Below are positions 1-64,000 of a stretch of 64,000 bases of DNA, piece after piece. This DNA is from Eledone cirrhosa. Taxonomy: Eukaryota. A program made the position numbers and the translations under genes. The notes under the pieces are model-generated. The model did no database searches and was not told the DNA's origin. It worked only from the letters and a program-made list of their open reading frames with translations. Positions within the stretch are counted from its first letter, which is position 1; each line of letters begins with the position of its first letter. Where the stretch lies: the NCBI GenBank assembly GCA_964016885.1, contig OZ024743.1:295554001-295618000 (forward strand), read 5' to 3'.

Positions 1-860
1 TATTCTTAGACCTATCCTTTCTACAGATTGCATTGTATAGTCTTCAAAGATAGATAGTATCGTGACGACATCTTTGGACAGCTGCTTATGATGTGGGTGG
101 CATCGTTGTTTATTCCTCGAAGTTTGCATTTGTTGTTACATCTAGTTGATTTACCTGCGTCTTTATCTCATTTGTGTATCAGATATTTTGTATTTTTTCC
201 CATTCTTCGATTACGAAAACATATCCCCAATGTCAGAGCCAAATTACCGGTTGTTGGTAAAAGATGGACTGCTTTGCTTATTTAAATTCCCCACTTTGAA
301 GCTTTCTTGGAACATATATACATGAGATTATACTATAAATGAGATTATACACTTAGTGGTTTGTAGATGTCGGAGGGATATGAAGCTACCCTCAAATACT
401 GTTTGGATTGATGTTAAACCTATGCCTCCCTGCTTACGTTTCATGTAGAGGCGGACAGTGTCACTGTTGATTTCCGCTGCCAGTTAGAACGTTTCGGGTT
501 TTATCATCGGATCTCATTAAGCGTCCAGTCAAGTAGTCCAAATGTAGGTGTTAGCACAAGCACAGCAAACGAATTGTGAGCTACTGATTTATTGTGCAAA
601 GAGAGTTCAGAAGATCATATATTTTCTTATTCGGATATTACATTCCCTGGTTTGTCGTCCCTTGTTACAAATACCATCATTGGATATTATTTCAACTGTC
701 CCTAAGTATCTGTAGTATTCTTCGTTAAATACTGGTGAAACAACCACGCCATTAATAGTAATGTTCCTAGATTTGGCTTTTAAGTTTGTATGTGACAAAC
801 TGCAATATGGTCACATTTACATCATATGTTTTCTATTTGACAGTATCAAATATTCGCTAA
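1..860 (-). mobile_element. Degenerate R4/Dong-like non-LTR retrotransposon fragment (RT thumb region)
   Basis: Minus strand gives EEYYRYLG (ORF 607-798) and SDTVRLYMKRKQGGIGLTSI near 410-470. These match YKYLG and DVDRLYLRRSEGGRGLISI in the Dong copies elsewhere in the window. Frameshifted. Confidence 0.7.
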
Positions 861-861
861 T

Positions 862-862
<1 letters not shown>

Positions 863-903
<41 letters not shown>

Positions 904-1215
904 CGCGTGTGCGTGTGTGTATGTGTGTGTGTGTGCATGTGTGTGTTTGTGTGTGTATGTGTGTATATGTGTGTGTATCTCTGCATGTGTATTTATATAT
1001 TCTAGCACAGTACCTGACAAATATGAGGGTGTTTCATGTAAACACGATTTGATTTTATGATTACAATATTTTCTATGTATCCTTGATTTTCTTTGCCCAT
1101 CCCTCACTTCCCTGATAGAAAAATAGATAAACAAAAATATATATTTCTGCGCGCGCTTGTGTGTGTGTGCATGTGTGTGTATGTATGTTTCTGTGTGTGT
1201 ATGTTTGTGTGTGTA
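863..1215. repeat. (TG)n / compound TG-TA microsatellites
   Basis: Directly visible dinucleotide runs at 863-980 and 1160-1215. Confidence 0.95.
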
Positions 1216-1449
1216 TAGATATATAGAATGGGGGTTTATTGTCCTGAGATAGATAACAAATGATAACACCAATGGACCACTGACCTGCTTCTTTATAATG
1301 TGAAAGAGAGAAAGCTAGGTAGGAATGAATGTATTAAATGAATAACCATTTCAAGGTTAACAGTAGTAGCAAAATGTGGTAGTCATTATTTGAGACTTGT
1401 GTTTTTGTCTATATATATAACCACACAGCCCAGTCTCTCCCAATTCATA

Positions 1450-1487
<38 letters not shown>

Positions 1488-1488
<1 letters not shown>

Positions 1489-3436
1489 CGGCGATGAATT
1501 AGTTTTGCGAGGTTTTTTATATGAAATCGTGTGTCGAAACAAATATTGTTATACTTGGGGAGAGTCTAATATTGCCAGAATTAATAACAGAACACACTCA
1601 CTGTTTGGTTGGTTTTCGCTTTTCGCTTCAGTGTCTTTTATATCGGTAATCTAATTTATTCGGTCCTCAATGTTGCCATTGACTGACCGACGGTCAAAAA
1701 TAATACAGATACAATATAGACACAAACACATATATATAGTTTATCAAAGTTCTTTCGTTGCACATCTGCAACATCGTCAGTGGTGCTATTGTTTCCTCCC
1801 GTTACATTGTATGTCTACGCCATTTTTATTTAGTCTGTCTATATATTTATTTATTTGTTTGTTTGTTTATTTTATTTTGTCATTTTTGCGCATGCGTTTG
1901 CGTGTGTGTATAGTGTTTTGTTTGATGTGTGTTCGTGATTGGGTGACTGTGTATTGGTTAATGTATTCTATCTTTACTAGTGTGTGTTTATAAGTGTTTG
2001 TTGTTATTGTGCTTGTGTATGTATTTATTTATTTATTTATCTATTTCTTTATTTATTTATTTATACTTCTCTTAGGTCAGTGTTGTTTGTTTGGGTGTTG
2101 TTATTCCATTCATTATTTCTGTTTAGTCTCGGCCTTCTAAGTTCTATTTCACTGGCCTCTCTGATTTGCCTATCTGCTGGGTCATTTCTATGTTTAGATA
2201 TTATTCTAATTTCTATGTTGTCTATGTTACCGTCGTGTTGTTGTCTGGCATGTTCGTATAGTACTGACCCGTTTTTTCGTCCTTTTAGTTCCCCAGTGTT
2301 GGTCTATCCTTTCACCTATGCTACGAGCTGTCTCGCCTATGTATGTTGTTGTCATGTTTCTGCAAGTACCCTCTGTACATCTTATGCTATAGACTACGTT
2401 TCTATTTTTACAGTTTATCCGGGGGTTTACCTTACATATGATACATTTCCTATTAGTACAGTGGGTTTTCTTAAAAGGGTAGGTTTTGTTGATCAGGGAT
2501 TTTATGGTGGTTCCTGGCTTTTCTACCACCTTAATCTTTAAGTGGGTCTTTCTCAGGGCCTTTCTACACTGGTTAGCTAATTTCCCTCCAGGGGTAGCGT
2601 CCACAAACATGACAGTGGTATCTCTGGTTGTCGTACCATGAGGTGGCTTTCCCTATCTTATGTCTAGCCCTATCTAAGCTATTCCATGATTTGCTCCTGT
2701 ATAATGGGCAAATTCCTTTCATATCCAGTTCTATGACGGTCCTATTCTTCTCTATGGCTCCTTCGTATACTCTGACTCTGTCTCTTTGGTTGTAGCCAGA
2801 GAACTGCATGCGGTTGATGAAGTGTTGGATGTGTCTTTCCAGTTCTGTTGGGTCGCACATGCGGGACACATTCTTCATCACTCGTACCAAATCTGCGATC
2901 AGAATATTAAACTTAGCACTACTGGACATTGCTGAGTTTTTGATTATCAGGTATTTGGAGGCCATGGGTTTAGCATAATGTGAGTGGAAGATTTGGGCTC
3001 TCTCGTCTATAGTGTTAATCCAGAGTTCCGTGTCTAATACAGGTAGTCTATTGTTAGGGTGTTTGGAAGGTAAGTCAATAGTTACAGTTATACTCTGGTG
3101 TATGGAATTAGCTATCTGCTGGATGCTTTCCATTGTTCTACGTTCTAAATCAAACTTGTTAGTGCTCTCTAGTGGGGATGTTCTTATAACTATATTGATA
3201 TCGTCTACGTAACGAGAGTACATGATGAGGTCTATGGAGCTCTCATTAAGGAGATCTTTAAGTCTCCTTTCCCACCATACCATGAAAAGGTTGGCAACAT
3301 CACCAGCTATGCTGACGCCAATGGCTGCTTCCTCATTTTGGGTGTAGATCTTCTCGTTGAACTTGAATATGTGGCCCTTTAGGGTAGTTTTGATACTAGC
3401 CCCTATTGCATGTGCGACCATTTTTCTTACCTGATC
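1488..3436 (-). mobile_element. Penelope-like element, 5'-truncated (RT + C-terminal GIY-YIG + pseudo-LTR)
   Basis: ORF 2573-3460 has AIGVSIAGDVANLFM, YSRYVDD and LPVLD. ORF 2227-2610 has VVYSIRC...YIGETARSIGERIDQH (GIY-YIG). The 3' region recurs at 42.1-42.35 kb and 44.6-45.15 kb. Confidence 0.9.
1743..1784 (-). ncRNA. Minimal type I hammerhead ribozyme motif in Penelope pLTR
   Basis: Minus strand: acca-CTGACGA-t-GTTGCA-gatg-TGCAAC-GAAA-gaa-CTT-tgat. One stem I mismatch. Confidence 0.7.
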
Positions 3437-3595
3437 AAATTTGGGGGAGGGGAAAGTCAATTAAATCGACCACAGTGCGTGACTTGTACTTTATTTTATC
3501 CTCCCCGTAAGGATGAAAGGCAAAGTTAACCTCGGCGGGATTTGAACTCAAATTTGAACTCAAATTTGCTGGCATTGTGCCTATATAAGAAACCA
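3437..3595. mobile_element. tRNA-like SINE copy with inverted body and sense 3' tail
   Basis: 3437-3550 is the reverse complement of the SINE body (gagttcaaatcccgccgagg...ccccaaatt). 3561-3595 is the SINE tail in + orientation. Confidence 0.8.
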
Positions 3596-3659
3596 ATATA
3601 TATATATATATATACATATCAAAATGTATAAATGTATATATATAAATGTATATATAGTG

Positions 3660-5246
3660 AAAGAATGAAAAGTAACATGGTTGGCTGTACAATAAGGGGC
3701 TTTATTTCAAGTACTGACAATTGTTTCATTGATCACGTGAGTCTAGAGGTCGTTAATCGCTTGAAGTTGCGTCACTCGATCTCCAATACATTATTTTCCT
3801 CTGATCGTAGATATAAAAATAATTTACTCGAGGCAAAATATATATAGAAGAATAGCGTATAATCAAAACAATAACATCAATAATAAATTGTATATGGTAA
3901 ATAGGTAGAGAAGTTACCGATGTAAAAAGTAAAAAGTAAAAGATAAGATAGGATACATTAAAAGAGTAAGAAAATAAGAAAATGGAAAATATAAAGAAAT
4001 AAATAAGGATAAGTGAGAGCATGTAAGTACAGAGTATGTTGGTGGTGGTGGTGGTGAGTAAGTGTTCTTATAAGGATTCTTTGGTGGATTTAGTGCTAAC
4101 ATAAAAAACCAAATTCGAAATATACATAGATACGTGTAGAGAGTCTGATGTAGTGACAGATAAAAGAAAAAAAACAATAAATTAGAGATTAATTGGGAGA
4201 TACACGTATGAGATTTAAGGGCTAGGGGTGGATTGTGAAGGGAGGTTTGACAAACGTGTGTTGTAAATGTTTTGCTGATTGTTCGATCTTAATGAGATTG
4301 GTGCTGTTTCAGAGGAAGAGGGTGAAAGAGATATTCAGAGATTTATGATCCAGTGACTAGTTGGCCGTTTAACAGCTAATGGTGTGTAATCTATATGCTA
4401 AAATCTAGGTGTTTCAGTTCTAATTTTGGGATTGCTGGTTCAAATTATGGTGGTTTGAAGTTTGTGAATCTGGTAGCTATTTTATGCCTACAGAAAATTG
4501 ATCTTTCTATTTTGCTGTTAAGCAGCATCCCATCGTAGCTTAAAATATGGAGTAGTTCTAAATTACAAAGTCCGCAGTGGGACATTCCGTTGCTGTAGGC
4601 CCTTGCTACCGATAATTTTGACCAGCTAATCTTATATTCTTGGTTTTTTGTTTTTAAGCTGCCAGATTTTATTGGCGAACGTTGTAGAGTTCTCCAGTCT
4701 ACGGTTCTTCATGGAGTGTCTGTGGACGTACCATCTTTTCTTGAACTTCCCAGCCGTGGAACCTATGTAGTGCCAAGTAGAGTTGCCTGAATTTACAGTA
4801 CACAGGTACACCATACTCGAATCCAGGCATCTATTTTGTAGTGGGCACTTATCCGGTAGGTGGCAATTACAATTTGAGGTTTTTCTGTAGGCAGATTTTC
4901 AGTTGCGGTTTTGTAAGTTGTTGTGGGTGTGTTGCGATTTAGGCCTATTAGTGTTTTGTTGTGATGCGCTCTGATGTGTTTGTGGTTATGATGTTGTTAT
5001 GTGTTTGCGTTTTGTATTTGGTGCTATGGTATATGTTGGTAGGTTAATTTTTTAGAGATATTTTGTGGTTGATTTTACGTATGTGTGGTTCGATGCTGGC
5101 TGCAGTAGAGAAGGATAGTTTTATAGTTTTTCTATTAAAGATTCTATGGTATTTGTGTAGTGTCGGAAGTGCTTGTCTATTAGCTTAAAGAATGTAGAAG
5201 GTAGTTTCGTTTCTATAAAGGAGTTTACTATTGGATTGAACCATAA
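3660..5246 (-). mobile_element. Naiad-type Penelope-like element, 3' fragment
   Basis: Minus strand encodes LWFNP, CNCHLPDKCPLQNRCL, MVYLCTV...YIGST (GIY-YIG) and CGLC...E...LLN. Degenerate. Confidence 0.8.
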
Positions 5247-5249
5247 ATG

Positions 5250-5280
5250 TATATATATATATAACTATTTATATATATAA

Positions 5281-5346
<66 letters not shown>
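5250..5346. repeat. (TA)n microsatellite
   Basis: Direct observation. Confidence 0.95.
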
Positions 5347-5349
<3 letters not shown>

Positions 5350-5350
<1 letters not shown>

Positions 5351-6250
5351 AGGCTAGTTCGAACTAGCTTACAAATTTAGAAGGGCCCTAAATAAACTTA
5401 AACTAAATATTAAGATAGTGGAAAGACCAGGTACCTCCATAAAACACTTATTAGTAATACATACCCTTTTCAAAGACCTCTCTGTATAGATAGGAAATGC
5501 ATAATCTGTAAACTAAACCCCCATAATAACTGTAAAACTAGAAACATAATATATAGCATAAGAAGTACTGAGGGACAATGTAAAGATAAAAATATAATGT
5601 ACATAGGTGAGACAGCTCGTGGCATAGGAGGACGATTAAATGAACACTGGCGAGAACTTTAAGATAGAAAAGACTCATCAGTACTCCACCAACATGCTAA
5701 AATATAACATAAGGGCAAATTAGAGAACATACAAATAAAAATAGAATCTACGCACAGAAAAGACGGAATGTTTAGACAAATCAGAGGCAATAAAAATAAA
5801 TGAACTCCAACCAAAATTAAATAGAAAACATGAATGGAATAGCAACATCACTACTCACAATTAAGGACAAAACGAAAACACACACACATGGAACAAACAA
5901 CTAACTAGTAACATATAAATAAACAAATAAATAAATAAATAAAAACACACACAGACACCCGGATGTAACACATGCGCAAACTAAGCACCCACACACACAA
6001 AAACAAGATGGCGTAGGACAGAACAAAAGAGAGGCACAAAACAAAGAAAAGAATCCCCAGTCACTGAAGACGTCACAGAATGTGTGACGAAAGAACTTTG
6101 ACAATATATGAACAACCGTCTGTTTGTGGAACCAACCAGCCAACCGGAAATTTATAATAAATTGAAGTGAAAGCAGGTGGTGCGTGTGTTTCTTATTGGC
6201 AACATGACCCTCCCAAAGTATAACAATATCGGTTTCATCACACGTTTTCA
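5350..6250 (+). mobile_element. Penelope-like element 3' fragment (GIY-YIG + pLTR), related to the 1488-3436 copy
   Basis: Encodes KIVERPGTSIK, CIICKLNP, NIIYSI and MYIGETARGIGGRLNEHW, with stops. Followed by a hammerhead motif. Confidence 0.85.
6060..6102 (+). ncRNA. Minimal type I hammerhead ribozyme motif
   Basis: gtca-CTGAAGA-c-GTCACA-gaatg-TGTGAC-GAAA-gaa-CTT-tgac. Stems I and II pair fully. Confidence 0.78.
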
Positions 6251-6305
6251 GAAATATATATATACACGTCTTCGAAATATATATATATATATATGTATGT
6301 AAATG

Positions 6306-6352
<47 letters not shown>

Positions 6353-6376
6353 GTGTGTGTGTGTGTGTGTGGTGTG

Positions 6377-6423
<47 letters not shown>

Positions 6424-6519
6424 AATAGTAAATATTACCCAACTACAAGTATGAAAGTAGCTCAATGTAAAACAACACTTATATTACAGAGACGAAATAC
6501 AATATAAATGACAATGAAA

Positions 6520-9300
6520 GTGTGTTTAAAACATTCAATCACTTACGATGGTTTCATCCTAGCTGTAGGCCGATAATATCGGAGTATATAATAAAGGTCA
6601 AACACAACTATAGTATCAGAACTTTGTCACAAGAACATTAGGAGGATACATAATAAGGGAGGTGATATAAGCATAAGTATCAACATTTATATAAGGTAAC
6701 AGAGGCGGAAGAAGCATATGAAGAATAGGAGCATATAAATGCAATAAAGTTTAGGAGCAGACAAAAGCATTAAACATCAAAAATTAAAAAAACATGCGGT
6801 TACAGAAAAATTCTATAACATGCTGCTACAGAAAGTTTAAGTAGAGTGAAAAATATATATCATAAGCAATAAATAAAATCAATAAAGTTAATAAGAGAAG
6901 TCATGCAATTCTTATATATATTTAAAAGTACATCTCCAAAAAATATTTCTAATAATGCATTTAAAAAAAAAATTTTTAATAATGCATTTTAAAAAAGTTC
7001 GACTACGTAATTCAATCATAATGATAATTATTATTTTTCAAATTTTGAGTAAATAGAATCATCAAAGTAAATATCAAATATAGATTGAAGTGTTCTCAAG
7101 GCACATCATCTAAAAGTTAGAGGAGACGCAGTCATATATCCTTAAGCGTAAAAAATCTCCAACTTAGCATAGAATTTAAAAAGATATCCATAAAAAGCGG
7201 TTAAGACGAAAATAAAAATAAAGGGGAGGTAATTCATGCAAGACATTCTATATATTAGAGAGTTATTATATATTAATAAAGAAAAATAGAAAGATTTAGG
7301 GTTAATGATTGTAGAAATAAAGATTATTTTTAAATAATAAGTTTACAAAATACAGATAAAAAAGTATCTATATATATACTAAGATACTATTTATTATTAA
7401 AAAAATAATTATATATACATAAAATGTTAAGCAATACACTAGTTAATTTTGCAAGTATTAAAAAGATACTAGTAAAAAATATGTGGGAAGCAATGGTTAT
7501 TATATATAATATTAGCATAAATAAATCTAAGTGTGGTTTGTTTGAAAAGAATGTAATTATAAGTCACCTAAATGTGAAGGGGTGGTTATAATAAATTGTA
7601 ATCGCAATAGAAGGGATCAGAGAGGGGAAGTGTGAAGTATGGTAGACACTATATAGTTGTTAAACATATTATAAACTTTTAGGTATAATTATACAATGAT
7701 ATTAATGTTACTGAAAAAATACGGTATGAATCTACATAGATATAAATTAGTTACTATGTCTAAAATAGTTAAAAGAATGTTGGTTAACATGAGGAAAAGT
7801 GGAAACATTTTCAGATTTCCTATTTAATAAATTTAGTTTAGAATAAATAATAGTATGGGACTCAAGAAGGCAAAGGTTACAACATTTATTGGGAGGTTTA
7901 TAAGAAGTTTCGGCATTCCCTTTCCAGGTCAGGGTGTAATGTGTATTATTATTCTTCAAAAATGATATAAAACTAGGTAAATATGTTGCATTCTTAAGCT
8001 TAGAGTTCTTGAAAGTATGAAGATGGTAATTATACCTCGGCTTAAAACTATTCGAAGTAGAAGCGATATAGGTTTTGGAGTCGGTGGAAGAGGTGACAGT
8101 AAATGAATAAACAATTTCTTAACAAGGCAATATCTATTAAGAGGGCATACATTATCAGGTTTACAATTACAGTTACAGGTATTGATTAAGCAGTTTTGTG
8201 GGTAAATTGTGAAGACTTATTAGAATTAGATATATGAGTGCTAGAATTGCTATTAATGTTCCTATAATTCCTAGATATTAATGTTTTATGAGAGTGGTTA
8301 CAAGTATTATTAGGTACAATATTGTTAAGCATACTACTGGTTATGAATTTTTATTTAAGTTGTAAGAATTAAAATATCTATTAATTTTGTGTTATTACTA
8401 CTCGCTTAGCAATGTTAGGTGTGTTAGAGTACGAGATTTTAATGGTATTTTTATTTATTAAATTATGGTATTTGTGATTAAGTGGAAAATTATTTTCAAT
8501 AATAGAGAAGAATACTCTAGGTATGTTAGAAACATTTAAGTTGAAAGGTGGATTGAAATATGGATTAAGCCTACTTCTTTTTTTTTGTTACTAATATGTA
8601 TCCCTAAAGTGATTAGGATTAAACTATTTTGATTATTACCTTCAGTATTATGTTTATTATTACAGATGTTAGGTTTTGTGTTAGTACTATACTTTTTATT
8701 CACAATAGTTTTCTTAGCTTTAAGATGTTTGTTATTATAGAGAAAATGGCCATTAATGCTGGATAAACAGTAGAAGGTAGCATGTCATTATTTAACCCAC
8801 TGTTTCCATTAATACTATTATTATCTTTATTAGTTTCTATATTTCTAGTTTTTTCATAGCCATATTATGTGAAATAATATTAGGTTGTTTATTATATTAG
8901 TGAGCAAAAGAGATTTTAGGCATAACATTTTGGTTAAAGGTAGCTTCATTTTATGATAAATTACTAATTCTATTAGATACACGTTTAGTAAGTGAATTTA
9001 AGACAGATCTAGGGTGGTTAGAATTGATATCAACGTAAAAATGTTTTTCATTGGGTTTATGGTAAGGTGTAAAAGTTTTAGAAACCTAGCATAAGGTAAC
9101 GTCAAGGAAATTAAGTTTCGGTGTTCTTATCCAAAATAATACCTAGGTTAAAACTTTTGAATAATTTATCTAGTTCTTTCCTAGTTCTTTTAATATTACA
9201 TTTTTTAATAATCTAACATGAATAAGGCATCATTGCGATATAATCCACCCTTCAGGTGTGGTAAAATTTTGTGAATTTCATTTAAAGGGTATAATCATTT
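6520..9300 (-). mobile_element. Naiad-type Penelope-like element, degenerate (RT end, linker, GIY-YIG, long 3' region)
   Basis: Minus strand: GGLYRNDA near 9235, NFLDVT, YFNPPFN, CNCKPDNVCPL, TYIAST and CNLCLLE...LLNRKSE (ORF 7747-7959). The extent of the 3' region is uncertain. Confidence 0.75.
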
Positions 9301-9306
9301 ACATTG

Positions 9307-9360
<54 letters not shown>

Positions 9361-9501
9361 CCTAAGCAGAAGAAGAATTAATGAGGACAGCGCAACAGAC
9401 TTGTTCGTACACCGATGACTATCAGAAGCCAATAAAATGTCATACTTACCTCTCAGGCCATTAAATAAGGCTATATTAACTCTTCGGAAATCAGCCCAAT
9501 A

Positions 9502-9536
<35 letters not shown>

Positions 9537-10026
9537 TACACACACAATGTCTGTGTATGTGCGCGTTTCTCTGTGTATGCGACTTAATGGTTAGTGATAC
9601 TGAAAAAATGTGTAACCATTATTGTATATTGGTTATGACAAATTTTTCCCTTTTGTCTTTCTTTCAACTTTTTATTATTTCAATAATAAAATATTCCTTC
9701 TGTCTTGCTTTCACAATTTAATTTACATTGTCTCCACACACCCAACCTTCCCATTCGTCCGTTCTCATAAATTTTATGTAGAATGTATAAATTTGTATTC
9801 GGTAAGAAGAATAAAACATATCTTTTCCTTCTCGTACGTATACATTTTTGACATTTTTTCTTCATTATTGATATTTTAAAACAATGTCTTAAGTTAACCT
9901 CTGTTTAAAGTTCATAGGTGGAATTAATGAAGCAGACAAATAACTATATAAATAGTTTGAATAATGGATTATGATGAGTTATGGCCAACAAAAGAAAGAT
10001 GTTTCAAAATTCCTTTGTGGCTCAGC

Positions 10027-10127
<101 letters not shown>

Positions 10128-10599
10128 ATAACAGTAAAAAAGTAATTGAGAAAAATTACTTGCAAATATGATAATGTTGATCATAATAATAATGGCTTCT
10201 CGTTTAGGTACATATATAGCAGTTTTTGTTTGCGAAACGTAGTCGATGATATCGACCCTCATTCTTCAGTAGTTCTTTGTTTTTGCGATTTGGGAAAGAT
10301 GAGATCAAAGTTTCAACTTTGTTGGTTTGAATTCAAAATGTAAAGAGCCAGAAATAATTCTCAAACATGTTGTCTAACTTTAGCGAATCTTCTAACCTAC
10401 CACCTTGAAATAATGTTTTATAATTTAGGTATACATCCCTCAATTTGGTTAAATTAAATCGATACCGATATTTGATTGGTAGCCTATTTAATCAACCTCG
10501 TAGTGAAGAAAATATATGTTGACAACACTGGGATTTTAACTCTGTAACTAAATATTTGATTTGTCCTAGGCTCTAACGGTTCTGTGAATCGAACTCCCC

Positions 10600-11260
10600 T
10601 TTTGCCCTGATAATAGTCCTCTTCTTTGCCCCTCTCGGGAGGGTCGTAAGAGCAGTGACCTCAAATGTCTTCCAGCAATGGTTGCCACAAAACAACCACC
10701 TCCAATTAAACTGGCTGAATTCTCAATCAAGGTCCAGCCGATTTCAAACATGCTATGTAACCCTATTGCTCGTGGTCTCTCCCTGGGCCTCCTGCCTGTT
10801 AATTTTACCTGTAAAATCTGTCGTGATTCTTTCTTTAGATATTCTAACCTCGTGTCTGCAATATCGGAGCTGTGATCTCCCCATGTGGAGAAGTAGTGAT
10901 TCTAGCTGGAGCGGATCGCTCATCTCCGAAATTAGCATTCTATTGAGTAACAATACTCTAAGGATCCTTCGGCTTGCTTTGGCCATCATCACCATAAGTA
11001 AGGGTCGCCGCAAATACAAAAGTGAATATAGGGAATTTGGCTTTTATACCTCCCCACACTCTTCTGATTACCGAAGGTTGAAGCTGGTGAATTACTGCAC
11101 CAGTTTCTACAATACTTGAACTTAATTCAGCCTTCCACCACTCGTGAACATGGCTCCGAGACACTTGACCTTCTCTACTTGCTTTAGTGGACATCCTCTC
11201 ACAGCACTAATTTTCATTCCTTGCTTCACTCGACAGCAAACCTATCAACTGCATGTCTGA
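10600..11260 (-). mobile_element. RTE-clade LINE 3' fragment
   Basis: Peptides KAKFPIF...TLTYG, LESLLLHMGRSQLRYCRHEVRISKERI and LRSLLLRP resemble the RTE C-terminus (EPLLLHIERSQLRWxGH...LLPPRP). Frameshifted. Confidence 0.65.
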
Positions 11261-11669
11261 CATCACCTGATAATAATAAAGACAATAATATTCAGGCATA
11301 AACTTTTGAACGGAAACACATATATGTGAGAGGTACATAATCAGCTAAAATGACTCGTATATATAATTCAGTGTCTTTTATCGTTGCCTTGCAAGTAAAG
11401 ATAAAAAGGTAATTTTTTACCTCACTTTTAACAAACTCAACCCAACCCTACAATGTTAGGGCCAACAATGGCTGGAATTTCTGACAAAGTGTAATTGCTC
11501 TTTTCACAAAAATTGGAAATGTAAGCCCGTCTCTCATCATGTAACATTCTACCGTAGAGATACACTCGTGTACCTTTTTCTAACTTCAGACGAAAGATAA
11601 TTTAAACAGAAAACACTAGAATTTTCAGCTCAGTATTATAGCTGTATAATTTGGAAGCATCAATGAATG

Positions 11670-11930
11670 CGGGTGGTCGATTTCTTAAAGTACTGGGAAC
11701 AGAATAAAAAAGTTGTGGGTTCGATTCCGGGATTAGTTGTGTTCTTGAGCAAGCATCTCATTTCGCGTTTTTCAAGTTCACTCAACTGACAAATATGTAC
11801 CATTTGATGTTTGATGTTTGTAGCTGAAGTTACTACGGTCAGAAAACCTACCTATAGTGGATGCACTCTCAACCACGTCACATGAAACCAGGATAACCAA
11901 CAGACGGATGAGCTTCAACGTTAGAGAAAC
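11670..11930 (+). mobile_element. Degenerate tRNA-derived SINE with CORE-like domain
   Basis: B-box ggttcgattcc followed by gttgtgttcttgagcaag...ttcactcaactg. Homologous to 12845-13060 and 40949-41260. Confidence 0.6.
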
Positions 11931-12253
11931 ACATTTCTAAAAGTACTATAAAATTTCTCTACACACTTCCTTTTATCTATTGTCATTTACACACAAGCAC
12001 AGATATTCTTATATTTCTGGCACAAATACCTCCAGTGAAGGTAGACTTGATAAAATATGTATCGTAATCAAAGTATAAAGTATTGTCTACAACAAAATAT
12101 AAATGCACAATTTATGAATCGGATGTTCGTTGTCTTATCCAATCAGACGCTGTACGAATATTGAAAGGCAAAACATCAAATTCCACTTAATGTTAAACTG
12201 TTTTATCGGCTACATTTGTCGCAGCTACAAAAGACATGTTTTATGTCAATAAG

Positions 12254-12620
12254 AATGATTTCTATCGTTGGCATAAAGCCAGACATTTTCAGAAAGGGTA
12301 TAGTTAATTTAATCGATTCTGGTACTTGAATGAAAATTAGTTTATGGACACCATAAACTCTGAAGCACACCATATCTCAGTGGAATTTCAGCTGAGAGAG
12401 TAACAATCTGTAATTAAATAAGCGGAACACATTTCCTTCTGTACTGAACCTATTCAGATATCAAATGCCCCAATAAAGTCTGAACAAGCCTACAAATTTT
12501 AGGGTGGGTGTAATGGATAACATCGAAATAATTGATTCGTAATTATTTTTTTAACCTCGGAGGGATGAAATGTAAAGTCGCAATTGTAGAATTTTGAAAT
12601 TAGACTGCGAAAGGCATTTT
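12254..12620 (-). mobile_element. Two old, degenerate copies of the ATT-tailed SINE family
   Basis: Remnants gatttcta..ggcataaagcc, ggtact and ggagggatgaaatgtaaagtc match the younger copies. Confidence 0.5.
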
Positions 12621-12844
12621 GACTTGATTTATTTATTATGGAAAACTGTTTGGCTTCAATATGACTGGGCGACATAGTTTTTTATTTTTTGTTTTTGTTT
12701 TTTGTTTTCAATTAATCAAATCTAAAACATTTTTATTTTTTATATTTGTCACGTCGTTTTTGGTTCTGCGACATACACGGACTTATTCATAATCGCCGTA
12801 AAATATTACAATAACTAGAGATTCTAACAATGTTATATATTTGA

Positions 12845-13060
12845 AGGAGGCACGTGGCCCAGTGGTAAGTTTGTTGGACTTTCGATCATAATGTCGTGGT
12901 TTCTGTTCCGAGATTAGGTTGTCTGTTGTGTTCTGGAGAATAGCATTTCCCGTTGCTCCACTATACTCGGATGAAAATAAATACCAGCAATAGCTGATTG
13001 TTTAAACCGACACTGAAACCAGAATAAGCACCAGTCTGATGAACATCTGGACTTGAGATA
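12845..13060 (+). mobile_element. Degenerate tRNA-derived SINE with CORE-like domain
   Basis: A-box-like gtggcccagtgg, then gttgtgttctggagaa and gttgctccact. The tail tgaaaccagaataa is shared with the 11670 copy. Confidence 0.6.
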
Positions 13061-13142
13061 GACTATATGTATTTGAATACAGAACATATAACCAAATTAC
13101 TAAATATATCAACGCATTTTACCTTATTCATATGGTTACTTT

Positions 13143-13895
13143 AATAATTGTTTCTGCATTTCGCACAAGCCCAACACTTTTGCGAGCATTGGAAAATTCG
13201 ATTAAATCGTCCCGATGCGTTACTGATGCTTCATTTTACTGAACCCATAAGGATGAAAGGCAAAGCTAACAACAGCGGGATTCCTGCTCAGTACGTAAAG
13301 GGATGTAAATATATGCCGTAAGCATGTTGTTTGACGCTATATCTATTCTTCCAATCAACTACCAGATGGTTACTAATGATGATTTCTGATTTTGACACAA
13401 GGCCAGCAATTTTGTGGGAGGGGAAAATCGATTAAATTGTCCTCAATGTGATACTGGTACTTTATTCTACCGATCCCGTAAGGCTGAAAGGCAAAGTTAA
13501 CCTTGGTGGAATTTGAAATCGGAATGTAAAGTGACGTAACTATACGCCACAAAGTATGTTGTCTGACGTTCTACTGATAATGGCAATCCGACTTAATACT
13601 ACTTCAAGAGATATCTTCGTACTCAGAGCCCAATATATCGCCTACGCTAAAATAAAAATCCATAAATTATGAATCAGTTGTACATTGTAAACTCAACCCA
13701 TCATTTTTCAAATAATTGTTTCTACTTTAGGCACAAGGCCAGCAATTACCCAGTGCATTACTGGTACTTTATTTTATCGACCCCGTAAGGATGAAAGGCA
13801 AAGTCAACCTCGGCGGGATTTGAACTCAGATCGTAAAGGGACGTAACTATGCTGGAAAGCATGGCGTCCGACCATCTACCGATACTGCCAATCCA
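13143..13895 (-). mobile_element. Cluster of three ATT-tailed tRNA-like SINEs (13143-13363, 13374-13590, 13711-13895)
   Basis: Each carries a version of ctttgcctttcatccttacggggtcgataaaataaagtaccagt and the tail ggccttgtg..agaaa. The third is near-identical to the 41.3-41.7 kb copies. Confidence 0.85.
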
Positions 13896-14064
13896 GTAAC
13901 AATGAAGTGATTGCTGACATTTCAGAGAGAAAATGACTGCCATTAATTAAGATGTGTGGGGGGGGGGGGGGGCATTGATAATCTATTATATAGATTAATT
14001 ATGAATTATATCGTGAATAAGTGCTGAATGGATGATAGGTAAGGTTGAATCTGGCATACATTTT

Positions 14065-14570
14065 TAACTCACAGTGTAGAACAACCTACATAAATACAAT
14101 ATATTTTATCCGTCGTCCTCCAATCTTTGATGCGAATGAAAGTAAGAAGTTTCGGGGAGATATTTGGAGTGTAGGAAAGGAGTACAATAAAATTGTGGAG
14201 TCGCTGACTAACATCAAAATTGACATTGGGCATAAACAACAGGGAGAATTGGAGATAACAACTGATATGGTAACTCTCCAGTGTATAAAGATACCATATT
14301 GAAAAGCTCCCAGCTGAGACGATGTGAAAGAATTCTGGTTGGAAAAGTTGAGGGCCTTTCATGTGAGAATTGCTGAGCAACTGAATAAGATATTGAATGG
14401 AGAAGAGAGGTTGCCAGAATGGCTAACCTTTCGGAAAACGATCTTGTGGTTGAAGGACCCCAACAATGGAAATGCAGTTGACAGGTTTAGACCTATCTCT
14501 TGCCTCCATCCTATGTGAAAACCTATGACAGATATCATTGCTGGGACAATGTATGAAAGTCCTCTAGAAC
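14065..14570 (+). mobile_element. R4/Dong-like RT fragment (a further lineage)
   Basis: ORF 14324-14518, FWLEKL...[17 protein letters not shown]...FRPISCL, aligns with the Dong RT N-terminal domains at 36.6-36.85 kb. Confidence 0.75.
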
Positions 14571-17193
14571 AGTCTGGTCAGTTCGACATCGTAAATGCCA
14601 AGGACCTCTCTGGGTGAGTTGTCGCACTTGCCCACCAATAATCCTCTCTAGAACTCGAGAGAGGAAGTTCCACTGACCACATTGCCCGCCTGGCAGAGAG
14701 GAGTGAGCGCCTGGCAAGGTTCCAGATGACATACGCCCAGTCTCGCTCTCTTCCTGACCCAGGAGTGCAGTTTAATGAGAGAGACGAGCTGTGGAAATGC
14801 CTATCACAAAGATGGCAACCAAAATTGTTAAGATTATTTAAAGTAGCGGTAGCCTCAGAGTATATTTGTGCATCACCGACCCAGCTGGCAGCAAACGGAC
14901 CGCCTCATCAATATAACCTGTGCCTTCCACAAGAAGTTGATGAGCAGGTCTTCCAACTTGATGAGGTTCAAACGGGGACAAGGTACAATGGTCAAGTGTT
15001 ACTAGATGTCGGATGAGATGTACGAGTTTGCCACATCCGCTCGACCTTTCAGAGATAGCTTTATCCCGGCGTATTTCTGGGTGAAACTGACCAGCCTGCT
15101 TGTTACTTCGTCGCAGTTCTTATCCACCTGGAGGTGTAATCCTAACTAGAACGCGAGCAACTTCACCGGTCCCTCCGACCAGCGTCTGACGACGCTGTTG
15201 AACGTCAACCTTTCATATTCCATTAAGAACGTACCGACCACCTTGTTCTCGGAGGTGTTCGACACCATCACGGTGATGTCATCCGCATACGCCATCTAGC
15301 TCTTATACGTCCCGATTCCAGCAAGAAGTCTTGCAACAGCTCTAGCTTTCACACTAAATGCTCGTGTATCAAAACGTAGAGAAGGGAGGAGAGACTGTAC
15401 CCTTGACAGACCAACTATGTCATCTGAAACGGTTCCGAAAGGTGGCCATTTATTTTGACTACTGAGCAGATGCCGTGGTGCATTGCAGGGATCAAGCCAA
15501 TTAATACGTGGCCAAAACCAGCTCTGCCTTGAGGACAGCCTCCAGGTATCGATGATCGACCCTATCGAAAGCTTTCGATTCATCTAAGTTCATCATAGCC
15601 ACACCGAAGGAATGTTTACTCCCTACACTCTCTCTGATGTACCGCATGAAATGGAGGTTGTCGTGCATGGATCTGGTCGCGATTTCCCAAGTCCGCACCT
15701 CCCTTACCAGCCCCTCGAAGATAAGTGTCAACCTCTTCGCTAACACCTTGGCCAAAATCTTAAACTCTGTGTTTAGCAGAGTTATGAGCGTAAAATTGTC
15801 TAAAATGTTCCTCTTATTCTCGTCTTTCTTCATCAGGGTTACTACGTACTGGCTTGCAGAACTAGGAATAGTCACATTCTACTGCAAGTTGCAGTAGACC
15901 TCGAGGAAATAGAAGGACAAGTCTAGCATACCTTCTTAAATCTCGTAGTGAAGACCATCGGAACCGAGTGATTTCAGCTTCGGCTGGCGTGAGTCCCGGG
16001 AAACTAATGAAGTAAGAACTGAAGTCTGCTACAGTCTCCGACTCAGCCTTCGCCGAAACAGTCAAGCAAAGTGCTGGCGAAAGGCCACAAACATCTACAT
16101 GGTATCGTTCCGCAAGCGTTCATCTCGGTTCGACGAATACTGTATCGTGGCTTTGTAACCACCCTGGATTCTGCCACTCGGACCCATCGAACAGCTTTGG
16201 TTTTGGGGGTTTCTTAGAGCACGTGCCTTAGCTTTGACAATACAACCGTCAAGTTTCGCATTGAAGAAATGGTATACTGCCATTCTCCCTGCTAACACGT
16301 CAGTTGCCATGCCACTTCTAATCACCTCATCCGCACCCCCTCCTTTCTATTTTATTTCTTTACTAAAACCTTTGACACCAGTGTAAACTTTTACTTGAGA
16401 GCACCCCACGACCTGTTGTTGAGAAAACCCCTGTCAAATTACACTTATGAAAGTAGGGTCCCGTGCTCCACATGATTTAGGCGCCGGGAATACGCTATAA
16501 GCTTCCAATACCCAGGTCGAAGCCTATATGTTTTATCTAGGTCGGCGTTTCAGATCACAAGTTTATGATTTGAATAGGTGACCGTTCGGATATGTGGACA
16601 ACATATACTATTCATATTTATTAACTTAACCAAAACCTATCTATGTACATCATATATGACCCTATATGGTTGTTCCACGTCCACACGGGCGCATTTGAAA
16701 AACCTAGTCGGTATCTGTCAGACAGTTGATGTTGCATTTTAGTGCTGCCTTCACGAAATTGGGACGGGGGCCAGTTCCACTTCACGGGTTTGTTGCCATT
16801 ATTGCCGTTGTTGCTCTCGTTTGATTTGATTTCGCTGTTGGTGTTGCTCCTGTTGTTGGCGATACTACCAAAAGTGGTGGTAATGTTGATACCAGTGATG
16901 GTGAGGGGGAGGGGGGGGGGCTCAAACAACTCAACGTCTGAACCGCTGTTACGTGACAGATGGCTTACGGTGATAGGGCATATTCTGTCCCTATTTTTTA
17001 GCGAAACATTATTTGTAAAACTAATTAACGTTCAAATATTTGGCACCAAAGTCCAAATATGGGATTGGCTTTTCGCAGGACAAGGAAGGGTCCTTATGAC
17101 CCCTTTACAACAAAATCTTAGAACAAAATACGAATTTGAACAACTTAATTCACCAAACCCATCAGAATCGCACGTCTTCACACTTTAGTCACC
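14571..17193 (-). mobile_element. L1/Tx1-clade LINE copy A, degenerate, internally deleted and 3'-broken
   Basis: ITLLNTEFKILAKVLAKRL, LDESKAFDRVDH and AYADD are present. The 5' end is GG directly after (ATT)n. The APE remnant is fused to the ORF1 N-terminus near 16780. Confidence 0.85.
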
Positions 17194-17220
17194 AATAATA
17201 ATAATAATAATAATAATAAT
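17194..17220 (+). repeat. (TAA)n spacer between Tx1 copies A and B
   Basis: Direct observation. Confidence 0.95.
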
Positions 17221-17494
17221 TTCATTTATTGGTCACAAGGGCCGACATATAGGGGACAATACAAAAGACTGGGACAGTGGGGTTTTACAGAAAAATCGAG
17301 TAAACAATATGAATAACAATAACAAAGTAACAATAACAAAGTAACAATAAAGTAACAATAAAGTTACAAGAAAAAAATTCCCCAATAGGTTGGATGACGA
17401 CCTAGGGTTCGCTCAGGTACCCCACCAGTCCTGAACGATCCGACGCTTCGAGAGCACCCTGGAAGGCACCCCTCTCCTCTTCAAATTTACCTAC

Positions 17495-20400
17495 CTAAAG
17501 CCGCATGACCAGAGCAGGCCCACTCACACGGGCCATTCTCGCCACATTCACCCACCTTTCAGCAAATGTACTGGGGGGCAGCACTTCTCTCTCCACCCTT
17601 ACCTTCCTTTCCAAGTGAAACTTGAAAAAGTTGATGAGGGATTGGCCGATGAGAAAAGTGTCTGTCTTCAGTCTTTCAAACTCGTCCACCATACAACCTC
17701 TGTCGCTACTGCCACCAGACAGAGGAAAATTGCCTGCTCTTCCTGGCCAAAAGAAGGCGGCGGGTCGATCTTCACTATGGACTCGGCCGATAGCCGGATC
17801 CGTTCTAAACGCGACTACAGCTGTTCAACATAACTCCACAAGTCAGTAATGCACGGACATTGGACGAGTGCGTGCAGAACGGTTTCGTCGCTCTGCGCGC
17901 ATCTCGGGCAGGTCCGTCTGACAGCACTTCCGTGCCTGTAGAGTTTTTCTCGAACCGGCAGTGCCCCCCGGTAGTACTGCCAAGCGAGGGATTTTGGGAA
18001 ATTATCAATCGTCCCCGGCTCGAAAGTCCTCCGGTACAGAGTGGTTAGTTCGACCTCGTTGACTCCCAGAGCCTCTCCGAGTGCGTCGTCGCACTTGCCC
18101 ACCAATAATCCTCTATAGAACACGAGAGTGGAAGTTCCACTAACCGCATTGCCCGCCTGGTAGAGGAAAGTGAGTGCCTGGCAACATTCCAGATGCCAGT
18201 CACCCAGTCTCGGTCTCTTCTTGACCCAGGACTGCAACTCAGTCAAAGAAACGAGCTGCGGAAAGGCCCGTCTGACAAACGGCGACCACACCTGTTCACT
18301 GTTTAGGCAGAATATCTGGAGATGCCTTAGCCTCGGCACGTGCCTGCGCATCATTAGCCACGGCATGCCCGGCCCTCCACGTAGAGGGTGCTGGCAGCAG
18401 ATGGACCGCCTCAGCAGCGGAACCTGACCCCTCCACAAGAATTTGAAGAGGAGCCACTCCAAGATGGCGAGGCGCGAACGGGGACAAGGGACGACAGTCA
18501 GACGGTAGTAGATGACGGACGCAATGTACGCGTTCGGCACCTCCGCCCGAGATTTCAGTGATAGCTTCATCCCAGCCCATTTCTGGGTGAGACTGACTAA
18601 CCTGCCCGTCACCTCGTCCCAATTCTTATCCACCTGGAGGTCTGGCCCGAACCAAACCCCTAGCAACTTTACCGGTCCGTCCGTCCAGCGCCTAACGACG
18701 CTGTTGGACGGCATGGACTTGCCTCTCCAGGTGCAGAGTTGCAAGCCCACTGACTTTTCCGGGTTAAGTTTTGCTCCCGTCAACCTTTCATATTCCTCCA
18801 ATAAGTTGCCGACCACCTCGATTTCTGAGGTGTCCGACACCATCACGGTGATGTCGTCCGCATAAGCCGACACAGCCTTTCCGCATCCCGGTTCGAGCGG
18901 GATGCCCTGCAACAGCTCCAGCTTTCGCAGTAAAGGCTCGAGAGTCAATACGTACAGAAGGGAGGAGAGAGGGCGCCCTTGACGGACCGATCAGGAGACC
19001 TGAAACGGTTCCGAGAGGTGGCCATTAATTTTGACCATCGAACAGGTGTCGTTGTGCATTACAACGATCCAGCTTCTGAAGACGGGGCCGAAGCCAGCCG
19101 CCTTGAGAACAGCCTCCACGTACCGATAGTCGACCCTATCGATTGATTTAAATTGATCAGAGCCAGGTTTATACCCTACCCTCTCTATGATGTATCGCAT
19201 TAGGTGGAGGTTGTCGTGTATGGACCTGGTTGGGATTGCGCAAGTTTGCGCCTCCCCAACCAAATCCCCGACGACAAGAGCCAACCTCTTCGCTAACATC
19301 CTGGCCAAAATCTTAAACTCTGTGTTGAGCAGAGTTATGTGCCTGAATTGTCTAATGTGTCCCTCTTGTTCTCGTCTTTCCTTATCAGCGTCACTACGCT
19401 CCGGCTCACAGAACTGGGAATACTCCCGTTTTGCTGCCAGTTGCAGTAGAGGGCTTCGAGGAGATTGGAGAACAAGTCTGGCATATTTACGTAAAGCTCG
19501 TAGGGCAGACCATCCAAACCGGGTGACTTGCGCCTCATGCAGCCGAAAGGGCATCCTGAGTCTCGGCTGAAGTAATTGGCCTTTCGCAGCGCCATGCGTC
19601 AGCCGGCGAGAGTTGCGGCAAGCCATCGAGGTAGGGACTAATGTCCGCCACCATCTCTGACCCGCCACTTCCCCCGAACAACCGAGCAAAATGTTGGCGA
19701 AATGCCTCACACATCCTCTTGGAATCGCTCAGCTCGTGCCCGTCTCGGTCCGTCAAAGACCGAATCGTGGTTTTATTACCACGCTGCGCCTCTGCCACGC
19801 GGGCCCATCGAACAGCTTTGGTTCCCTCGTTTCTCAGAGCACGCGCCTTAGCTCTGACAATGCAATCTTCGTGTTTCGCATTGAAGAAATGGTCTAATGC
19901 TATTCTCGCCGCTAGCACGTCAGTTGCAATGCCACAACCAATAGCCTCGTCTAACTTATCTACCAACTCCGGCTCCTTTCTATTTTTCTCTAACGCTACT
20001 TCTTTGCTAAACTCTATCAACATTACTCTAATCTCTCTTTTGAGAGCCCCCACCATCTATTGTTGACGACTCCCCCTGTCAACTTTTTCTTAACTAAATT
20101 GTTGACCTGGTTCCTGTAAGCCTTATGTCCCGGAAATGACATGTTTAGCTTCCAGTAACCAGGTCCTAACCTACGCATCTTATCTAGGTCGACCATACAG
20201 ATCACAAACTTGTGATCTGAATAAGCGACCGTTTGAAAACGTGGACAGCTTACACTATTTCTGTCTATTTTCCTAATGAATATCCTGTCTATATACGATC
20301 TAGATGACCATATGCAGTTAGCCCAGGTCCACACTGGCGCATTAGATAAATCTAGTCGGTACCTGTGAGACAGTTGGAACTGGCTGATCAGGTTCTTGAG

Positions 20401-20868
20401 GCTTTTGCACCCCCCGCTCCTATCGGATACTCCCACACAGTCTCAGCGTGCGTCTAAGATGCCGTTCCAGTCCCCCGCTAACAGTAAAGAGCGACACGTA
20501 CCCAGAAAGGCTTCCAGGCGTCTAAAGAAGTCCGACCGTCCTGCCATTCTAAAGGCACCACCTTCATTATTGTTCACGTCCAGGACCACCAACTTCCCGT
20601 CCGGGTCCCGGAAGATCGACCTTACCTCGAGATCCAGGCCTTTCCTAAACAGCACTGCCACCCCGCCTCCCATTCCCGGCCGGCTAACAGATGCAAAGAT
20701 CTGATAGTCGTCGGAAATGGGGGCTAGTGCGCGCGTGTCTGATCTCCTGGTCTCGCTGACTGCAATTACATCCATTTCTATAGACCTGAGGTCGTTGAGC
20801 AGGTGACCCTGCTTCCAGGACGATCCCACGCCTCGAACATTTAAACATCCTACTCTTAATACGGCCAT
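17495..20868 (-). pseudogene. Tx1-B ORF2 (APE endonuclease, RT, C-terminal zinc finger), frameshifted
   Basis: NVRG, VSET, GDWNG, YIDR, YSDH; KSPGLDG, AYADD; CPRCAQSDETVLHALVQC. Split over several ORFs. Confidence 0.92.
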
Positions 20869-20899
20869 GTTGGCAGGTTAAACAGAGAGAGATGAAGGT

Positions 20900-22806
20900 T
20901 TATTTACCTTCCGGGCTCTCGTGAAGGTCGGGTTGTTCGACCTCCATAGTTAGTGGGATTGCTTTTGGGAACCCCTTTAAAAGTCTTGAAGTGGGTTTTA
21001 CGTTCGGAGTTCCCACGTCCCGAGCAAAGCTGTCTCGTATTTCCTTGAAAATGTCAAGCGACATTCGCACCAGAACCAAATCTTCCGGCACGCGAAATGT
21101 GCTCGATTTAAAAATTTCCCCCTCTTTTTGTATTTTTTCACTTCAGTCCTTATTGGCCCTCCTGACGAGCACGAAGTTTTGTATGTTTTCTTGGTGTGAT
21201 TTTATTTGTCTGCGTGGCTGTGGTGGTGATGGTTTTGGTGGTGTTGTTTCGGTTGTATCTGTGTTTGTTGTGAGTGCGGTGATTGTCGTTTAAGATGTGT
21301 GTGTGTATATTTCTTCTTCGTCTGTTTCGGTTGTTTGCGTTTGGGGGATTCTGGTGATGGTGATGGTGGTGTTGATGTTGGTGTTATTGGAGTGATGTTT
21401 GCGTGGGTGGTGTCTGCATTTTTTATTGGGGGTGCTTTTGTGCTTTAAGTTTTTTTTTTCTTTTTGTGTTTCCTTTTTTGGATTTTGGGGGATTTTGGAT
21501 TTCCCTCATTTTCACTACTGGTAGAAGAGGGGTCTGTGTCTGTAAGTGTGTCTGTAAGTATGTTTATGGTTTTATTGGTGTGTGTAGTTCCTCGTTTCCC
21601 CCCTGGGTGGTCAATGTTGGTGGTGGTCTTTCTATTGGTGTTGTTTTTGGTGCTTTTGCTGGTGCTGGTGTTGATTGTGGTCCTTGCCCCGGCGTCGGCA
21701 GCAGTGGAGCCTTTCGACCCCTTGCCTCTTTCAGCAGTTGGGGGCAGAAGGCTCGCAAATGGGTTTTTTCCCCACAAACAAAACACTGCGGCCTTTTATC
21801 TTCGGACATAATGTGAATGACCGTCCCATTCTGAAGGCGGATGTGGTCCGGGACTGTCTTCACATACTCGGGCCTGCTCTGGAGAAGGATCTCCAGGTCA
21901 ACCCCGGACCAGTCCTCTCTGGCCGTTCTGGTCACTTCTATAGGGACGGTATCCGTCCCCTACACAATCACACATCCCAGAAGCCACCACATGTCAAGTC
22001 CTGGTAGAATTATCGGAATGCGATGACGGGCCGTTCTTTTTCCCATGTGGGTGGGTACATTATGACCTTGCTGGTTTTGCAAGGAGTCATAGCGTGTTTC
22101 ATAGCGAGGGCTTCTGACTTGAACAACACCGAAATGGTGCCCCTCTCTATTTACTGGGTGTCTTCCCTGATGCACCTCAGCGCGACTTCGACATCTTGTG
22201 GGATTAAAGCTGCCCTTTTGGTTTGTGCTGAGATGCATCTATAATGCACCGTTTTGCGCTCCACTGCCTCAATAGCTTCTACCGGGACAGTTAAGTTGGC
22301 CCAAGTTTGCTCTTGCCTGATGAGCTTCCATGCCTGGGCCAACTTTTCATCTTTGTTTGAGAGGTCCATGTTGAAGCATGGCCTCTTTTTTGCTGCTGCC
22401 GCAGCGAGAGTGTTCTTCTTGATTTCGTTGGGGGTTTTGCTGTCGTTGTTCTTGTTGGTATTGTTGTTAGCACTGTTATCATTGTTGTCTTTGTTGCCAC
22501 CGTTGTTCTCGGTGCAGTTGGTATTGTTGCTGTTGGTATTGTCGCTATTTGTTTTCATGTTAGTGGTATTGATATTGTTGTCGTATTTGTTATTTTTTTT
22601 ATTTTATCTGTATTTTCGTTGTCGCTGTTACTGTCATTTTTTTCAAAATTAGTGTTCTTATTGGTATCATTGGTGTCTTTGTTTACCTTGTTTGTGGTGG
22701 TGTTTGTGTTATCAATTTGTGTTAATTTCGCTGTAGCGCTCCTCTCCACTTCTACGACGTTGTCGCACGACAGCAGACATATCGCTGTGTGGCGTGGCTC
22801 AGCCAT
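20900..22806 (-). pseudogene. Tx1-B ORF1 (gag-like, CCHC zinc knuckle), frameshifted
   Basis: Asn/Thr-rich N-terminus, CFVCGEKTHLRAFC, Pro/Thr-rich region. Confidence 0.85.
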
Positions 22807-23010
22807 GTTTTTCTTCTTCGTAAATTTTTTAACATGTAAAATAAAGTTCAAATATTTGGGCCAAAAGGCCCAAATATTATACTTTCCCCTTCACTGGGCA
22901 AAGTCTAAGAGTTATATCCCTTACACAACAAGAAATATATTACAACAAATAATTTTAGCAGGCAAATAAAGCGACTTACTGTGAGCGAGCAAAATACGTC
23001 CGCTTAGACC

Positions 23011-23037
23011 AATAATAATAATAATAATAATAATAAT
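23011..23037 (+). repeat. (TAA)n spacer between Tx1 B and C1
   Basis: Direct observation. Confidence 0.95.
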
Positions 23038-23281
23038 GTTTTCTTTATTAACCACAAGGGTTTACATGAAGTAGACATTAAGGACGGTACAGGACAATAC
23101 AGGACGGTACAAATGGGCATTTCTGCGTGTAAATAAAACAGAGGATGTAATAAAATAACAAAGAAAAATTCCCCAATAGGGGGGAGACTTCTGAAAGACA
23201 TTTGTGGAGAAAACCCATTAAAAGACCACAGTGACCCTGACCACCAGGGCAAGTGCCCTCTCCCAGTTTTCCACCTTTAAT

Positions 23282-26200
23282 TTACAGACACATACTCAGA
23301 GAAGGCCCATTTATTCGGGCCATACTTGCTTCTCTCACCCATCTTTCAACAAAATGCTGGGAAGAGAGCACAACCCTCTCTACCTTGATTTTCCTTTTCA
23401 AATGAAATTTGAAAAAGTTAATCAGGGCATCACCGAAGAGGTAAGTGCTCGTCTTAGCCCTTTCAAGCGTGTCCACCATACTATCTCTTTTGCCATGGCC
23501 ACCAGACAGATAAAAACTGCCTTCCCTTCCCGGCTAAAGGAAGAGGGCGGGGCAATCCTCACGATGGACTCAGCTTATAGCTGGATCCGTCCTACACGTG
23601 ACAGCAGGTGTTCGACATAAACCCACAAGTCAGCAATGCTCGGACACTGGACGAGTGTGTGCAGGATGGTTTCGTCGCCCTGTGTGCATCTCGGACATGC
23701 CCGGCTGACGGAACCTCCATGCCTGTAGAGTTTATCCCGAACTGGCAAAGCTCCCCGGTAGCACTGCAGGGCCAGGGATTTCTGGAAGTTGTCCATAGGC
23801 CCCGTCCCGAAAGACCTTCCGAAGAGATTGGCTAGTTGATTTTCGTCGACGCCTAGAGTTTCTCCAAGTACGTCGTCGCTCTTCCCCTCCACTAATCCTC
23901 TATAGAACGCCAAGGTGGAGTTTCCACTGATCACATTGCCCGATTGGTCGAGGGCTGTGAGCGCCTGAAGACATTCCAGTCTCCAAGCACTCTCTCTCAG
24001 TCTTCGCTTGACCCAGGACTGCAGCACCGTCAAGGAGACGAGCTGGGGAAAGACGCGTCTAGCAAACGGCGACCACACCTGATCACCGTCGAGGAAGAGG
24101 TGGAGATGTCGTAGCCTGAGCGCGTGTCTGCGCATTATCAGCCACGGCATGCCCAGCCCTCCACGTAGCGGGTGTTGACAGCAGATGGACCGCCTGACCA
24201 TCGGAGCGCGTCCCTTCGACAAAAAGCGAAAGAGCAAACGCTCCAGCACAGTCAGGAGGGGCTTAGGACAAGGTACGACGGTCAGGCGGTAGTAGATGAC
24301 GGACGCGATGTACGCGTTAGCCACCTCCGCTCGACCTTTCAGGGATAGCTTCCTCTCGGCCCATTTCTGGGTGAGAGAAGCCACCCTGCTCGTCACCTCG
24401 TCCCAGTTTTTGTCCGTCTGGAGGTCTGGACCGAACCAGACCCCTAGCAATTTAACTGGTCCGTCCGTCCAGCGCCCGACGACGCTGTTGGACGGCATGG
24501 ACCTGCCTCTCCAGGTGCCGAGCTGCAGGCCCACTGACTTTTCCTGGTTGATCATTGCTCCTGTCACCGCTTCGTATTCTCTTAGTGTAGTGCCGATCGC
24601 CTCGATGTGTTTGGCGTTCGACACCACTACGGTCACATCGTCCGCATATGCTGACACGGATCTTCCGCATCCTAGATCCCGTAGGACCCCCCTCAACGTA
24701 TCCAGTTTGTGCAGTAATGGCTCGAGAGTCAATACGTACAATAGGGACGAGAGGGGACATCCTTGGCGGACCGAGCGCATGATGTTGAACGGTTCCGAAA
24801 AGTGACCGTTCACTCTCACTACAGAGCAGATGTGGCTGTGCATGGCAGCGATTCAGCCTCTGAAGACGGGCCCAAAGCCAGCCGCCCTCAGGACTGCCGC
24901 TAGGTAACGATGGTCGACCCTATCGAAGGCTTTTGACTGATCTAAATTGATCAAAGACCCACCCGTGCCAGGTTCCCTAGCTACCCTCTCTACGATGTAT
25001 CGCATGAGGTGGAGGTTGTCGTGGATGGATCTGTCGGGAATGGCGCATGTCTGCGCCTCTCCCACCAGACCACCAACGACAGGCGCCAACCTCTTTGCTA
25101 ACACCTTGGCGAAAATCTTGAACTCTGTGTTTAGCAGAGTTATGGGCTTAAAATTATCTATGTTATCCCCCTTGTTCGGATCCTTTCTCAGCAGCGCTAC
25201 CGCTCCTCGGCTCACAGAGCTGGGAATTCTCCCGTTCTGTTATCAGTTGCAGTAGACGTCCGCCAAGAGGCCTCCGAACAAGTCTGGCATTTGTACGTAA
25301 AGTTCATAGGGCAGACCCTCCAAACCAGGTGATTTACCCCTTGTGCAGCCAATCATTGCCTCCCGTACTTCAGCGGCTGTTATTGGCTTGTCGCAACACT
25401 CCGCCTCAATGGCGGAGAGCCGCGGCAGTTCGTCGAGATAGACACTAAAGTCCATCCCTCGATCCGGCCCACCACTGCCCCCAAACAGTTGAGCGAAGTG
25501 TCGCTGAAAAGCTTCACACATTTGCCCGGGATCGAGTAGCATGCGCCCGTCGTGGTCCACCAAAGACCGGATCGTGGCTTTGTTGCCACGACGCGCCTCC
25601 GCCACTCGGGCCCATTGAACGGCTTTCGTCCCCTCGTGTCTGAGAGCACGCACCCTAGCTCTGACAACGCAGCCTTCGTGCTTTGCGTTGAAGAATTGGT
25701 CAAGGGCCAATTTCGCTGCAAGTACGTCGCAAAGCGCCTCGTCTAATTTTCTAACTAATTCTCCCTCTGCTCTATTCTTCTCTATTGCTAAAGCCTTACT
25801 AAACCTAATGGACTCTATTCTAATTGCTCTTTTCAGAGCAAACCACCTCTTGTTGTTCATGAAGGCCTCCGTCAACGCCCGCTTAACTAGTTCGCTAATC
25901 CGGTCTCTGTAGCTCTTGCGCGCTGGTAAGGACGCGTTTAGCTTCCAGTAGCCGGGTCCTCGCCTATGCTAGACCTATCTATTTCCCTACAAAATACTCT
26001 ATCTAGATATGATCTGGATGACCCTATGCGATTTGTCCAAGTCCACATTGGCACATTCGGGAAATCCAATCGGTACCTGTCAGACAGTTCAAAACGCCGA
26101 ACAGGTTGGTGAGGCTTTTGCACCCTCCCCCCTATCCGCTGATCCCACACAGTCCCAGCGTGCATGTAAGATCCCGTTCCAGTCGCCCACTAACACTAAA

Positions 26201-26608
26201 GAGCGGGACGTTCCAAGAAAGGTCTCCAGACGCCGGAAGAAATCAGGCCGCCCTGCTCCTGTCGGGGCATAGACGGCCACTAGCGTGAAAGCTTTCCCGT
26301 CTCTGCTGGTCACGTCTAGCACCACCAACTTACCTTCTGGGTCCAGTAACATGGCCCGTATGGCGAGATCCAAACCTCTCCGAAAAAGCCCAGCAAATCC
26401 CCCCCCCCCCCGATCCCAGACGGCTGGGAGATGCGTACACATCGTAGCCGCCGAAGATCGGTGCGAAGGCCCGTGCTTCGGAGATTCTGGCCTCGCTGAT
26501 GACCACTACATCTATGTTTAGTGACCTGAGGTCGTTGAGCAGGTGGCCCTGCTTCCATGACGACCCCAAGCCACGCGCATTTATGTTGCCTATTCTGAGT
26601 GAGGTCAT
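23282..26608 (-). pseudogene. Tx1-C1 ORF2 (APE-RT-zinc finger), frameshifted
   Basis: NARGL, VYAP, GDWNG, LDQSKAFDRVDH, VRQGCPLS, AYADD, CPRCTQGDETILH. Confidence 0.92.
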
Positions 26609-26647
26609 GTTGAAATGGAGTGGAAAAGATGGGAAAGACCACTTACC

Positions 26648-28548
26648 TTACTTCTCGTTGAGGAAGGATGGTTTCTCCATCCTTTTCACTGCTTGTGGCC
26701 TCCTCCGGAAGGATGTCCTTATAAATCCTCCTGGAGAGTTTTTGTCGGAAGTCTCCGATGTCTTTGGGGAATTTTTGTTTTAGTGTCGTGTACGTTTTCT
26801 GTGTGATGCGAGTGATTTGTATGTGTGGAGGTGGTGTGAACTTTTGAGTTGTTGTGTAGTCTTTTTCTGTGATGCTTGTGTTGTGTTGGGTGTAGTGTAA
26901 TAATTTAATGCTGTGTAGTGTGTATCGTTTTGGTTGTTTTGTTTTGTTTGCGTTTGTTGTGGGTTTGTTTCTGTTTCGCTTTTTGGTGACTTTTGTGGTG
27001 TTGGTGATGGTGGTGTTTGGGTTAATGATGGTGATGGTATTGGTGTTTGTGGTGATGGGGTTGGTGATGCTGGTGTGGATGGTGGCATATTTGTCCTAAC
27101 TTTTTTGTTTGATAGTTTATTTGTTTCCCTCTGTATTTTGTTTTTGGAGGGGGAAGGAAGAGAATTATTTCATTTTTGGTTTCTTTTTTTCTTTTTTCCT
27201 GATACCGTTTCCCACTCCTCGTCGTCACAATCTGTCTCCAGTTGTGATAGCCTGAGGAGTGGAAAATCCTCCACAGGCGTTGGTTTTGTTTGTGGAGTAG
27301 TGGATGATGTAGGCGCTGGTGCTAGTTCTGGCGCGTTGGGTGGTGGTATTGGTTTTGCTACTGTTGCTGGGGTTGTTGCTGTTACAGTTGCCTCTGTTGT
27401 TGCAGCTACAGTTGTTGCCGCCATCTCTGCTGCTGGTGGTGTTGATGGTTGAGGCACTAGGGTGGGTAAGAGAGGTGGCCTCAACCTTTTAGCCTGAGGG
27501 CAGAAAGCCCTTAGGTGGGTTACTTCACCACAAACGTCACACCTAGGCCTTCTGCCCTCGACGATTACGGTGAGGTGGCTGCCGTCAGTGAGGTCTATTA
27601 CCTCTGGGATCTCCTCAATGCTTTATTGGTCCGCTTGGATCAGGAGCTCCACCCCTCATCCGGGCCAGTTCACCTGCTTTTCTTTCGCTATTTCGATTAT
27701 CTTGGTGTTGGCTTCGATGCCGGCGAGGACAGCAGCTATTAGCCAGGGAATTTCGATGGCCGGTGGAACGTGGATCACCCTGATCTTTACGAGTCTCTGG
27801 CCACAATAGCTTGGGACGAGTGTGAAGTCGTCACTTCTTAATGGGGCCATGGAGTGTTCTCTAGCCTCCTGTGGTGTTTCAAAGAACACGTCCACGTCTG
27901 ATGTGGGGGGTTTTTGGCCCACACATGTCCCAAAGCTTTTTGGATTTGGGACTCGGTGCCCGTTCCACTCGGCGCGATTTTATATTAATTGTTCGATAAG
28001 ACACGGTGCATAGGCGCCGATGGTCCATTTTCTTAGGTGGGGGGTGAAGCTGACCCTGTACCCATCTCTCTTTACCATTTTTGGGGCTTCTTCTAATTCC
28101 TCCCGAGTTACCTGAAATGCTTCGCACTGTTTTGCTACTCTGGCAAGACTCAGGGTGGTTTTCTTAATGTCATTGTTGCTGTTGTTGTTATCGTTATTTT
28201 TGTTATTATTAATTTTAGTTTCAGTTGTGGTGGTGGCGTCAGTGGGGTTCGGTGTGGAAGTGTTCATTTTGGTTGAATTCATTTCGATATCACGAGTTAA
28301 TTTATTTTTTTCTTTTGTTTGTGGTGTCGGGGTGTGGTGGGGTTGGTGGTTGTCGCGGTGGTGGTGGTGGTGGCGGCTTTAACACCTGCTGTGATTGGTA
28401 ATGGCGGGAAATGAATGTCTGCCTGAGACAAATTTAAAATATTGCTACTGCTTATATTTTTAGTGTTGGCAAACGTAGTAATATTTACAATAGTGGTGTC
28501 GGTGTGAGGTGTTAGTTTGTGAGGAAGGAGTGACCCTGAGTCGTCCAT
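26648..28548 (-). pseudogene. Tx1-C1 ORF1, frameshifted
   Basis: Fragments match ORF1 at 48440 (PHKLTPHTDTT, VPSYCGQ, DDEEWETVSGKKK). Confidence 0.88.
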
Positions 28549-28756
28549 GATTTTTCAAAGAAAAATTTTTGTTTGATAATTATAAAAGTATAAATTTTGG
28601 GCTCAAGGCCCCAATCTTTTTAGGTGTCCTTTTCAGATAACAATGTATGTGCACTTATATATAGTTAACAATAAAAAAATTCCCATGAATGGCAATTTTA
28701 AACAACTGAAAATAAAAAAACTTTGCGGAGCTCACGATTTACTACCGTAGGTCGCC

Positions 28757-28786
<30 letters not shown>
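28757..28786 (+). repeat. (TAA)n spacer between Tx1 C1 and D
   Basis: Direct observation. Confidence 0.95.
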
Positions 28787-28788
<2 letters not shown>

Positions 28789-31700
28789 TTTCTTTATTGG
28801 CCACAAGGGCTGACATCAAGAAAAACATTACAGACGGCACAGGACGGTACAGGACGGTACGATGTGGGTTTTGTGCGTGTAAATATTTTTATTATTTACA
28901 TAAGAAAAGAGAAAAAAAGGACATAGAAACATATATATATATAAACAATAAAAATGAAAATTGAAACAATGAAAAATTCCCCAATAGGGGGGAAACCTCC
29001 GAGGTTTACACGTGGCGAAAATCACACAAAAGACCACGGCCACCCTGACCACCAGGGCAAGCGCCCTCTCTCAATTTTTCCATCTCTCAAACTACAGACG
29101 TATATAGAGTGGTCCCGTTCACTCGGACCATTCTCGCTACATGCACACACCTTTCAACAAACTTGCTAGAAAGCAGCACTTGCCTCTCCACCCTGATTTT
29201 CCTCTTCAAATGAAACTTGAAAAGGTTAATTAGGGATTCGCCGAAGAGGAAAGTGTCTGTCTTTAACCCTTTAAACCTTGTCCACCACACAATCTCTTTC
29301 GCCATGGCCACCAGGCAGATGAAAACCGCCTGCCCTTCCTACTCGAAGGAAGACGGCGAGACCATCTGCACAATGGACTCAGTGACAACCGGATCAGTCC
29401 AACACACGACAGCAACTGTTCGACATAGCTCCACAAGTCAGCAATGCTCGGGCACTGAACGAGTGCGTGCACGACGGTTTCGTCGCTCTGCGCGCATCTC
29501 GGAATGGCTCGGCTGACGGCACTTCCGTGCCTGTAGAGCTTATCTCGAACCGGCAGCGCTCCCCGGTAGCACTGCCAGGCCTGGGATTTTGGGAAGTTAT
29601 ACATAGGCCTCGGGCTGAAAGTTCTCCGGCAGAGAGCAAACAGCTGATCTTCTTCGACGCCCAGGATCTCTCCGAGAATGTCGTCGCTATTCCCCTCCAC
29701 TAGTCCTCTATAGAACGCCGAGGTGGATGTTCCACCGATACTGGTGCCCAGCTGGCAGAGGGCAGTGTGTGCCTGGAGACATTCAAGTTTCCAAGCGCTA
29801 TCCCTCGGTCTTTTTCTGACCCAAACTGCAAATCCGTCAAGGAGACGAGCTGTGGGAAAACGTGCCTGGCGAACGGCGACCACACCTGCTCACCATCTAG
29901 GAAGCACCAGAGATGTCGCAGCCTCAGCGCATGTTTGTGCATCATCAGCCATGGCATGCCCAGTCCTCCACGGAACGGATGTTGACAGCAGATGGATCGT
30001 CTGACCATGGGAGCGCGTCCCTTCCACAAAAAGCGGAAGAGGAGGCGCTCCATTTTAGAGAGAGTTGGGCTGGAGCAAGGGACGACGGTGAGGCAGTAGC
30101 AGATGACAGATGCGATGTACGCATTCGCCATCTCAGCCAGGCCTTTCAGGGACAGCTTCTTCTCAGCCCATTTCTCGGTGAACGAGGCCACCCTGCTCGT
30201 CACGTGGTTCAAGTTTTTCTCCATCTGGAGGTCCGGTTCGAACCAGACCCCGAGCAATTTAACCGGTCCGTCCGTCCAACGCCCCACGACGCTGTCGGAC
30301 GACATGGACTTGCCTCTCCAGGTGCCGAGCTGCAAGCCCACCGACTTTTCCTTGTTTATCTTTGCTCCTGTCACCGCTTCCTATTCCTTGAGAGCAGTGC
30401 CGAGCATCTGGACGTGTCTGGTGCTTTACACCACCATGGTGATGTCGTCAGCGTAAGCCGACTCGGATTTCCCGCATCCTAGTTTGCGCCTCATCGCCCC
30501 CAGTTTGTCCAGTAACGGCTCGAGAGCCAATACGTACAAGAGGGACGAGAGGGAACAACCCTGGCGGACTGAGCGCATGATGCTGAACGGCTGCGACAGG
30601 TGACCTATCACCCTCACAACTGAGTAGATGTCGCTGTACATTGCTGCGATCCAACCCCTGAAAACGGGCCCGAAACCGGCTGCCTCGAGGACCACCGCCA
30701 GGTACCGATGGTCGACCCTATCGAATGCTTTGAATTGATCAAAGTTGATCAGCGCCCCACCCTTGCCAGGTTCCTTAATCACCCTCTCTATGATGTATCG
30801 CATGAGGTGGAGGTTGTCGTGTATGGATCTGTCCGCAATTACGCATGTCTGTGCCCCATCCACCAGACCCTTGACGACAAGCGCAAAACTCGTTGCTAAC
30901 ACCTTGGCCAGAATCTTGAACTCTGCGTTTAGTAGGGTTATGGGCCTGAGATTATCGATAACAACCCCCTTGTTCGGGTCTTTTCTCAGCAGCGCCACTG
31001 CTCCCCGGCTCACAAAACTGTAGGAATGCTCCCGTTCTGCTGCCAGTTGCAGTAGACGTCTGCCAAAGGTCAGCGAACAAGTCTGACATAAATGCATAAA
31101 GCTCGTAGGGCAGACCATCCAAACCTGGGGATTTACCCCTTATGCAGTTAGCCATCGCTTCCCGTATTTCACCGGCTGTTATTGGCTTTTCGCAACACTC
31201 TGCTGCGGTTGTCGGGAGCCGAGGCAGTCCGTCGAGGTATGCACTGAGGTCCATGCCCCGATCCGGGCCGCCGCCGCTCCCGAACAGTTCAGCAAAGTGC
31301 TGCTGAAAAGCTTCACACATCCTCTCGGGTTCGAGCACCACGCACCCGTTTTGGGTCAGACAAAGACCGAATTGTGGCTTTGTTGCCACGTCGCGCTCTG
31401 CCACCCGGGCCCATTGGACGGCTTTTGTCCCCTTGTGTTTCAGAGCATGCGTTCTAGCTCTGACAACGCAGCCTTCTTGTTTTGCGTTGAAGAATTGGTC
31501 GAGTGCCAATCTCGCCGCAAGCACGTCGGTTGCGATGCCTGTCCTAAACGCCTCTTCTAGCTTTCTGACTAGCTCTCCCTCTACTCTATTTTCCTCTATC
31601 ACTACTCCTTTACTAAACCTAATCGACTCTACTTTAATTGCCCTTTTCAGGGCGAACCACCACCTGTTGTCGACGATCGCTCCCATCAACGCCCGCTTAA

Positions 31701-34061
31701 CTAATACACTAATCCGGTCTCTGTAGGCTTTGCGCGCCGGGAAAGACGCGTTCAGCTTCCAGTAACCAGGCCCTTGTCTATGAAGTCTAGCTATGTCGAT
31801 CTCACAGATCACAAATTTGTGGTCTGTGTAGTCGACTATTTTAAATTGTGGACAACTTACACTAGTTCTCTGCAGAATACCCTATCGAGATACGATCTGG
31901 ATGACCCGATGCGGTTTGTCCATGTCCACATTGGCACATTCGGGTGATCTAGTCGATACCTGTCAGACAATTCAAAACGTCTCAGCAGGTTGGTGAGGCT
32001 CTTGCACCCTTCTCCCCTATCCACTAGCCCCACACGATCCCAGCGTGCATCCAATATACCGTTCCAGTTGCCCACTAACACTAAAGAGCGGGACGTTCCA
32101 AGAAAGGTCTCTAGACTTCTGAAGAAATCTGGCTGTCCTGCCCCTGTTGGGGTGTAGACGGCTACTAGCCTGAAAGAATTGCCTTCGCTGCCGGTCACGT
32201 CCAGCACCACCGACTTACCTTCTGATTCTAGGAAGATGGCCCGTATCGCGAGATCCAAGCCTCTCCGTAAAAGGACGGCGACCCCTTCCCCCGATCCTGG
32301 ACGGCTGGGAGATGCGTATACATCGTAGCAGCCGAAGATCGGTGCGAAGGCTTGTGCTTCGGAGATTCTGGTTTCACTGATGGCCACCACATCTATGTTT
32401 AGTGACCTGAGGTCGTTGAGCAGGTGACTCTGCTTCCAAGATGACCCCAGGCCACGTGTATTTATACTGCCTATTCTGAGTACGGCCATGTTGGATGAGA
32501 AACGGGGCAAGTGAGAAAGGGTCACTTACCTTATTCGTGTGGTGAAGGGACATTACAACCGTCCTTTTCGATGGTCATGAGTGTTTCCAAGAGGATGTCA
32601 GTGTATATCCTCTTGGTAACCGACCCTCTGAAGTCTCCAACTGCGTTGGGGAATTTTTGTTTTAAAGGTTTGTACTGTTCTATTGAGATTTCAATGATGC
32701 TTATGTTTGTCGGGAGAGTTCTTGGTGTTGGTAGGGTGTAGTAGTTTTTTTCTATGATGTCTGTGTGCTGCTTTATATATTGTATGAGTTCTTTTTTTGA
32801 CATGTTTATGGCTGTGTACTTTTGGGGTGGAGGGGTGATTTTGTTGCTGTTTTCTTCTTGTTGCTGTTTGGTGTGTGTGTGTATTGTTGTGTTTGCGTTG
32901 TTGGTGTCTTTGGTGATGCTGGTGGTGGTGTGGTTGTTGTTGTCAGTGGTGCTTGTGGTGGTGATGGTGGTGGTGTTGCTGCAAGTTTCCTTGCTGCCTT
33001 TACCCCTCTTTGTATGCTTTCGCTTTTGGAGGGTGAATCTAAGGGTTTTTCTCTTTTGTCCTTTTTGTGTTAGACCATTTGCCACTTACTCCCGCTTCAA
33101 TCCATGTCGGATTCTGTGGCGTCTGGGAGGGGTATGTGCTCCACGTCTGTTGGTGGTGGTAGTAGAGCCCTCTTCGGCAATTTTGTTGCTGGTGTAGCTA
33201 CTTCAAATGTAGCTATTAGTATTGCCGCCACTGATGATGCTGCTTTAGTTGTCAGAGGCCTTGGTAGGGTGCTACGGACGTTGCCCTCCTACTCACCGTG
33301 GAAGGGGCTTCTTTGTTTGTTACCTGCCCTGCTCTTGGTAGCAGCGGACCAGGTATTGGAAGGAGAGGGGCTTCTTCGCTGTCTTCTGCGGGCAAAAGGC
33401 CCTGAGGTGACCCTTCGACCCACAGAGATAACATTTTGGCCGTCTTCTTTCTACACTTATAGGGAGTTGGAGTCCTTCCTCGATGTCTATGATATCGGGG
33501 ATAGCGTCGATACATTCCTGGTCAGTTTGTATAAGCATTTGCATGCCTATACCTGACCAGTTCTCTCTCCCCATTTTTTCTACTTGCAGCATGGTCGTCC
33601 TGTTCTCAATTCCAGCAAGGACAGACGCGGCCAGCCAAGGTATGGGAACGTCGGGTGGGACCTGGGTCACTTTAACCCTTACAATTTTCTGCCCGCAGTA
33701 GGAGGGCACCAAGACTATCTCCTCACTCTTTAGGGTTTCCAAAGAGTGAGACTTTGGGTCCTGGGGGGTGGCGAAAAGTACGTCTACTGTGGCGTACTTT
33801 CTGCCTCGGGTGATGTGGGTTTTGCGTGCCCAGACGCACCCCAAGGCCTTTTGGATTTGAGCATCCGTGGCTCTCTCCACTCAATGTGAGATTTTGCTTA
33901 CGGTGCGGTAAGTCACCGTCCGTAGCTGCTGGTCCTTGATAAAATCGGGTGGCGGTTTCAGGGAAACTCTATTTGCGCTTCTTGTCACCATGGCCCTTGC
34001 GACTGCCATCTCCTCCTCTGTGACTAACACTGTCTCGATATTTCGGGCGACACCTGCAAAA

Positions 34062-34062
<1 letters not shown>
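28787..34062 (-). mobile_element. L1/Tx1-clade LINE copy D, 5'-truncated within ORF1
   Basis: Starts at the SFAGVA motif of ORF1, directly after (ATT)n. Contains CYLCGSKGHLRAFC and the full ORF2 motif set. Ends ccaataaagaaatc-(ATT)n. Confidence 0.93.
29087..32489 (-). pseudogene. Tx1-D ORF2 (APE-RT-zinc finger), frameshifted
   Basis: INTRGL, ISET, YLDR, KSPGLDG, FDRVDH, VRQG, AYADD. Confidence 0.9.

Positions 34063-34103
<41 letters not shown>
34063..34103 (+). repeat. (TAA)n between the 5' ends of Tx1-D and Dong-A1 (head-to-head)
   Basis: Direct observation. Confidence 0.95.
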
Positions 34104-37100
34104 GGGAAGAAGAAGCACGAGGTGGTAGAAGGTCATGAAATCGCTCCCGTAAGTTTTGAATTTTTAACATATTTAAATCATTTGTGGAATAACCACTCTT
34201 AATACAAATGCTACGTAAAGCATCCGGCTTGAGCCCAAAAAAAATTCGGACCCAAAATATATTGTTATAAGGCTCAAATATTCAAATATTCAACTTTGTA
34301 TTGTACATTGTATATTCAAAAAAGAAAATGGCTATAAATGGAAGAAGACCCCCCCCCCTCTGTCTACACTATATAGAACAGCCAAACAACACCAATCTCA
34401 CCAACACCAGAGACTAGATACACCACCTACCCCATCACCTCTCTGTGTACACTAATCACAACAGCCAGATAACGGCAATTTCACCACCACCACAACCAAT
34501 CTTAACATAATAAGGATAATAATAAATACTATTATTATTGTCCCAAGTCTTAACAAACTGTTTAATCCCAACATTAAGGGAATTTAGGTCAACACACATA
34601 TACGCGACTAACCCCATAGATTCGCCGAACGGACATCAGTCCTTCATTGCTACCACCGCTACAACAACACCATCACTGCTGCCATCATTACTACCACTAT
34701 CCCACCATCACCGCCGCCACCACTCCTTCATTGCTACCACCGCTACAACACCATCACTACAGTAATACGATCACATCACCACCACCACTGCCTCGGTATC
34801 GACATCACCACCACCTCGGTCTCAGTATCGCTACCGCCGCTACTGTCTCTTATTGCTTCTGCTAGTTGCTTCCACCAAATTATAGAATTCCTACTAAAAA
34901 AGAGGAAGGCATCAAAATATATAGATAGACTCAAAAGAAAAGACAAACATCAAAACCAAAACAGCACAGCAACAACAGCAAAAAAACGAGAAAAACAAAC
35001 AGAGAAAAACAAAAACAAAAAACAAAAAAAAACGTAAAGAAAATAAGAATGAAGAGAGAAACAAGCGGACGGACAGAGAAGAGAAGGGAAAAACTAAGTC
35101 AGACATTCGAACACTACATTACAATGAAACATATGCTTATTCATTTTTGGGTTTTTTTATGCCTGTGTGTTTGTTTGCTTATTTGTGTTCGTCTACAGCG
35201 TGGTGATAATGCCACACAAGTGCCAATGGAACGGCGCAACCACCGGAGACGGTGAATCCACAGATGGCTATGTAACCATACATTCGCCAATCCTCGATAA
35301 GAGTGTTTAAATATCGAACCTAACCAGTTCGAATAACGGTGAAATGGAGACTAGAACGTCATGTGACAGACTCTCACCCAGCAGGTGCTCCCTAGCTCAG
35401 CAGCAGGAACCTGACTGTCAACCAAATACTGCTGGTGTTGGAGGAAGAAAGAGAAGGAAAGGGGCCAGAACCAACTGGACGAAAGAATTGAATAGAACTG
35501 TTATGCAATGTTACCTGAAAAGTAACCGCAAGGTAAGGGGCTATAGGAGACGGATGCATAACATCTGGAACGAGATTGGTCTATTTAAATTAGATGAACA
35601 AAAATTGGCCGGGCAGGCTCGGGTAATAAGAACTAATGGGTGGATAAGCGAGCTGGAACTGGAGGAACAGAGCAGAGAGAATAGCTTGGAGATGGAGGGT
35701 GTAGTATGCCAGACAAACGAGCCAGTGGGAAATGAAGGTGAAGAGGTCAAGAGAACGGAGGAACCACCCGAAGCAGACAATGATCTGAATACTGAGATAA
35801 ATAATACCTGGAACAGAGATACGGCCACTGAGGAGATGAATGTTGACGGGCTAGGACAAGATTCGGTTGACATCCTAAATTTAGTGGTAGATGAATTGAA
35901 CAATGATAGTAGGAGACCTATGAACCTAAGATTTGTAGACAGGAAAAAGTTAAAAGAAACAACAGCTAAGGTAAACAAAGTCATCCCATACCTTGAGGCG
36001 AGGAGCCTTCACCAGTGCAACAATATCCTCAAAGCAACAGCAAATACGGTGAGGAAACTACTTGGTATAAAAGCGAGAGGAAACAACAAACAAGAAAGAT
36101 CAGAGCTCTGGTGGAAGAAACGACTGAGTGGTCAAATCAGGGAAATGAGAAATGACATTGGAAAGCTTGAGTCCCTACTGAATGGGACACTAAAAAACAT
36201 AGACACTAAAAATAGACTGGAAAAAGGAGGAAAAAACTAAATATTATTATATAAAAAAACTAGGAGGAAAAAGCTAAATATTATCATAGAGGAACTGAAG
36301 CAACGCATTGTAGCAAAGAGTCCAAAAATCAGGCGATACGAAAACAGAGTCAGTCAGTATAGACAGAACCGCATGTTTGACAACAACCAGAAGATGCTGT
36401 TTGGACAGCTTGAAGGGAAAGAAAGAGCCAACGACTTGATCCCGGAGGCGGAACAAACTAAGACATTCTGGAGAGGAATATGGGAGCAGGATGTTAAACA
36501 TAATGACCAGGCAGTGTGGATTGAGACAGTACAGAAGGAGATTATTGAACAGGCACACCAACAAACTGATTTGAGTATCACAGTTGAAACTCTTAAGGGG
36601 CAGGCCAAAAAACTAACCAACTGGAAATCACCAGGCCCAGATGGTGTACAGGGGTATTGGATTAAAAATATAACATCCCTCCACCCGAAACTGACAACCA
36701 TGTTCAATGACTGCTTGATGTCAGGTGAGGTACCAGAGTGGTTGAAAAAAGGTACCACAGTTCCGATAATGAAAGACCGAATCAAGGGTAATTATGTTAC
36801 CAACTATAGACCTATCACATGTCTGTCCGTAATGTGGAAACTGTTGACAAGCATTATGTCTCAGGAAATCTACCATCACCTCCACACAAACAACTTGTTA
36901 CCGGACGAACAGAAAGGATGCCGAAAGAAGTCACGTGGTACAAAGGACCAGTTACTTATTGATAAGATGGTAATGAGGAATTGCAAGAGGGGGCACACTG
37001 GTCTTGCCATGGGATGGATAGACTACAAAAAGGCATTTGACATGGTGCCTCATTCTTGGATCACCAAAAGCCTGGAGCTCTTGAAGGTGGCAGATAACAT

Positions 37101-39051
37101 CAGACAGTTGTTGAGCAAAAGTATAAAGTCCTGGGAAACAGAGTTAACATCAACTGGAGAATCCTTGGGAACTGTGAAGATCAAGAGAGGTATCTTCCAG
37201 GGAGATAGCCTGTCCCTTCTGTTGTCCTTGCCCTGATGCCCTTGACCAGTGTACTGCGAAACGGGAGAGCAGGATACAGGTTGGGAAAGGGAGGGCTTAC
37301 CATCAATCACCTCCTCTTCATGGACGATCTTAAACTCTTAGGGAAGAGTGAGAAGGAGTTGGATGTGCTTGTTGACACTGTCCGTATTTTCAGCAATGAT
37401 ATATGTATGCAATTTGGTATTAGTAAGTGTGAAGTCCTTGTGATGAAGAGGGGTAATTTGAGCAGAAGTAACGGAATCCAGGTACCAACGGGTGAGATGA
37501 TAAAGGAAATTGACTCTGAAGAAGGATACAAGTATTTGGGTGTTCTGGAGGCTGATGACATCAAGAACAAAAACATGAAGGAATTGATAAGAACTGAATA
37601 CATTCGGAGAGTAAGGAGCGTATTAAAGTCACATCTGAACAGTAGGAATGCCATATGTGCAGTAAATTCCCGAGCTGTGTCTATTATTAGGTACAGTGCG
37701 GGAATTCTGAGATGCAATGTTGCTGAACAAAAAGAAATGGATAGGAAGACGAGGAAGCTATTGACTATCTACAACATGTTCCACAAGAGGAGTGATGTCG
37801 GTAGACTCTACTTAAGGAGATTTGAAGGTGAAAGAGGTCTTATCAGCATAGAGGACTGTGTTCAGGTGGAGAAAAACAACCTACACAAATACGTGACTGA
37901 TAGTAAGGAGCCAATGCTCAGAACTGTACTGAAGGAGGGGACAATAGACCAGGGGATGTCCAAGGAGGAAATAACATCAAGGAGAAAGAGCAGCCTTCAG
38001 GAAAAATCCCTTCATAGTACCTTCTTTGAGAAAACTGAATTCAGAGATCCACAGGCATGGAACTGGTTGAAAAGAGGAGACCTTAAAAAGTCTACAGAAG
38101 GAATGTTAATGGCTGCGCAGGAGCAGGCCCTCAAAACGAAGTGGTTGAAACACCATATTTACAAGGAGGAGGCTAGCCCACTGTGCAGGATCTGTGGTGA
38201 GAGAGAGGAGACTGTGGCTCACATTGTATCCGAGTGTAAACACCTAGCCCAGACTCACGATAAGGGCTGGAGACATGATGTGATGGGCAGGGTGATCCAC
38301 TAGCACCTATGCAAAGTAAACAATTTACCACATTCTGAGAAGTGGTATGAGCATAAGCCAGAGTCGGTGATAGAAAACGATCAGGTGAAGGTGCTGTGGG
38401 ATTTTAGGATACAGACGGACAAGAAACTGGAACACAATAGACCTGACCTGGTGGTTTTGGACAAAGAAAAAAGATCGTGCCTGAAGGGCTGGAGACATGA
38501 TGTGATGGGCAGGGTGATCCACTGGCACCTATGCAAAGTAAACAATTTACCACATTCTGAGAAGTGGTATGAGCATAAGCCAGAGGCGGTGATAGAAAAC
38601 GATCAGGTGAAGGTGCTGTGGGATTTTAGGATACAGGCGGACAAGAAACTGGAACACAATAGACCTGACCTGGTGGTTTTGGACAAAGAAAAAAGATCGT
38701 GCCTGATTGTGGATGTGGCCTGCCCATTCGACACGAGAGTGCAAGAGAAGGAGAGGGAGAAAATTAACCGATACCAGGACTTAAAGTGGGAGGTAAAAAG
38801 GATTTGGAACTGCCATGAAGTCAAAGTGATCCCGACTGTCATAGGCGCACTAGGGACTATCTCAAAAAGTTTCCAGGGATGTTTAAAGAAAATTGGCCCC
38901 TTCACGCTTTTTGGAACGCTTCAAAAGGCATGCTTGCTGGGAACAGCAAGAACCCTCCGATACGTCCTGAATATCTGAGGCTGCAGGTAGTGGCTTGATA
39001 TTCATTTCAACAAACTTTCCAGTTAACTAACATCAATGACTGAGACTCAAA

Positions 39052-39052
<1 letters not shown>
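34104..39052 (+). mobile_element. R4/Dong-clade RLE retrotransposon copy A1, full length, disrupted
   Basis: About 1.24 kb 5'UTR and a single ORF with RT, CCHC and PD-(D/E)xK nuclease. Flanked by (TAA)n on both sides. The 5' end gggaagaaga matches the second copy. Confidence 0.93.
35344..38978 (+). pseudogene. Dong-A1 polyprotein (RT, CCHC, restriction-like endonuclease), frameshifted
   Basis: [72 protein letters not shown]...IVDVACP, EKINRYQDL. Confidence 0.93.
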
Positions 39053-39086
<34 letters not shown>

Positions 39087-39104
39087 GTAACAATAATAAT
39101 AATA
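39053..39104 (+). repeat. (TAA)n downstream of Dong-A1
   Basis: Direct observation. Confidence 0.95.
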
Positions 39105-39254
39105 AGAAGAAGAAGTAGTAGTTGTGAAACATTATCACGGTTAAATACACATTTCACATTAAATTGTCAAACATGTAAATGTAGAACGAATTGATAACTT
39201 ACACAATGTATTTCTTTATAAAAATCGAAATAACATTATTACAATTATCATTAT

Positions 39255-40830
<1,576 letters not shown>

Positions 40831-40948
40831 CTCCATGTATACATTATTATTCATCTATCAATATATAAATTCATTACGCCATCGTCAATCCGTTCGTGTG
40901 TCTATTAACGTGTCTGAGCATGCGTATGTGTTTTGCTTTATCTTAAAT

Positions 40949-41260
40949 TGGCGCTGGCTTTGGGGTTAGGTTATTCGGCTCACAATGTTAATGTCGTGAG
41001 TTCGATTAAGGCAGCGCGTTGTGTCCTTCTGCAATACAGCTTATTTCACGTTGCTCCAGTCCACTCAGCTGGCAAAAATGAGTTCTATCTGTAATTCGCT
41101 GGGTTGGGTTTATCACTGTCTGTGCTAATCTGAATCTCCATGAGATCTACGTTAAGTGTATGGAATGCTCAGTCACTTGCACGTTAATTTCACGACCAGG
41201 CTGTTCCAGTGATCGGATCTACTGAAACACTCGTTGTCGTAAACAACGGAGTGCCTCCAT
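40949..41260 (+). mobile_element. tRNA-derived SINE with CORE-like domain
   Basis: gagttcgatt B-box, then gttgtgtcctt..ttatttcacgttgctccagtccactcagctggcaaaaatgagt. Confidence 0.7.
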
Positions 41261-41322
41261 TCAATTGATAATGGGAATACATATACATATTATCACTATC
41301 ATTATTATTATATTCAAGGGAG

Positions 41323-41950
41323 GGCGGTGGATTGGCAGTATCGGTAGAGTGTCGGACGCCATGCTTTACAGCATAGTTACGTCCCTTTACATTCTGAGTT
41401 CAAATCCCGCCGAGGTTGACTTTGCCTTTCATCCTTACGGGGTCGATAAAATAAAGTACCAGTAATTGCACTGTGTAATTGCTGGCCTTGTGCCTAAAGT
41501 AGAAACAATTATTATTATATTCAAGGGCGGTGGATTGGCAGTATCGGTAGAGGGTCGGACGCCATGCTTTCCAGCATAGTTACGTCCCTTTACGATCTGA
41601 GTTCAAATCCCGCCGAGGTTGACTTTGCCATTCAACCTTACGGGGTCGATAAAATAAAGTACCAGTAATTGCACTGTGTAATTGCTGGCCTTGTGCCTAA
41701 AGTAGAAACAATTATTATTATATTAATAAAGGCGGTGGTTTGGTAGTATCGGTTGAGTCGGACACCATGTTTTGCAACATAGAGTTACAGTCCTTTACGG
41801 GCTGAGTTCAAATCCCTCCGAGGTTAACTTTTCCTTTCATCCTTATGTCTCGATAAAATAAAGCACCAGTAACGTACTGGGGTCGATTTAATCGCCTTTC
41901 CCCTCCTCCCAAATTACTGGCCTTGTGCCTATACTAGAAATCATTATTAT
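41323..41950 (+). mobile_element. Three stacked ATT-tailed tRNA-like SINEs (about 41323-41507, 41526-41710, 41731-41942)
   Basis: Each has a ggcggtgg start, a gagttcaaatcc B-box, the central domain, and a tail ggccttgtgcct..agaaa followed by (ATT)n. Confidence 0.92.
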
Positions 41951-42112
41951 ATTCATATCTTTCTCTCTCCCTCTATATATATATATATATTTATTTATTT
42001 ATTTATTATATTATATATATATAATATATATATTATTTATATATATTATATATATATTATATATATATTATATATATTATATATATATATATATATATAG
42101 GTATGTATTTAT

Positions 42113-42353
42113 ACTTGGGGAGTGTCATATTCGTATAATAATATTGCCAGAATTAATAATAGAACACACTCACTGTTTGTAAATAAATAAACGGATTAAA
42201 TAAAGATGGCTTAGACATACAATACAATAGGAGGAAACATAATAGCACCACTGACGATGTTGCAGATGTGCAACGAAAGAACTCCCAAGTATAACAATAT
42301 TTGTTTCGACACACGATTTCGTATCAAAAACGTCGCAAAACTAATTCATCGCC
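42113..42353. mobile_element. Non-autonomous Penelope pLTR-derived mini-insertion with 13-bp TSD
   Basis: Made of pieces homologous to 1488-1860 in both orientations. Flanked by ggtatgtatttat at 42100-42112 and 42354-42366. Confidence 0.75.
42247..42283 (+). ncRNA. Hammerhead motif truncated at its cleavage triplet
   Basis: CTGACGA-t-GTTGCA-gatg-TGCAAC-GAAA-gaact. The 3' strand of stem I is missing. Confidence 0.6.
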
Positions 42354-43242
42354 GGTATGTATTTATGTATTCATGTATGTATGTTTGTATGTATACACAG
42401 GAATCAGTGTACCTAAGAAGTTAGCTTCATAAACATGTGATATCGTTTTCTAGTCTGTCGTCAATATGTTTCACTACTTCCTTCGATGCCTACGTTCTGA
42501 TAAGGAACAGTCTGATTATTGACGCCAGTAAAATAATAATTAGATAGATATATGGTATAAATGAGTGTTTTTTTTCTTTATTAGGTTACTAGTTAATTTA
42601 GTTACCTCCGTTTCGACCCTAAGAAAATTTGATAGAAATTTACTACTTGCTCAATGAACCGAAATATATATATATTATCGTTCCATTTCTTCACGCTCTG
42701 TGGAAGGATTAGTGTATAAAATGAAAAGGATTTAGTTGGCTATAAATGAGCACCAGCAATAACTGGAGGTTTAACCCTGCGATTGTCTGGCATGTTCTTC
42801 AGAGAGGAGTCGTGTACTCTCAGTGGCTCCACTCCAAATAAACAGCAGCGCGATAAGCCTTCGGGCTCATGACAGACTTTAAACATTTTTGTTTGACACA
42901 CACACATACGTATATAAATGTATATATATATATATGTGTGTGTTTGAGTGTGTATGTGTGTATACACTTTATTATGGCTAAATATTGAGGTTTGTTACTC
43001 TGGAGTTTTGCTTATTTATTCCTGATGACTCTGTGATAAACAGGTGAGGTTCCAGAGTAGCAAAACTCATTATTTAGCCTTAATATACCGTTTATTTAAA
43101 CTCTACTTCGGTATTGAATATTCTTTTATGTCATACTCAGCCACACACACACACACGCGCGCGCATATATATATATAAAAGAAAATTTTCGCTCAACATG
43201 ACTGAGTACAGTAAATGTAATCTGAGTTTTTCGAATATTTAT

Positions 43243-43380
43243 AATTGTTTCTACTTTTGGCACAAGGTCAGCAATTAACCAGTGCATTACTGGTTCTTTA
43301 TTTCATCAACCCCATAGGGATGAAAGGCAAAGTTAACCTCGGCGGTATTTGAACTCAGACAGTAAAGGGCCGTAACTCTA
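43243..43380 (-). mobile_element. ATT-tailed SINE, 5'-truncated
   Basis: aattgtttctacttttggcacaagg...gatgaaaggcaaagttaacctcggcgg..tttgaactcag. Confidence 0.85.
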
Positions 43381-44223
43381 ACATTCGATTTGTTTGCAAT
43401 TATGCAAACAAGCCTCAATTTTATGGCCGTTATTAATATTCGTAAAACTCAGATTACATGTGTTGTATTCAGTCATGTAGAGGGAAATTTCCTTTTTATT
43501 AGAATTTGGCAAAGCCGTCCATTTATCGCTCGTAAACTGACTGGCCAGTCTGCTGATATGCAAATCTGGCTGATCAGTAGATCTGCTAATATGCAAATCA
43601 GGTCGATCAGTCACTGTAATTTTGAAAATAGCATATATTTTCACTAGCTCTGACAGTTTGGTAGGTGAACAGTGAGCTGTACTGCCAACACAAGAGCAAG
43701 AATGAAGGGTTCATTCTACTGACATGTATAATTTCAAACGAATGGAATGTTATTAATATTCGAAAAACTCAGATTACATTTATTCGCCCCCTCTGTCATG
43801 TCAGTTAACACTTTCTCTCTACTGACCTCTTCCTCACACTTCCACTCACTCACTCACTGTTTCTCCCCTTCTCACTTCACCCCGTTCGCGACGAAAACAA
43901 TTTCCTTATTTCTTACATTTGGATTCATCTCGAAAGGTCTTTTTTCTACGCGCTCATATATTCACCCAGCTTATGCTGACAGAATAACTATGTAGCTTGT
44001 GCCCTTCCTATCTACGGTTAGCTTTCCTCTTTGTTGTTACTTGTCTCACTCGCTTTACGCGTTTTAATTGTCCTAATAACTTAATTTAGTTATTATTGCA
44101 CCAACGTGAGGTATATGATTTTTAATGCAATGAAATATCTATGATCGTTGGCAAATCACTGATGAGGGACTCATTTTATAACATGTTATCCATGTGCAAC
44201 CTGCAGTATTCTTCTCCCCATTC

Positions 44224-44323
<100 letters not shown>

Positions 44324-44599
44324 ATATATGTATGGATATGATCTTTGCGAAGTAATTTTTGTATGTGTGCGTGATCTCTTGTAATTGACCTTCGTGAGAA
44401 TGAGTAATTGAAGCCATTGCAGAAATTGTTATATTCTTTAAGAAAGTCAAGTATGAGCCTTCTTACTCTGGAAATTCTCTTATCAACTCATAAGACCGGC
44501 AGCGAGTATACTGGAGAAACTACAGAGTAGCAGGATTCAAGCTTAACTTAATGAATTTATATGGAAACATACACACATAATCACACTTACACACACACA

Positions 44600-45150
44600 T
44601 ACACATAATCACACATACAAACACACATACACATACACACACACAACACACAAATATATATATACACAAGTACAATAACAATAAACACATTTAAACACGC
44701 TAGTGAACAAAGATAGAATACGAAAACAAAAGCACATACACTCAAACGCGAACACACACACACACCAAACATTATACACACGCGCAACGTATGCGCAGAG
44801 ACGGACACAAGAAGAAATAAATTAATTAATTAATTAAATAAATAGAAATGGTGTAGACATTACAATACAATACAATAGGAGGGAATATAACAGTATCAAT
44901 GAGGATTTGCAATCACTGAGGATTTGCAGATGTGCAACGAAAGAACTTTGATAGACTATATATATATATATTTATATCTGTATTTTTAACCGTTGGTCAA
45001 TCAATGATAAACATTGATTGGTAAATAAATTAACTATGGAGATATAAAAGAATAAACAGCGAAAACCAACCAAACAGTGAGTGTGTTCTGTTATTATTTC
45101 TGGCAATATTATTACAATAATATGACCCTACCCAAGTATAACAATATATA
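44600..45150 (+). mobile_element. Solo Penelope pLTR
   Basis: Reverse-complement homolog of about 1545-2000 (aaaccaaccaaacagtgagtgtgttct, cccaagtataacaata). Contains a hammerhead motif. Confidence 0.75.
44912..44952 (+). ncRNA. Minimal type I hammerhead ribozyme motif
   Basis: atca-CTGAGGA-t-TTGCA-gatg-TGCAA-c-GAAA-gaa-CTT-tgat. Confidence 0.65.
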
Positions 45151-45228
45151 TATATATATATAAATGAAGTAATTCCGTCGGAAAGGTCCAGGAAAAAAGA
45201 GTGCTCAATGTAGGTTACAGAGCTTATT

Positions 45229-46559
45229 AGTTATGTAATAAACAACATAAGATAATTATTTCATTTACCAGTGGTTTCTTGAAAGCAAACAAAATTTGCT
45301 TTCAGTCATCTGAATGAAAAAAATCCTGGACAAACAAGTCGTTAAAAGAATGAGATAGAAGGCAATCGGTTACGATGGACTATTCAGTGCTGATACAAAT
45401 GATTGTTTTGACATAAAATCCCGTAAATACCCACCTAGAATTAAAGACATGGCCAACTTCGAATTATACCTTGTTAATTTAATTAGTGATATCAAATTTC
45501 GTAAGTACAGCAAAAACTTTCATACTAAACTTTCTAACGATATTTCTAATTTTAAAAATTCTACAAACACCATTGTTCTTTCCGATAAAACAAAAATCTA
45601 TTTGAAGTTAATAGTATTTTGTATAACCAACTTTTAACTAATAGTATCACCAACAAATATCAATTAGCTAACAATAACACCTACAATGCTATTAATAAAG
45701 AAGCTAAAGAACTAGCTTGTTCTTTAAAAATAGACAACCGGATTCAAAGCCTAGCAAAACGTAAATATATATTACCCTTAAAGACCATAAGTTAGACTTT
45801 ACTAATCGACCTAGCTGTAGACTGATTAACCCGGCTAAATCCGAAGTTGGCCTTGCATGTAAAAATATCTTAAGAAAAATAATTCTCCAAATTAGAACTA
45901 AGACTAACTTATCACACTGGTTAAATACATCCTCTGTTATTTCTTGGTTTAATAATATACAAGGTAAAAATAAGTGTAGATTTACCCAATTTGATATTGT
46001 TGATTTTTACCCCTCTATTACTGTTTCGTTATTAACTAAAGCCTTAGATTTTGCAAGACCCTTCATTAACATTTCTAAATTAGAAGACATTATCTTTCAT
46101 GCTAGGAAAATTCTACTCTTTACTAATGAAAGTATTTGGGTTAAAAAGTCAAGCCTTGAAAACTCTTTTGATGTTGCAATGGGTTCATATGACAGTGCGG
46201 ATGTGTGTGACTTAGTAGGATTATTCCTTCTACACACCCTTAAAGAGAAATTTCCTTCCCATAATATCGGTTTATAGCGGGACGGCGGATTGGCAGTTTC
46301 TCATACCACCAACGGCCATAACCTTGATAAATTCCGTAAAGATTTAATCAATACTTTTGCGAACCTAAACCTTAAAATTACTATAGATACGAACCTTACC
46401 AATGATAACTTTCTTGACATTGATCTACTTATCATAAACCTAACGAAAATTTTTAAAAGTCCATGATTTTTTCATTCTGATGACTGAAAGCAAATTTTGT
46501 TTGCTTTCAAGAAACCACTGGTAAATGAAATAATTATCTTATGTTGTTTATTACATAAC

Positions 46560-46560
<1 letters not shown>
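45229..46560 (+). mobile_element. Naiad-type Penelope RT fragment between ~100-bp inverted terminal repeats
   Basis: RLINPAKSEVG, FDIVDFYPSIT, DVAMGSYDSADVCDLVG and GL*RDG are encoded. Arms 45229-45331 and 46459-46560 are near-perfect reverse complements. Confidence 0.88.
46470..46530 (+). ncRNA. Type I hammerhead ribozyme
   Basis: tttcatt-CTGATGA-c-tgaaagcaaa-ttttg-tttgctttca-a-GAAA-cc-act-g-GTA-aatgaaa: 7-bp stem I, 10-bp stem II, 3-bp stem III, GUA cleavage triplet. Confidence 0.85.
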
Positions 46561-46634
<74 letters not shown>

Positions 46635-46717
46635 GAGATAGAGAGAGAGACAAATAAAAAGAGAGATAGTTAGATAGAGAGTAGAGAGAGACACACAGAG
46701 AGAGAGGGAGAGAGAGA

Positions 46718-46780
<63 letters not shown>
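46561..46780. repeat. (TA)n/(GA)n microsatellite
   Basis: Direct observation. Confidence 0.95.
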
Positions 46781-46782
<2 letters not shown>

Positions 46783-47054
46783 TTACAGCCTTACTTTCTC
46801 TAAGAGTTGCGTACCATCCTGTTTATTTTGCATCTTTTTTCAATCTAGGTAACTTCCAGTTGCCCTATTACTAGTATGTACTTATTGTTAAAATATTAAT
46901 ATCACTTCAGCTGAAAATGATTTCTGAAGTTCAAGATTTTGGTCATGTTTCTTTGTTACTCTGGATTTTCCCCTTTGTCCTCACTGACGACCCAGGAGAA
47001 GTTTGGCCTATTAAAGAATATTTATGAATACAAAGATTTATATATATATATATA

Positions 47055-47057
<3 letters not shown>

Positions 47058-47085
<28 letters not shown>

Positions 47086-48180
47086 TTTATTATTGCATTT
47101 ATCTTGCTTTATGTTCATACGAGTTATCACCAAGTCACAATTAGTGACCTCAAAAGACAACAAGGTCCGCCATGCTCAAGAAAGAACATACATACACACA
47201 CATGCATCTTTAGGTGTTTAGACTTGTGATGTACTTATATTGACAGAATATTCCTTAGTATATGGGCAGTTGCCATTAGTACTATCTTTTGTATTTCTCC
47301 TATGCGCGGGTTTCCTGGGATTTGCGATAAGTAATCATTATATTATTATTATTATTACAGTTGCATTTATCTTGCTTTATGTTCATACGAGTTATCACCA
47401 AGTCACAACCAGTGACCGCAAGAGACAACAAGATACGCCATGTTCAAGAAAGAACATACATACTCACACATGCATCTTTAGTGTTTAGACTTGTGATGTA
47501 CTTATATTGACAGAATCTTCCTTAGTATATGGGCAGTTCCCATTAGTACTATCTTTTGTATTTCTCCTATGCGCGGGTTTCCTGGGATTTGCGATAAGTA
47601 ATCATTATATTATTATTATTATTACAGTTGCATTTATCTTGCTTTATGTTCATACGAGTTATCACCAAGTCACAACCAGTGACCTCAAGAGACAACAAGA
47701 TACGCCATGTTCAAGAAAGAACATACATACTCACACATGCATCTTTAGTGTTTAGACTTGTGATGTACTTATATTGACAGAATCTTCCTTAGTATATGGG
47801 CAGTTCCCATTAGTACTATCTTTTGTATTTCTCCTATACGCGGGTTTCCTGGTATTTGCGATAGGTAATCATTAGACCCCTTAGGTATCATTCCCAGAGC
47901 GCCTACAACCACTGGTATTGTTTTAGTTCTCAATTTCCACATTTTTCCAATTTCTATCTCCAGGTCCTTATACTTGCTCAATTTTTCAAATGTTTTTCTA
48001 GATACATTCTTGTCTATTGGAACCAACATATCAATTAGCAGGCATACCCTCTTTTTAAAGTCCTACAATATTATATCAGGTCTATTTGCATCTATTTTTC
48101 GGTCTGTTTGGATGCTAAAGTTCCACAAGATTGAGATGTGATCTTTTTCAAGTATGGGAGGTGGTTGCTGCTCCCACCAA
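47058..48180 (-). mobile_element. Stack of three 5'-truncated Dong-B 3' ends separated by short (TTA)n, with a 267-bp period
   Basis: ORF 47769-48029 matches the RLE C-terminus of 54306-54824. Antisense ORFs at 47240 and 47507 repeat at a 267-bp offset. Confidence 0.9.
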
Positions 48181-48230
48181 TTATTATTATTTTTATTATT
48201 ATTATTATTATCATTATTATTATTATTATT
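48181..48230 (+). repeat. (TTA)n upstream of Tx1-C2
   Basis: Direct observation. Confidence 0.95.
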
Positions 48231-48439
48231 GGCGACCTACGTAGGAAATCGTATTATCGTGAGCTCCGCAAAGGTTTGTTATTTCCGTTTGTTTAAAAAT
48301 TGCCATTTATGGAAAATTTTATTGTAAACTGTTTATAAGCACACATACATTGTTTTCCGAAAAGGACACCCAAAAAGATTGGGGCCTTGTGCCCAAAATT
48401 TTAACTTTTATTATTATCCAAAAATTTCTTTGAAAGAAA

Positions 48440-50432
48440 ATGGCTAATTCCCCTCTGCACGAAGCAGCTGAAAGCCTTCCTCACAAAATAACACCTCACA
48501 CCGACACCACCATTGTAAATGTTACTACGTTTGCCAACACAAAAAAAAATATAAGCAGTAGCAATATTTTAAATTTGTCTCAGGCAGACATTCATTTCCC
48601 GCCATTACCAATGACTGCAGGTGTTAAACCCTCCACCACCACCACCACCGCGACAACCACCACCACCACCACCACCACCGCGACAACAGAAACAAAAGAA
48701 GAAAAAAATAAATTAACTCGTGACGTCGAAATGAAATCAAGCAAAATCGACTCTTCCCCACCAAAGACGACTGACGTCACCACCACAACTGAAAATAAAA
48801 TTAATATCAACGATAGCAACAACAACAACAATGACATTATAAAACCGACCCTCAGTTTCGCCATCGTAGCAAAACAATTCGAAGCGTTCACGGTAACTCA
48901 AGAAGATTTAGAAAATGCCAAACAAATGGTAAAGAAAGATGGGTACAGGGTCAGCCCCCCCCCCCCCCCCACACACACACCTAATAAAATGGAGCATCGG
49001 CGCCTGTGCACCGTGTCGTATAGAACAATAAATGTAAAATCGCGCCGAGTGGAACGGGCATCCGAGTCCCAAATCCAAAAAGCTTTGGGACATGTGTGGG
49101 CAAGAAAAACCCACATCAGACGTGGGCAAAAGTATGGAACCGTGGATGTGTTCTTTGAAACACCAGAGGAGGCTAGAGAACACTCCATGGCCCCATTAAA
49201 AAGTGACGACCTCACACTCGTCCCAAGCTATTGTGGCCAGAGACTCGTAAAGATCAGGGTGACCCACGTTCCACCGGCCATCGAAATTCCCTGGCTAATA
49301 GCGGCTGTCCTCACCGGCATCGAAGCCAACACGAAAATAATAGCAGTAGCAAAAGAAAAGCAGGAAAACTGGTCCGGATCTGGGATGGATCTCCTGATCC
49401 AAGCGGACCAAAAAAGCATTGAGGAGATCCCAGAGGTAATAGACCTCACTGACGGCAGCCACCTCACGGTAATTGTCGAGGGCAGAAGACCTAGGTGTGT
49501 CGTTTGTGGTGAAGGAACCCACCTAAGGGCTTTCTGCCCTCAGGCTAAAAGGTTGAGGCCACCTCTCCTACCCACCCCAGTGACAAAACCATCAACACCA
49601 CCAGTAGCAGAGATGGCAGCAACAACTGTAGCAGCAACAACAGAAGCAACTATAACAGCAACAACCCCAGCAACAGTAGCAAAACCAACACCACTACCAC
49701 CACCAGCAAAACCAACACCACCACCACCCAACGCTTCAGAACTAGCACCAGCGCCTACACCATCCACCACACCACAACCAAAACTAACGGCTGTGGAGGA
49801 TTTTCCACTTCCCGGCCTATCACAACTGGAGACAGATTGTGACGACGAGGAGTGGGAAACGATATCCGGAAAAAAAAAAGAAACCAAAAAAGAAAAAATT
49901 CTCTTCCTTCCCCCTCCAAAAACAAAATACAGAGGGAAACAAATAAACTAAGAAACAAAAAAGTTAGGACAGATATGCCACCATCCACACCAGCATCACC
50001 AACCCCATCAACCCAAACACCAACACCATCACCATCATTATCCCCAGCACCACCATCACCTACACCACAAAAGTCACCAAAATTCGAAACAGAAACAAAT
50101 CCACAACAAACGCAAACAAAACAAAACAACCAAAACGATACACACTACACAGCATTAAATTTGAACAACAAGCAATTATTACGCTACATCCAACACAACA
50201 CCAGCATCACAGAAAAAGACTACACAACAACCCCAAAATTCACACCACCTCCACACATACAAATCACTCGCATCACACAGAAAACGTACATGACACTAAA
50301 ACAAAAATTCCCCAAAGACATCGGAGACTTCTGACAAGCACTCTCCAGGAGGAATTTATAAGGACATCCTTCCTGAGTATGCCACAAGCAGTGAAAAGGA
50401 TGGAAAAGCCGTCCTTCCCCTACGAGAAGTAA
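48440..50432 (+). pseudogene. Tx1-C2 ORF1 (CCHC knuckle; frameshift in A-run near 49875, stop at 50332)
   Basis: 503-aa ORF with poly-Thr/Asn, LSFAIVAK, CVVCGEGTHLRAFC and a Pro-rich tract. Continues in ORF 49852-50334. Confidence 0.9.
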
Positions 50433-50471
50433 GGTAAGTGGTCTTTCCCATCTTTTCCACTCCTTTTCAAC

Positions 50472-53400
50472 ATGACCTCACTCAGAATAGGCAGCATAAA
50501 TGCGCGTGGCTTGGGGTCGTCATGGAAGCAGGGCCACCTGCTCAACGACCTCAGGTCACTAAACATAGATGTAGTGGCCATCAGCGAGACCAGAATCTCC
50601 GAAGCACAGGCTTTCGCACCGATCTTCGGCGGCTACGATGTGTACGCATCTCCCAGCCGTCCGGGATCGAGGGGAGGAGTTGCTGTGCTTTTTCGGAGAG
50701 GTTTGGATCTTGCCATACGGGCCATCTTCCTGGACCCAGAAGGTAAGTTGGTGGTGCTGGACGTGACCAGCGGAGACGGGCAAGCTTTCAGGTTAGTGGC
50801 CGTCTATGCCCCGACAGGAGCAGGGCGGCCTGATTTCTTCCGGCGTCTGGAGACCTTTCTTGGAACGTCCCGCTCTTTAGTGTTAGTGGGCGACTGGAAC
50901 GGGATCTTAGATGCACGCTGGGATTGTGTGGGATTAGTGGATAGGGAAGGAGGGTGCAAGAGTCTCACCAACCTGCTCAGACGTTTTGAACTGTCTGACA
51001 GGTACCGAATGGATTTCCCGAATGTACCAATGTGGACTTGGACAAATCGCATAGGGTCATCCAGATCATATCTAGATAGAGTATTTTGTAGGGAAATAGA
51101 TAGGTCTAGCATAGGCTGTCCACAATTCAAGATAGTCAGCTACACGGACCACAAATTCGTGATCTGTGTGCTTGACTTAGATAGGCTTCATAGACGAGGA
51201 CCCGGCTACTGGAAGTTAAACGCGTCTTTACCAGCGCGCAAGGCCTACAGATACCGGATTAGCGAACTAGTTAAGCGGGCGTTGACGAGGGCCATCGTCA
51301 ACAACAAGTGGTGGTTTGCTCTGAAAAGAGCAATTAGAATAGAGTCCATTAGGTTTAGTAAGACTTTAGCAATAGAGAAAAATAGAGCAGAGGGAGAATT
51401 AGTTAGAAAATTAGATGAGGCGCTTAGCAAAGGCATCGCGACCGACGTGCTTGCGGCGAAATTGGCCCTTGACCAATTCTTCAATGCAAAGCACGAAGGC
51501 TGCGTTGTCAGAGCTAGGGTGCGTGCTCTCAGACACGAGGGGACGAAAGCCGTTCAATGGGCGCGAGTGGCGGAGGCGCGTCGTGGCAACAAAGCCACGA
51601 TCCGGTCTTTGGTGGACCACGACGGGCGCATGCTACTCGATCCCAGGCAAATGTGTGAAGCTTTTCAGCGACACTTCGCTCAACTGTTCGGGGGCAGTGG
51701 CGGGCCGGATCGAGGGATGGACTTTAGTGTCTACCTCGACGGACTGCCGCGGCTTTCGGCCACTGAGGCGGAGTGTTGCGAAAAGCCGATAACAACCGCT
51801 GAAGTACGGGATGCAATGACTAGTTGCACAAGGGGTAAATCGCCTGGTTTGGATTGTCTGCCCTATGAACTTTACGTACAAATGCCAAACTTGTTCGGAG
51901 GCCTCTTGGCGGACGTCTACTGCAACTGGCAACAGAACGGGAGAATTCCCAGCTCTGTGAGCCGAGGAGCGGTGGCGCTGCTGAGAAAGGATCCGAACAA
52001 GGGGGATAACATAGATAATTTTAGGCCCATAACTCTGCTAAACACAGAGTTCAAGATTTTGGCCAAGGTGCTAGCAAAGAGGTTGGCGCTTGTCGTTGGT
52101 GGTCTGGTGGGAGAGGCACAGACATGCGCCATTCCCGACAGATCCATCCACGACAACCTCCACCTCATGCGATACATCGTAGAGAGGGTAGCTAGGGAAC
52201 CTGGCACGGGTGGGTCTTTGATCAATTTAGATCAGTCGAAAGCCTTCGATAGGGTCGACCATCGTTACCTAGCGGCAGTCCTGAGGGCGGCTGGCTTTGG
52301 ACCCGTCTTCAGAGGCTGGATCGCTGCCATGCACAGCGACATCTGCTCTGTAGTGAGAGTGAACGGTCACCTTTCGGAACCGTTCAACATCATGCGCTCG
52401 GTCCGCCAAGGATGTCCCCTCTCGTCCCTATTGTACGTATTGACTCTCGAGCCATTACTGCACAAACTGGAGACGTTGAGGGGGTCCCGCGCGAACTAGG
52501 ATGCGGAAGATCCGTGTCAGCATATGCCGACGATGTCACCGTAGTGGTGTCAAACGCCAAACACATCGAGGCGATCGGCACTACACTAAGAGAATACGAA
52601 GCGGTGACAGGAGCAATGATCAACCAGGAAAAGTCAGTGGGCCTGCAGCTCGGCACCTGGAGAGGCAGGTCCATGCCGTCCAACAGCGTCGTCGGGCGCT
52701 GGACGGACGGACCGGTTAAATTGCTAGGGGTCTGGTTCGGTCCAGACCTCCAGACGGACAAAAACTGGGACGAGGTGACGAGCAGGGTGGTTTCTCTCAC
52801 CCAGAAATGGGCCGAGAGGAAGCTATCCCTGAAAGGTCGAGCGGAGGTGGCGAATGCGTACATCGCATCCGTCATCTACTACCGCCTGACCGTCGTACCT
52901 TGTCCTAAGCCCCGCCTGACTGCGCTGGAGCGTTTGCTCTTTCGCTTCTTGTGGAAGGGACGCGCTCCGATGGTCAGGTGGTCCATCTGCTGTCAACACC
53001 CGCTACGTGGAGGGCTGGGCATGCCGTGGCTGATGATGCGCAGGCACGCGCTCAGGCTACGACATCTCCACCTCTTCCTCGACGGTGATCAGGTGTGGTC
53101 GCCGTTTGCAAGACACGTTTTTCCCCAGCTCGTCTCCTTGACGGAGCTGCAGTCCTGGGTCAAGCGAAGACTGAGAGGGAGCGCTTAGAGACTGGAATGT
53201 CTTCAGGCGCTCACAGCCCTCGACCAATCGGGCAATGTGATCGGAGGAAACTCCACCTTGGCGTTCTATAGAGGATTAGTGGAGGGGAAGAGCGACGACG
53301 TACTTGGAGAAACTCTAGGCGTCGACGAAAATCAACTAGCCAATCTCTTCGGAAGGACTTTCGGGCCGGGGCCTATGGACAACTTCCAGAAATCCCTGGC

Positions 53401-53880
53401 CTGGCAGTGCTACCGAGGAGCTTTGCCAGTTCGGGATAAACTCTACAGGCATGGAGGTGCCGTCAGCCGGGCATGTCCGAGATGCGCGCAGGGCGACGAA
53501 ACCGTCCTGCACGCACTCGTCCAGTGTCCGAGCATTGCTGACTTGTGGGTTTATGTCGAACACCTGCTGTCACGTGTAGGACGGATCCAGCTATCAGCTG
53601 AGTCCATCGTGAGGATTGCCCCTTTAGCCTGGAAGGGCAGGCAGTTTTTATCTGTCTGGTGGCCATGGCGAAAGAGATAGTATGGTGGACACGTTTGAAA
53701 GGGCTGAAGACGAGCACTTACCTCTTCGGTGATGCCCTGATTAACTTTTTCAAATTTCATTTGAAAAGGAAAATCAGGGTAGAGAGGGAAGTGCTCTCTT
53801 CCCAGCATTTTGTTGAAAGGTGGGTGCGAGAAGCAAGTATGGCCCGAATGAATGGGCCTTCTCTGAGTATGTGTCTGTAA
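50472..53880 (+). pseudogene. Tx1-C2 ORF2 (APE-RT-zinc finger) with three lesions
   Basis: 675-aa open APE+RT, a frameshift near 52485, TAG at 53186, and a 10-bp deletion near 53621 relative to C1. Confidence 0.94.
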
Positions 53881-54123
53881 ATTAAAGGTGGAAAACTGGG
53901 AGAGGGCACTTGCCCTGGTGGTCAGGGCCACTGTGGTCTTTTAATGGGCTTTCTCCACAAATGTCCCTTGGAAGTCTCCCCCCTATTGGGGAATTTTTCT
54001 TTGTTATTTTATTTCAACCTCTGTTTTTTTTACATGCAGAAATGCCCATTTGTACCGTCCTGTATTGTCCTGTACTGTCCTTAATGTCTACTTTATGTGA
54101 ACCCTTGTGGTTAATAAAGAAAA

Positions 54124-54124
<1 letters not shown>

Positions 54125-54154
<30 letters not shown>

Positions 54155-54160
54155 TTTATT
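54125..54160 (+). repeat. (TTA)n between the 3' ends of Tx1-C2 and Dong-B (tail-to-tail)
   Basis: Direct observation. Confidence 0.95.
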
Positions 54161-56742
54161 ACAGTTGCATTTATCTTGCTTTATGTTCATACGAGTTATC
54201 ACCAAGTCACAACCAGTGACCTCAAGAGACAACAAGGTCCGCCATGTTCAAGAAAGAACATACATACTCACACATGCATCTTTAGTGTTTAAACTTGTGA
54301 TGTACTTATATTGACAGAATCTTCCTTAGTATATGGGCAGTTCCCATTAGTACTATCTTTTGTATTTCTCCTATACGCGGGTTTCCTGGTATTTGCGATA
54401 GGTAATCATTAGACGCCTTAGGTATCATTCCCAGAGCGCCTACAACCACTGGTATTGTTTTAGTTCTCAATTTCCACATTTTTCCAATTTCTATCTCCAG
54501 GTCCTTATACTTGCTCAATTTTTCAAATGTTTTTATAGATACATTCTTGTCTATTGGAACAGACATTTCAATTATGAGACATACCCTCTTTTTGAAGTCC
54601 TTCAATATTATATCAGGTCTATTTGCATCTATTTTTCGGTCTGTTTGGATGCGAAAGTTCCACAAGATTGAGATGTGATCTTTTTCAAGTATGGGAGGTG
54701 GTTGGTGCTCCCACCAATTCTTTTGATGGGGCAGGTCAAAATGCTTACACATTATCCAATGTATGTATTGTGCAGCTCTGTCATGCCTGTTTAGGTATTC
54801 GGTTGGAGCTATAGGACTGCACATTGAAATTATATGGTCAATGGTCTCTGGTTATTTTTTGCATGCACGGCATAATGGGGTGCATCCATTTTTTATTATG
54901 TTGGCTTGGTAATTTTTTGTTGGCAGACACTGATCTTGTGCTGATATAATCAGTCCTTCAGTCTCCGATTTCAGTCCAGAGGATGCCAACCACTGATGGG
55001 TTAAAGTGTTGTCAACATCAGGATTGTTAGCTCGCTCTGGGTTTTTTCCATACAGAGGCTTTCCTTGCCATTTCTTAGCCAGTTTCTGTAGCAGTTCTTT
55101 CTTTGCAGTTACTCTTACCTGCTTTGCTTTTTCTGTGTTTTCCATTTCAGCAGTAAATGGGACTTCTGAAATGTGTAGTCCATTACTGTATCTTTGTGCA
55201 TCTTTTGTAATGGAATATGATCTTTTGATGCTTTCGTGTTTCAAAACGAGTTTGATCATCCAATCATGTGATTCCCTTAGATATGTAGATAATCCAATTG
55301 TTGCAGTTTTCAACGCAATGTCTAACTGGATTAACCAACGTACTCCTTCTTTCCTAGGGAGATATATTCTATCTATATCTGCCTTAGGGTGATGCATTCT
55401 GTGCATGGTTAAGAGTTTTCGAATTTTTGTATCGAGCCTACGGATCTCTGTGCTTGACCAGTTGATGACATTGTAACTGTAGGTTACTACTGGTATGGCA
55501 AGCGTGTTTATGGCATCGATCCGATTCCTTGCATTCAATTCCGTTCTTAAGATTGCTCTTACTCTGCGTCTGCGGTAACATGCCTTCCTTATCCTTTCCC
55601 TCATTGTCGAGTGCTTGATTCCGTCTCCTTCACAAACACCTAGATATTTGTAAGTTTTTTCTTGATCAAGTTCCTTATCACGTTCCCCCGATCAAGATTA
55701 ATGTCTGAACTCTTCAGCAGCTTTCATCTGGTGAACGTTGCTTTGGCGCATTTGTGTAGTCCAAACTCCATTTTAATGTCATCACTGAACTGCTCCACAG
55801 TGGATAATAGCCCTTGCAATTGTTCATCATTTTTTGCAAATAGTTTCAGGTCATCCATGTAGAACAAGTGATTAATGGTTTTGTCATAGACTTTATATCC
55901 ATGTTTTGTTTCATTGAGCATTTTACTTAATGGTATAAGTGCGATGCAGAATAAAAGCGGTGATAAAGAGTCACCCTGAAAAATTCCACAATTAATATTA
56001 ACTTCTCCAGCTTCCAGTGATTTTGTTTCACTATTCAAAAGGAGTGTCGTATTCCATGTCTTCATACTGAATGACAAAAACCTCCTGACAACGGGGGATA
56101 TTTTGAAAATCTCTAAACATTTTTCAATCCAACTGTGTGGCAAACTATCGAATGCTTTTTTATAATCTATCCAAGCAATCGATAGATTTTTGTGTCTATT
56201 ATGACGATCTTCCAGTATCATTTTGTTAACCAGAAGCTGATCCTTACAGCCATATGAGCCTCGTTTACACCCTTTCTGCTCAATGGGAAATAGGTCATTT
56301 GTTATCAGGTGGTCATATGTGTATTCAGTTAGGACTGATGTTAAAATTCTATACATTGTGGTCAAGCAAGTTATCGGTCTATAATTTTTGGGATTGTTTG
56401 TCTCATCATTCTTCGGAAGCAGAAATGTAATGCCGTTAACTAGCCATGATGGTATCTTTTCTGGCTCCTTAACTATTTCATTGTAAAGTTGGGCTAACAG
56501 CTCATGAGACTCTGTGGAGGCATTTATCCAAAAGATTTGTATTTTGTCTTTTCCTGGGGATTTCCATTTGCTGGTTTTTCTTAGAGCCAAGCGCAACTGT
56601 TCAACTATTATATTTTCCCATATTTGTTCCTCAAAGTGAGCTGTATCTTTCATTTGTCTGTCTATCCATGGGGCATGTATGTTATGAACTTTTTCTTCGG
56701 CCCAGATCTTTTCCCAGAATTCTTGCACTTCCTCCTTGGGTG
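54161..56742 (-). mobile_element. R4/Dong-clade copy B (second family), 5'-truncated
   Basis: [48 protein letters not shown] and RPDIILKD..IEMSVP in ORFs 55724-56728, 54852-55604 and 54306-54824. Confidence 0.93.
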
Positions 56743-59700
56743 GTTAACTGGAAAGTTTGTTGAAATGAATATCAAGCCACTACCTGCAGCCTCAGATATG
56801 CAGGACGTATCGGAGGGTTCTTGCTGTTCCCAGCAAGCATGCCTTTTGAAGCGTTCCAAAAAGCGTGGCGGGGCCAATTTTCTTTAACCATCCCTGTAAA
56901 CTTTTTGAGATAGTACCTAGTGCGCCTATGACAATCGGGACCACTTTGACTTCATGGTAGTTCCAAATCCTTTTTACCTCCCACTTTAAGTCCTGGTATC
57001 GATTAATTTTCTCCCTCTCCTTCTCTTGCACTCTCGTGTCGAATGGGCAAGCCACATCCACAATCAGGCACGATCTTTTTTCCTTGTCCAAAACCACCAG
57101 GTCAGGTCTATTGTGTTCCAGTTTCTTGTCCGTCTGTATCCTAAAATCCAACAGCACCTTCACCTGATCGTTTTTTATCACCGACTCTGGCTTATGCTCA
57201 TACCACTTCTCAGAATGTGGTAAATTGTTTACTTTGCATAGGTGCCAGTGGATCACCCTGCCCATCACATCATGTCTCCAGCCCTTAGAGTGAGTCTGGG
57301 CTAGGTGTTTACACTCGGATACAATGTGAGCCACAGTCTCCCCTCTATCACCACAGATCCTGCACAGTGGGCTAGCCTCCTCTTTGTAAATATGGTGTTT
57401 CAGCCACTTCGTTTTGAGGGCCTGCTCTTGCGCAGCCATTAGCATTCCTTCTGTAGCCTTTTTAAGGTCTCCTCTTTTCAACCAGTTCCATGTCTGTGGA
57501 TCTCTGAATTCAGTTTTCTCAAAGAGGGTAATATGAAGGGATTTTTCATGAAGGCTGCTCTTTCTCCTTGTTGTTATTTCATCCTTGGACATCTCCTGGT
57601 CTATTGTCCTCTCCTTTAGTACAATTCTGAGCATTGGCTCCTTACTATCAGACACGTATTTGTGTAGGTTGTTTTTCTCCATCTGAACACAGTCCTCTAT
57701 GCTGATAAGACCTCTTCCACCTTCAGATCTCCTTAAGTAGAGTCTATCGACATCACTCCTCTTGTGGAACATGTTGTAGATAGTCAATAGCTTCCTAGTC
57801 TTCCTATCCATTTCTTTTTGTTCAGCAACATTCTATCTCACAATTCTCACACTGTACCTAATAATAGACACAGCTCGTGAATGTACTGTACTTATGGCAT
57901 TCCTACTGTTCAGATGTGACTTTAATACGCTCCTTACTCTCCGAAAGTATTCAGATATTATCAATTCCTTCATTTTTTTGTTCTTGATGTCATCAGCCTC
58001 CAGAACACCCAGATACTTGTATCCTTCTTCAGTGTCAATTTCCATTATCATCTCACCTGTTGGTACCTGTATTCCGTTGCTTCTGCTCAATTTACCCCTC
58101 TTCATCACAAGGACTCCACACTTGCATACATATATCATTGCTGAAAATACGGACAGTGTCAACAAGCACATCCTACTCCTTCTCACTCTTCCCGAAGAGC
58201 TTAAGATCGTCCATGAAGAGGAGGTGACTGATGGTAAGCTCTCCCTTTCCCGACTTGTATCCTGCTCTCACTTTTCACAGTATAATGGCCAGGAGCATCA
58301 GGGCAAGGACAAACAACAGAGGGGACAGACTATCTCCCTGGAAGATACCTCTCTTGATCGTCACACCTCCCAAGGATACTCCAGTTGATGTTAACTCTGT
58401 TTTCCAGGACTTCATACTTTTGCCCAACAACTGTCTGATGTTATCTGCCACCTTGACGATCTCCAGGCTTTTGGTGATCCAAGAATGAGGCACCATGTCA
58501 AATGCTTTTTTGTAGTCTATCGATTCCATGGCAAGACCAGTGTGTCTCCTCTTGCAATTCCTCATTACCATCTTATCAATAAGTAACTGGTCCTTTGTAC
58601 CACGGGACTTCTTTCGGCATCCTTCCTGTTCGTCCGGTAACAAGTTGTTTGTGTGGAGGTGATGGTATTTCCTCAGACATAATGCTTGTCAACAGTTTCC
58701 ACATTACGGATAGACATGTGATAGGTCTATTGTTGGTAACATCATTACCCTTGATTCGGTCTTTCATTATCAGAACTGTGGTACCTTTTGTCAACCACTC
58801 TCGTACCTCACCTGACATCAAGCAGTCATTGAACATGGTTGTCAGTTTCGGATGGAGGGATGTTATATTTTTAATCCAATAACCCTGCACACCATCTGGG
58901 ACTGGTGATTTCCTGTTGGTTAGTTTTTTTACCTGCTCCTTAAGAGTTTCAACTGTGATACTCAAATCAGTTTGTTGGTGTGCCTGTTCAATAATCTCCT
59001 TCTGTACTGTTTCAATCGACACTGCCTGGTCATTATGTTTAACATCCTGCTCCCATATTCCTCTCCAGAATGTTTTAGTTTGTTCCTCCTCAGGGATCAA
59101 GTCGTTGCCTCTTACTTTCCCTTCAAGATGTCCAAACAACATCTTCTGGTTGTTGTCGAACATGCAGTTCTGTCTATACTGGCTGGCTCTGTTCTCGTAT
59201 CGCCTGATTGTTGCAATCTTTGCTACAATGCGTTGCTTCAGTTCCTCTATGATAATATTTAGCTTTTTCCTCATAGTTTTGTACTTTATTTCCAGTCTAT
59301 TTTTAGTGTCTATATTTTTTAGTGTCCCATTCAGTAGGGACTCAAGCTTTCCAATGTCATTTCTCATTTCCCTGATTTGACCACTCAGTCGTTTCTTCCA
59401 CCAAGGCTCTGCTCTTTCTTGTCTGTTGTTTCCTCTCGCTTTTATACCAAGTAGTTTCCTCACCGTATTTGCTGTTGCTTTGAGGATATTGTTGCACTGG
59501 TGAAGGCTCCTCGCCTCAAGGTATGGGATGACTTTGTTTACCTTAGCTGTTGTTTCTTTTAACTTTTTTCTGTATACAAATCTTAGGTTCATAGGTTTCC
59601 CACTATCATTGTTCAATCCATCTACCACTAAGTTTAGGATATCAACCAAATCTTGTCCTAGCCCATCAGCATTCATCTCCTCAGTGGCCGTATCTCTGTT

Positions 59701-61602
59701 CCAGGTATTATTTATCTCTGCTTCGAGTGGTTCCTCCGTTCTCTCGACATCTTCACCTTCATTTCCCACTGGCTCGTTTGCCTGGCGTACTCCACTCTCC
59801 ATCACCAAGCTAATCTCTCTGCTCAGTTCCTCCAGTTCCAGCTCGCTTATCCACCCATTAGTTGTTATTACCCGAGCCTGCCCGGCCAATTTTTGTTCAT
59901 CTAATTTAAATAGACCAATCTCGTTCCAGATGTTATGCATCCGTTTCCTATAGCCTTTCTCCTTGGGGTTACTCTTCAGGTAACATTGCATAACAGTTCT
60001 ATTCAATTCTTTCGTCCAGTTGGTTCTGGTCTCTTTCCTTCTTCTTCCTCCGACACCAGCAGTATTTGGTTGACAGCCAGGTCACTGCTGCTGAGCCACG
60101 GAGCACCTGTTGGGTGAGAGTATGTCACATGACATTCTAGTCTCCATTTCACCGTTATTCGAACTGTTTAGGTTCGACATTTAAACACTCTTATCGAGGA
60201 TTGGAGAATGTATGGTTACATAACCACCGGTGAAGTCGTCGTCTCCGGTGGTTCCGTCACTCCACGTGATTTTTGTGTGGCATTATCACGCTGTAGACGA
60301 ACATAAATAAACAAACAAACAAACAGGCAAAAAAAAACCCAAAAATGAATAAGCATATGTTTCATTGTAATGTAGTGTTTGAATGTCTGACTTAGTTTAT
60401 CCCTTCCCTTCTCTGTCCGTCTGTTTGTTTTTCTCTTCATTCTTATTTTCTTTACGTTTTTCGTTGTTGCTGTGCTGCTTTGATTTTGATTTTTGTTTTT
60501 TTGATTTTGACCGGGTAATCAATTCAGTCTATTTATATATTTTGACGCCTTCCTCTTTTAGTGGGGGTTCTACGATGTAGCAGGGGGTAGCGGGAGAGAA
60601 TAGCAGCGGTAGTGATAATGAGGCAGTGGTGGTGGCGGTGGTGGCGGTGCTGTACTAGCAGCAACTAGCAGGAGGTAGTGGGAGAGAATAGCGGCGGTAG
60701 CGATAAATCATTATTAGGCAGTGGTGGTGGTGATGTGGTCGTATTACTAAAGTGATGGTGTTGAAGTTGGAGTAGAAATAGCGGTTGAGTCGACTTAACC
60801 AGAGTTTTCATCGTGGTAGTGGTGGTGGTGTTGGTGGTGAAATTATCTTTAGTTATTTAGTCATTTTGTCATTTTCCTCCTTTTCGACTCTAACATTCCT
60901 GATCCAAAATTAAATATTAATATTGATTATTAATATTGTCTACTGATACCGCCATCTTCCCCTTTCGTAAGTTAACAGAAGGTAATGGGAGGATAGTGGT
61001 GGTAGCAATGAAGGAGTGGTGGCGGCGGTGATGGGATAGTGGTAGTAATGATGGATGGGCGGCGGTGGCGGCGACTGTAGTGATGGCGTTGTCGTTACTG
61101 AGTTTTGTTGAATGAACTGTATTTTTGTTTGATCGGTGAATCTATGGGGTTAGTCGCGTATATGTGTTGACATATTTTCCTTAATATTAGAATTAAACAT
61201 TTTGTTAAAACTTGAGACAATAATAATAGTAATTACTATTATTATGCTGAGATTGGTGGTGGTGGTGGTGAAATTGCCGTTATCTGGCTGATGTGTTTAG
61301 TGTACACAGAGGAGTGATGGGGTAGGTGGTGTATCTAGTTTCTGGTGTTGGTGAAATTGCTGTTATGTGGCTGTTCTATATAGTGTAGACAGAGGGGTTT
61401 TCTTCCATTTATAACCATTTTCTTTTTTGAATATAAAATGTATAATACAAAATTGAATATTTGTGCGATATAACAATATATTATGGATCCGAATTTTTTC
61501 GGGAATCAAGCCGGATGTTTTATGTATCATTTGTACTAAGAATTGTTATTTCACAATTGATTTAAATATGTTACCTTCTATCCACCATGTGCGTCTTCTT
61601 CC

Positions 61603-61603
<1 letters not shown>
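56743..61603 (-). mobile_element. R4/Dong-clade copy A2, near full length (last ~25 nt missing)
   Basis: Reverse-complement homolog of 34104-39027, with the same 5' end next to the microsatellite. Confidence 0.93.
56792..60147 (-). pseudogene. Dong-A2 polyprotein, frameshifted
   Basis: ORFs 58576-60006, 58275-58643, 57833-58186 and 56792-57811 align with the A1 protein. Confidence 0.92.

Positions 61604-61663
<60 letters not shown>
61604..61663 (+). repeat. (TTA)n at the 5' end of Dong-A2
   Basis: Direct observation. Confidence 0.95.
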
Positions 61664-62228
61664 TTTAAGGCTAAATAGAGAGTTTGTTATTCTGAGGTTG
61701 TACAGTTTCGCCTGTTTATCACAGGGTCAACAGACAAGAACTGACGTTTCAATAACTGACAAAATATGAATAAGGAAGACTTGAAGTAGAGAAGGGACAA
61801 GTAAGACAGGATGGACAGGGTAGTGGTGGCAATGGGTTTGGGAATATAAGTTTGTAATGAAGCTATACTAAACCTATATTCGAAAACAATATCAAATTGC
61901 CAGTCGCATTGTATCTCTCCATTTTTTCTTCTCAGACAACCGCACGCATACACACAGGACTCTCACCCCCTCTCCCTCTCTCTCTCTCTATATATATATA
62001 TACATACATGTGTGTGTGTCTGTGTGCGTGTGTGTGTGTGTGTGTGTCTATGTGTGTGTGTGTGTGTGTATGCATGTTTGCGTATTTCATTTCTATATTA
62101 AACTTGATGATTATACTCTAAGAATGTTCCCTACTAACTGTGGTTACCCACCATTGAATCCGGGAGTCACACGCACAGAAACATACACACACAGACACAC
62201 ACATACACACAGATACACAGGCATACAT

Positions 62229-62279
<51 letters not shown>

Positions 62280-62284
<5 letters not shown>

Positions 62285-62458
62285 GTTTCTACTTTTGGCA
62301 CAAAGCCAGCAATTATCCCAGTGTATTACTGGTACTTTATTTGATCGACCCCGTAAGGATGAAAGGCAAAGTTAACCTCGGCAGGATTTGAACTCAGAAT
62401 GGCTAGGGTCGTAACTCTATGCGTCCGACCCTCTACCGATACTGCCAATCCACAGCCC
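62280..62458 (-). mobile_element. ATT-tailed tRNA-like SINE
   Basis: Matches 13711-13895 with a short internal deletion. Sits between (TA)n runs. Confidence 0.88.
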
Positions 62459-63099
62459 TATATATATATATAATGAATTTTAAAAGAAGTAGTTAGAGAA
62501 TAAAAATAAAATATAAATTTAGAAATTTGGAGATTTATTTGGAAGCATTCCATCTTTCTACAGCAGTTAATGTCGGAGTGCATCAATAATTTGATATCCA
62601 CCCACTGACCAATGTTAAACTTATTTATACATTTTATCTGCTACAGACGTAGTTAGAAATTCTTTGCTATAGCAGCGAAATAGAAGATATTTTATTTCTT
62701 CCGTATATTTAATTAAATTCATAAAGGAGTTGTATATAATTATAGGTTAGACATGTATAATGTATTGATCTGCTGTACTAGCACAAAATTATTTATATTA
62801 AGACTACGAGTACTTGAAAATGAAGAAGGGCTGATTTTTTGTCATATTTTTCCGTCTTGACAAGGAGCTATAGAGGATGTAAATTGAAAGAGCTCTTCGA
62901 TGCAGTATTGATTCCGATTCACTGCGCTTTGATTTCAAATCTCATTGAGATCAACTTTAGTTTTCATCCGCTCGAGGTGGCTAAAATTATATATCAGTCC
63001 AGGATGTTGGATAAGCTGAATTGTCAGATATTTGGACTAGATGCTTTTTTTCTATTTTTACACGCTATTTATGTTCTGGGGTCACTCTCACTCTCCCCT

Positions 63100-63140
63100 C
63101 TTTCTTTCTTTCTCTCTTTCTCTCTTTCTCTCTTTCTCTT

Positions 63141-63234
<94 letters not shown>

Positions 63235-63250
63235 CGTGTGCATGCATATG
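63100..63250. repeat. (CT)n(TA)n(TG)n compound microsatellite
   Basis: Direct observation. Confidence 0.95.
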
Positions 63251-64000
63251 TATATAGCTACATAATATTACATAATTACCTATATAAATCATTATTATTT
63301 TTCATGTAACGATGCTAGGACACAAATACATATATGTTTGTGTGTGCCTCTGTGTGTGTTTGTGTGTATTTATGTATGTATATCTTTCACTGCTGTATAT
63401 GGGCAAACAATATAAACATCGGGTGTAAGGAGAGATCAGCAACACCCTCGCGTCTCTCTCGCAGTCAGCAATCAACTAGTGATTGGTCCATTGTACCTCA
63501 ATAACCACAGACGCTATTCTTCAGAAATTGCTCTATAGAATATTTAAAATAGGAAATAAGTAGAATTTAGAAAGAATAATGGGTTAATGGTCTTTCTGTG
63601 TCAACATTTTCACCGAGCATGCTTGGATTGACTTTTGTCTCTATTTCTCTTTAATATTACCCTTCAAATGATTTGGTGAAGCGGATAAACATTACAACTC
63701 CTTTGAATATAATGTTGTGTATATGACAATAGTCTTAATTATAAATTATATGTATGGATCTCGAACCATGTATCTATCTATCTTCTATCTTACCTATTAA
63801 GATATCATTTCATCGTATTCATGGACTTAATCTTAATTTGAAATTTCCAACGGAAGTAAAATATGTAATGACCTTAGACATCAGTGGATGAGTTTATCTT
63901 TAAAAGAACTGATATGATTTAATCATGAGTTCACACACTACAGTTAAATACAAGTGTAAAAAATTAAAAACACTTAACAAGAATGGGCTTTTAGCAATCC

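Follow-up and report, generated by a model that had tools for sequence, protein, structure and literature searches.

L1/Tx1-like LINE lineages of Eledone cirrhosa appear to target (ATT)n microsatellites and to stack in head-to-tail arrays

Results

Layout of the array

The window analyzed here, a 64,000-nucleotide stretch of the Eledone cirrhosa genome, is repeat-dense. Four LINE copies (A to D) lie head-to-tail on its minus strand with AAT spacers between them, and a further run of the same repeat bounds the 5' end of D (Table 1). Because the aligned pieces of these copies are only 63–80% identical in pairwise DNA comparisons, we regard them as four separate lineages, in agreement with the initial annotation, which had described four diverged lineages joined by ATT spacers. 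Its count of four copies needs qualification, however: B and C are whole, while A, in which ~465 bp of 5' sequence is fused to ORF2 (position 2635 of B), is not, and D, which begins ATT/CTTTTG (the slash marks the junction), is 5'-truncated. The fifth copy, E, belongs to the family of C and has ATT at both sides, as had been reported; it is covered by three contig sets from other samples and by one RAD set (repeats skipped). In Pfam searches, E matched Exo_endo_phos, RVT_1, and zf-RVT, B and C matched RVT_1 and zf-RVT, and D matched Exo_endo_phos.

Table 1. Positions of the LINE copies, repeat runs, and accompanying elements in the window
Feature	Position	Strand	Remarks
Further SINE copy	13711-13895	-	
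Copy A	14555-17193	-	Oldest lineage; 5' end ATT/GG; internal deletion; 3' end missing (stops near 14555), without ATT tail
(AAT)9 spacer	17194-17220	.	27 bp; B 3' end / A 5' end
Copy B	17221-23010	-	Full length, 5790 bp; ORFs broken
(AAT)9 spacer	23011-23037	.	27 bp
Copy C	23038-28756	-	Full length, 5719 bp; E family (88-95% identity)
(AAT)10 spacer	28757-28786	.	30 bp
Copy D	28787-34062	-	5'-truncated inside ORF1; ORF2 ~80% to C/E; truncated end directly at ATT run
(AAT)13-14 run	34063-34103	.	41 bp (TRF); between 5' ends of D and F
F, Dong/R4-like LINE	34102-39052	+	RT; restriction-like motif at the C-terminus, seen by eye; AAT both sides
AAT run	39053-39105	.	After F
SINE, three tandem copies	41311-41940	+	ATT spacers, short; 3' hairpin with CTTGT loop and the ATT end as in the LINEs
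3' pieces, second Dong-like family	47057-48185	-	Short, ATT runs between; last piece (47601-48185) 5'-truncated, abuts run before E
Imperfect (ATT)17 run	48180-48230	.	Precedes E
Copy E	48231-54124	+	Full length, 5894 bp; interruptions in both ORF1 and the APE-RT-zf ORF2
(ATT)10 run	54125-54154	.	Follows E; doubles as tail of next element
G, two joined Dong-like pieces	54155-61603	-	F-like copy 61603-56743, second family to 54155
(ATT)20	61604-61663	.	Adjoins G

An array of this kind could be the product of tandem duplication, unequal crossing-over, or an assembly error instead of repeated insertion, and some copies elsewhere in the genome fit such an origin: L095 and L096 have the same 5' variant and the same disrupted frame, and ten copies of the J family follow one another at 5.8-kb intervals at C1:423.37-423.42 Mb. 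For the array in the window this origin is refuted by the low identity of the neighbours, which argues for separate insertions, and solitary copies are flanked by ATT too; as a general account we find it hardly credible. The runs at 34063-34103 and 48181-48230 had also been claimed to lie between two 5' ends and so to be target DNA. The first does separate the 5' ends of D and F. Both runs are common to Dong-like elements, and a 5' run may be target DNA only in part.

Proteins and classification

L074, a member of the E family located elsewhere in the genome, has stop-to-stop frames of 698 and 1152 aa, matches to Exo_endo_phos, RVT_1, and zf-RVT, and L1 ORF2p as the best PDB match (E 7e-52). 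The E-type LINEs have two ORFs, and in ORF2 an N-terminal APE endonuclease is followed by RT and a C-terminal zinc finger (zf-RVT), with the catalytic residues intact and no RNase H, which is the organization of the L1 group (L1/Tx1). The N-terminal APE also rules out an assignment of A to E to Dong (R4 clade). In an RT tree of 72 rows, built without sequences of Kibi, Koshi, Tx1L, or canonical L1, the sequences form an octopod clade with Argonauta (SH-aLRT 100; 73% identity to Argonauta) that is sister to unnamed ENA proteins (99) and lies outside the clade of YTX2-labelled fish proteins (99), the joining node being without resolution. RT identity to the YTX2-labelled proteins is 36–38%, and a metagenome scan returned only distant relatives (23–40% in the best segment), which were entered as rows of the tree. 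Of the earlier assignment to Tx1/L1, the L1 group is thus upheld, whereas for the Tx1 part the tree gives an octopod clade outside the YTX2-labelled one; we describe the elements as Tx1-like, and their membership of the named Tx1 clade appears likely.

The endonuclease has the fold family and catalytic residues of the Xenopus Tx1L and human L1 enzymes. Its target-reading bB6-bB5 hairpin loop is 9 residues long like that of L1, against 11 in Tx1L (PMC1950540), being two shorter than in the Tx1L graft 2v0r and in the fish YTX2-labelled proteins, although loop length is not a clade-defining trait. The loop is identical between families that are 75% alike in ORF2.

Genome-wide junctions

Exact-pattern 5' ends were counted in the 3.0-Gb genome. 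In the E family, 2098 of 2308 such ends stand directly after a perfect (ATT)4, and (ATT)3 precedes 2416 of 2505 ends in the H family, 319 of 325 in J, and 267 of 281 in B. The ATT share at full-length 5' ends in these four families (91–98%) exceeds the criterion for target-specific families, which is one repeat type in >20% of flanks (PMC4494074). Chance does not account for the association, since across 20 stretches of 10 kb, spaced evenly, positions that end in (ATT)3 occur at a frequency of 2.0e-4 and those that end in (ATT)4 at 1.3e-4. The ATT targeting proposed from the window is therefore borne out by these counts, with unique 5' flanks being the exception among full-length copies. The genome holds 9314 E-type 3' ends. 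All 30 of the E 3' ends examined continue into ATT, neighbouring elements are very often ATT-ended as well, and a genome pattern search gave no match for an E 5' end after (TCTA)4. Another 3' variant, searched with 76 bases in a scan that skips common words, likewise gave no match.

The junction has one phase. It reads ATT/G in 2298 of the 2308 E copies; the remaining ten have no T before GG, all ten still end an ATT tract, and five of them read ATG/GG. The start TTATT/GG noted in the initial annotation holds for A, B, C, and E, but the general rule is ATT/G because sister families begin ATT/GA. It is conceivable that insertion is unspecific and that copies survive only in gene-poor, repeat-rich places, with which the repeat density of the window agrees. 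We consider this very improbable, because near-identical young copies already stand at 98%, the phase is exact to the base, and AT and AC repeats, although they greatly outnumber ATT in the background (395 and 63 runs against 11), are not used as targets.

Run length was examined in a sample of 74 E-type full-length copies (best hits and their neighbours, with 28 loci picked as exceptions left out), all of which have at least six units at the 5' end in one phase. Eighteen copies had only two perfect units; 17 of these are longer imperfect tracts and one has just two units, and the variant unit was duplicated in none of the six that have the 3' end in range. Some full-length copies (L262; L451/L478) have 8 or 15 units on the 5' side but two on the 3' side, an asymmetry that does not fit a fixed stagger of 15–20 bp.

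Dong-like elements and a SINE in the same runs

The elements F and G are unrelated to the APE LINEs and lie in the same repeat in the opposite orientation. Their restriction-like C-terminal motif, spotted by eye in the translations, we take to be of the Dong/R4 type. By RT, this motif, and the AAT flanks, F and G look Dong/R4-like. F carries a 222-bp internal tandem duplication (38262-38706). Dong, DongAg, and DongBg are TAA-specific (PMC3812793), and Dong-R4 occurs in cephalopods (PMC13282606; PMC10294476). The ATT LINEs thus use the same microsatellite as Dong, and do so in the same runs as F and G, but Dong has a C-terminal restriction-like endonuclease where the ATT LINEs have the N-terminal APE, and the RTs are ~25% identical.

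The SINE and the LINEs have a common 3' hairpin ahead of AATAAA and the ATT run. In a covariation test of seven rows and four pairs, with the structure chosen from the same sequences, 82% of cells were paired, six cells had a two-sided change, and none of 500 shuffles scored as high. In stringent SINE-LINE pairs both partners carry the same 3' stem-loop, as is known from the L2 elements of eel and zebrafish. The present pair resembles these, and other SINE-LINE pairs with shared tails (PMC4824008; PMC3747384), in its common hairpin, conserved loop, and repeat tail, whereas the putative partner here is of the L1/Tx1 type.

Truncated copies and target duplications

Target duplications of ~4–37 bp in truncated copies and in the SINE start at ATTA or in an ATT-like run. 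L069 has ~37 bp of duplicated imperfect target plus five extra ATT units, the duplicated target of L086 extends 8 bp into the next element, that of L094 is 8–11 bp with two units only, that of L333 is 16 bp and extends into GTT, and L328/329 was inserted at a single ATTA. An automatic comparison gave a match of at least 7 bp in 22 of 30 SINE copies, 20 of which begin with ATTA or a one-letter variant. Since truncated copies and the SINE show duplications that begin at ATTA, and truncated copies in imperfect repeats show a duplicated target, ATT is the target, as the initial annotation held, and not merely a tail. From these duplications, the core cut motif looks like ATTA, not a long repeat.

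By manual tally, six of 15 young truncated copies lie behind at least five units, against 74 of 74 full-length copies with at least six (Fisher p 8e-9). At the 5' junction, ten of the 15 carry ATT or a duplication that opens with ATTA (background (ATT)2 within 25 bp, 1.5% of positions), and five are without ATT there. In a position-ordered sample of 19 truncation events, four have neither repeat nor duplication at the 5' end and three have another repeat (TTC twice, AAT reversed once). Copies A to E were also considered as Kibi or Koshi by target and rejected, as full-length copies lie in ATT and TTC stands 5' of only those two events. Among 30 B-type loci there are six 'truncated' ends, none with an ATT run and one with an AT-rich duplication; most of the others resemble internal deletions. 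The truncated copies without ATT may be later rearrangements.

If there were no target preference, both runs would be borne by the element, as an ATT tail and an ATT leader that expand after insertion. The 5' runs are indeed longer in full-length than in truncated copies, and L069 has tail units derived from the RNA. However, truncated copies have no leader, yet two thirds of the young ones show ATT or the duplication far above the background; imperfect units are duplicated on both sides, and the neighbours are very often other ATT-ended elements. We therefore judge this explanation to be most improbable.

Discussion

We consider it likely, from the sequences, that L1/Tx1-type families nick at ATTA, that AUU repeats of their RNA pair with the target, and that the elements stack in ATT as a result. 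ORF2p would grip its own RNA through the 3' hairpin and nick the AAT strand at the TAAT step, for which an ATT array would offer many overlapping sites. The AUU end of the RNA would then pair with the nicked strand and prime reverse transcription, leaving 0–5 or more extra ATT units. The full-length RNA would start a few units upstream, within the repeat, so that the end of its cDNA could anneal to the top-strand ATT and give one junction phase, while truncated cDNAs would join through 1–3 nt of microhomology at a staggered cut. With every insertion flanked by ATT, sister families, the SINE, and Dong-like elements would gain a fresh landing site, and mixed arrays would follow.

Part of the 5' repeat in full-length copies is probably RNA-borne, because these copies have longer, one-phase runs than the truncated ones. 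In R2, RNA with upstream 28S sequence gives uniform 5' junctions (PMC3774820), and here too uniform junctions would be explained by annealing of the cDNA to the target. R2 differs in being RLE-type, rDNA-specific, and ribozyme-processed; for the ATT LINEs, in which we infer the RNA-borne step, an Rfam scan of the window gave no ribozyme, only sub-threshold miRNA/snoRNA-type matches on simple repeats, and folds of the 5' ends gave no clear HDV-like pattern. Repeats borne by the RNA could produce a unique duplication before the 5' ATT run; none was seen in the full-length copies examined by eye, and a DPE-like spacing that would place the start site in the repeat was, again by eye, inconsistent among families.

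Targeting might instead lie in the enzyme alone, which would require an ATT run and cut both strands at T/A, the RNA 5' end carrying no repeat, with the SINE and stray truncated copies owed to a looser relative or to later change. The single phase agrees with this, as do several truncated junctions that fit a T/A cut given 1–3 nt of microhomology, and the five ATG/GG exceptions look as if an extra cap-derived G had been added, which is a behaviour of L1, although a point mutation fits too. On the other hand, truncated copies of the same young family (L086, L094, L333, L328) have the second strand cut outside ATT and occupy targets one to three units long, and some full-length copies have only two units on the 3' side. 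We think this alternative unlikely and favour pairing of the RNA with a target nicked at ATTA.

Microsatellite-specific Tx1 elements include Kibi in (TC)n, Koshi in (TTC)n, and crocodilian families in (TTCC)n/(TTTC)n (PMC4494074; PMC3812793). The ATT LINEs resemble them as APE-type LINEs of the Tx1/L1 group with a microsatellite on both sides, and differ from them in the (ATT)n target with an ATTA core, the invertebrate host, the thousands of copies, the several coexisting families, and an octopod RT clade of their own. No ATT-specific Tx1/L1 APE element appeared in the literature searched, a scope outside which Repbase, Dfam, and Kojima and Fujiwara 2004 fall; figure labels or supplements of PMC4494074 could list one.

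Few APE retrotransposons are known to be microsatellite-specific, and the finding adds to them ATT as a target and an invertebrate lineage, in which young copies run into the thousands and ORF2 is open in many cases, as opposed to a handful of fossils. The way in which these elements locate their microsatellites has been described as poorly understood (PMC3812793); full-length copies, truncated copies, and the SINE provide three natural read-outs by which the role of the enzyme can be told from that of RNA pairing, and the intact copies bring an assay within reach. In PMC13282606, in the available text of which a target analysis is absent, L1-Tx1 and Dong-R4 are listed among the elements recently active in Octopus vulgaris, and shared targeting could add to the TE hotspots of that species. 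Targeting of ATT keeps insertions out of coding sequence, and LINEs that do so matter for cephalopod microsatellite markers and for assembly. More tentatively, an octopod L1/Tx1-type lineage may have evolved ATT targeting independently, with transcripts that begin within the upstream repeat and end within the downstream one, so that the microsatellite at both RNA ends would act as promoter context, as primer-binding site, and as the arm for 5' joining; together with the SINE and the Dong elements on the opposite strand, it could be self-seeding and could create and shape much of the ATT microsatellite content of this 3-Gb genome.

ATT repeats flank full-length copies throughout the genome

The 3.0-Gb genome was searched with element ends from which the repeat itself had been excluded. 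All 30 loci matched by the 5' end of copy E, an APE-RT LINE, showed ATT|GG, and ATT followed the 3' end at all 30 loci matched by the E 3' end. An exact-pattern count over the whole genome gave 2308 E-type 5' ends, 2098 of them preceded by a perfect (ATT)4, and 9314 E-type 3' ends. (ATT)3 preceded the 5' ends of the B family (267/281) and of the sister families H (2416/2505) and J (319/325); the background frequencies were 2.0e-4 for (ATT)3 and 1.3e-4 for (ATT)4 (20 evenly spaced 10-kb stretches). The T before GG was absent from only 10 E-type ends, all of which still end an ATT tract, and 17 of the 18 ends with only two perfect units are longer imperfect tracts. In the old A lineage (30 loci) the runs are shorter and decayed. 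The ATT|GG start proposed in the initial annotation is thus upheld, and the 5' flanks of most full-length copies are repeat rather than unique sequence.

Both frames are open at one E-type locus (L074), with all APE catalytic residues present. The J ORF2 is 75% identical to that of E and stop-free in 40/40 copies among those listed. In H the 5' half and ORF1 are D-like while the ORF2 is E-like (L301, L317, L326, L327, L330), a case of 5' swapping between lineages. A hairpin ~140-150 bp into the 5' UTR is conserved in all families, and in E its loop matches that of the 3' hairpin. At L256 and L269, another element start, matching none of the families studied, lies behind ATT runs.

The array and its Dong/R4-like partners

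Repeat runs and elements in the window
Feature	Position	Strand	Remarks
Perfect AAT run	17194		27 bp
Perfect AAT run	23011		27 bp
Perfect AAT run	28757		30 bp
Perfect AAT run	34063		39-41 bp
Copy A	14555-17193	minus	5' end present, internal deletion, no 3' end
Copy B	between AAT runs	minus	5790 bp
Copy C	between AAT runs	minus	5719 bp
Copy D	between AAT runs	minus	5276 bp, 5'-truncated
Copy E	48231-54124	plus
F, RT element, putative restriction-like C-terminus	34102-39052		adjoins AAT run between 5' ends
Truncated RT-element piece, same group as F	47601-48185		adjoins other run between 5' ends
G, Dong/R4-like	54155-61603		two pieces, join near 56743 without repeat
5' UTR hairpin	within 48231-48400
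5' UTR hairpin	within 22870-23010	minus
5' UTR hairpin	within 17040-17193	minus
Three tandem SINE copies	41311-41940
Further SINE copy	13711-13895

Four diverged lineages (A-D, 63-80% alike) do lie head-to-tail with AAT spacers as initially annotated, but copy A is incomplete; E and C are 88-95% alike. Exo_endo_phos, RVT_1 and zf-RVT domains were found in open stretches, and the reading frames are interrupted in every window copy. Two runs between 5' ends had been read as necessarily target DNA. Two 5' ends do meet at each, but the partners are other elements with their own AAT at both ends, on their own sense strand. Their C-terminus reads like a restriction-like endonuclease, and their RT is ~25% identical to that of the A-E group. 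The AAT at both ends of F-type elements matches the expectation for Dong/R4 elements, which are described as TAA-specific (PMC3812793). Two Dong/R4-like families, represented in F and G, occupy the same AAT runs in opposite orientation, and F carries a 222-bp tandem duplication within its C-terminal region.

Because the window array is mixed, it was made by separate insertions, and every insertion would leave ATT on each side. Among 444 distinct runs of at least 4 units, at loci chosen for these elements and hence biased, the neighbours met most often were the ends of these LINEs, the end of the SINE, and Dong-like tails. Duplication may account for some arrays built from a single family. Ten J copies lie head-to-tail at ~5.84 kb spacing (G000:C1:423367689-423420172), and may reflect repeated insertion, duplication or assembly error.

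Truncated copies distinguish target from tail

A first sample of 40 copies taken at 7 kb, 39 of them picked by 3' end, held 27 full-length copies, 3 with another family's 5' half and 10 truncated. A second, made up of the first 40 3' ends in order of position that had no matching E 5' end, held 2 full-length copies, 17 with another 5' half and 21 truncated loci representing 19 events. Judged by eye, the junctions of these 19 showed at least 4 ATT units in 5, either a brief ATT-like run or a duplication beginning at ATTA in 7, a different repeat in 3, and neither repeat nor duplication in 4. Where the repeats are imperfect, real duplications are visible: ~37 bp at L069, where five extra ATT units separate element and duplication, 16 bp at L333, 8-11 bp at L094, a single ATTA at L328/329, and one extending into the adjoining element at L086. 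ATT was therefore in the target before insertion, and tail units were added by the RNA, bearing out the earlier claim that ATT is not a tail alone. B-type 3' ends told us less: none of six short copies, most of them internal deletions or interrupted, had an ATT run. Some truncated copies lie beside ACT/AGT, TTC or reversed AAT (L316, L069, L323, L325, L320), which may point to a target less strict than ATT alone.

Full-length junctions may reflect RNA that starts within the repeat

At least 6 perfect units preceded all 74 sampled E-type 5' ends, a sample biased to young copies with exception loci left out. Of 15 truncated copies that are young, only 6 had at least 5 units (Fisher p 8e-9; 1e-4 without the five copies lacking any ATT). 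Full-length copies share a single junction phase; truncated junctions show 1-3 nt of microhomology and may fall outside ATT. In two of the full-length copies, 8 and 15 units precede the element and two follow it. R2 junctions are reported to be uniform when the RNA carries upstream target sequence (PMC3774820). Taken together, the longer runs, one phase, two-unit 3' sides and R2 precedent lead us to favor, with some reserve, a full-length RNA that would begin within the repeat. Counting against such a start, searches found neither a ribozyme match nor a unique duplication in front of the 5' run, and ATG|GG is slightly in excess among the E-type exceptions. A DPE-like spacing for a start in the repeat, judged by eye, fits three families and is only a lead, because the A lineage does not fit.

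Relationships and known microsatellite targets

Only one close homologue bears a name, a protein of Argonauta hians (73%), which makes an octopod the probable host. An RT tree (72 rows, none from Kibi, Koshi or canonical L1; quick search) groups all window lineages with Argonauta (100), and their sister group (99) consists of unnamed ENA proteins. The YTX2-labelled fish proteins fall in a separate clade, and the tree does not resolve the node that joins the two. The target-reading loop has length 9, as in L1, versus 11 in Tx1L. We class the A-E LINEs as Tx1-like, within the L1 group. The closest non-octopod relatives (P0002-P0087) are unnamed ENA-assembly proteins at 39-53% identity, some in clusters of hundreds. 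Sequencing runs of sixteen other organisms (X4-X20) have 9-51% of sampled words in common with 47900-54400, and two cover E over its length; close relatives thus exist in other species.

Published accounts jointly give TC, TTC and TTCC/TTTC as Tx1 targets, ACAY and AC for Waldo/Mino and TAA for Dong (PMC4494074, PMC3812793, PMC4640811, PMC13295347, PMC8967140, PMC4824008, PMC3747384, PMC3774820, PMC1950540, PMC11203168, PMC10294476, PMC8869645, PMC13282606); activity of L1-Tx1 and Dong-R4 is recorded for Octopus vulgaris, but their targets are not described (PMC13282606). No ATT-specific APE element was found in the literature searched. The ATT preference is strong and real, and of a kind already known, with an apparently unreported target.

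A SINE with the same 3' hairpin

An abundant SINE ending in ATT carries a 3' hairpin with the CTTGT loop of the LINEs and two-sided stem changes (7 rows, structure chosen by us). An automatic search found target duplications of 7-21 bp in 22 of 30 genomic copies (L201-L230); 20 of the 22 begin with ATTA or with a sequence one letter away from it, and most lie outside long repeats. The SINE is likely moved by these LINEs; if so, the core motif of the enzyme would be ATTA, and the microsatellite its multimer.

Follow-up and report, generated by a model that had tools for sequence, protein, structure and literature searches.

A donor-shaped motif kept at the ORF1-ORF2 junction of Tx1-like retrotransposons in Eledone cirrhosa, and its possible place in a cassette for ORF2 reinitiation

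A 64,000-nt stretch of Eledone cirrhosa contig OZ024743.1 (assembly GCA_964016885.1, positions 295,554,001 to 295,618,000; hereafter the window) carries four related copies of a non-LTR retrotransposon, C1, C2, D and B, which represent at most three lineages and not independent origins. Copy C2 is near full-length (Table 1), with an ORF1 interrupted by frameshifts and one stop. ORF2 contains the Pfam domains Exo_endo_phos (APE endonuclease), RVT_1 and zf-RVT, and its best solved relative is L1 ORF2p (E 9e-39, versus 1e-17 for R2). These elements have the organization of the L1/Tx1 type: an ORF2 with APE endonuclease, reverse transcriptase and a C-terminal zinc-binding domain, a separate ORF1 with a zinc knuckle (zf-CCHC in D, E 0.0027, below the curated cut-off), and a 3' simple-repeat tail without LTRs. 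Self-BLAST of the window returned no terminal repeats, and the 3' ends consist of AATAAA followed by (ATT)n tails. Stretches of (ATT)n flank all four copies on both sides, one side being the element's own tail and a single window being a biased sample. Domain layout and target pattern together suggest the Tx1 label, and target-sequence preference is reported as common in the Tx1 clade (PMC4494074). In Octopus vulgaris, L1-Tx1 families are reported as recently active (13 families, 421 insertions; PMC13282606), so that an octopus host would be expected to carry intact copies. A further remnant, E (about 14555-17193, minus strand), has lost its junction through an internal deletion.

The original prediction placed a consensus splice donor at the boundary between the two reading frames. 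We found TAAG/GTAAGT at 50430-50439 (+, C2), 26650-26641 (-, C1) and 32533-32524 (-, D), and AAG/GTAAAT at 20910-20902 (-, B), exactly as described. The flanks are diverged, as had also been claimed: in a three-way comparison of C2, D and B, identity is 0.32 over 1431 ORF1 columns and 0.28 over 32 spacer columns, and 73 of 172 four-fold ORF2 sites are identical, whereas the motif is identical at 8 of 9 positions against a background of 0.28-0.42. In 200 dinucleotide shuffles, AGGTAAGT is expected 0.06-0.075 times per element. Complementarity to U1 is 8/8 in C1, C2 and D, where the junction donor ranks first among 282, 296 and 303 sense GT sites respectively, and 7/8 in B, which differs at +5; this change weakens the U1 duplex from about -11.5 to -6.8 kcal/mol and lowers the rank to 15 of 311. 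Such complementarity to U1 is as expected at the 5' splice site of a U2-type intron.

A perfect donor is not, however, unique to the junction. Three of the four copies contain a second one within the E-G-K codons of ORF2 (GT at 50743 in C2, 26333 in C1 and 32218 in D), indicating that perfect donors in this element can come from coding alone, and one antisense perfect donor occurs in C1 and in C2. Among 2601 TAA triplets in the window, 10 have AGG before and GT after, and 3 of these 10 are the junctions described here. Wherever GTAAGT occurs at phase 2, its own letters place a stop in frame (PMC2911113).

The original prediction misplaced the ORF1 stop in part of the copies. In D, ORF1 does terminate at the TAA preceding the donor, but in C1 and C2 this first TAA does not close ORF1, whose conserved C-terminal frame continues to E-V-R and stops at the TAA contained in GTAAGT. 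In B, ORF1 terminates G-K-stop beyond the donor, and D retains an in-frame G-K-stop behind its first stop, as in B. Relative to C, D lacks one base beside the motif, and the roughly 3.3 kb of its ORF2 contain 7 indels that break the frame and are private to this copy. The motif has thus been kept despite a change of ORF1 frame between lineages. Because the stop lies inside, before or after the donor depending on lineage, the predicted splice product varies, which speaks against a single spliced message common to the lineages. For C2, readthrough of the first TAA in frame into ORF2 was rejected, as the upstream frame differs from the conserved ORF1 frame.

Downstream of the donor, the spacer is pyrimidine-rich and AG-free in all four copies, as originally described, but the stated lack of an acceptor is true of the spacer only: AGs conserved in 4/4 copies lie 14 and 19 nt past the first base of the ORF2 ATG. 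CAAC-ATG follows 38 (C2), 38 (C1), 40 (D) and 39 (B) nt past the GT. As it is invariant while the spacer is only 0.28 identical, ORF2 appears to have its own start, which a fusion-only route would not need. A junction profile search found no fifth, intron-less junction in the window. The original prediction had overlooked the acceptor-like YAG inside ORF2, the spacer's extreme pyrimidine content, the invariance of CAAC-ATG, and a predicted hairpin upstream of the motif (hairpin 1).

Hairpin 1 was found without alignment at nearly the same position relative to the GT in each copy (-38, -38, -37 and -37). Of its 28 cells 27 are paired, 2 changes are two-sided, and it was the only such helix in 26 realigned ORF1-side windows under two alignment modes. 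Its covariation is not significant, with 71 of 500 pair shuffles reaching the observed value, and a whole-element alignment yielded no helices, hairpin 1 being lost through gap placement in B. Within the motif, AAGG forms the 5' arm of a predicted 4-bp consensus stem with TAA in the loop (16/16 cells paired). Single-sequence folds vary by lineage (z -3.25, -1.54, -0.91 and -5.37), and in lineage C a longer predicted stem with the spacer competes against hairpin 1. The predicted cost of opening the donor is 6.3-9.6 kcal/mol. Among 60 spacer shuffles per copy, a single one matched the burial of the donor in D and likewise in B, but burial was no better than shuffles in C2 (18/60) or C1 (5/60), and the ORF2 control donor of D is likewise buried (2/60). 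No Rfam family matched the window at gathering score; a known Rfam element was discarded as a candidate, the only match near the junction being at chance level (E 0.56). UGGGA is absent within -150 to +40 of the stop in C1, C2 and D and occurs at -108 in B, and a classical TURBS was set aside, since 3/4 copies have no UGGGA near the stop.

Table 1. Positions in the window of the C2 element, its junction features and the corresponding junctions of the other copies
Feature	Position	Strand	Remarks
Element C2	48231..54124	+	near full-length L1/Tx1-type non-LTR retrotransposon; (ATT)n on both flanks
Further predicted upstream hairpin, C2	50343..50377 (ends approximate)	+	last ORF1 codons; also folds in C1 and D; folding prediction only
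Hairpin 1, C2	50396..50416	+	predicted 7-bp stem, 7-nt loop; starts 38 nt before GT; common to four copies
Donor-shaped motif AAG/GTAAGT, C2	50431..50439	+	GT at 50434-50435
ORF1 stop (TAA) of lineage C, inside donor	50435..50437 (C2); 26645-26643 (C1)	+ (C2); - (C1)	conserved C-terminal frame
Spacer pyrimidine tract, C2	50442..50467	+	92% pyrimidine; at least this in 0.04% of equal windows of the element body
CAAC-ATG, ORF2 start, C2	50468..50474	+	invariant, 4/4 copies
First AGs after C2 donor	50483..50490	+	CAG ending 50485 would give an intron of 52 nt (phase 2, keeping the ORF1 frame of C); TAG ending 50490, one of 57 nt (phase 1)
Second perfect AG/GTAAGT, C2	50741..50748	+	from endonuclease E-G-K codons; control site
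T-rich tract and CAG in 3' UTR, C2	54008..54039	+	acceptor-like in C1/C2 only
C1 junction	26606..26684	-	hairpin 1 26684-26664; donor GT 26646; stop 26645-26643; ATG 26608
D junction	32487..32566	-	hairpin 1 32566-32546; stop 32533-32531 ahead of donor GT 32529; ATG 32489
B junction	20866..20944	-	hairpin 1 20944-20924; AAG/GTAAAT with GT 20907; AATAAA 20904-20899; stop 20902-20900; ATG 20868

Searches for relatives of the junction-flanking regions returned little. A profile of the ORF1 C-terminus matched 0 of 4779 longer candidates and 0 of 327 near-length candidates, with no usable Atlas match, and an ORF2 search matched 2 of 2986 candidates, neither covering the N-terminus. A prokaryotic genome collection gave 17 pattern matches and 0 confirmed relatives.

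Our leading, still tentative, interpretation places the motif in the middle of a conserved junction cassette, consisting of the hairpin, AAGGTAA (which adjoins the ORF1 stop or includes it), the pyrimidine tract and CAAC-ATG. This cassette would act on unspliced bicistronic RNA for termination-reinitiation of ORF2. Ribosomes done with ORF1 would be held and then restart at the ORF2 ATG 31-41 nt downstream. Hairpin 1, which ends about 14-23 nt ahead of the stop, would just have cleared a ribosome that terminates there and could act as a tether for its small subunit. Part of the likeness to a donor would come from the TAA stop. The site itself, predicted to be partly buried through pairing with the spacer, would bind U1 or splice only rarely, by analogy with a conserved, seldom used donor of human L1. 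The interpretation builds on the observed anatomy of the junction, its conservation, the stop positions and the retention of the spacer in 4/4 copies. It accounts neither for the invariance of AAGGTAA at the level of primary sequence nor for its standing as a top U1 match.

Several features of this arrangement have precedents. Termination-reinitiation is the proposed ORF2 route in L1 and SART1, which likewise have a bicistronic non-LTR RNA with the ORF2 AUG soon after the ORF1 stop and an RNA structure proposed to help (PMC5972666). By contrast, the gap from stop to start is 31-41 nt here, 63 nt in L1 and an overlap in SART1 (UAAUG coupling), the shared structure lies upstream of the stop here and downstream in SART1, and the treatment of these junctions in PMC5972666 describes no donor. 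The predicted stem-loop near the end of ORF1 may also recall the TURBS of caliciviruses and influenza B, whose stem keeps a fixed distance to the stop; there, unlike here, stop and start overlap and UGGGA is the expected motif, yet some viral reinitiation cases use an upstream structure without UGGGA (PMC5972666). The donor G98U99 of the human L1 5' UTR, which gives rise to SpIREs, is a conserved LINE donor that, as ours may be, is seldom used, kept for an overlapping function and maybe sequestered by structure, but that donor is part of the promoter (RUNX3 site) and has documented spliced copies, whereas ours lies at the end of ORF1 and no spliced copy was seen (PMC5860796).

The junction can alternatively be read as a retained mini-intron, which we consider unlikely. 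The donor would be spliced inefficiently to the first YAG inside ORF2, removing the ORF1 stop and ORF2 ATG to give an ORF1-ORF2 fusion protein, and unspliced RNA would give ORF1p and serve as template. This would be the Ogre arrangement in a LINE: in Ogre the inter-ORF region is spliced from a subset of transcripts to produce a fused polyprotein, but that is an LTR element with a region of about 274 nt and experimentally shown splicing, whereas here a non-LTR element has a putative intron of 52-58 nt with its acceptor in ORF2. The layout looks like that of a full short intron (strongest U1 site, pyrimidine tract of extreme content, 45-51 nt free of AG, YAG), and the first YAG is in frame with ORF1 in 3/4 copies (donor and YAG both at phase 2 in C1 and C2, both at phase 1 in B). 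Joining would replace the L-R of ORF2 by V-R in C and keep the first endonuclease strand pattern. Consistent with this, an ORF1 C-terminal domain in relative P0047 (hhalign E 0.0017, probability 15%) leads through G-E and a pyrimidine-codon spacer into the start of ORF2, and G-K and G-E are each compatible with GTRAG. The exception, D, stops ahead of the donor as found; this may be decay, because of its missing base and private ORF2 indels, but a chance indel within those 25-30 nt has a probability of only ~5% at D's rate. The intron would also fall below the 65-nt threshold for human short introns (PMC4463651); a 56-nt intron has been studied (PMC8363638), and the literature searched gave no intron-length limits for octopods. 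Branch-point candidates 18-40 nt ahead of the AG, judged by eye against the consensus, are present in D and B, with no clear one in C. The pyrimidine tract ends at least 18 nt before the AG, itself partly fixed by ORF2 coding. The Arg codon that supplies the phase-2 AG varies (R in 10 and K in 4 of 17 close relatives, those of 151 proteins with at least 44% identity, the N-terminus covered and Trp present, the rest being dropped), and the ORF2 ATG is invariant. None of the four copies is intron-less, even though cis preference would copy spliced RNA (PMC5860796). A spacer-less join of ORF1 C-terminus and endonuclease is absent among the 151 proteins, a weak objection since the ORF1 C-terminus searches had no matches at all. 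One protein, P0151, joins an ORF1-like region to the endonuclease; being only 35% identical and retaining the linker, it was not counted as evidence for fusion.

Somewhat less probable again is an unspliced U1 landing site, at which U1 binding without splicing would increase the output of full-length RNA, either by aiding transcription or by preventing polyadenylation close by. The top U1 rank in C2, C1 and D and retention regardless of ORF1 frame are as expected of a nucleotide-level signal, AATAAA overlaps the site in B, and C has hexamers 263-492 nt upstream. The Arabidopsis Copia element EVD has a strong conserved donor near its structural/enzymatic gene boundary, at which U1 both splices and blocks premature termination, but EVD is an LTR element with one ORF whose subgenomic poly(A) site has been mapped, and here no shared poly(A) site lies near the junction (PMC5580714). 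The suppression of polyadenylation offered in the original prediction found little if any support: each copy has 0 or 1 AATAAA/ATTAAA in 3.3 kb downstream, the hexamers lying upstream instead, except in D, whose 1533 upstream nt are free of them. For B, opening the site is predicted to cost more (9.6 kcal/mol) than the U1 duplex yields (6.8), and hairpin 1 is left unexplained. Improbable, too, is neutral inheritance of a chance Arg-stop or Gly-Lys-stop ending, undecayed so far in three related lineages. There are only three lineages, C and D share the coding-derived second donor, one further block at least 8/9 identical exists on the ORF1 side, and D has the G-K-stop of B after its first stop. 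Against this, the binomial chance of at least 8/9 is ~0.001-0.006 at a per-site identity of 0.32-0.42, before post-hoc choice, and the spacer's pyrimidine extreme and hairpin 1 are retained while sequence diverges. Least credible, and very improbable, is the long splice first suggested, joining the donor to a 3' UTR acceptor (an ORF1-only mRNA) or to a host exon. A T-rich tract and CAG do occur about 85 nt ahead of the tail in C1 and C2, and in C2 no other of the 268 downstream AGs passed our acceptor filter. As D and B lack this site, a conserved 3' UTR acceptor was nevertheless rejected; the ORF1 stop would be removed in C and B, and bicistronic RNA already favours ORF1, leaving the ORF1-only message weakly supported at best. 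The window contains no copy lacking ORF2 from this GT, and no candidate host exon was found in its unmasked parts, where 0 of 17 distinct donor-like sites had an acceptor and open frame.

In the literature searched, outside which lie most subscription journals and Repbase, we found no description of a LINE junction cassette or a retained LINE mini-intron. How LINEs produce ORF2p from bicistronic RNA is still only partly understood, and a compact junction cassette conserved across diverged families is a directly testable element. If the mini-intron were used instead, a non-LTR element would be keeping a functional intron despite copying through RNA.

The window is repeat-rich animal DNA, and it holds four non-LTR copies of L1/Tx1 type that retain the junction between ORF1 and ORF2, together with a related remnant that has lost it. 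ORF2 contains APE endonuclease, RT and zf-RVT domains; its nearest solved structure is L1 ORF2p, and its only named protein match, 57% identical, comes from the octopod Argonauta hians, pointing to a likely octopod host. Identity between C1 and C2 (together, C) is 0.91 in ORF1 and 0.96 in ORF2, falling to 0.58 and 0.83 between C2 and D and to 0.48 and 0.76 between C2 and B. Every junction-bearing copy has decayed, with private frame-breaking indels in the ~3.3 kb of ORF2 (C2 2, C1 5, D 7, B 6). The remnant E has a B-like 5' end; missing from it are the junction, the bulk of ORF1 and roughly 150 codons from the start of ORF2.

Repetitive elements of the window
Feature	Position	Strand	Description
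B	17221-23010	minus	non-LTR, ORF1-ORF2 junction present
C1	23038-28756	minus	non-LTR, ORF1-ORF2 junction present
D	28787-34062	minus	non-LTR, 5' truncated, ORF1-ORF2 junction present
C2	48231-54124	plus	non-LTR, ORF1-ORF2 junction present
E	14555-17193	minus	fifth related element, junction lost
Other RT element, copy 1	34983-39027	plus	92% identical to copy 2, (AAT)n tail
Other RT element, copy 2	54137-60508	minus	92% identical to copy 1, (AAT)n tail
3' end of other RT element	47057-48185		tandem 267-bp copies
RT fragment	2573-3460	minus	unlike main elements; Pfam RVT_1 E 0.008
RT fragment	45765-46277	plus	unlike main elements; no Pfam match
SINE-like dispersed family	13129-13895, 41301-41949, 43235-43380, 62269-62479		~200 nt, tandem in places

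Elements B, C1 and D follow one another head to tail within 17194-34103, with (AAT)9-13 at each join. In the stretch 48180-54161, C2 has (ATT)n at both flanks, and the intact 5' ends of B, C1, C2 and E begin with GG directly after the repeat, an arrangement that suggests (ATT)n-targeted insertion. The 586 nt on either side of C2 are 97% identical to each other. In the 3' UTRs (e.g. ~53950-54124, plus strand) two blocks are conserved in all three lineages, one CCTATTGGGGAATTTTT-like and the other CCCTTGTG before AATAAA; both are candidates for recognition by the RT. The two RT fragments in the table have what we take to be a Penelope-like appearance.

The original prediction placed a consensus splice donor at the junction, and its position is correct: AAG/GTAAGT (AAG/GTAAAT in B), with the GT at 50434-50435 in C2. 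The motif is real and conserved. Across C2, D and B it is identical at 8/9 positions, against 0.32 for ORF1, 0.28 for the spacer that separates it from CAAC-ATG, the ORF2 start, and 73/172 four-fold sites; one further block among 1431 aligned ORF1 positions is equally conserved. Perfect AGGTAAGT sites, expected ~0.07 times per element, occur twice each in C1, C2 and D, at the junction and again 309-313 nt downstream, where E-G-K codons, whose residues predominate in relatives (E 50/86, G 58/86, K 45/86), encode them. By predicted energy, the junction's U1 duplex ranks 1/296 in C2, 1/282 in C1, 1/303 in D and 15/311 in B.

Stops were assigned from the ORF1 C-terminal domain, which is alignable between copies. 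In C1 its frame is unbroken as far as E-V-R-stop, where the TAA within GTAAGT serves as the stop, and C2 ends likewise after a one-base insertion. D stops at the TAA preceding the donor, with G-K-stop behind that TAA, and B ends in G-K-stop 3' of the donor. The donor's phase is therefore 2 in C and 1 in both B and D, and the original prediction misframed the stop, which lies inside the donor in C, before it in D and after it in B. D lacks one base beside the motif relative to C, perhaps because the D copy has decayed; whether D decayed or not, the motif is conserved at the nucleotide level across differing ORF1 frames. Such conservation speaks for a sequence signal rather than protein constraint, and the differing frames mean that splicing would yield lineage-specific products.

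Overlooked in the original prediction were the spacer tract, the invariant ATG, acceptor-like AGs, hairpins and donor-spacer pairing. The spacer is 78-92% pyrimidine; within the element body, 0.04% of equal windows in C1, C2 and D reach its level, and 0.56% do so in B. CAAC-ATG is invariant. RNAalifold on the four junctions predicts a 7-bp hairpin (hairpin 1) starting 37-38 nt upstream of the GT and a 4-bp stem built from AAGG with TAA in its loop. Hairpin 1 pairs in 27/28 cells with two two-sided changes, is recovered in 4/4 copies at a matching offset when no alignment is used, and is the sole such helix among 26 realigned ORF1-side windows. Counting against it, ORF2 and the 3' end, where conservation is higher, hold 17 overlapping helices of its kind; a shuffle control gave no significance (71/500), and the whole-element alignment did not detect it. 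Folding predicts pairing between donor and spacer, and shuffles equal this pairing in 1/60 cases in D, 1/60 in B, 5/60 in C1 and 18/60 in C2, so the modelled pairing exceeds shuffles in D and B, not in C1 and C2. Near the ORF2 end (~53740-53770 in C2, ~3330 alignment columns past the donor), a helix of up to 11 bp is paired in 4/4 copies.

A mini-intron fusing ORF1 to ORF2, which would resemble the Ogre intron described in parts of PMC6317226, is rather unlikely. Two AGs, at ORF2 codons 5 and 6-7, are kept in 4/4 copies, and closure at the first YAG would give introns of 52, 52, 54 or 58 nt; the ORF1 frame would be kept in C1, C2 and B but not in D. Residue 5 is R in 10/17 and K in 4/17 close relatives, which makes the first AG in part a consequence of coding and less than universal. 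The best 150 of 1663 matches from a representative protein search, mostly short decayed frames, include P0047, in which a domain resembling the ORF1 C-terminus (hhalign E 0.0017, probability 15%) is followed by G-E-Q, nine mostly pyrimidine-rich codons and the ORF2 start. G-K in B and G-E in the P0047 protein sequence are both compatible with GTRAG, a hint that points to a donor. No spacer-less join of ORF1 to endonuclease appeared among the proteins found, these 150 included; dedicated ORF1 C-terminus searches returned no relatives, which makes that absence weak evidence.

An unspliced U1 site, resembling EVD as presented in passages of PMC5580714, is improbable: the proposed poly(A) suppression finds 0 or 1 hexamer per copy in downstream ORF2, and several upstream in C and B but none in D. 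In B a canonical AATAAA (20904-20899, minus) overlaps donor and stop, ~30 nt ahead of the CA of CAAC-ATG. In the B lineage it could end an RNA carrying ORF1 alone, or it may result from the Lys-stop codons. Long splicing from the junction is very doubtful; a good acceptor does exist in the 3' UTR, but only in C1 and C2, and the unmasked parts of the window yielded no candidate host exon for the splicing into host exons once envisaged. Neutral inheritance, which has to accommodate the 8/9 identity, is distinctly unlikely.

We tentatively prefer a cassette that acts on unspliced RNA for ORF2 restart. For a LINE the template must be unspliced RNA; L1 RNAs that have been spliced are copied in cis and turn into dead ends (PMC5860796). 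As ORF2 retains its own start and each of the four junctions has the unspliced form, such a cassette is favoured. The likeness to a donor is partly automatic, because GTAAGT contains TAA (PMC2911113). Its weak point is that it leaves the invariance of the top-ranked U1 match unexplained, and the three U1-dependent readings jointly carry about as much weight. No Rfam family matches the junction, the UGGGA test does not place it among TURBS, and a literature search of incomplete coverage gave no description of LINEs with a donor or intron where ORF1 stops. Under the cassette reading, ORF1 translation would terminate at or beside AAGGTAA with hairpin 1 just clear of the terminating ribosome, and the small subunit would likely cross the pyrimidine tract and restart at CAAC-AUG. 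The junction would then work like that of L1 and SART1, for which, as for viral cases without UGGGA, parts of PMC5972666 propose restart after ORF1 termination.
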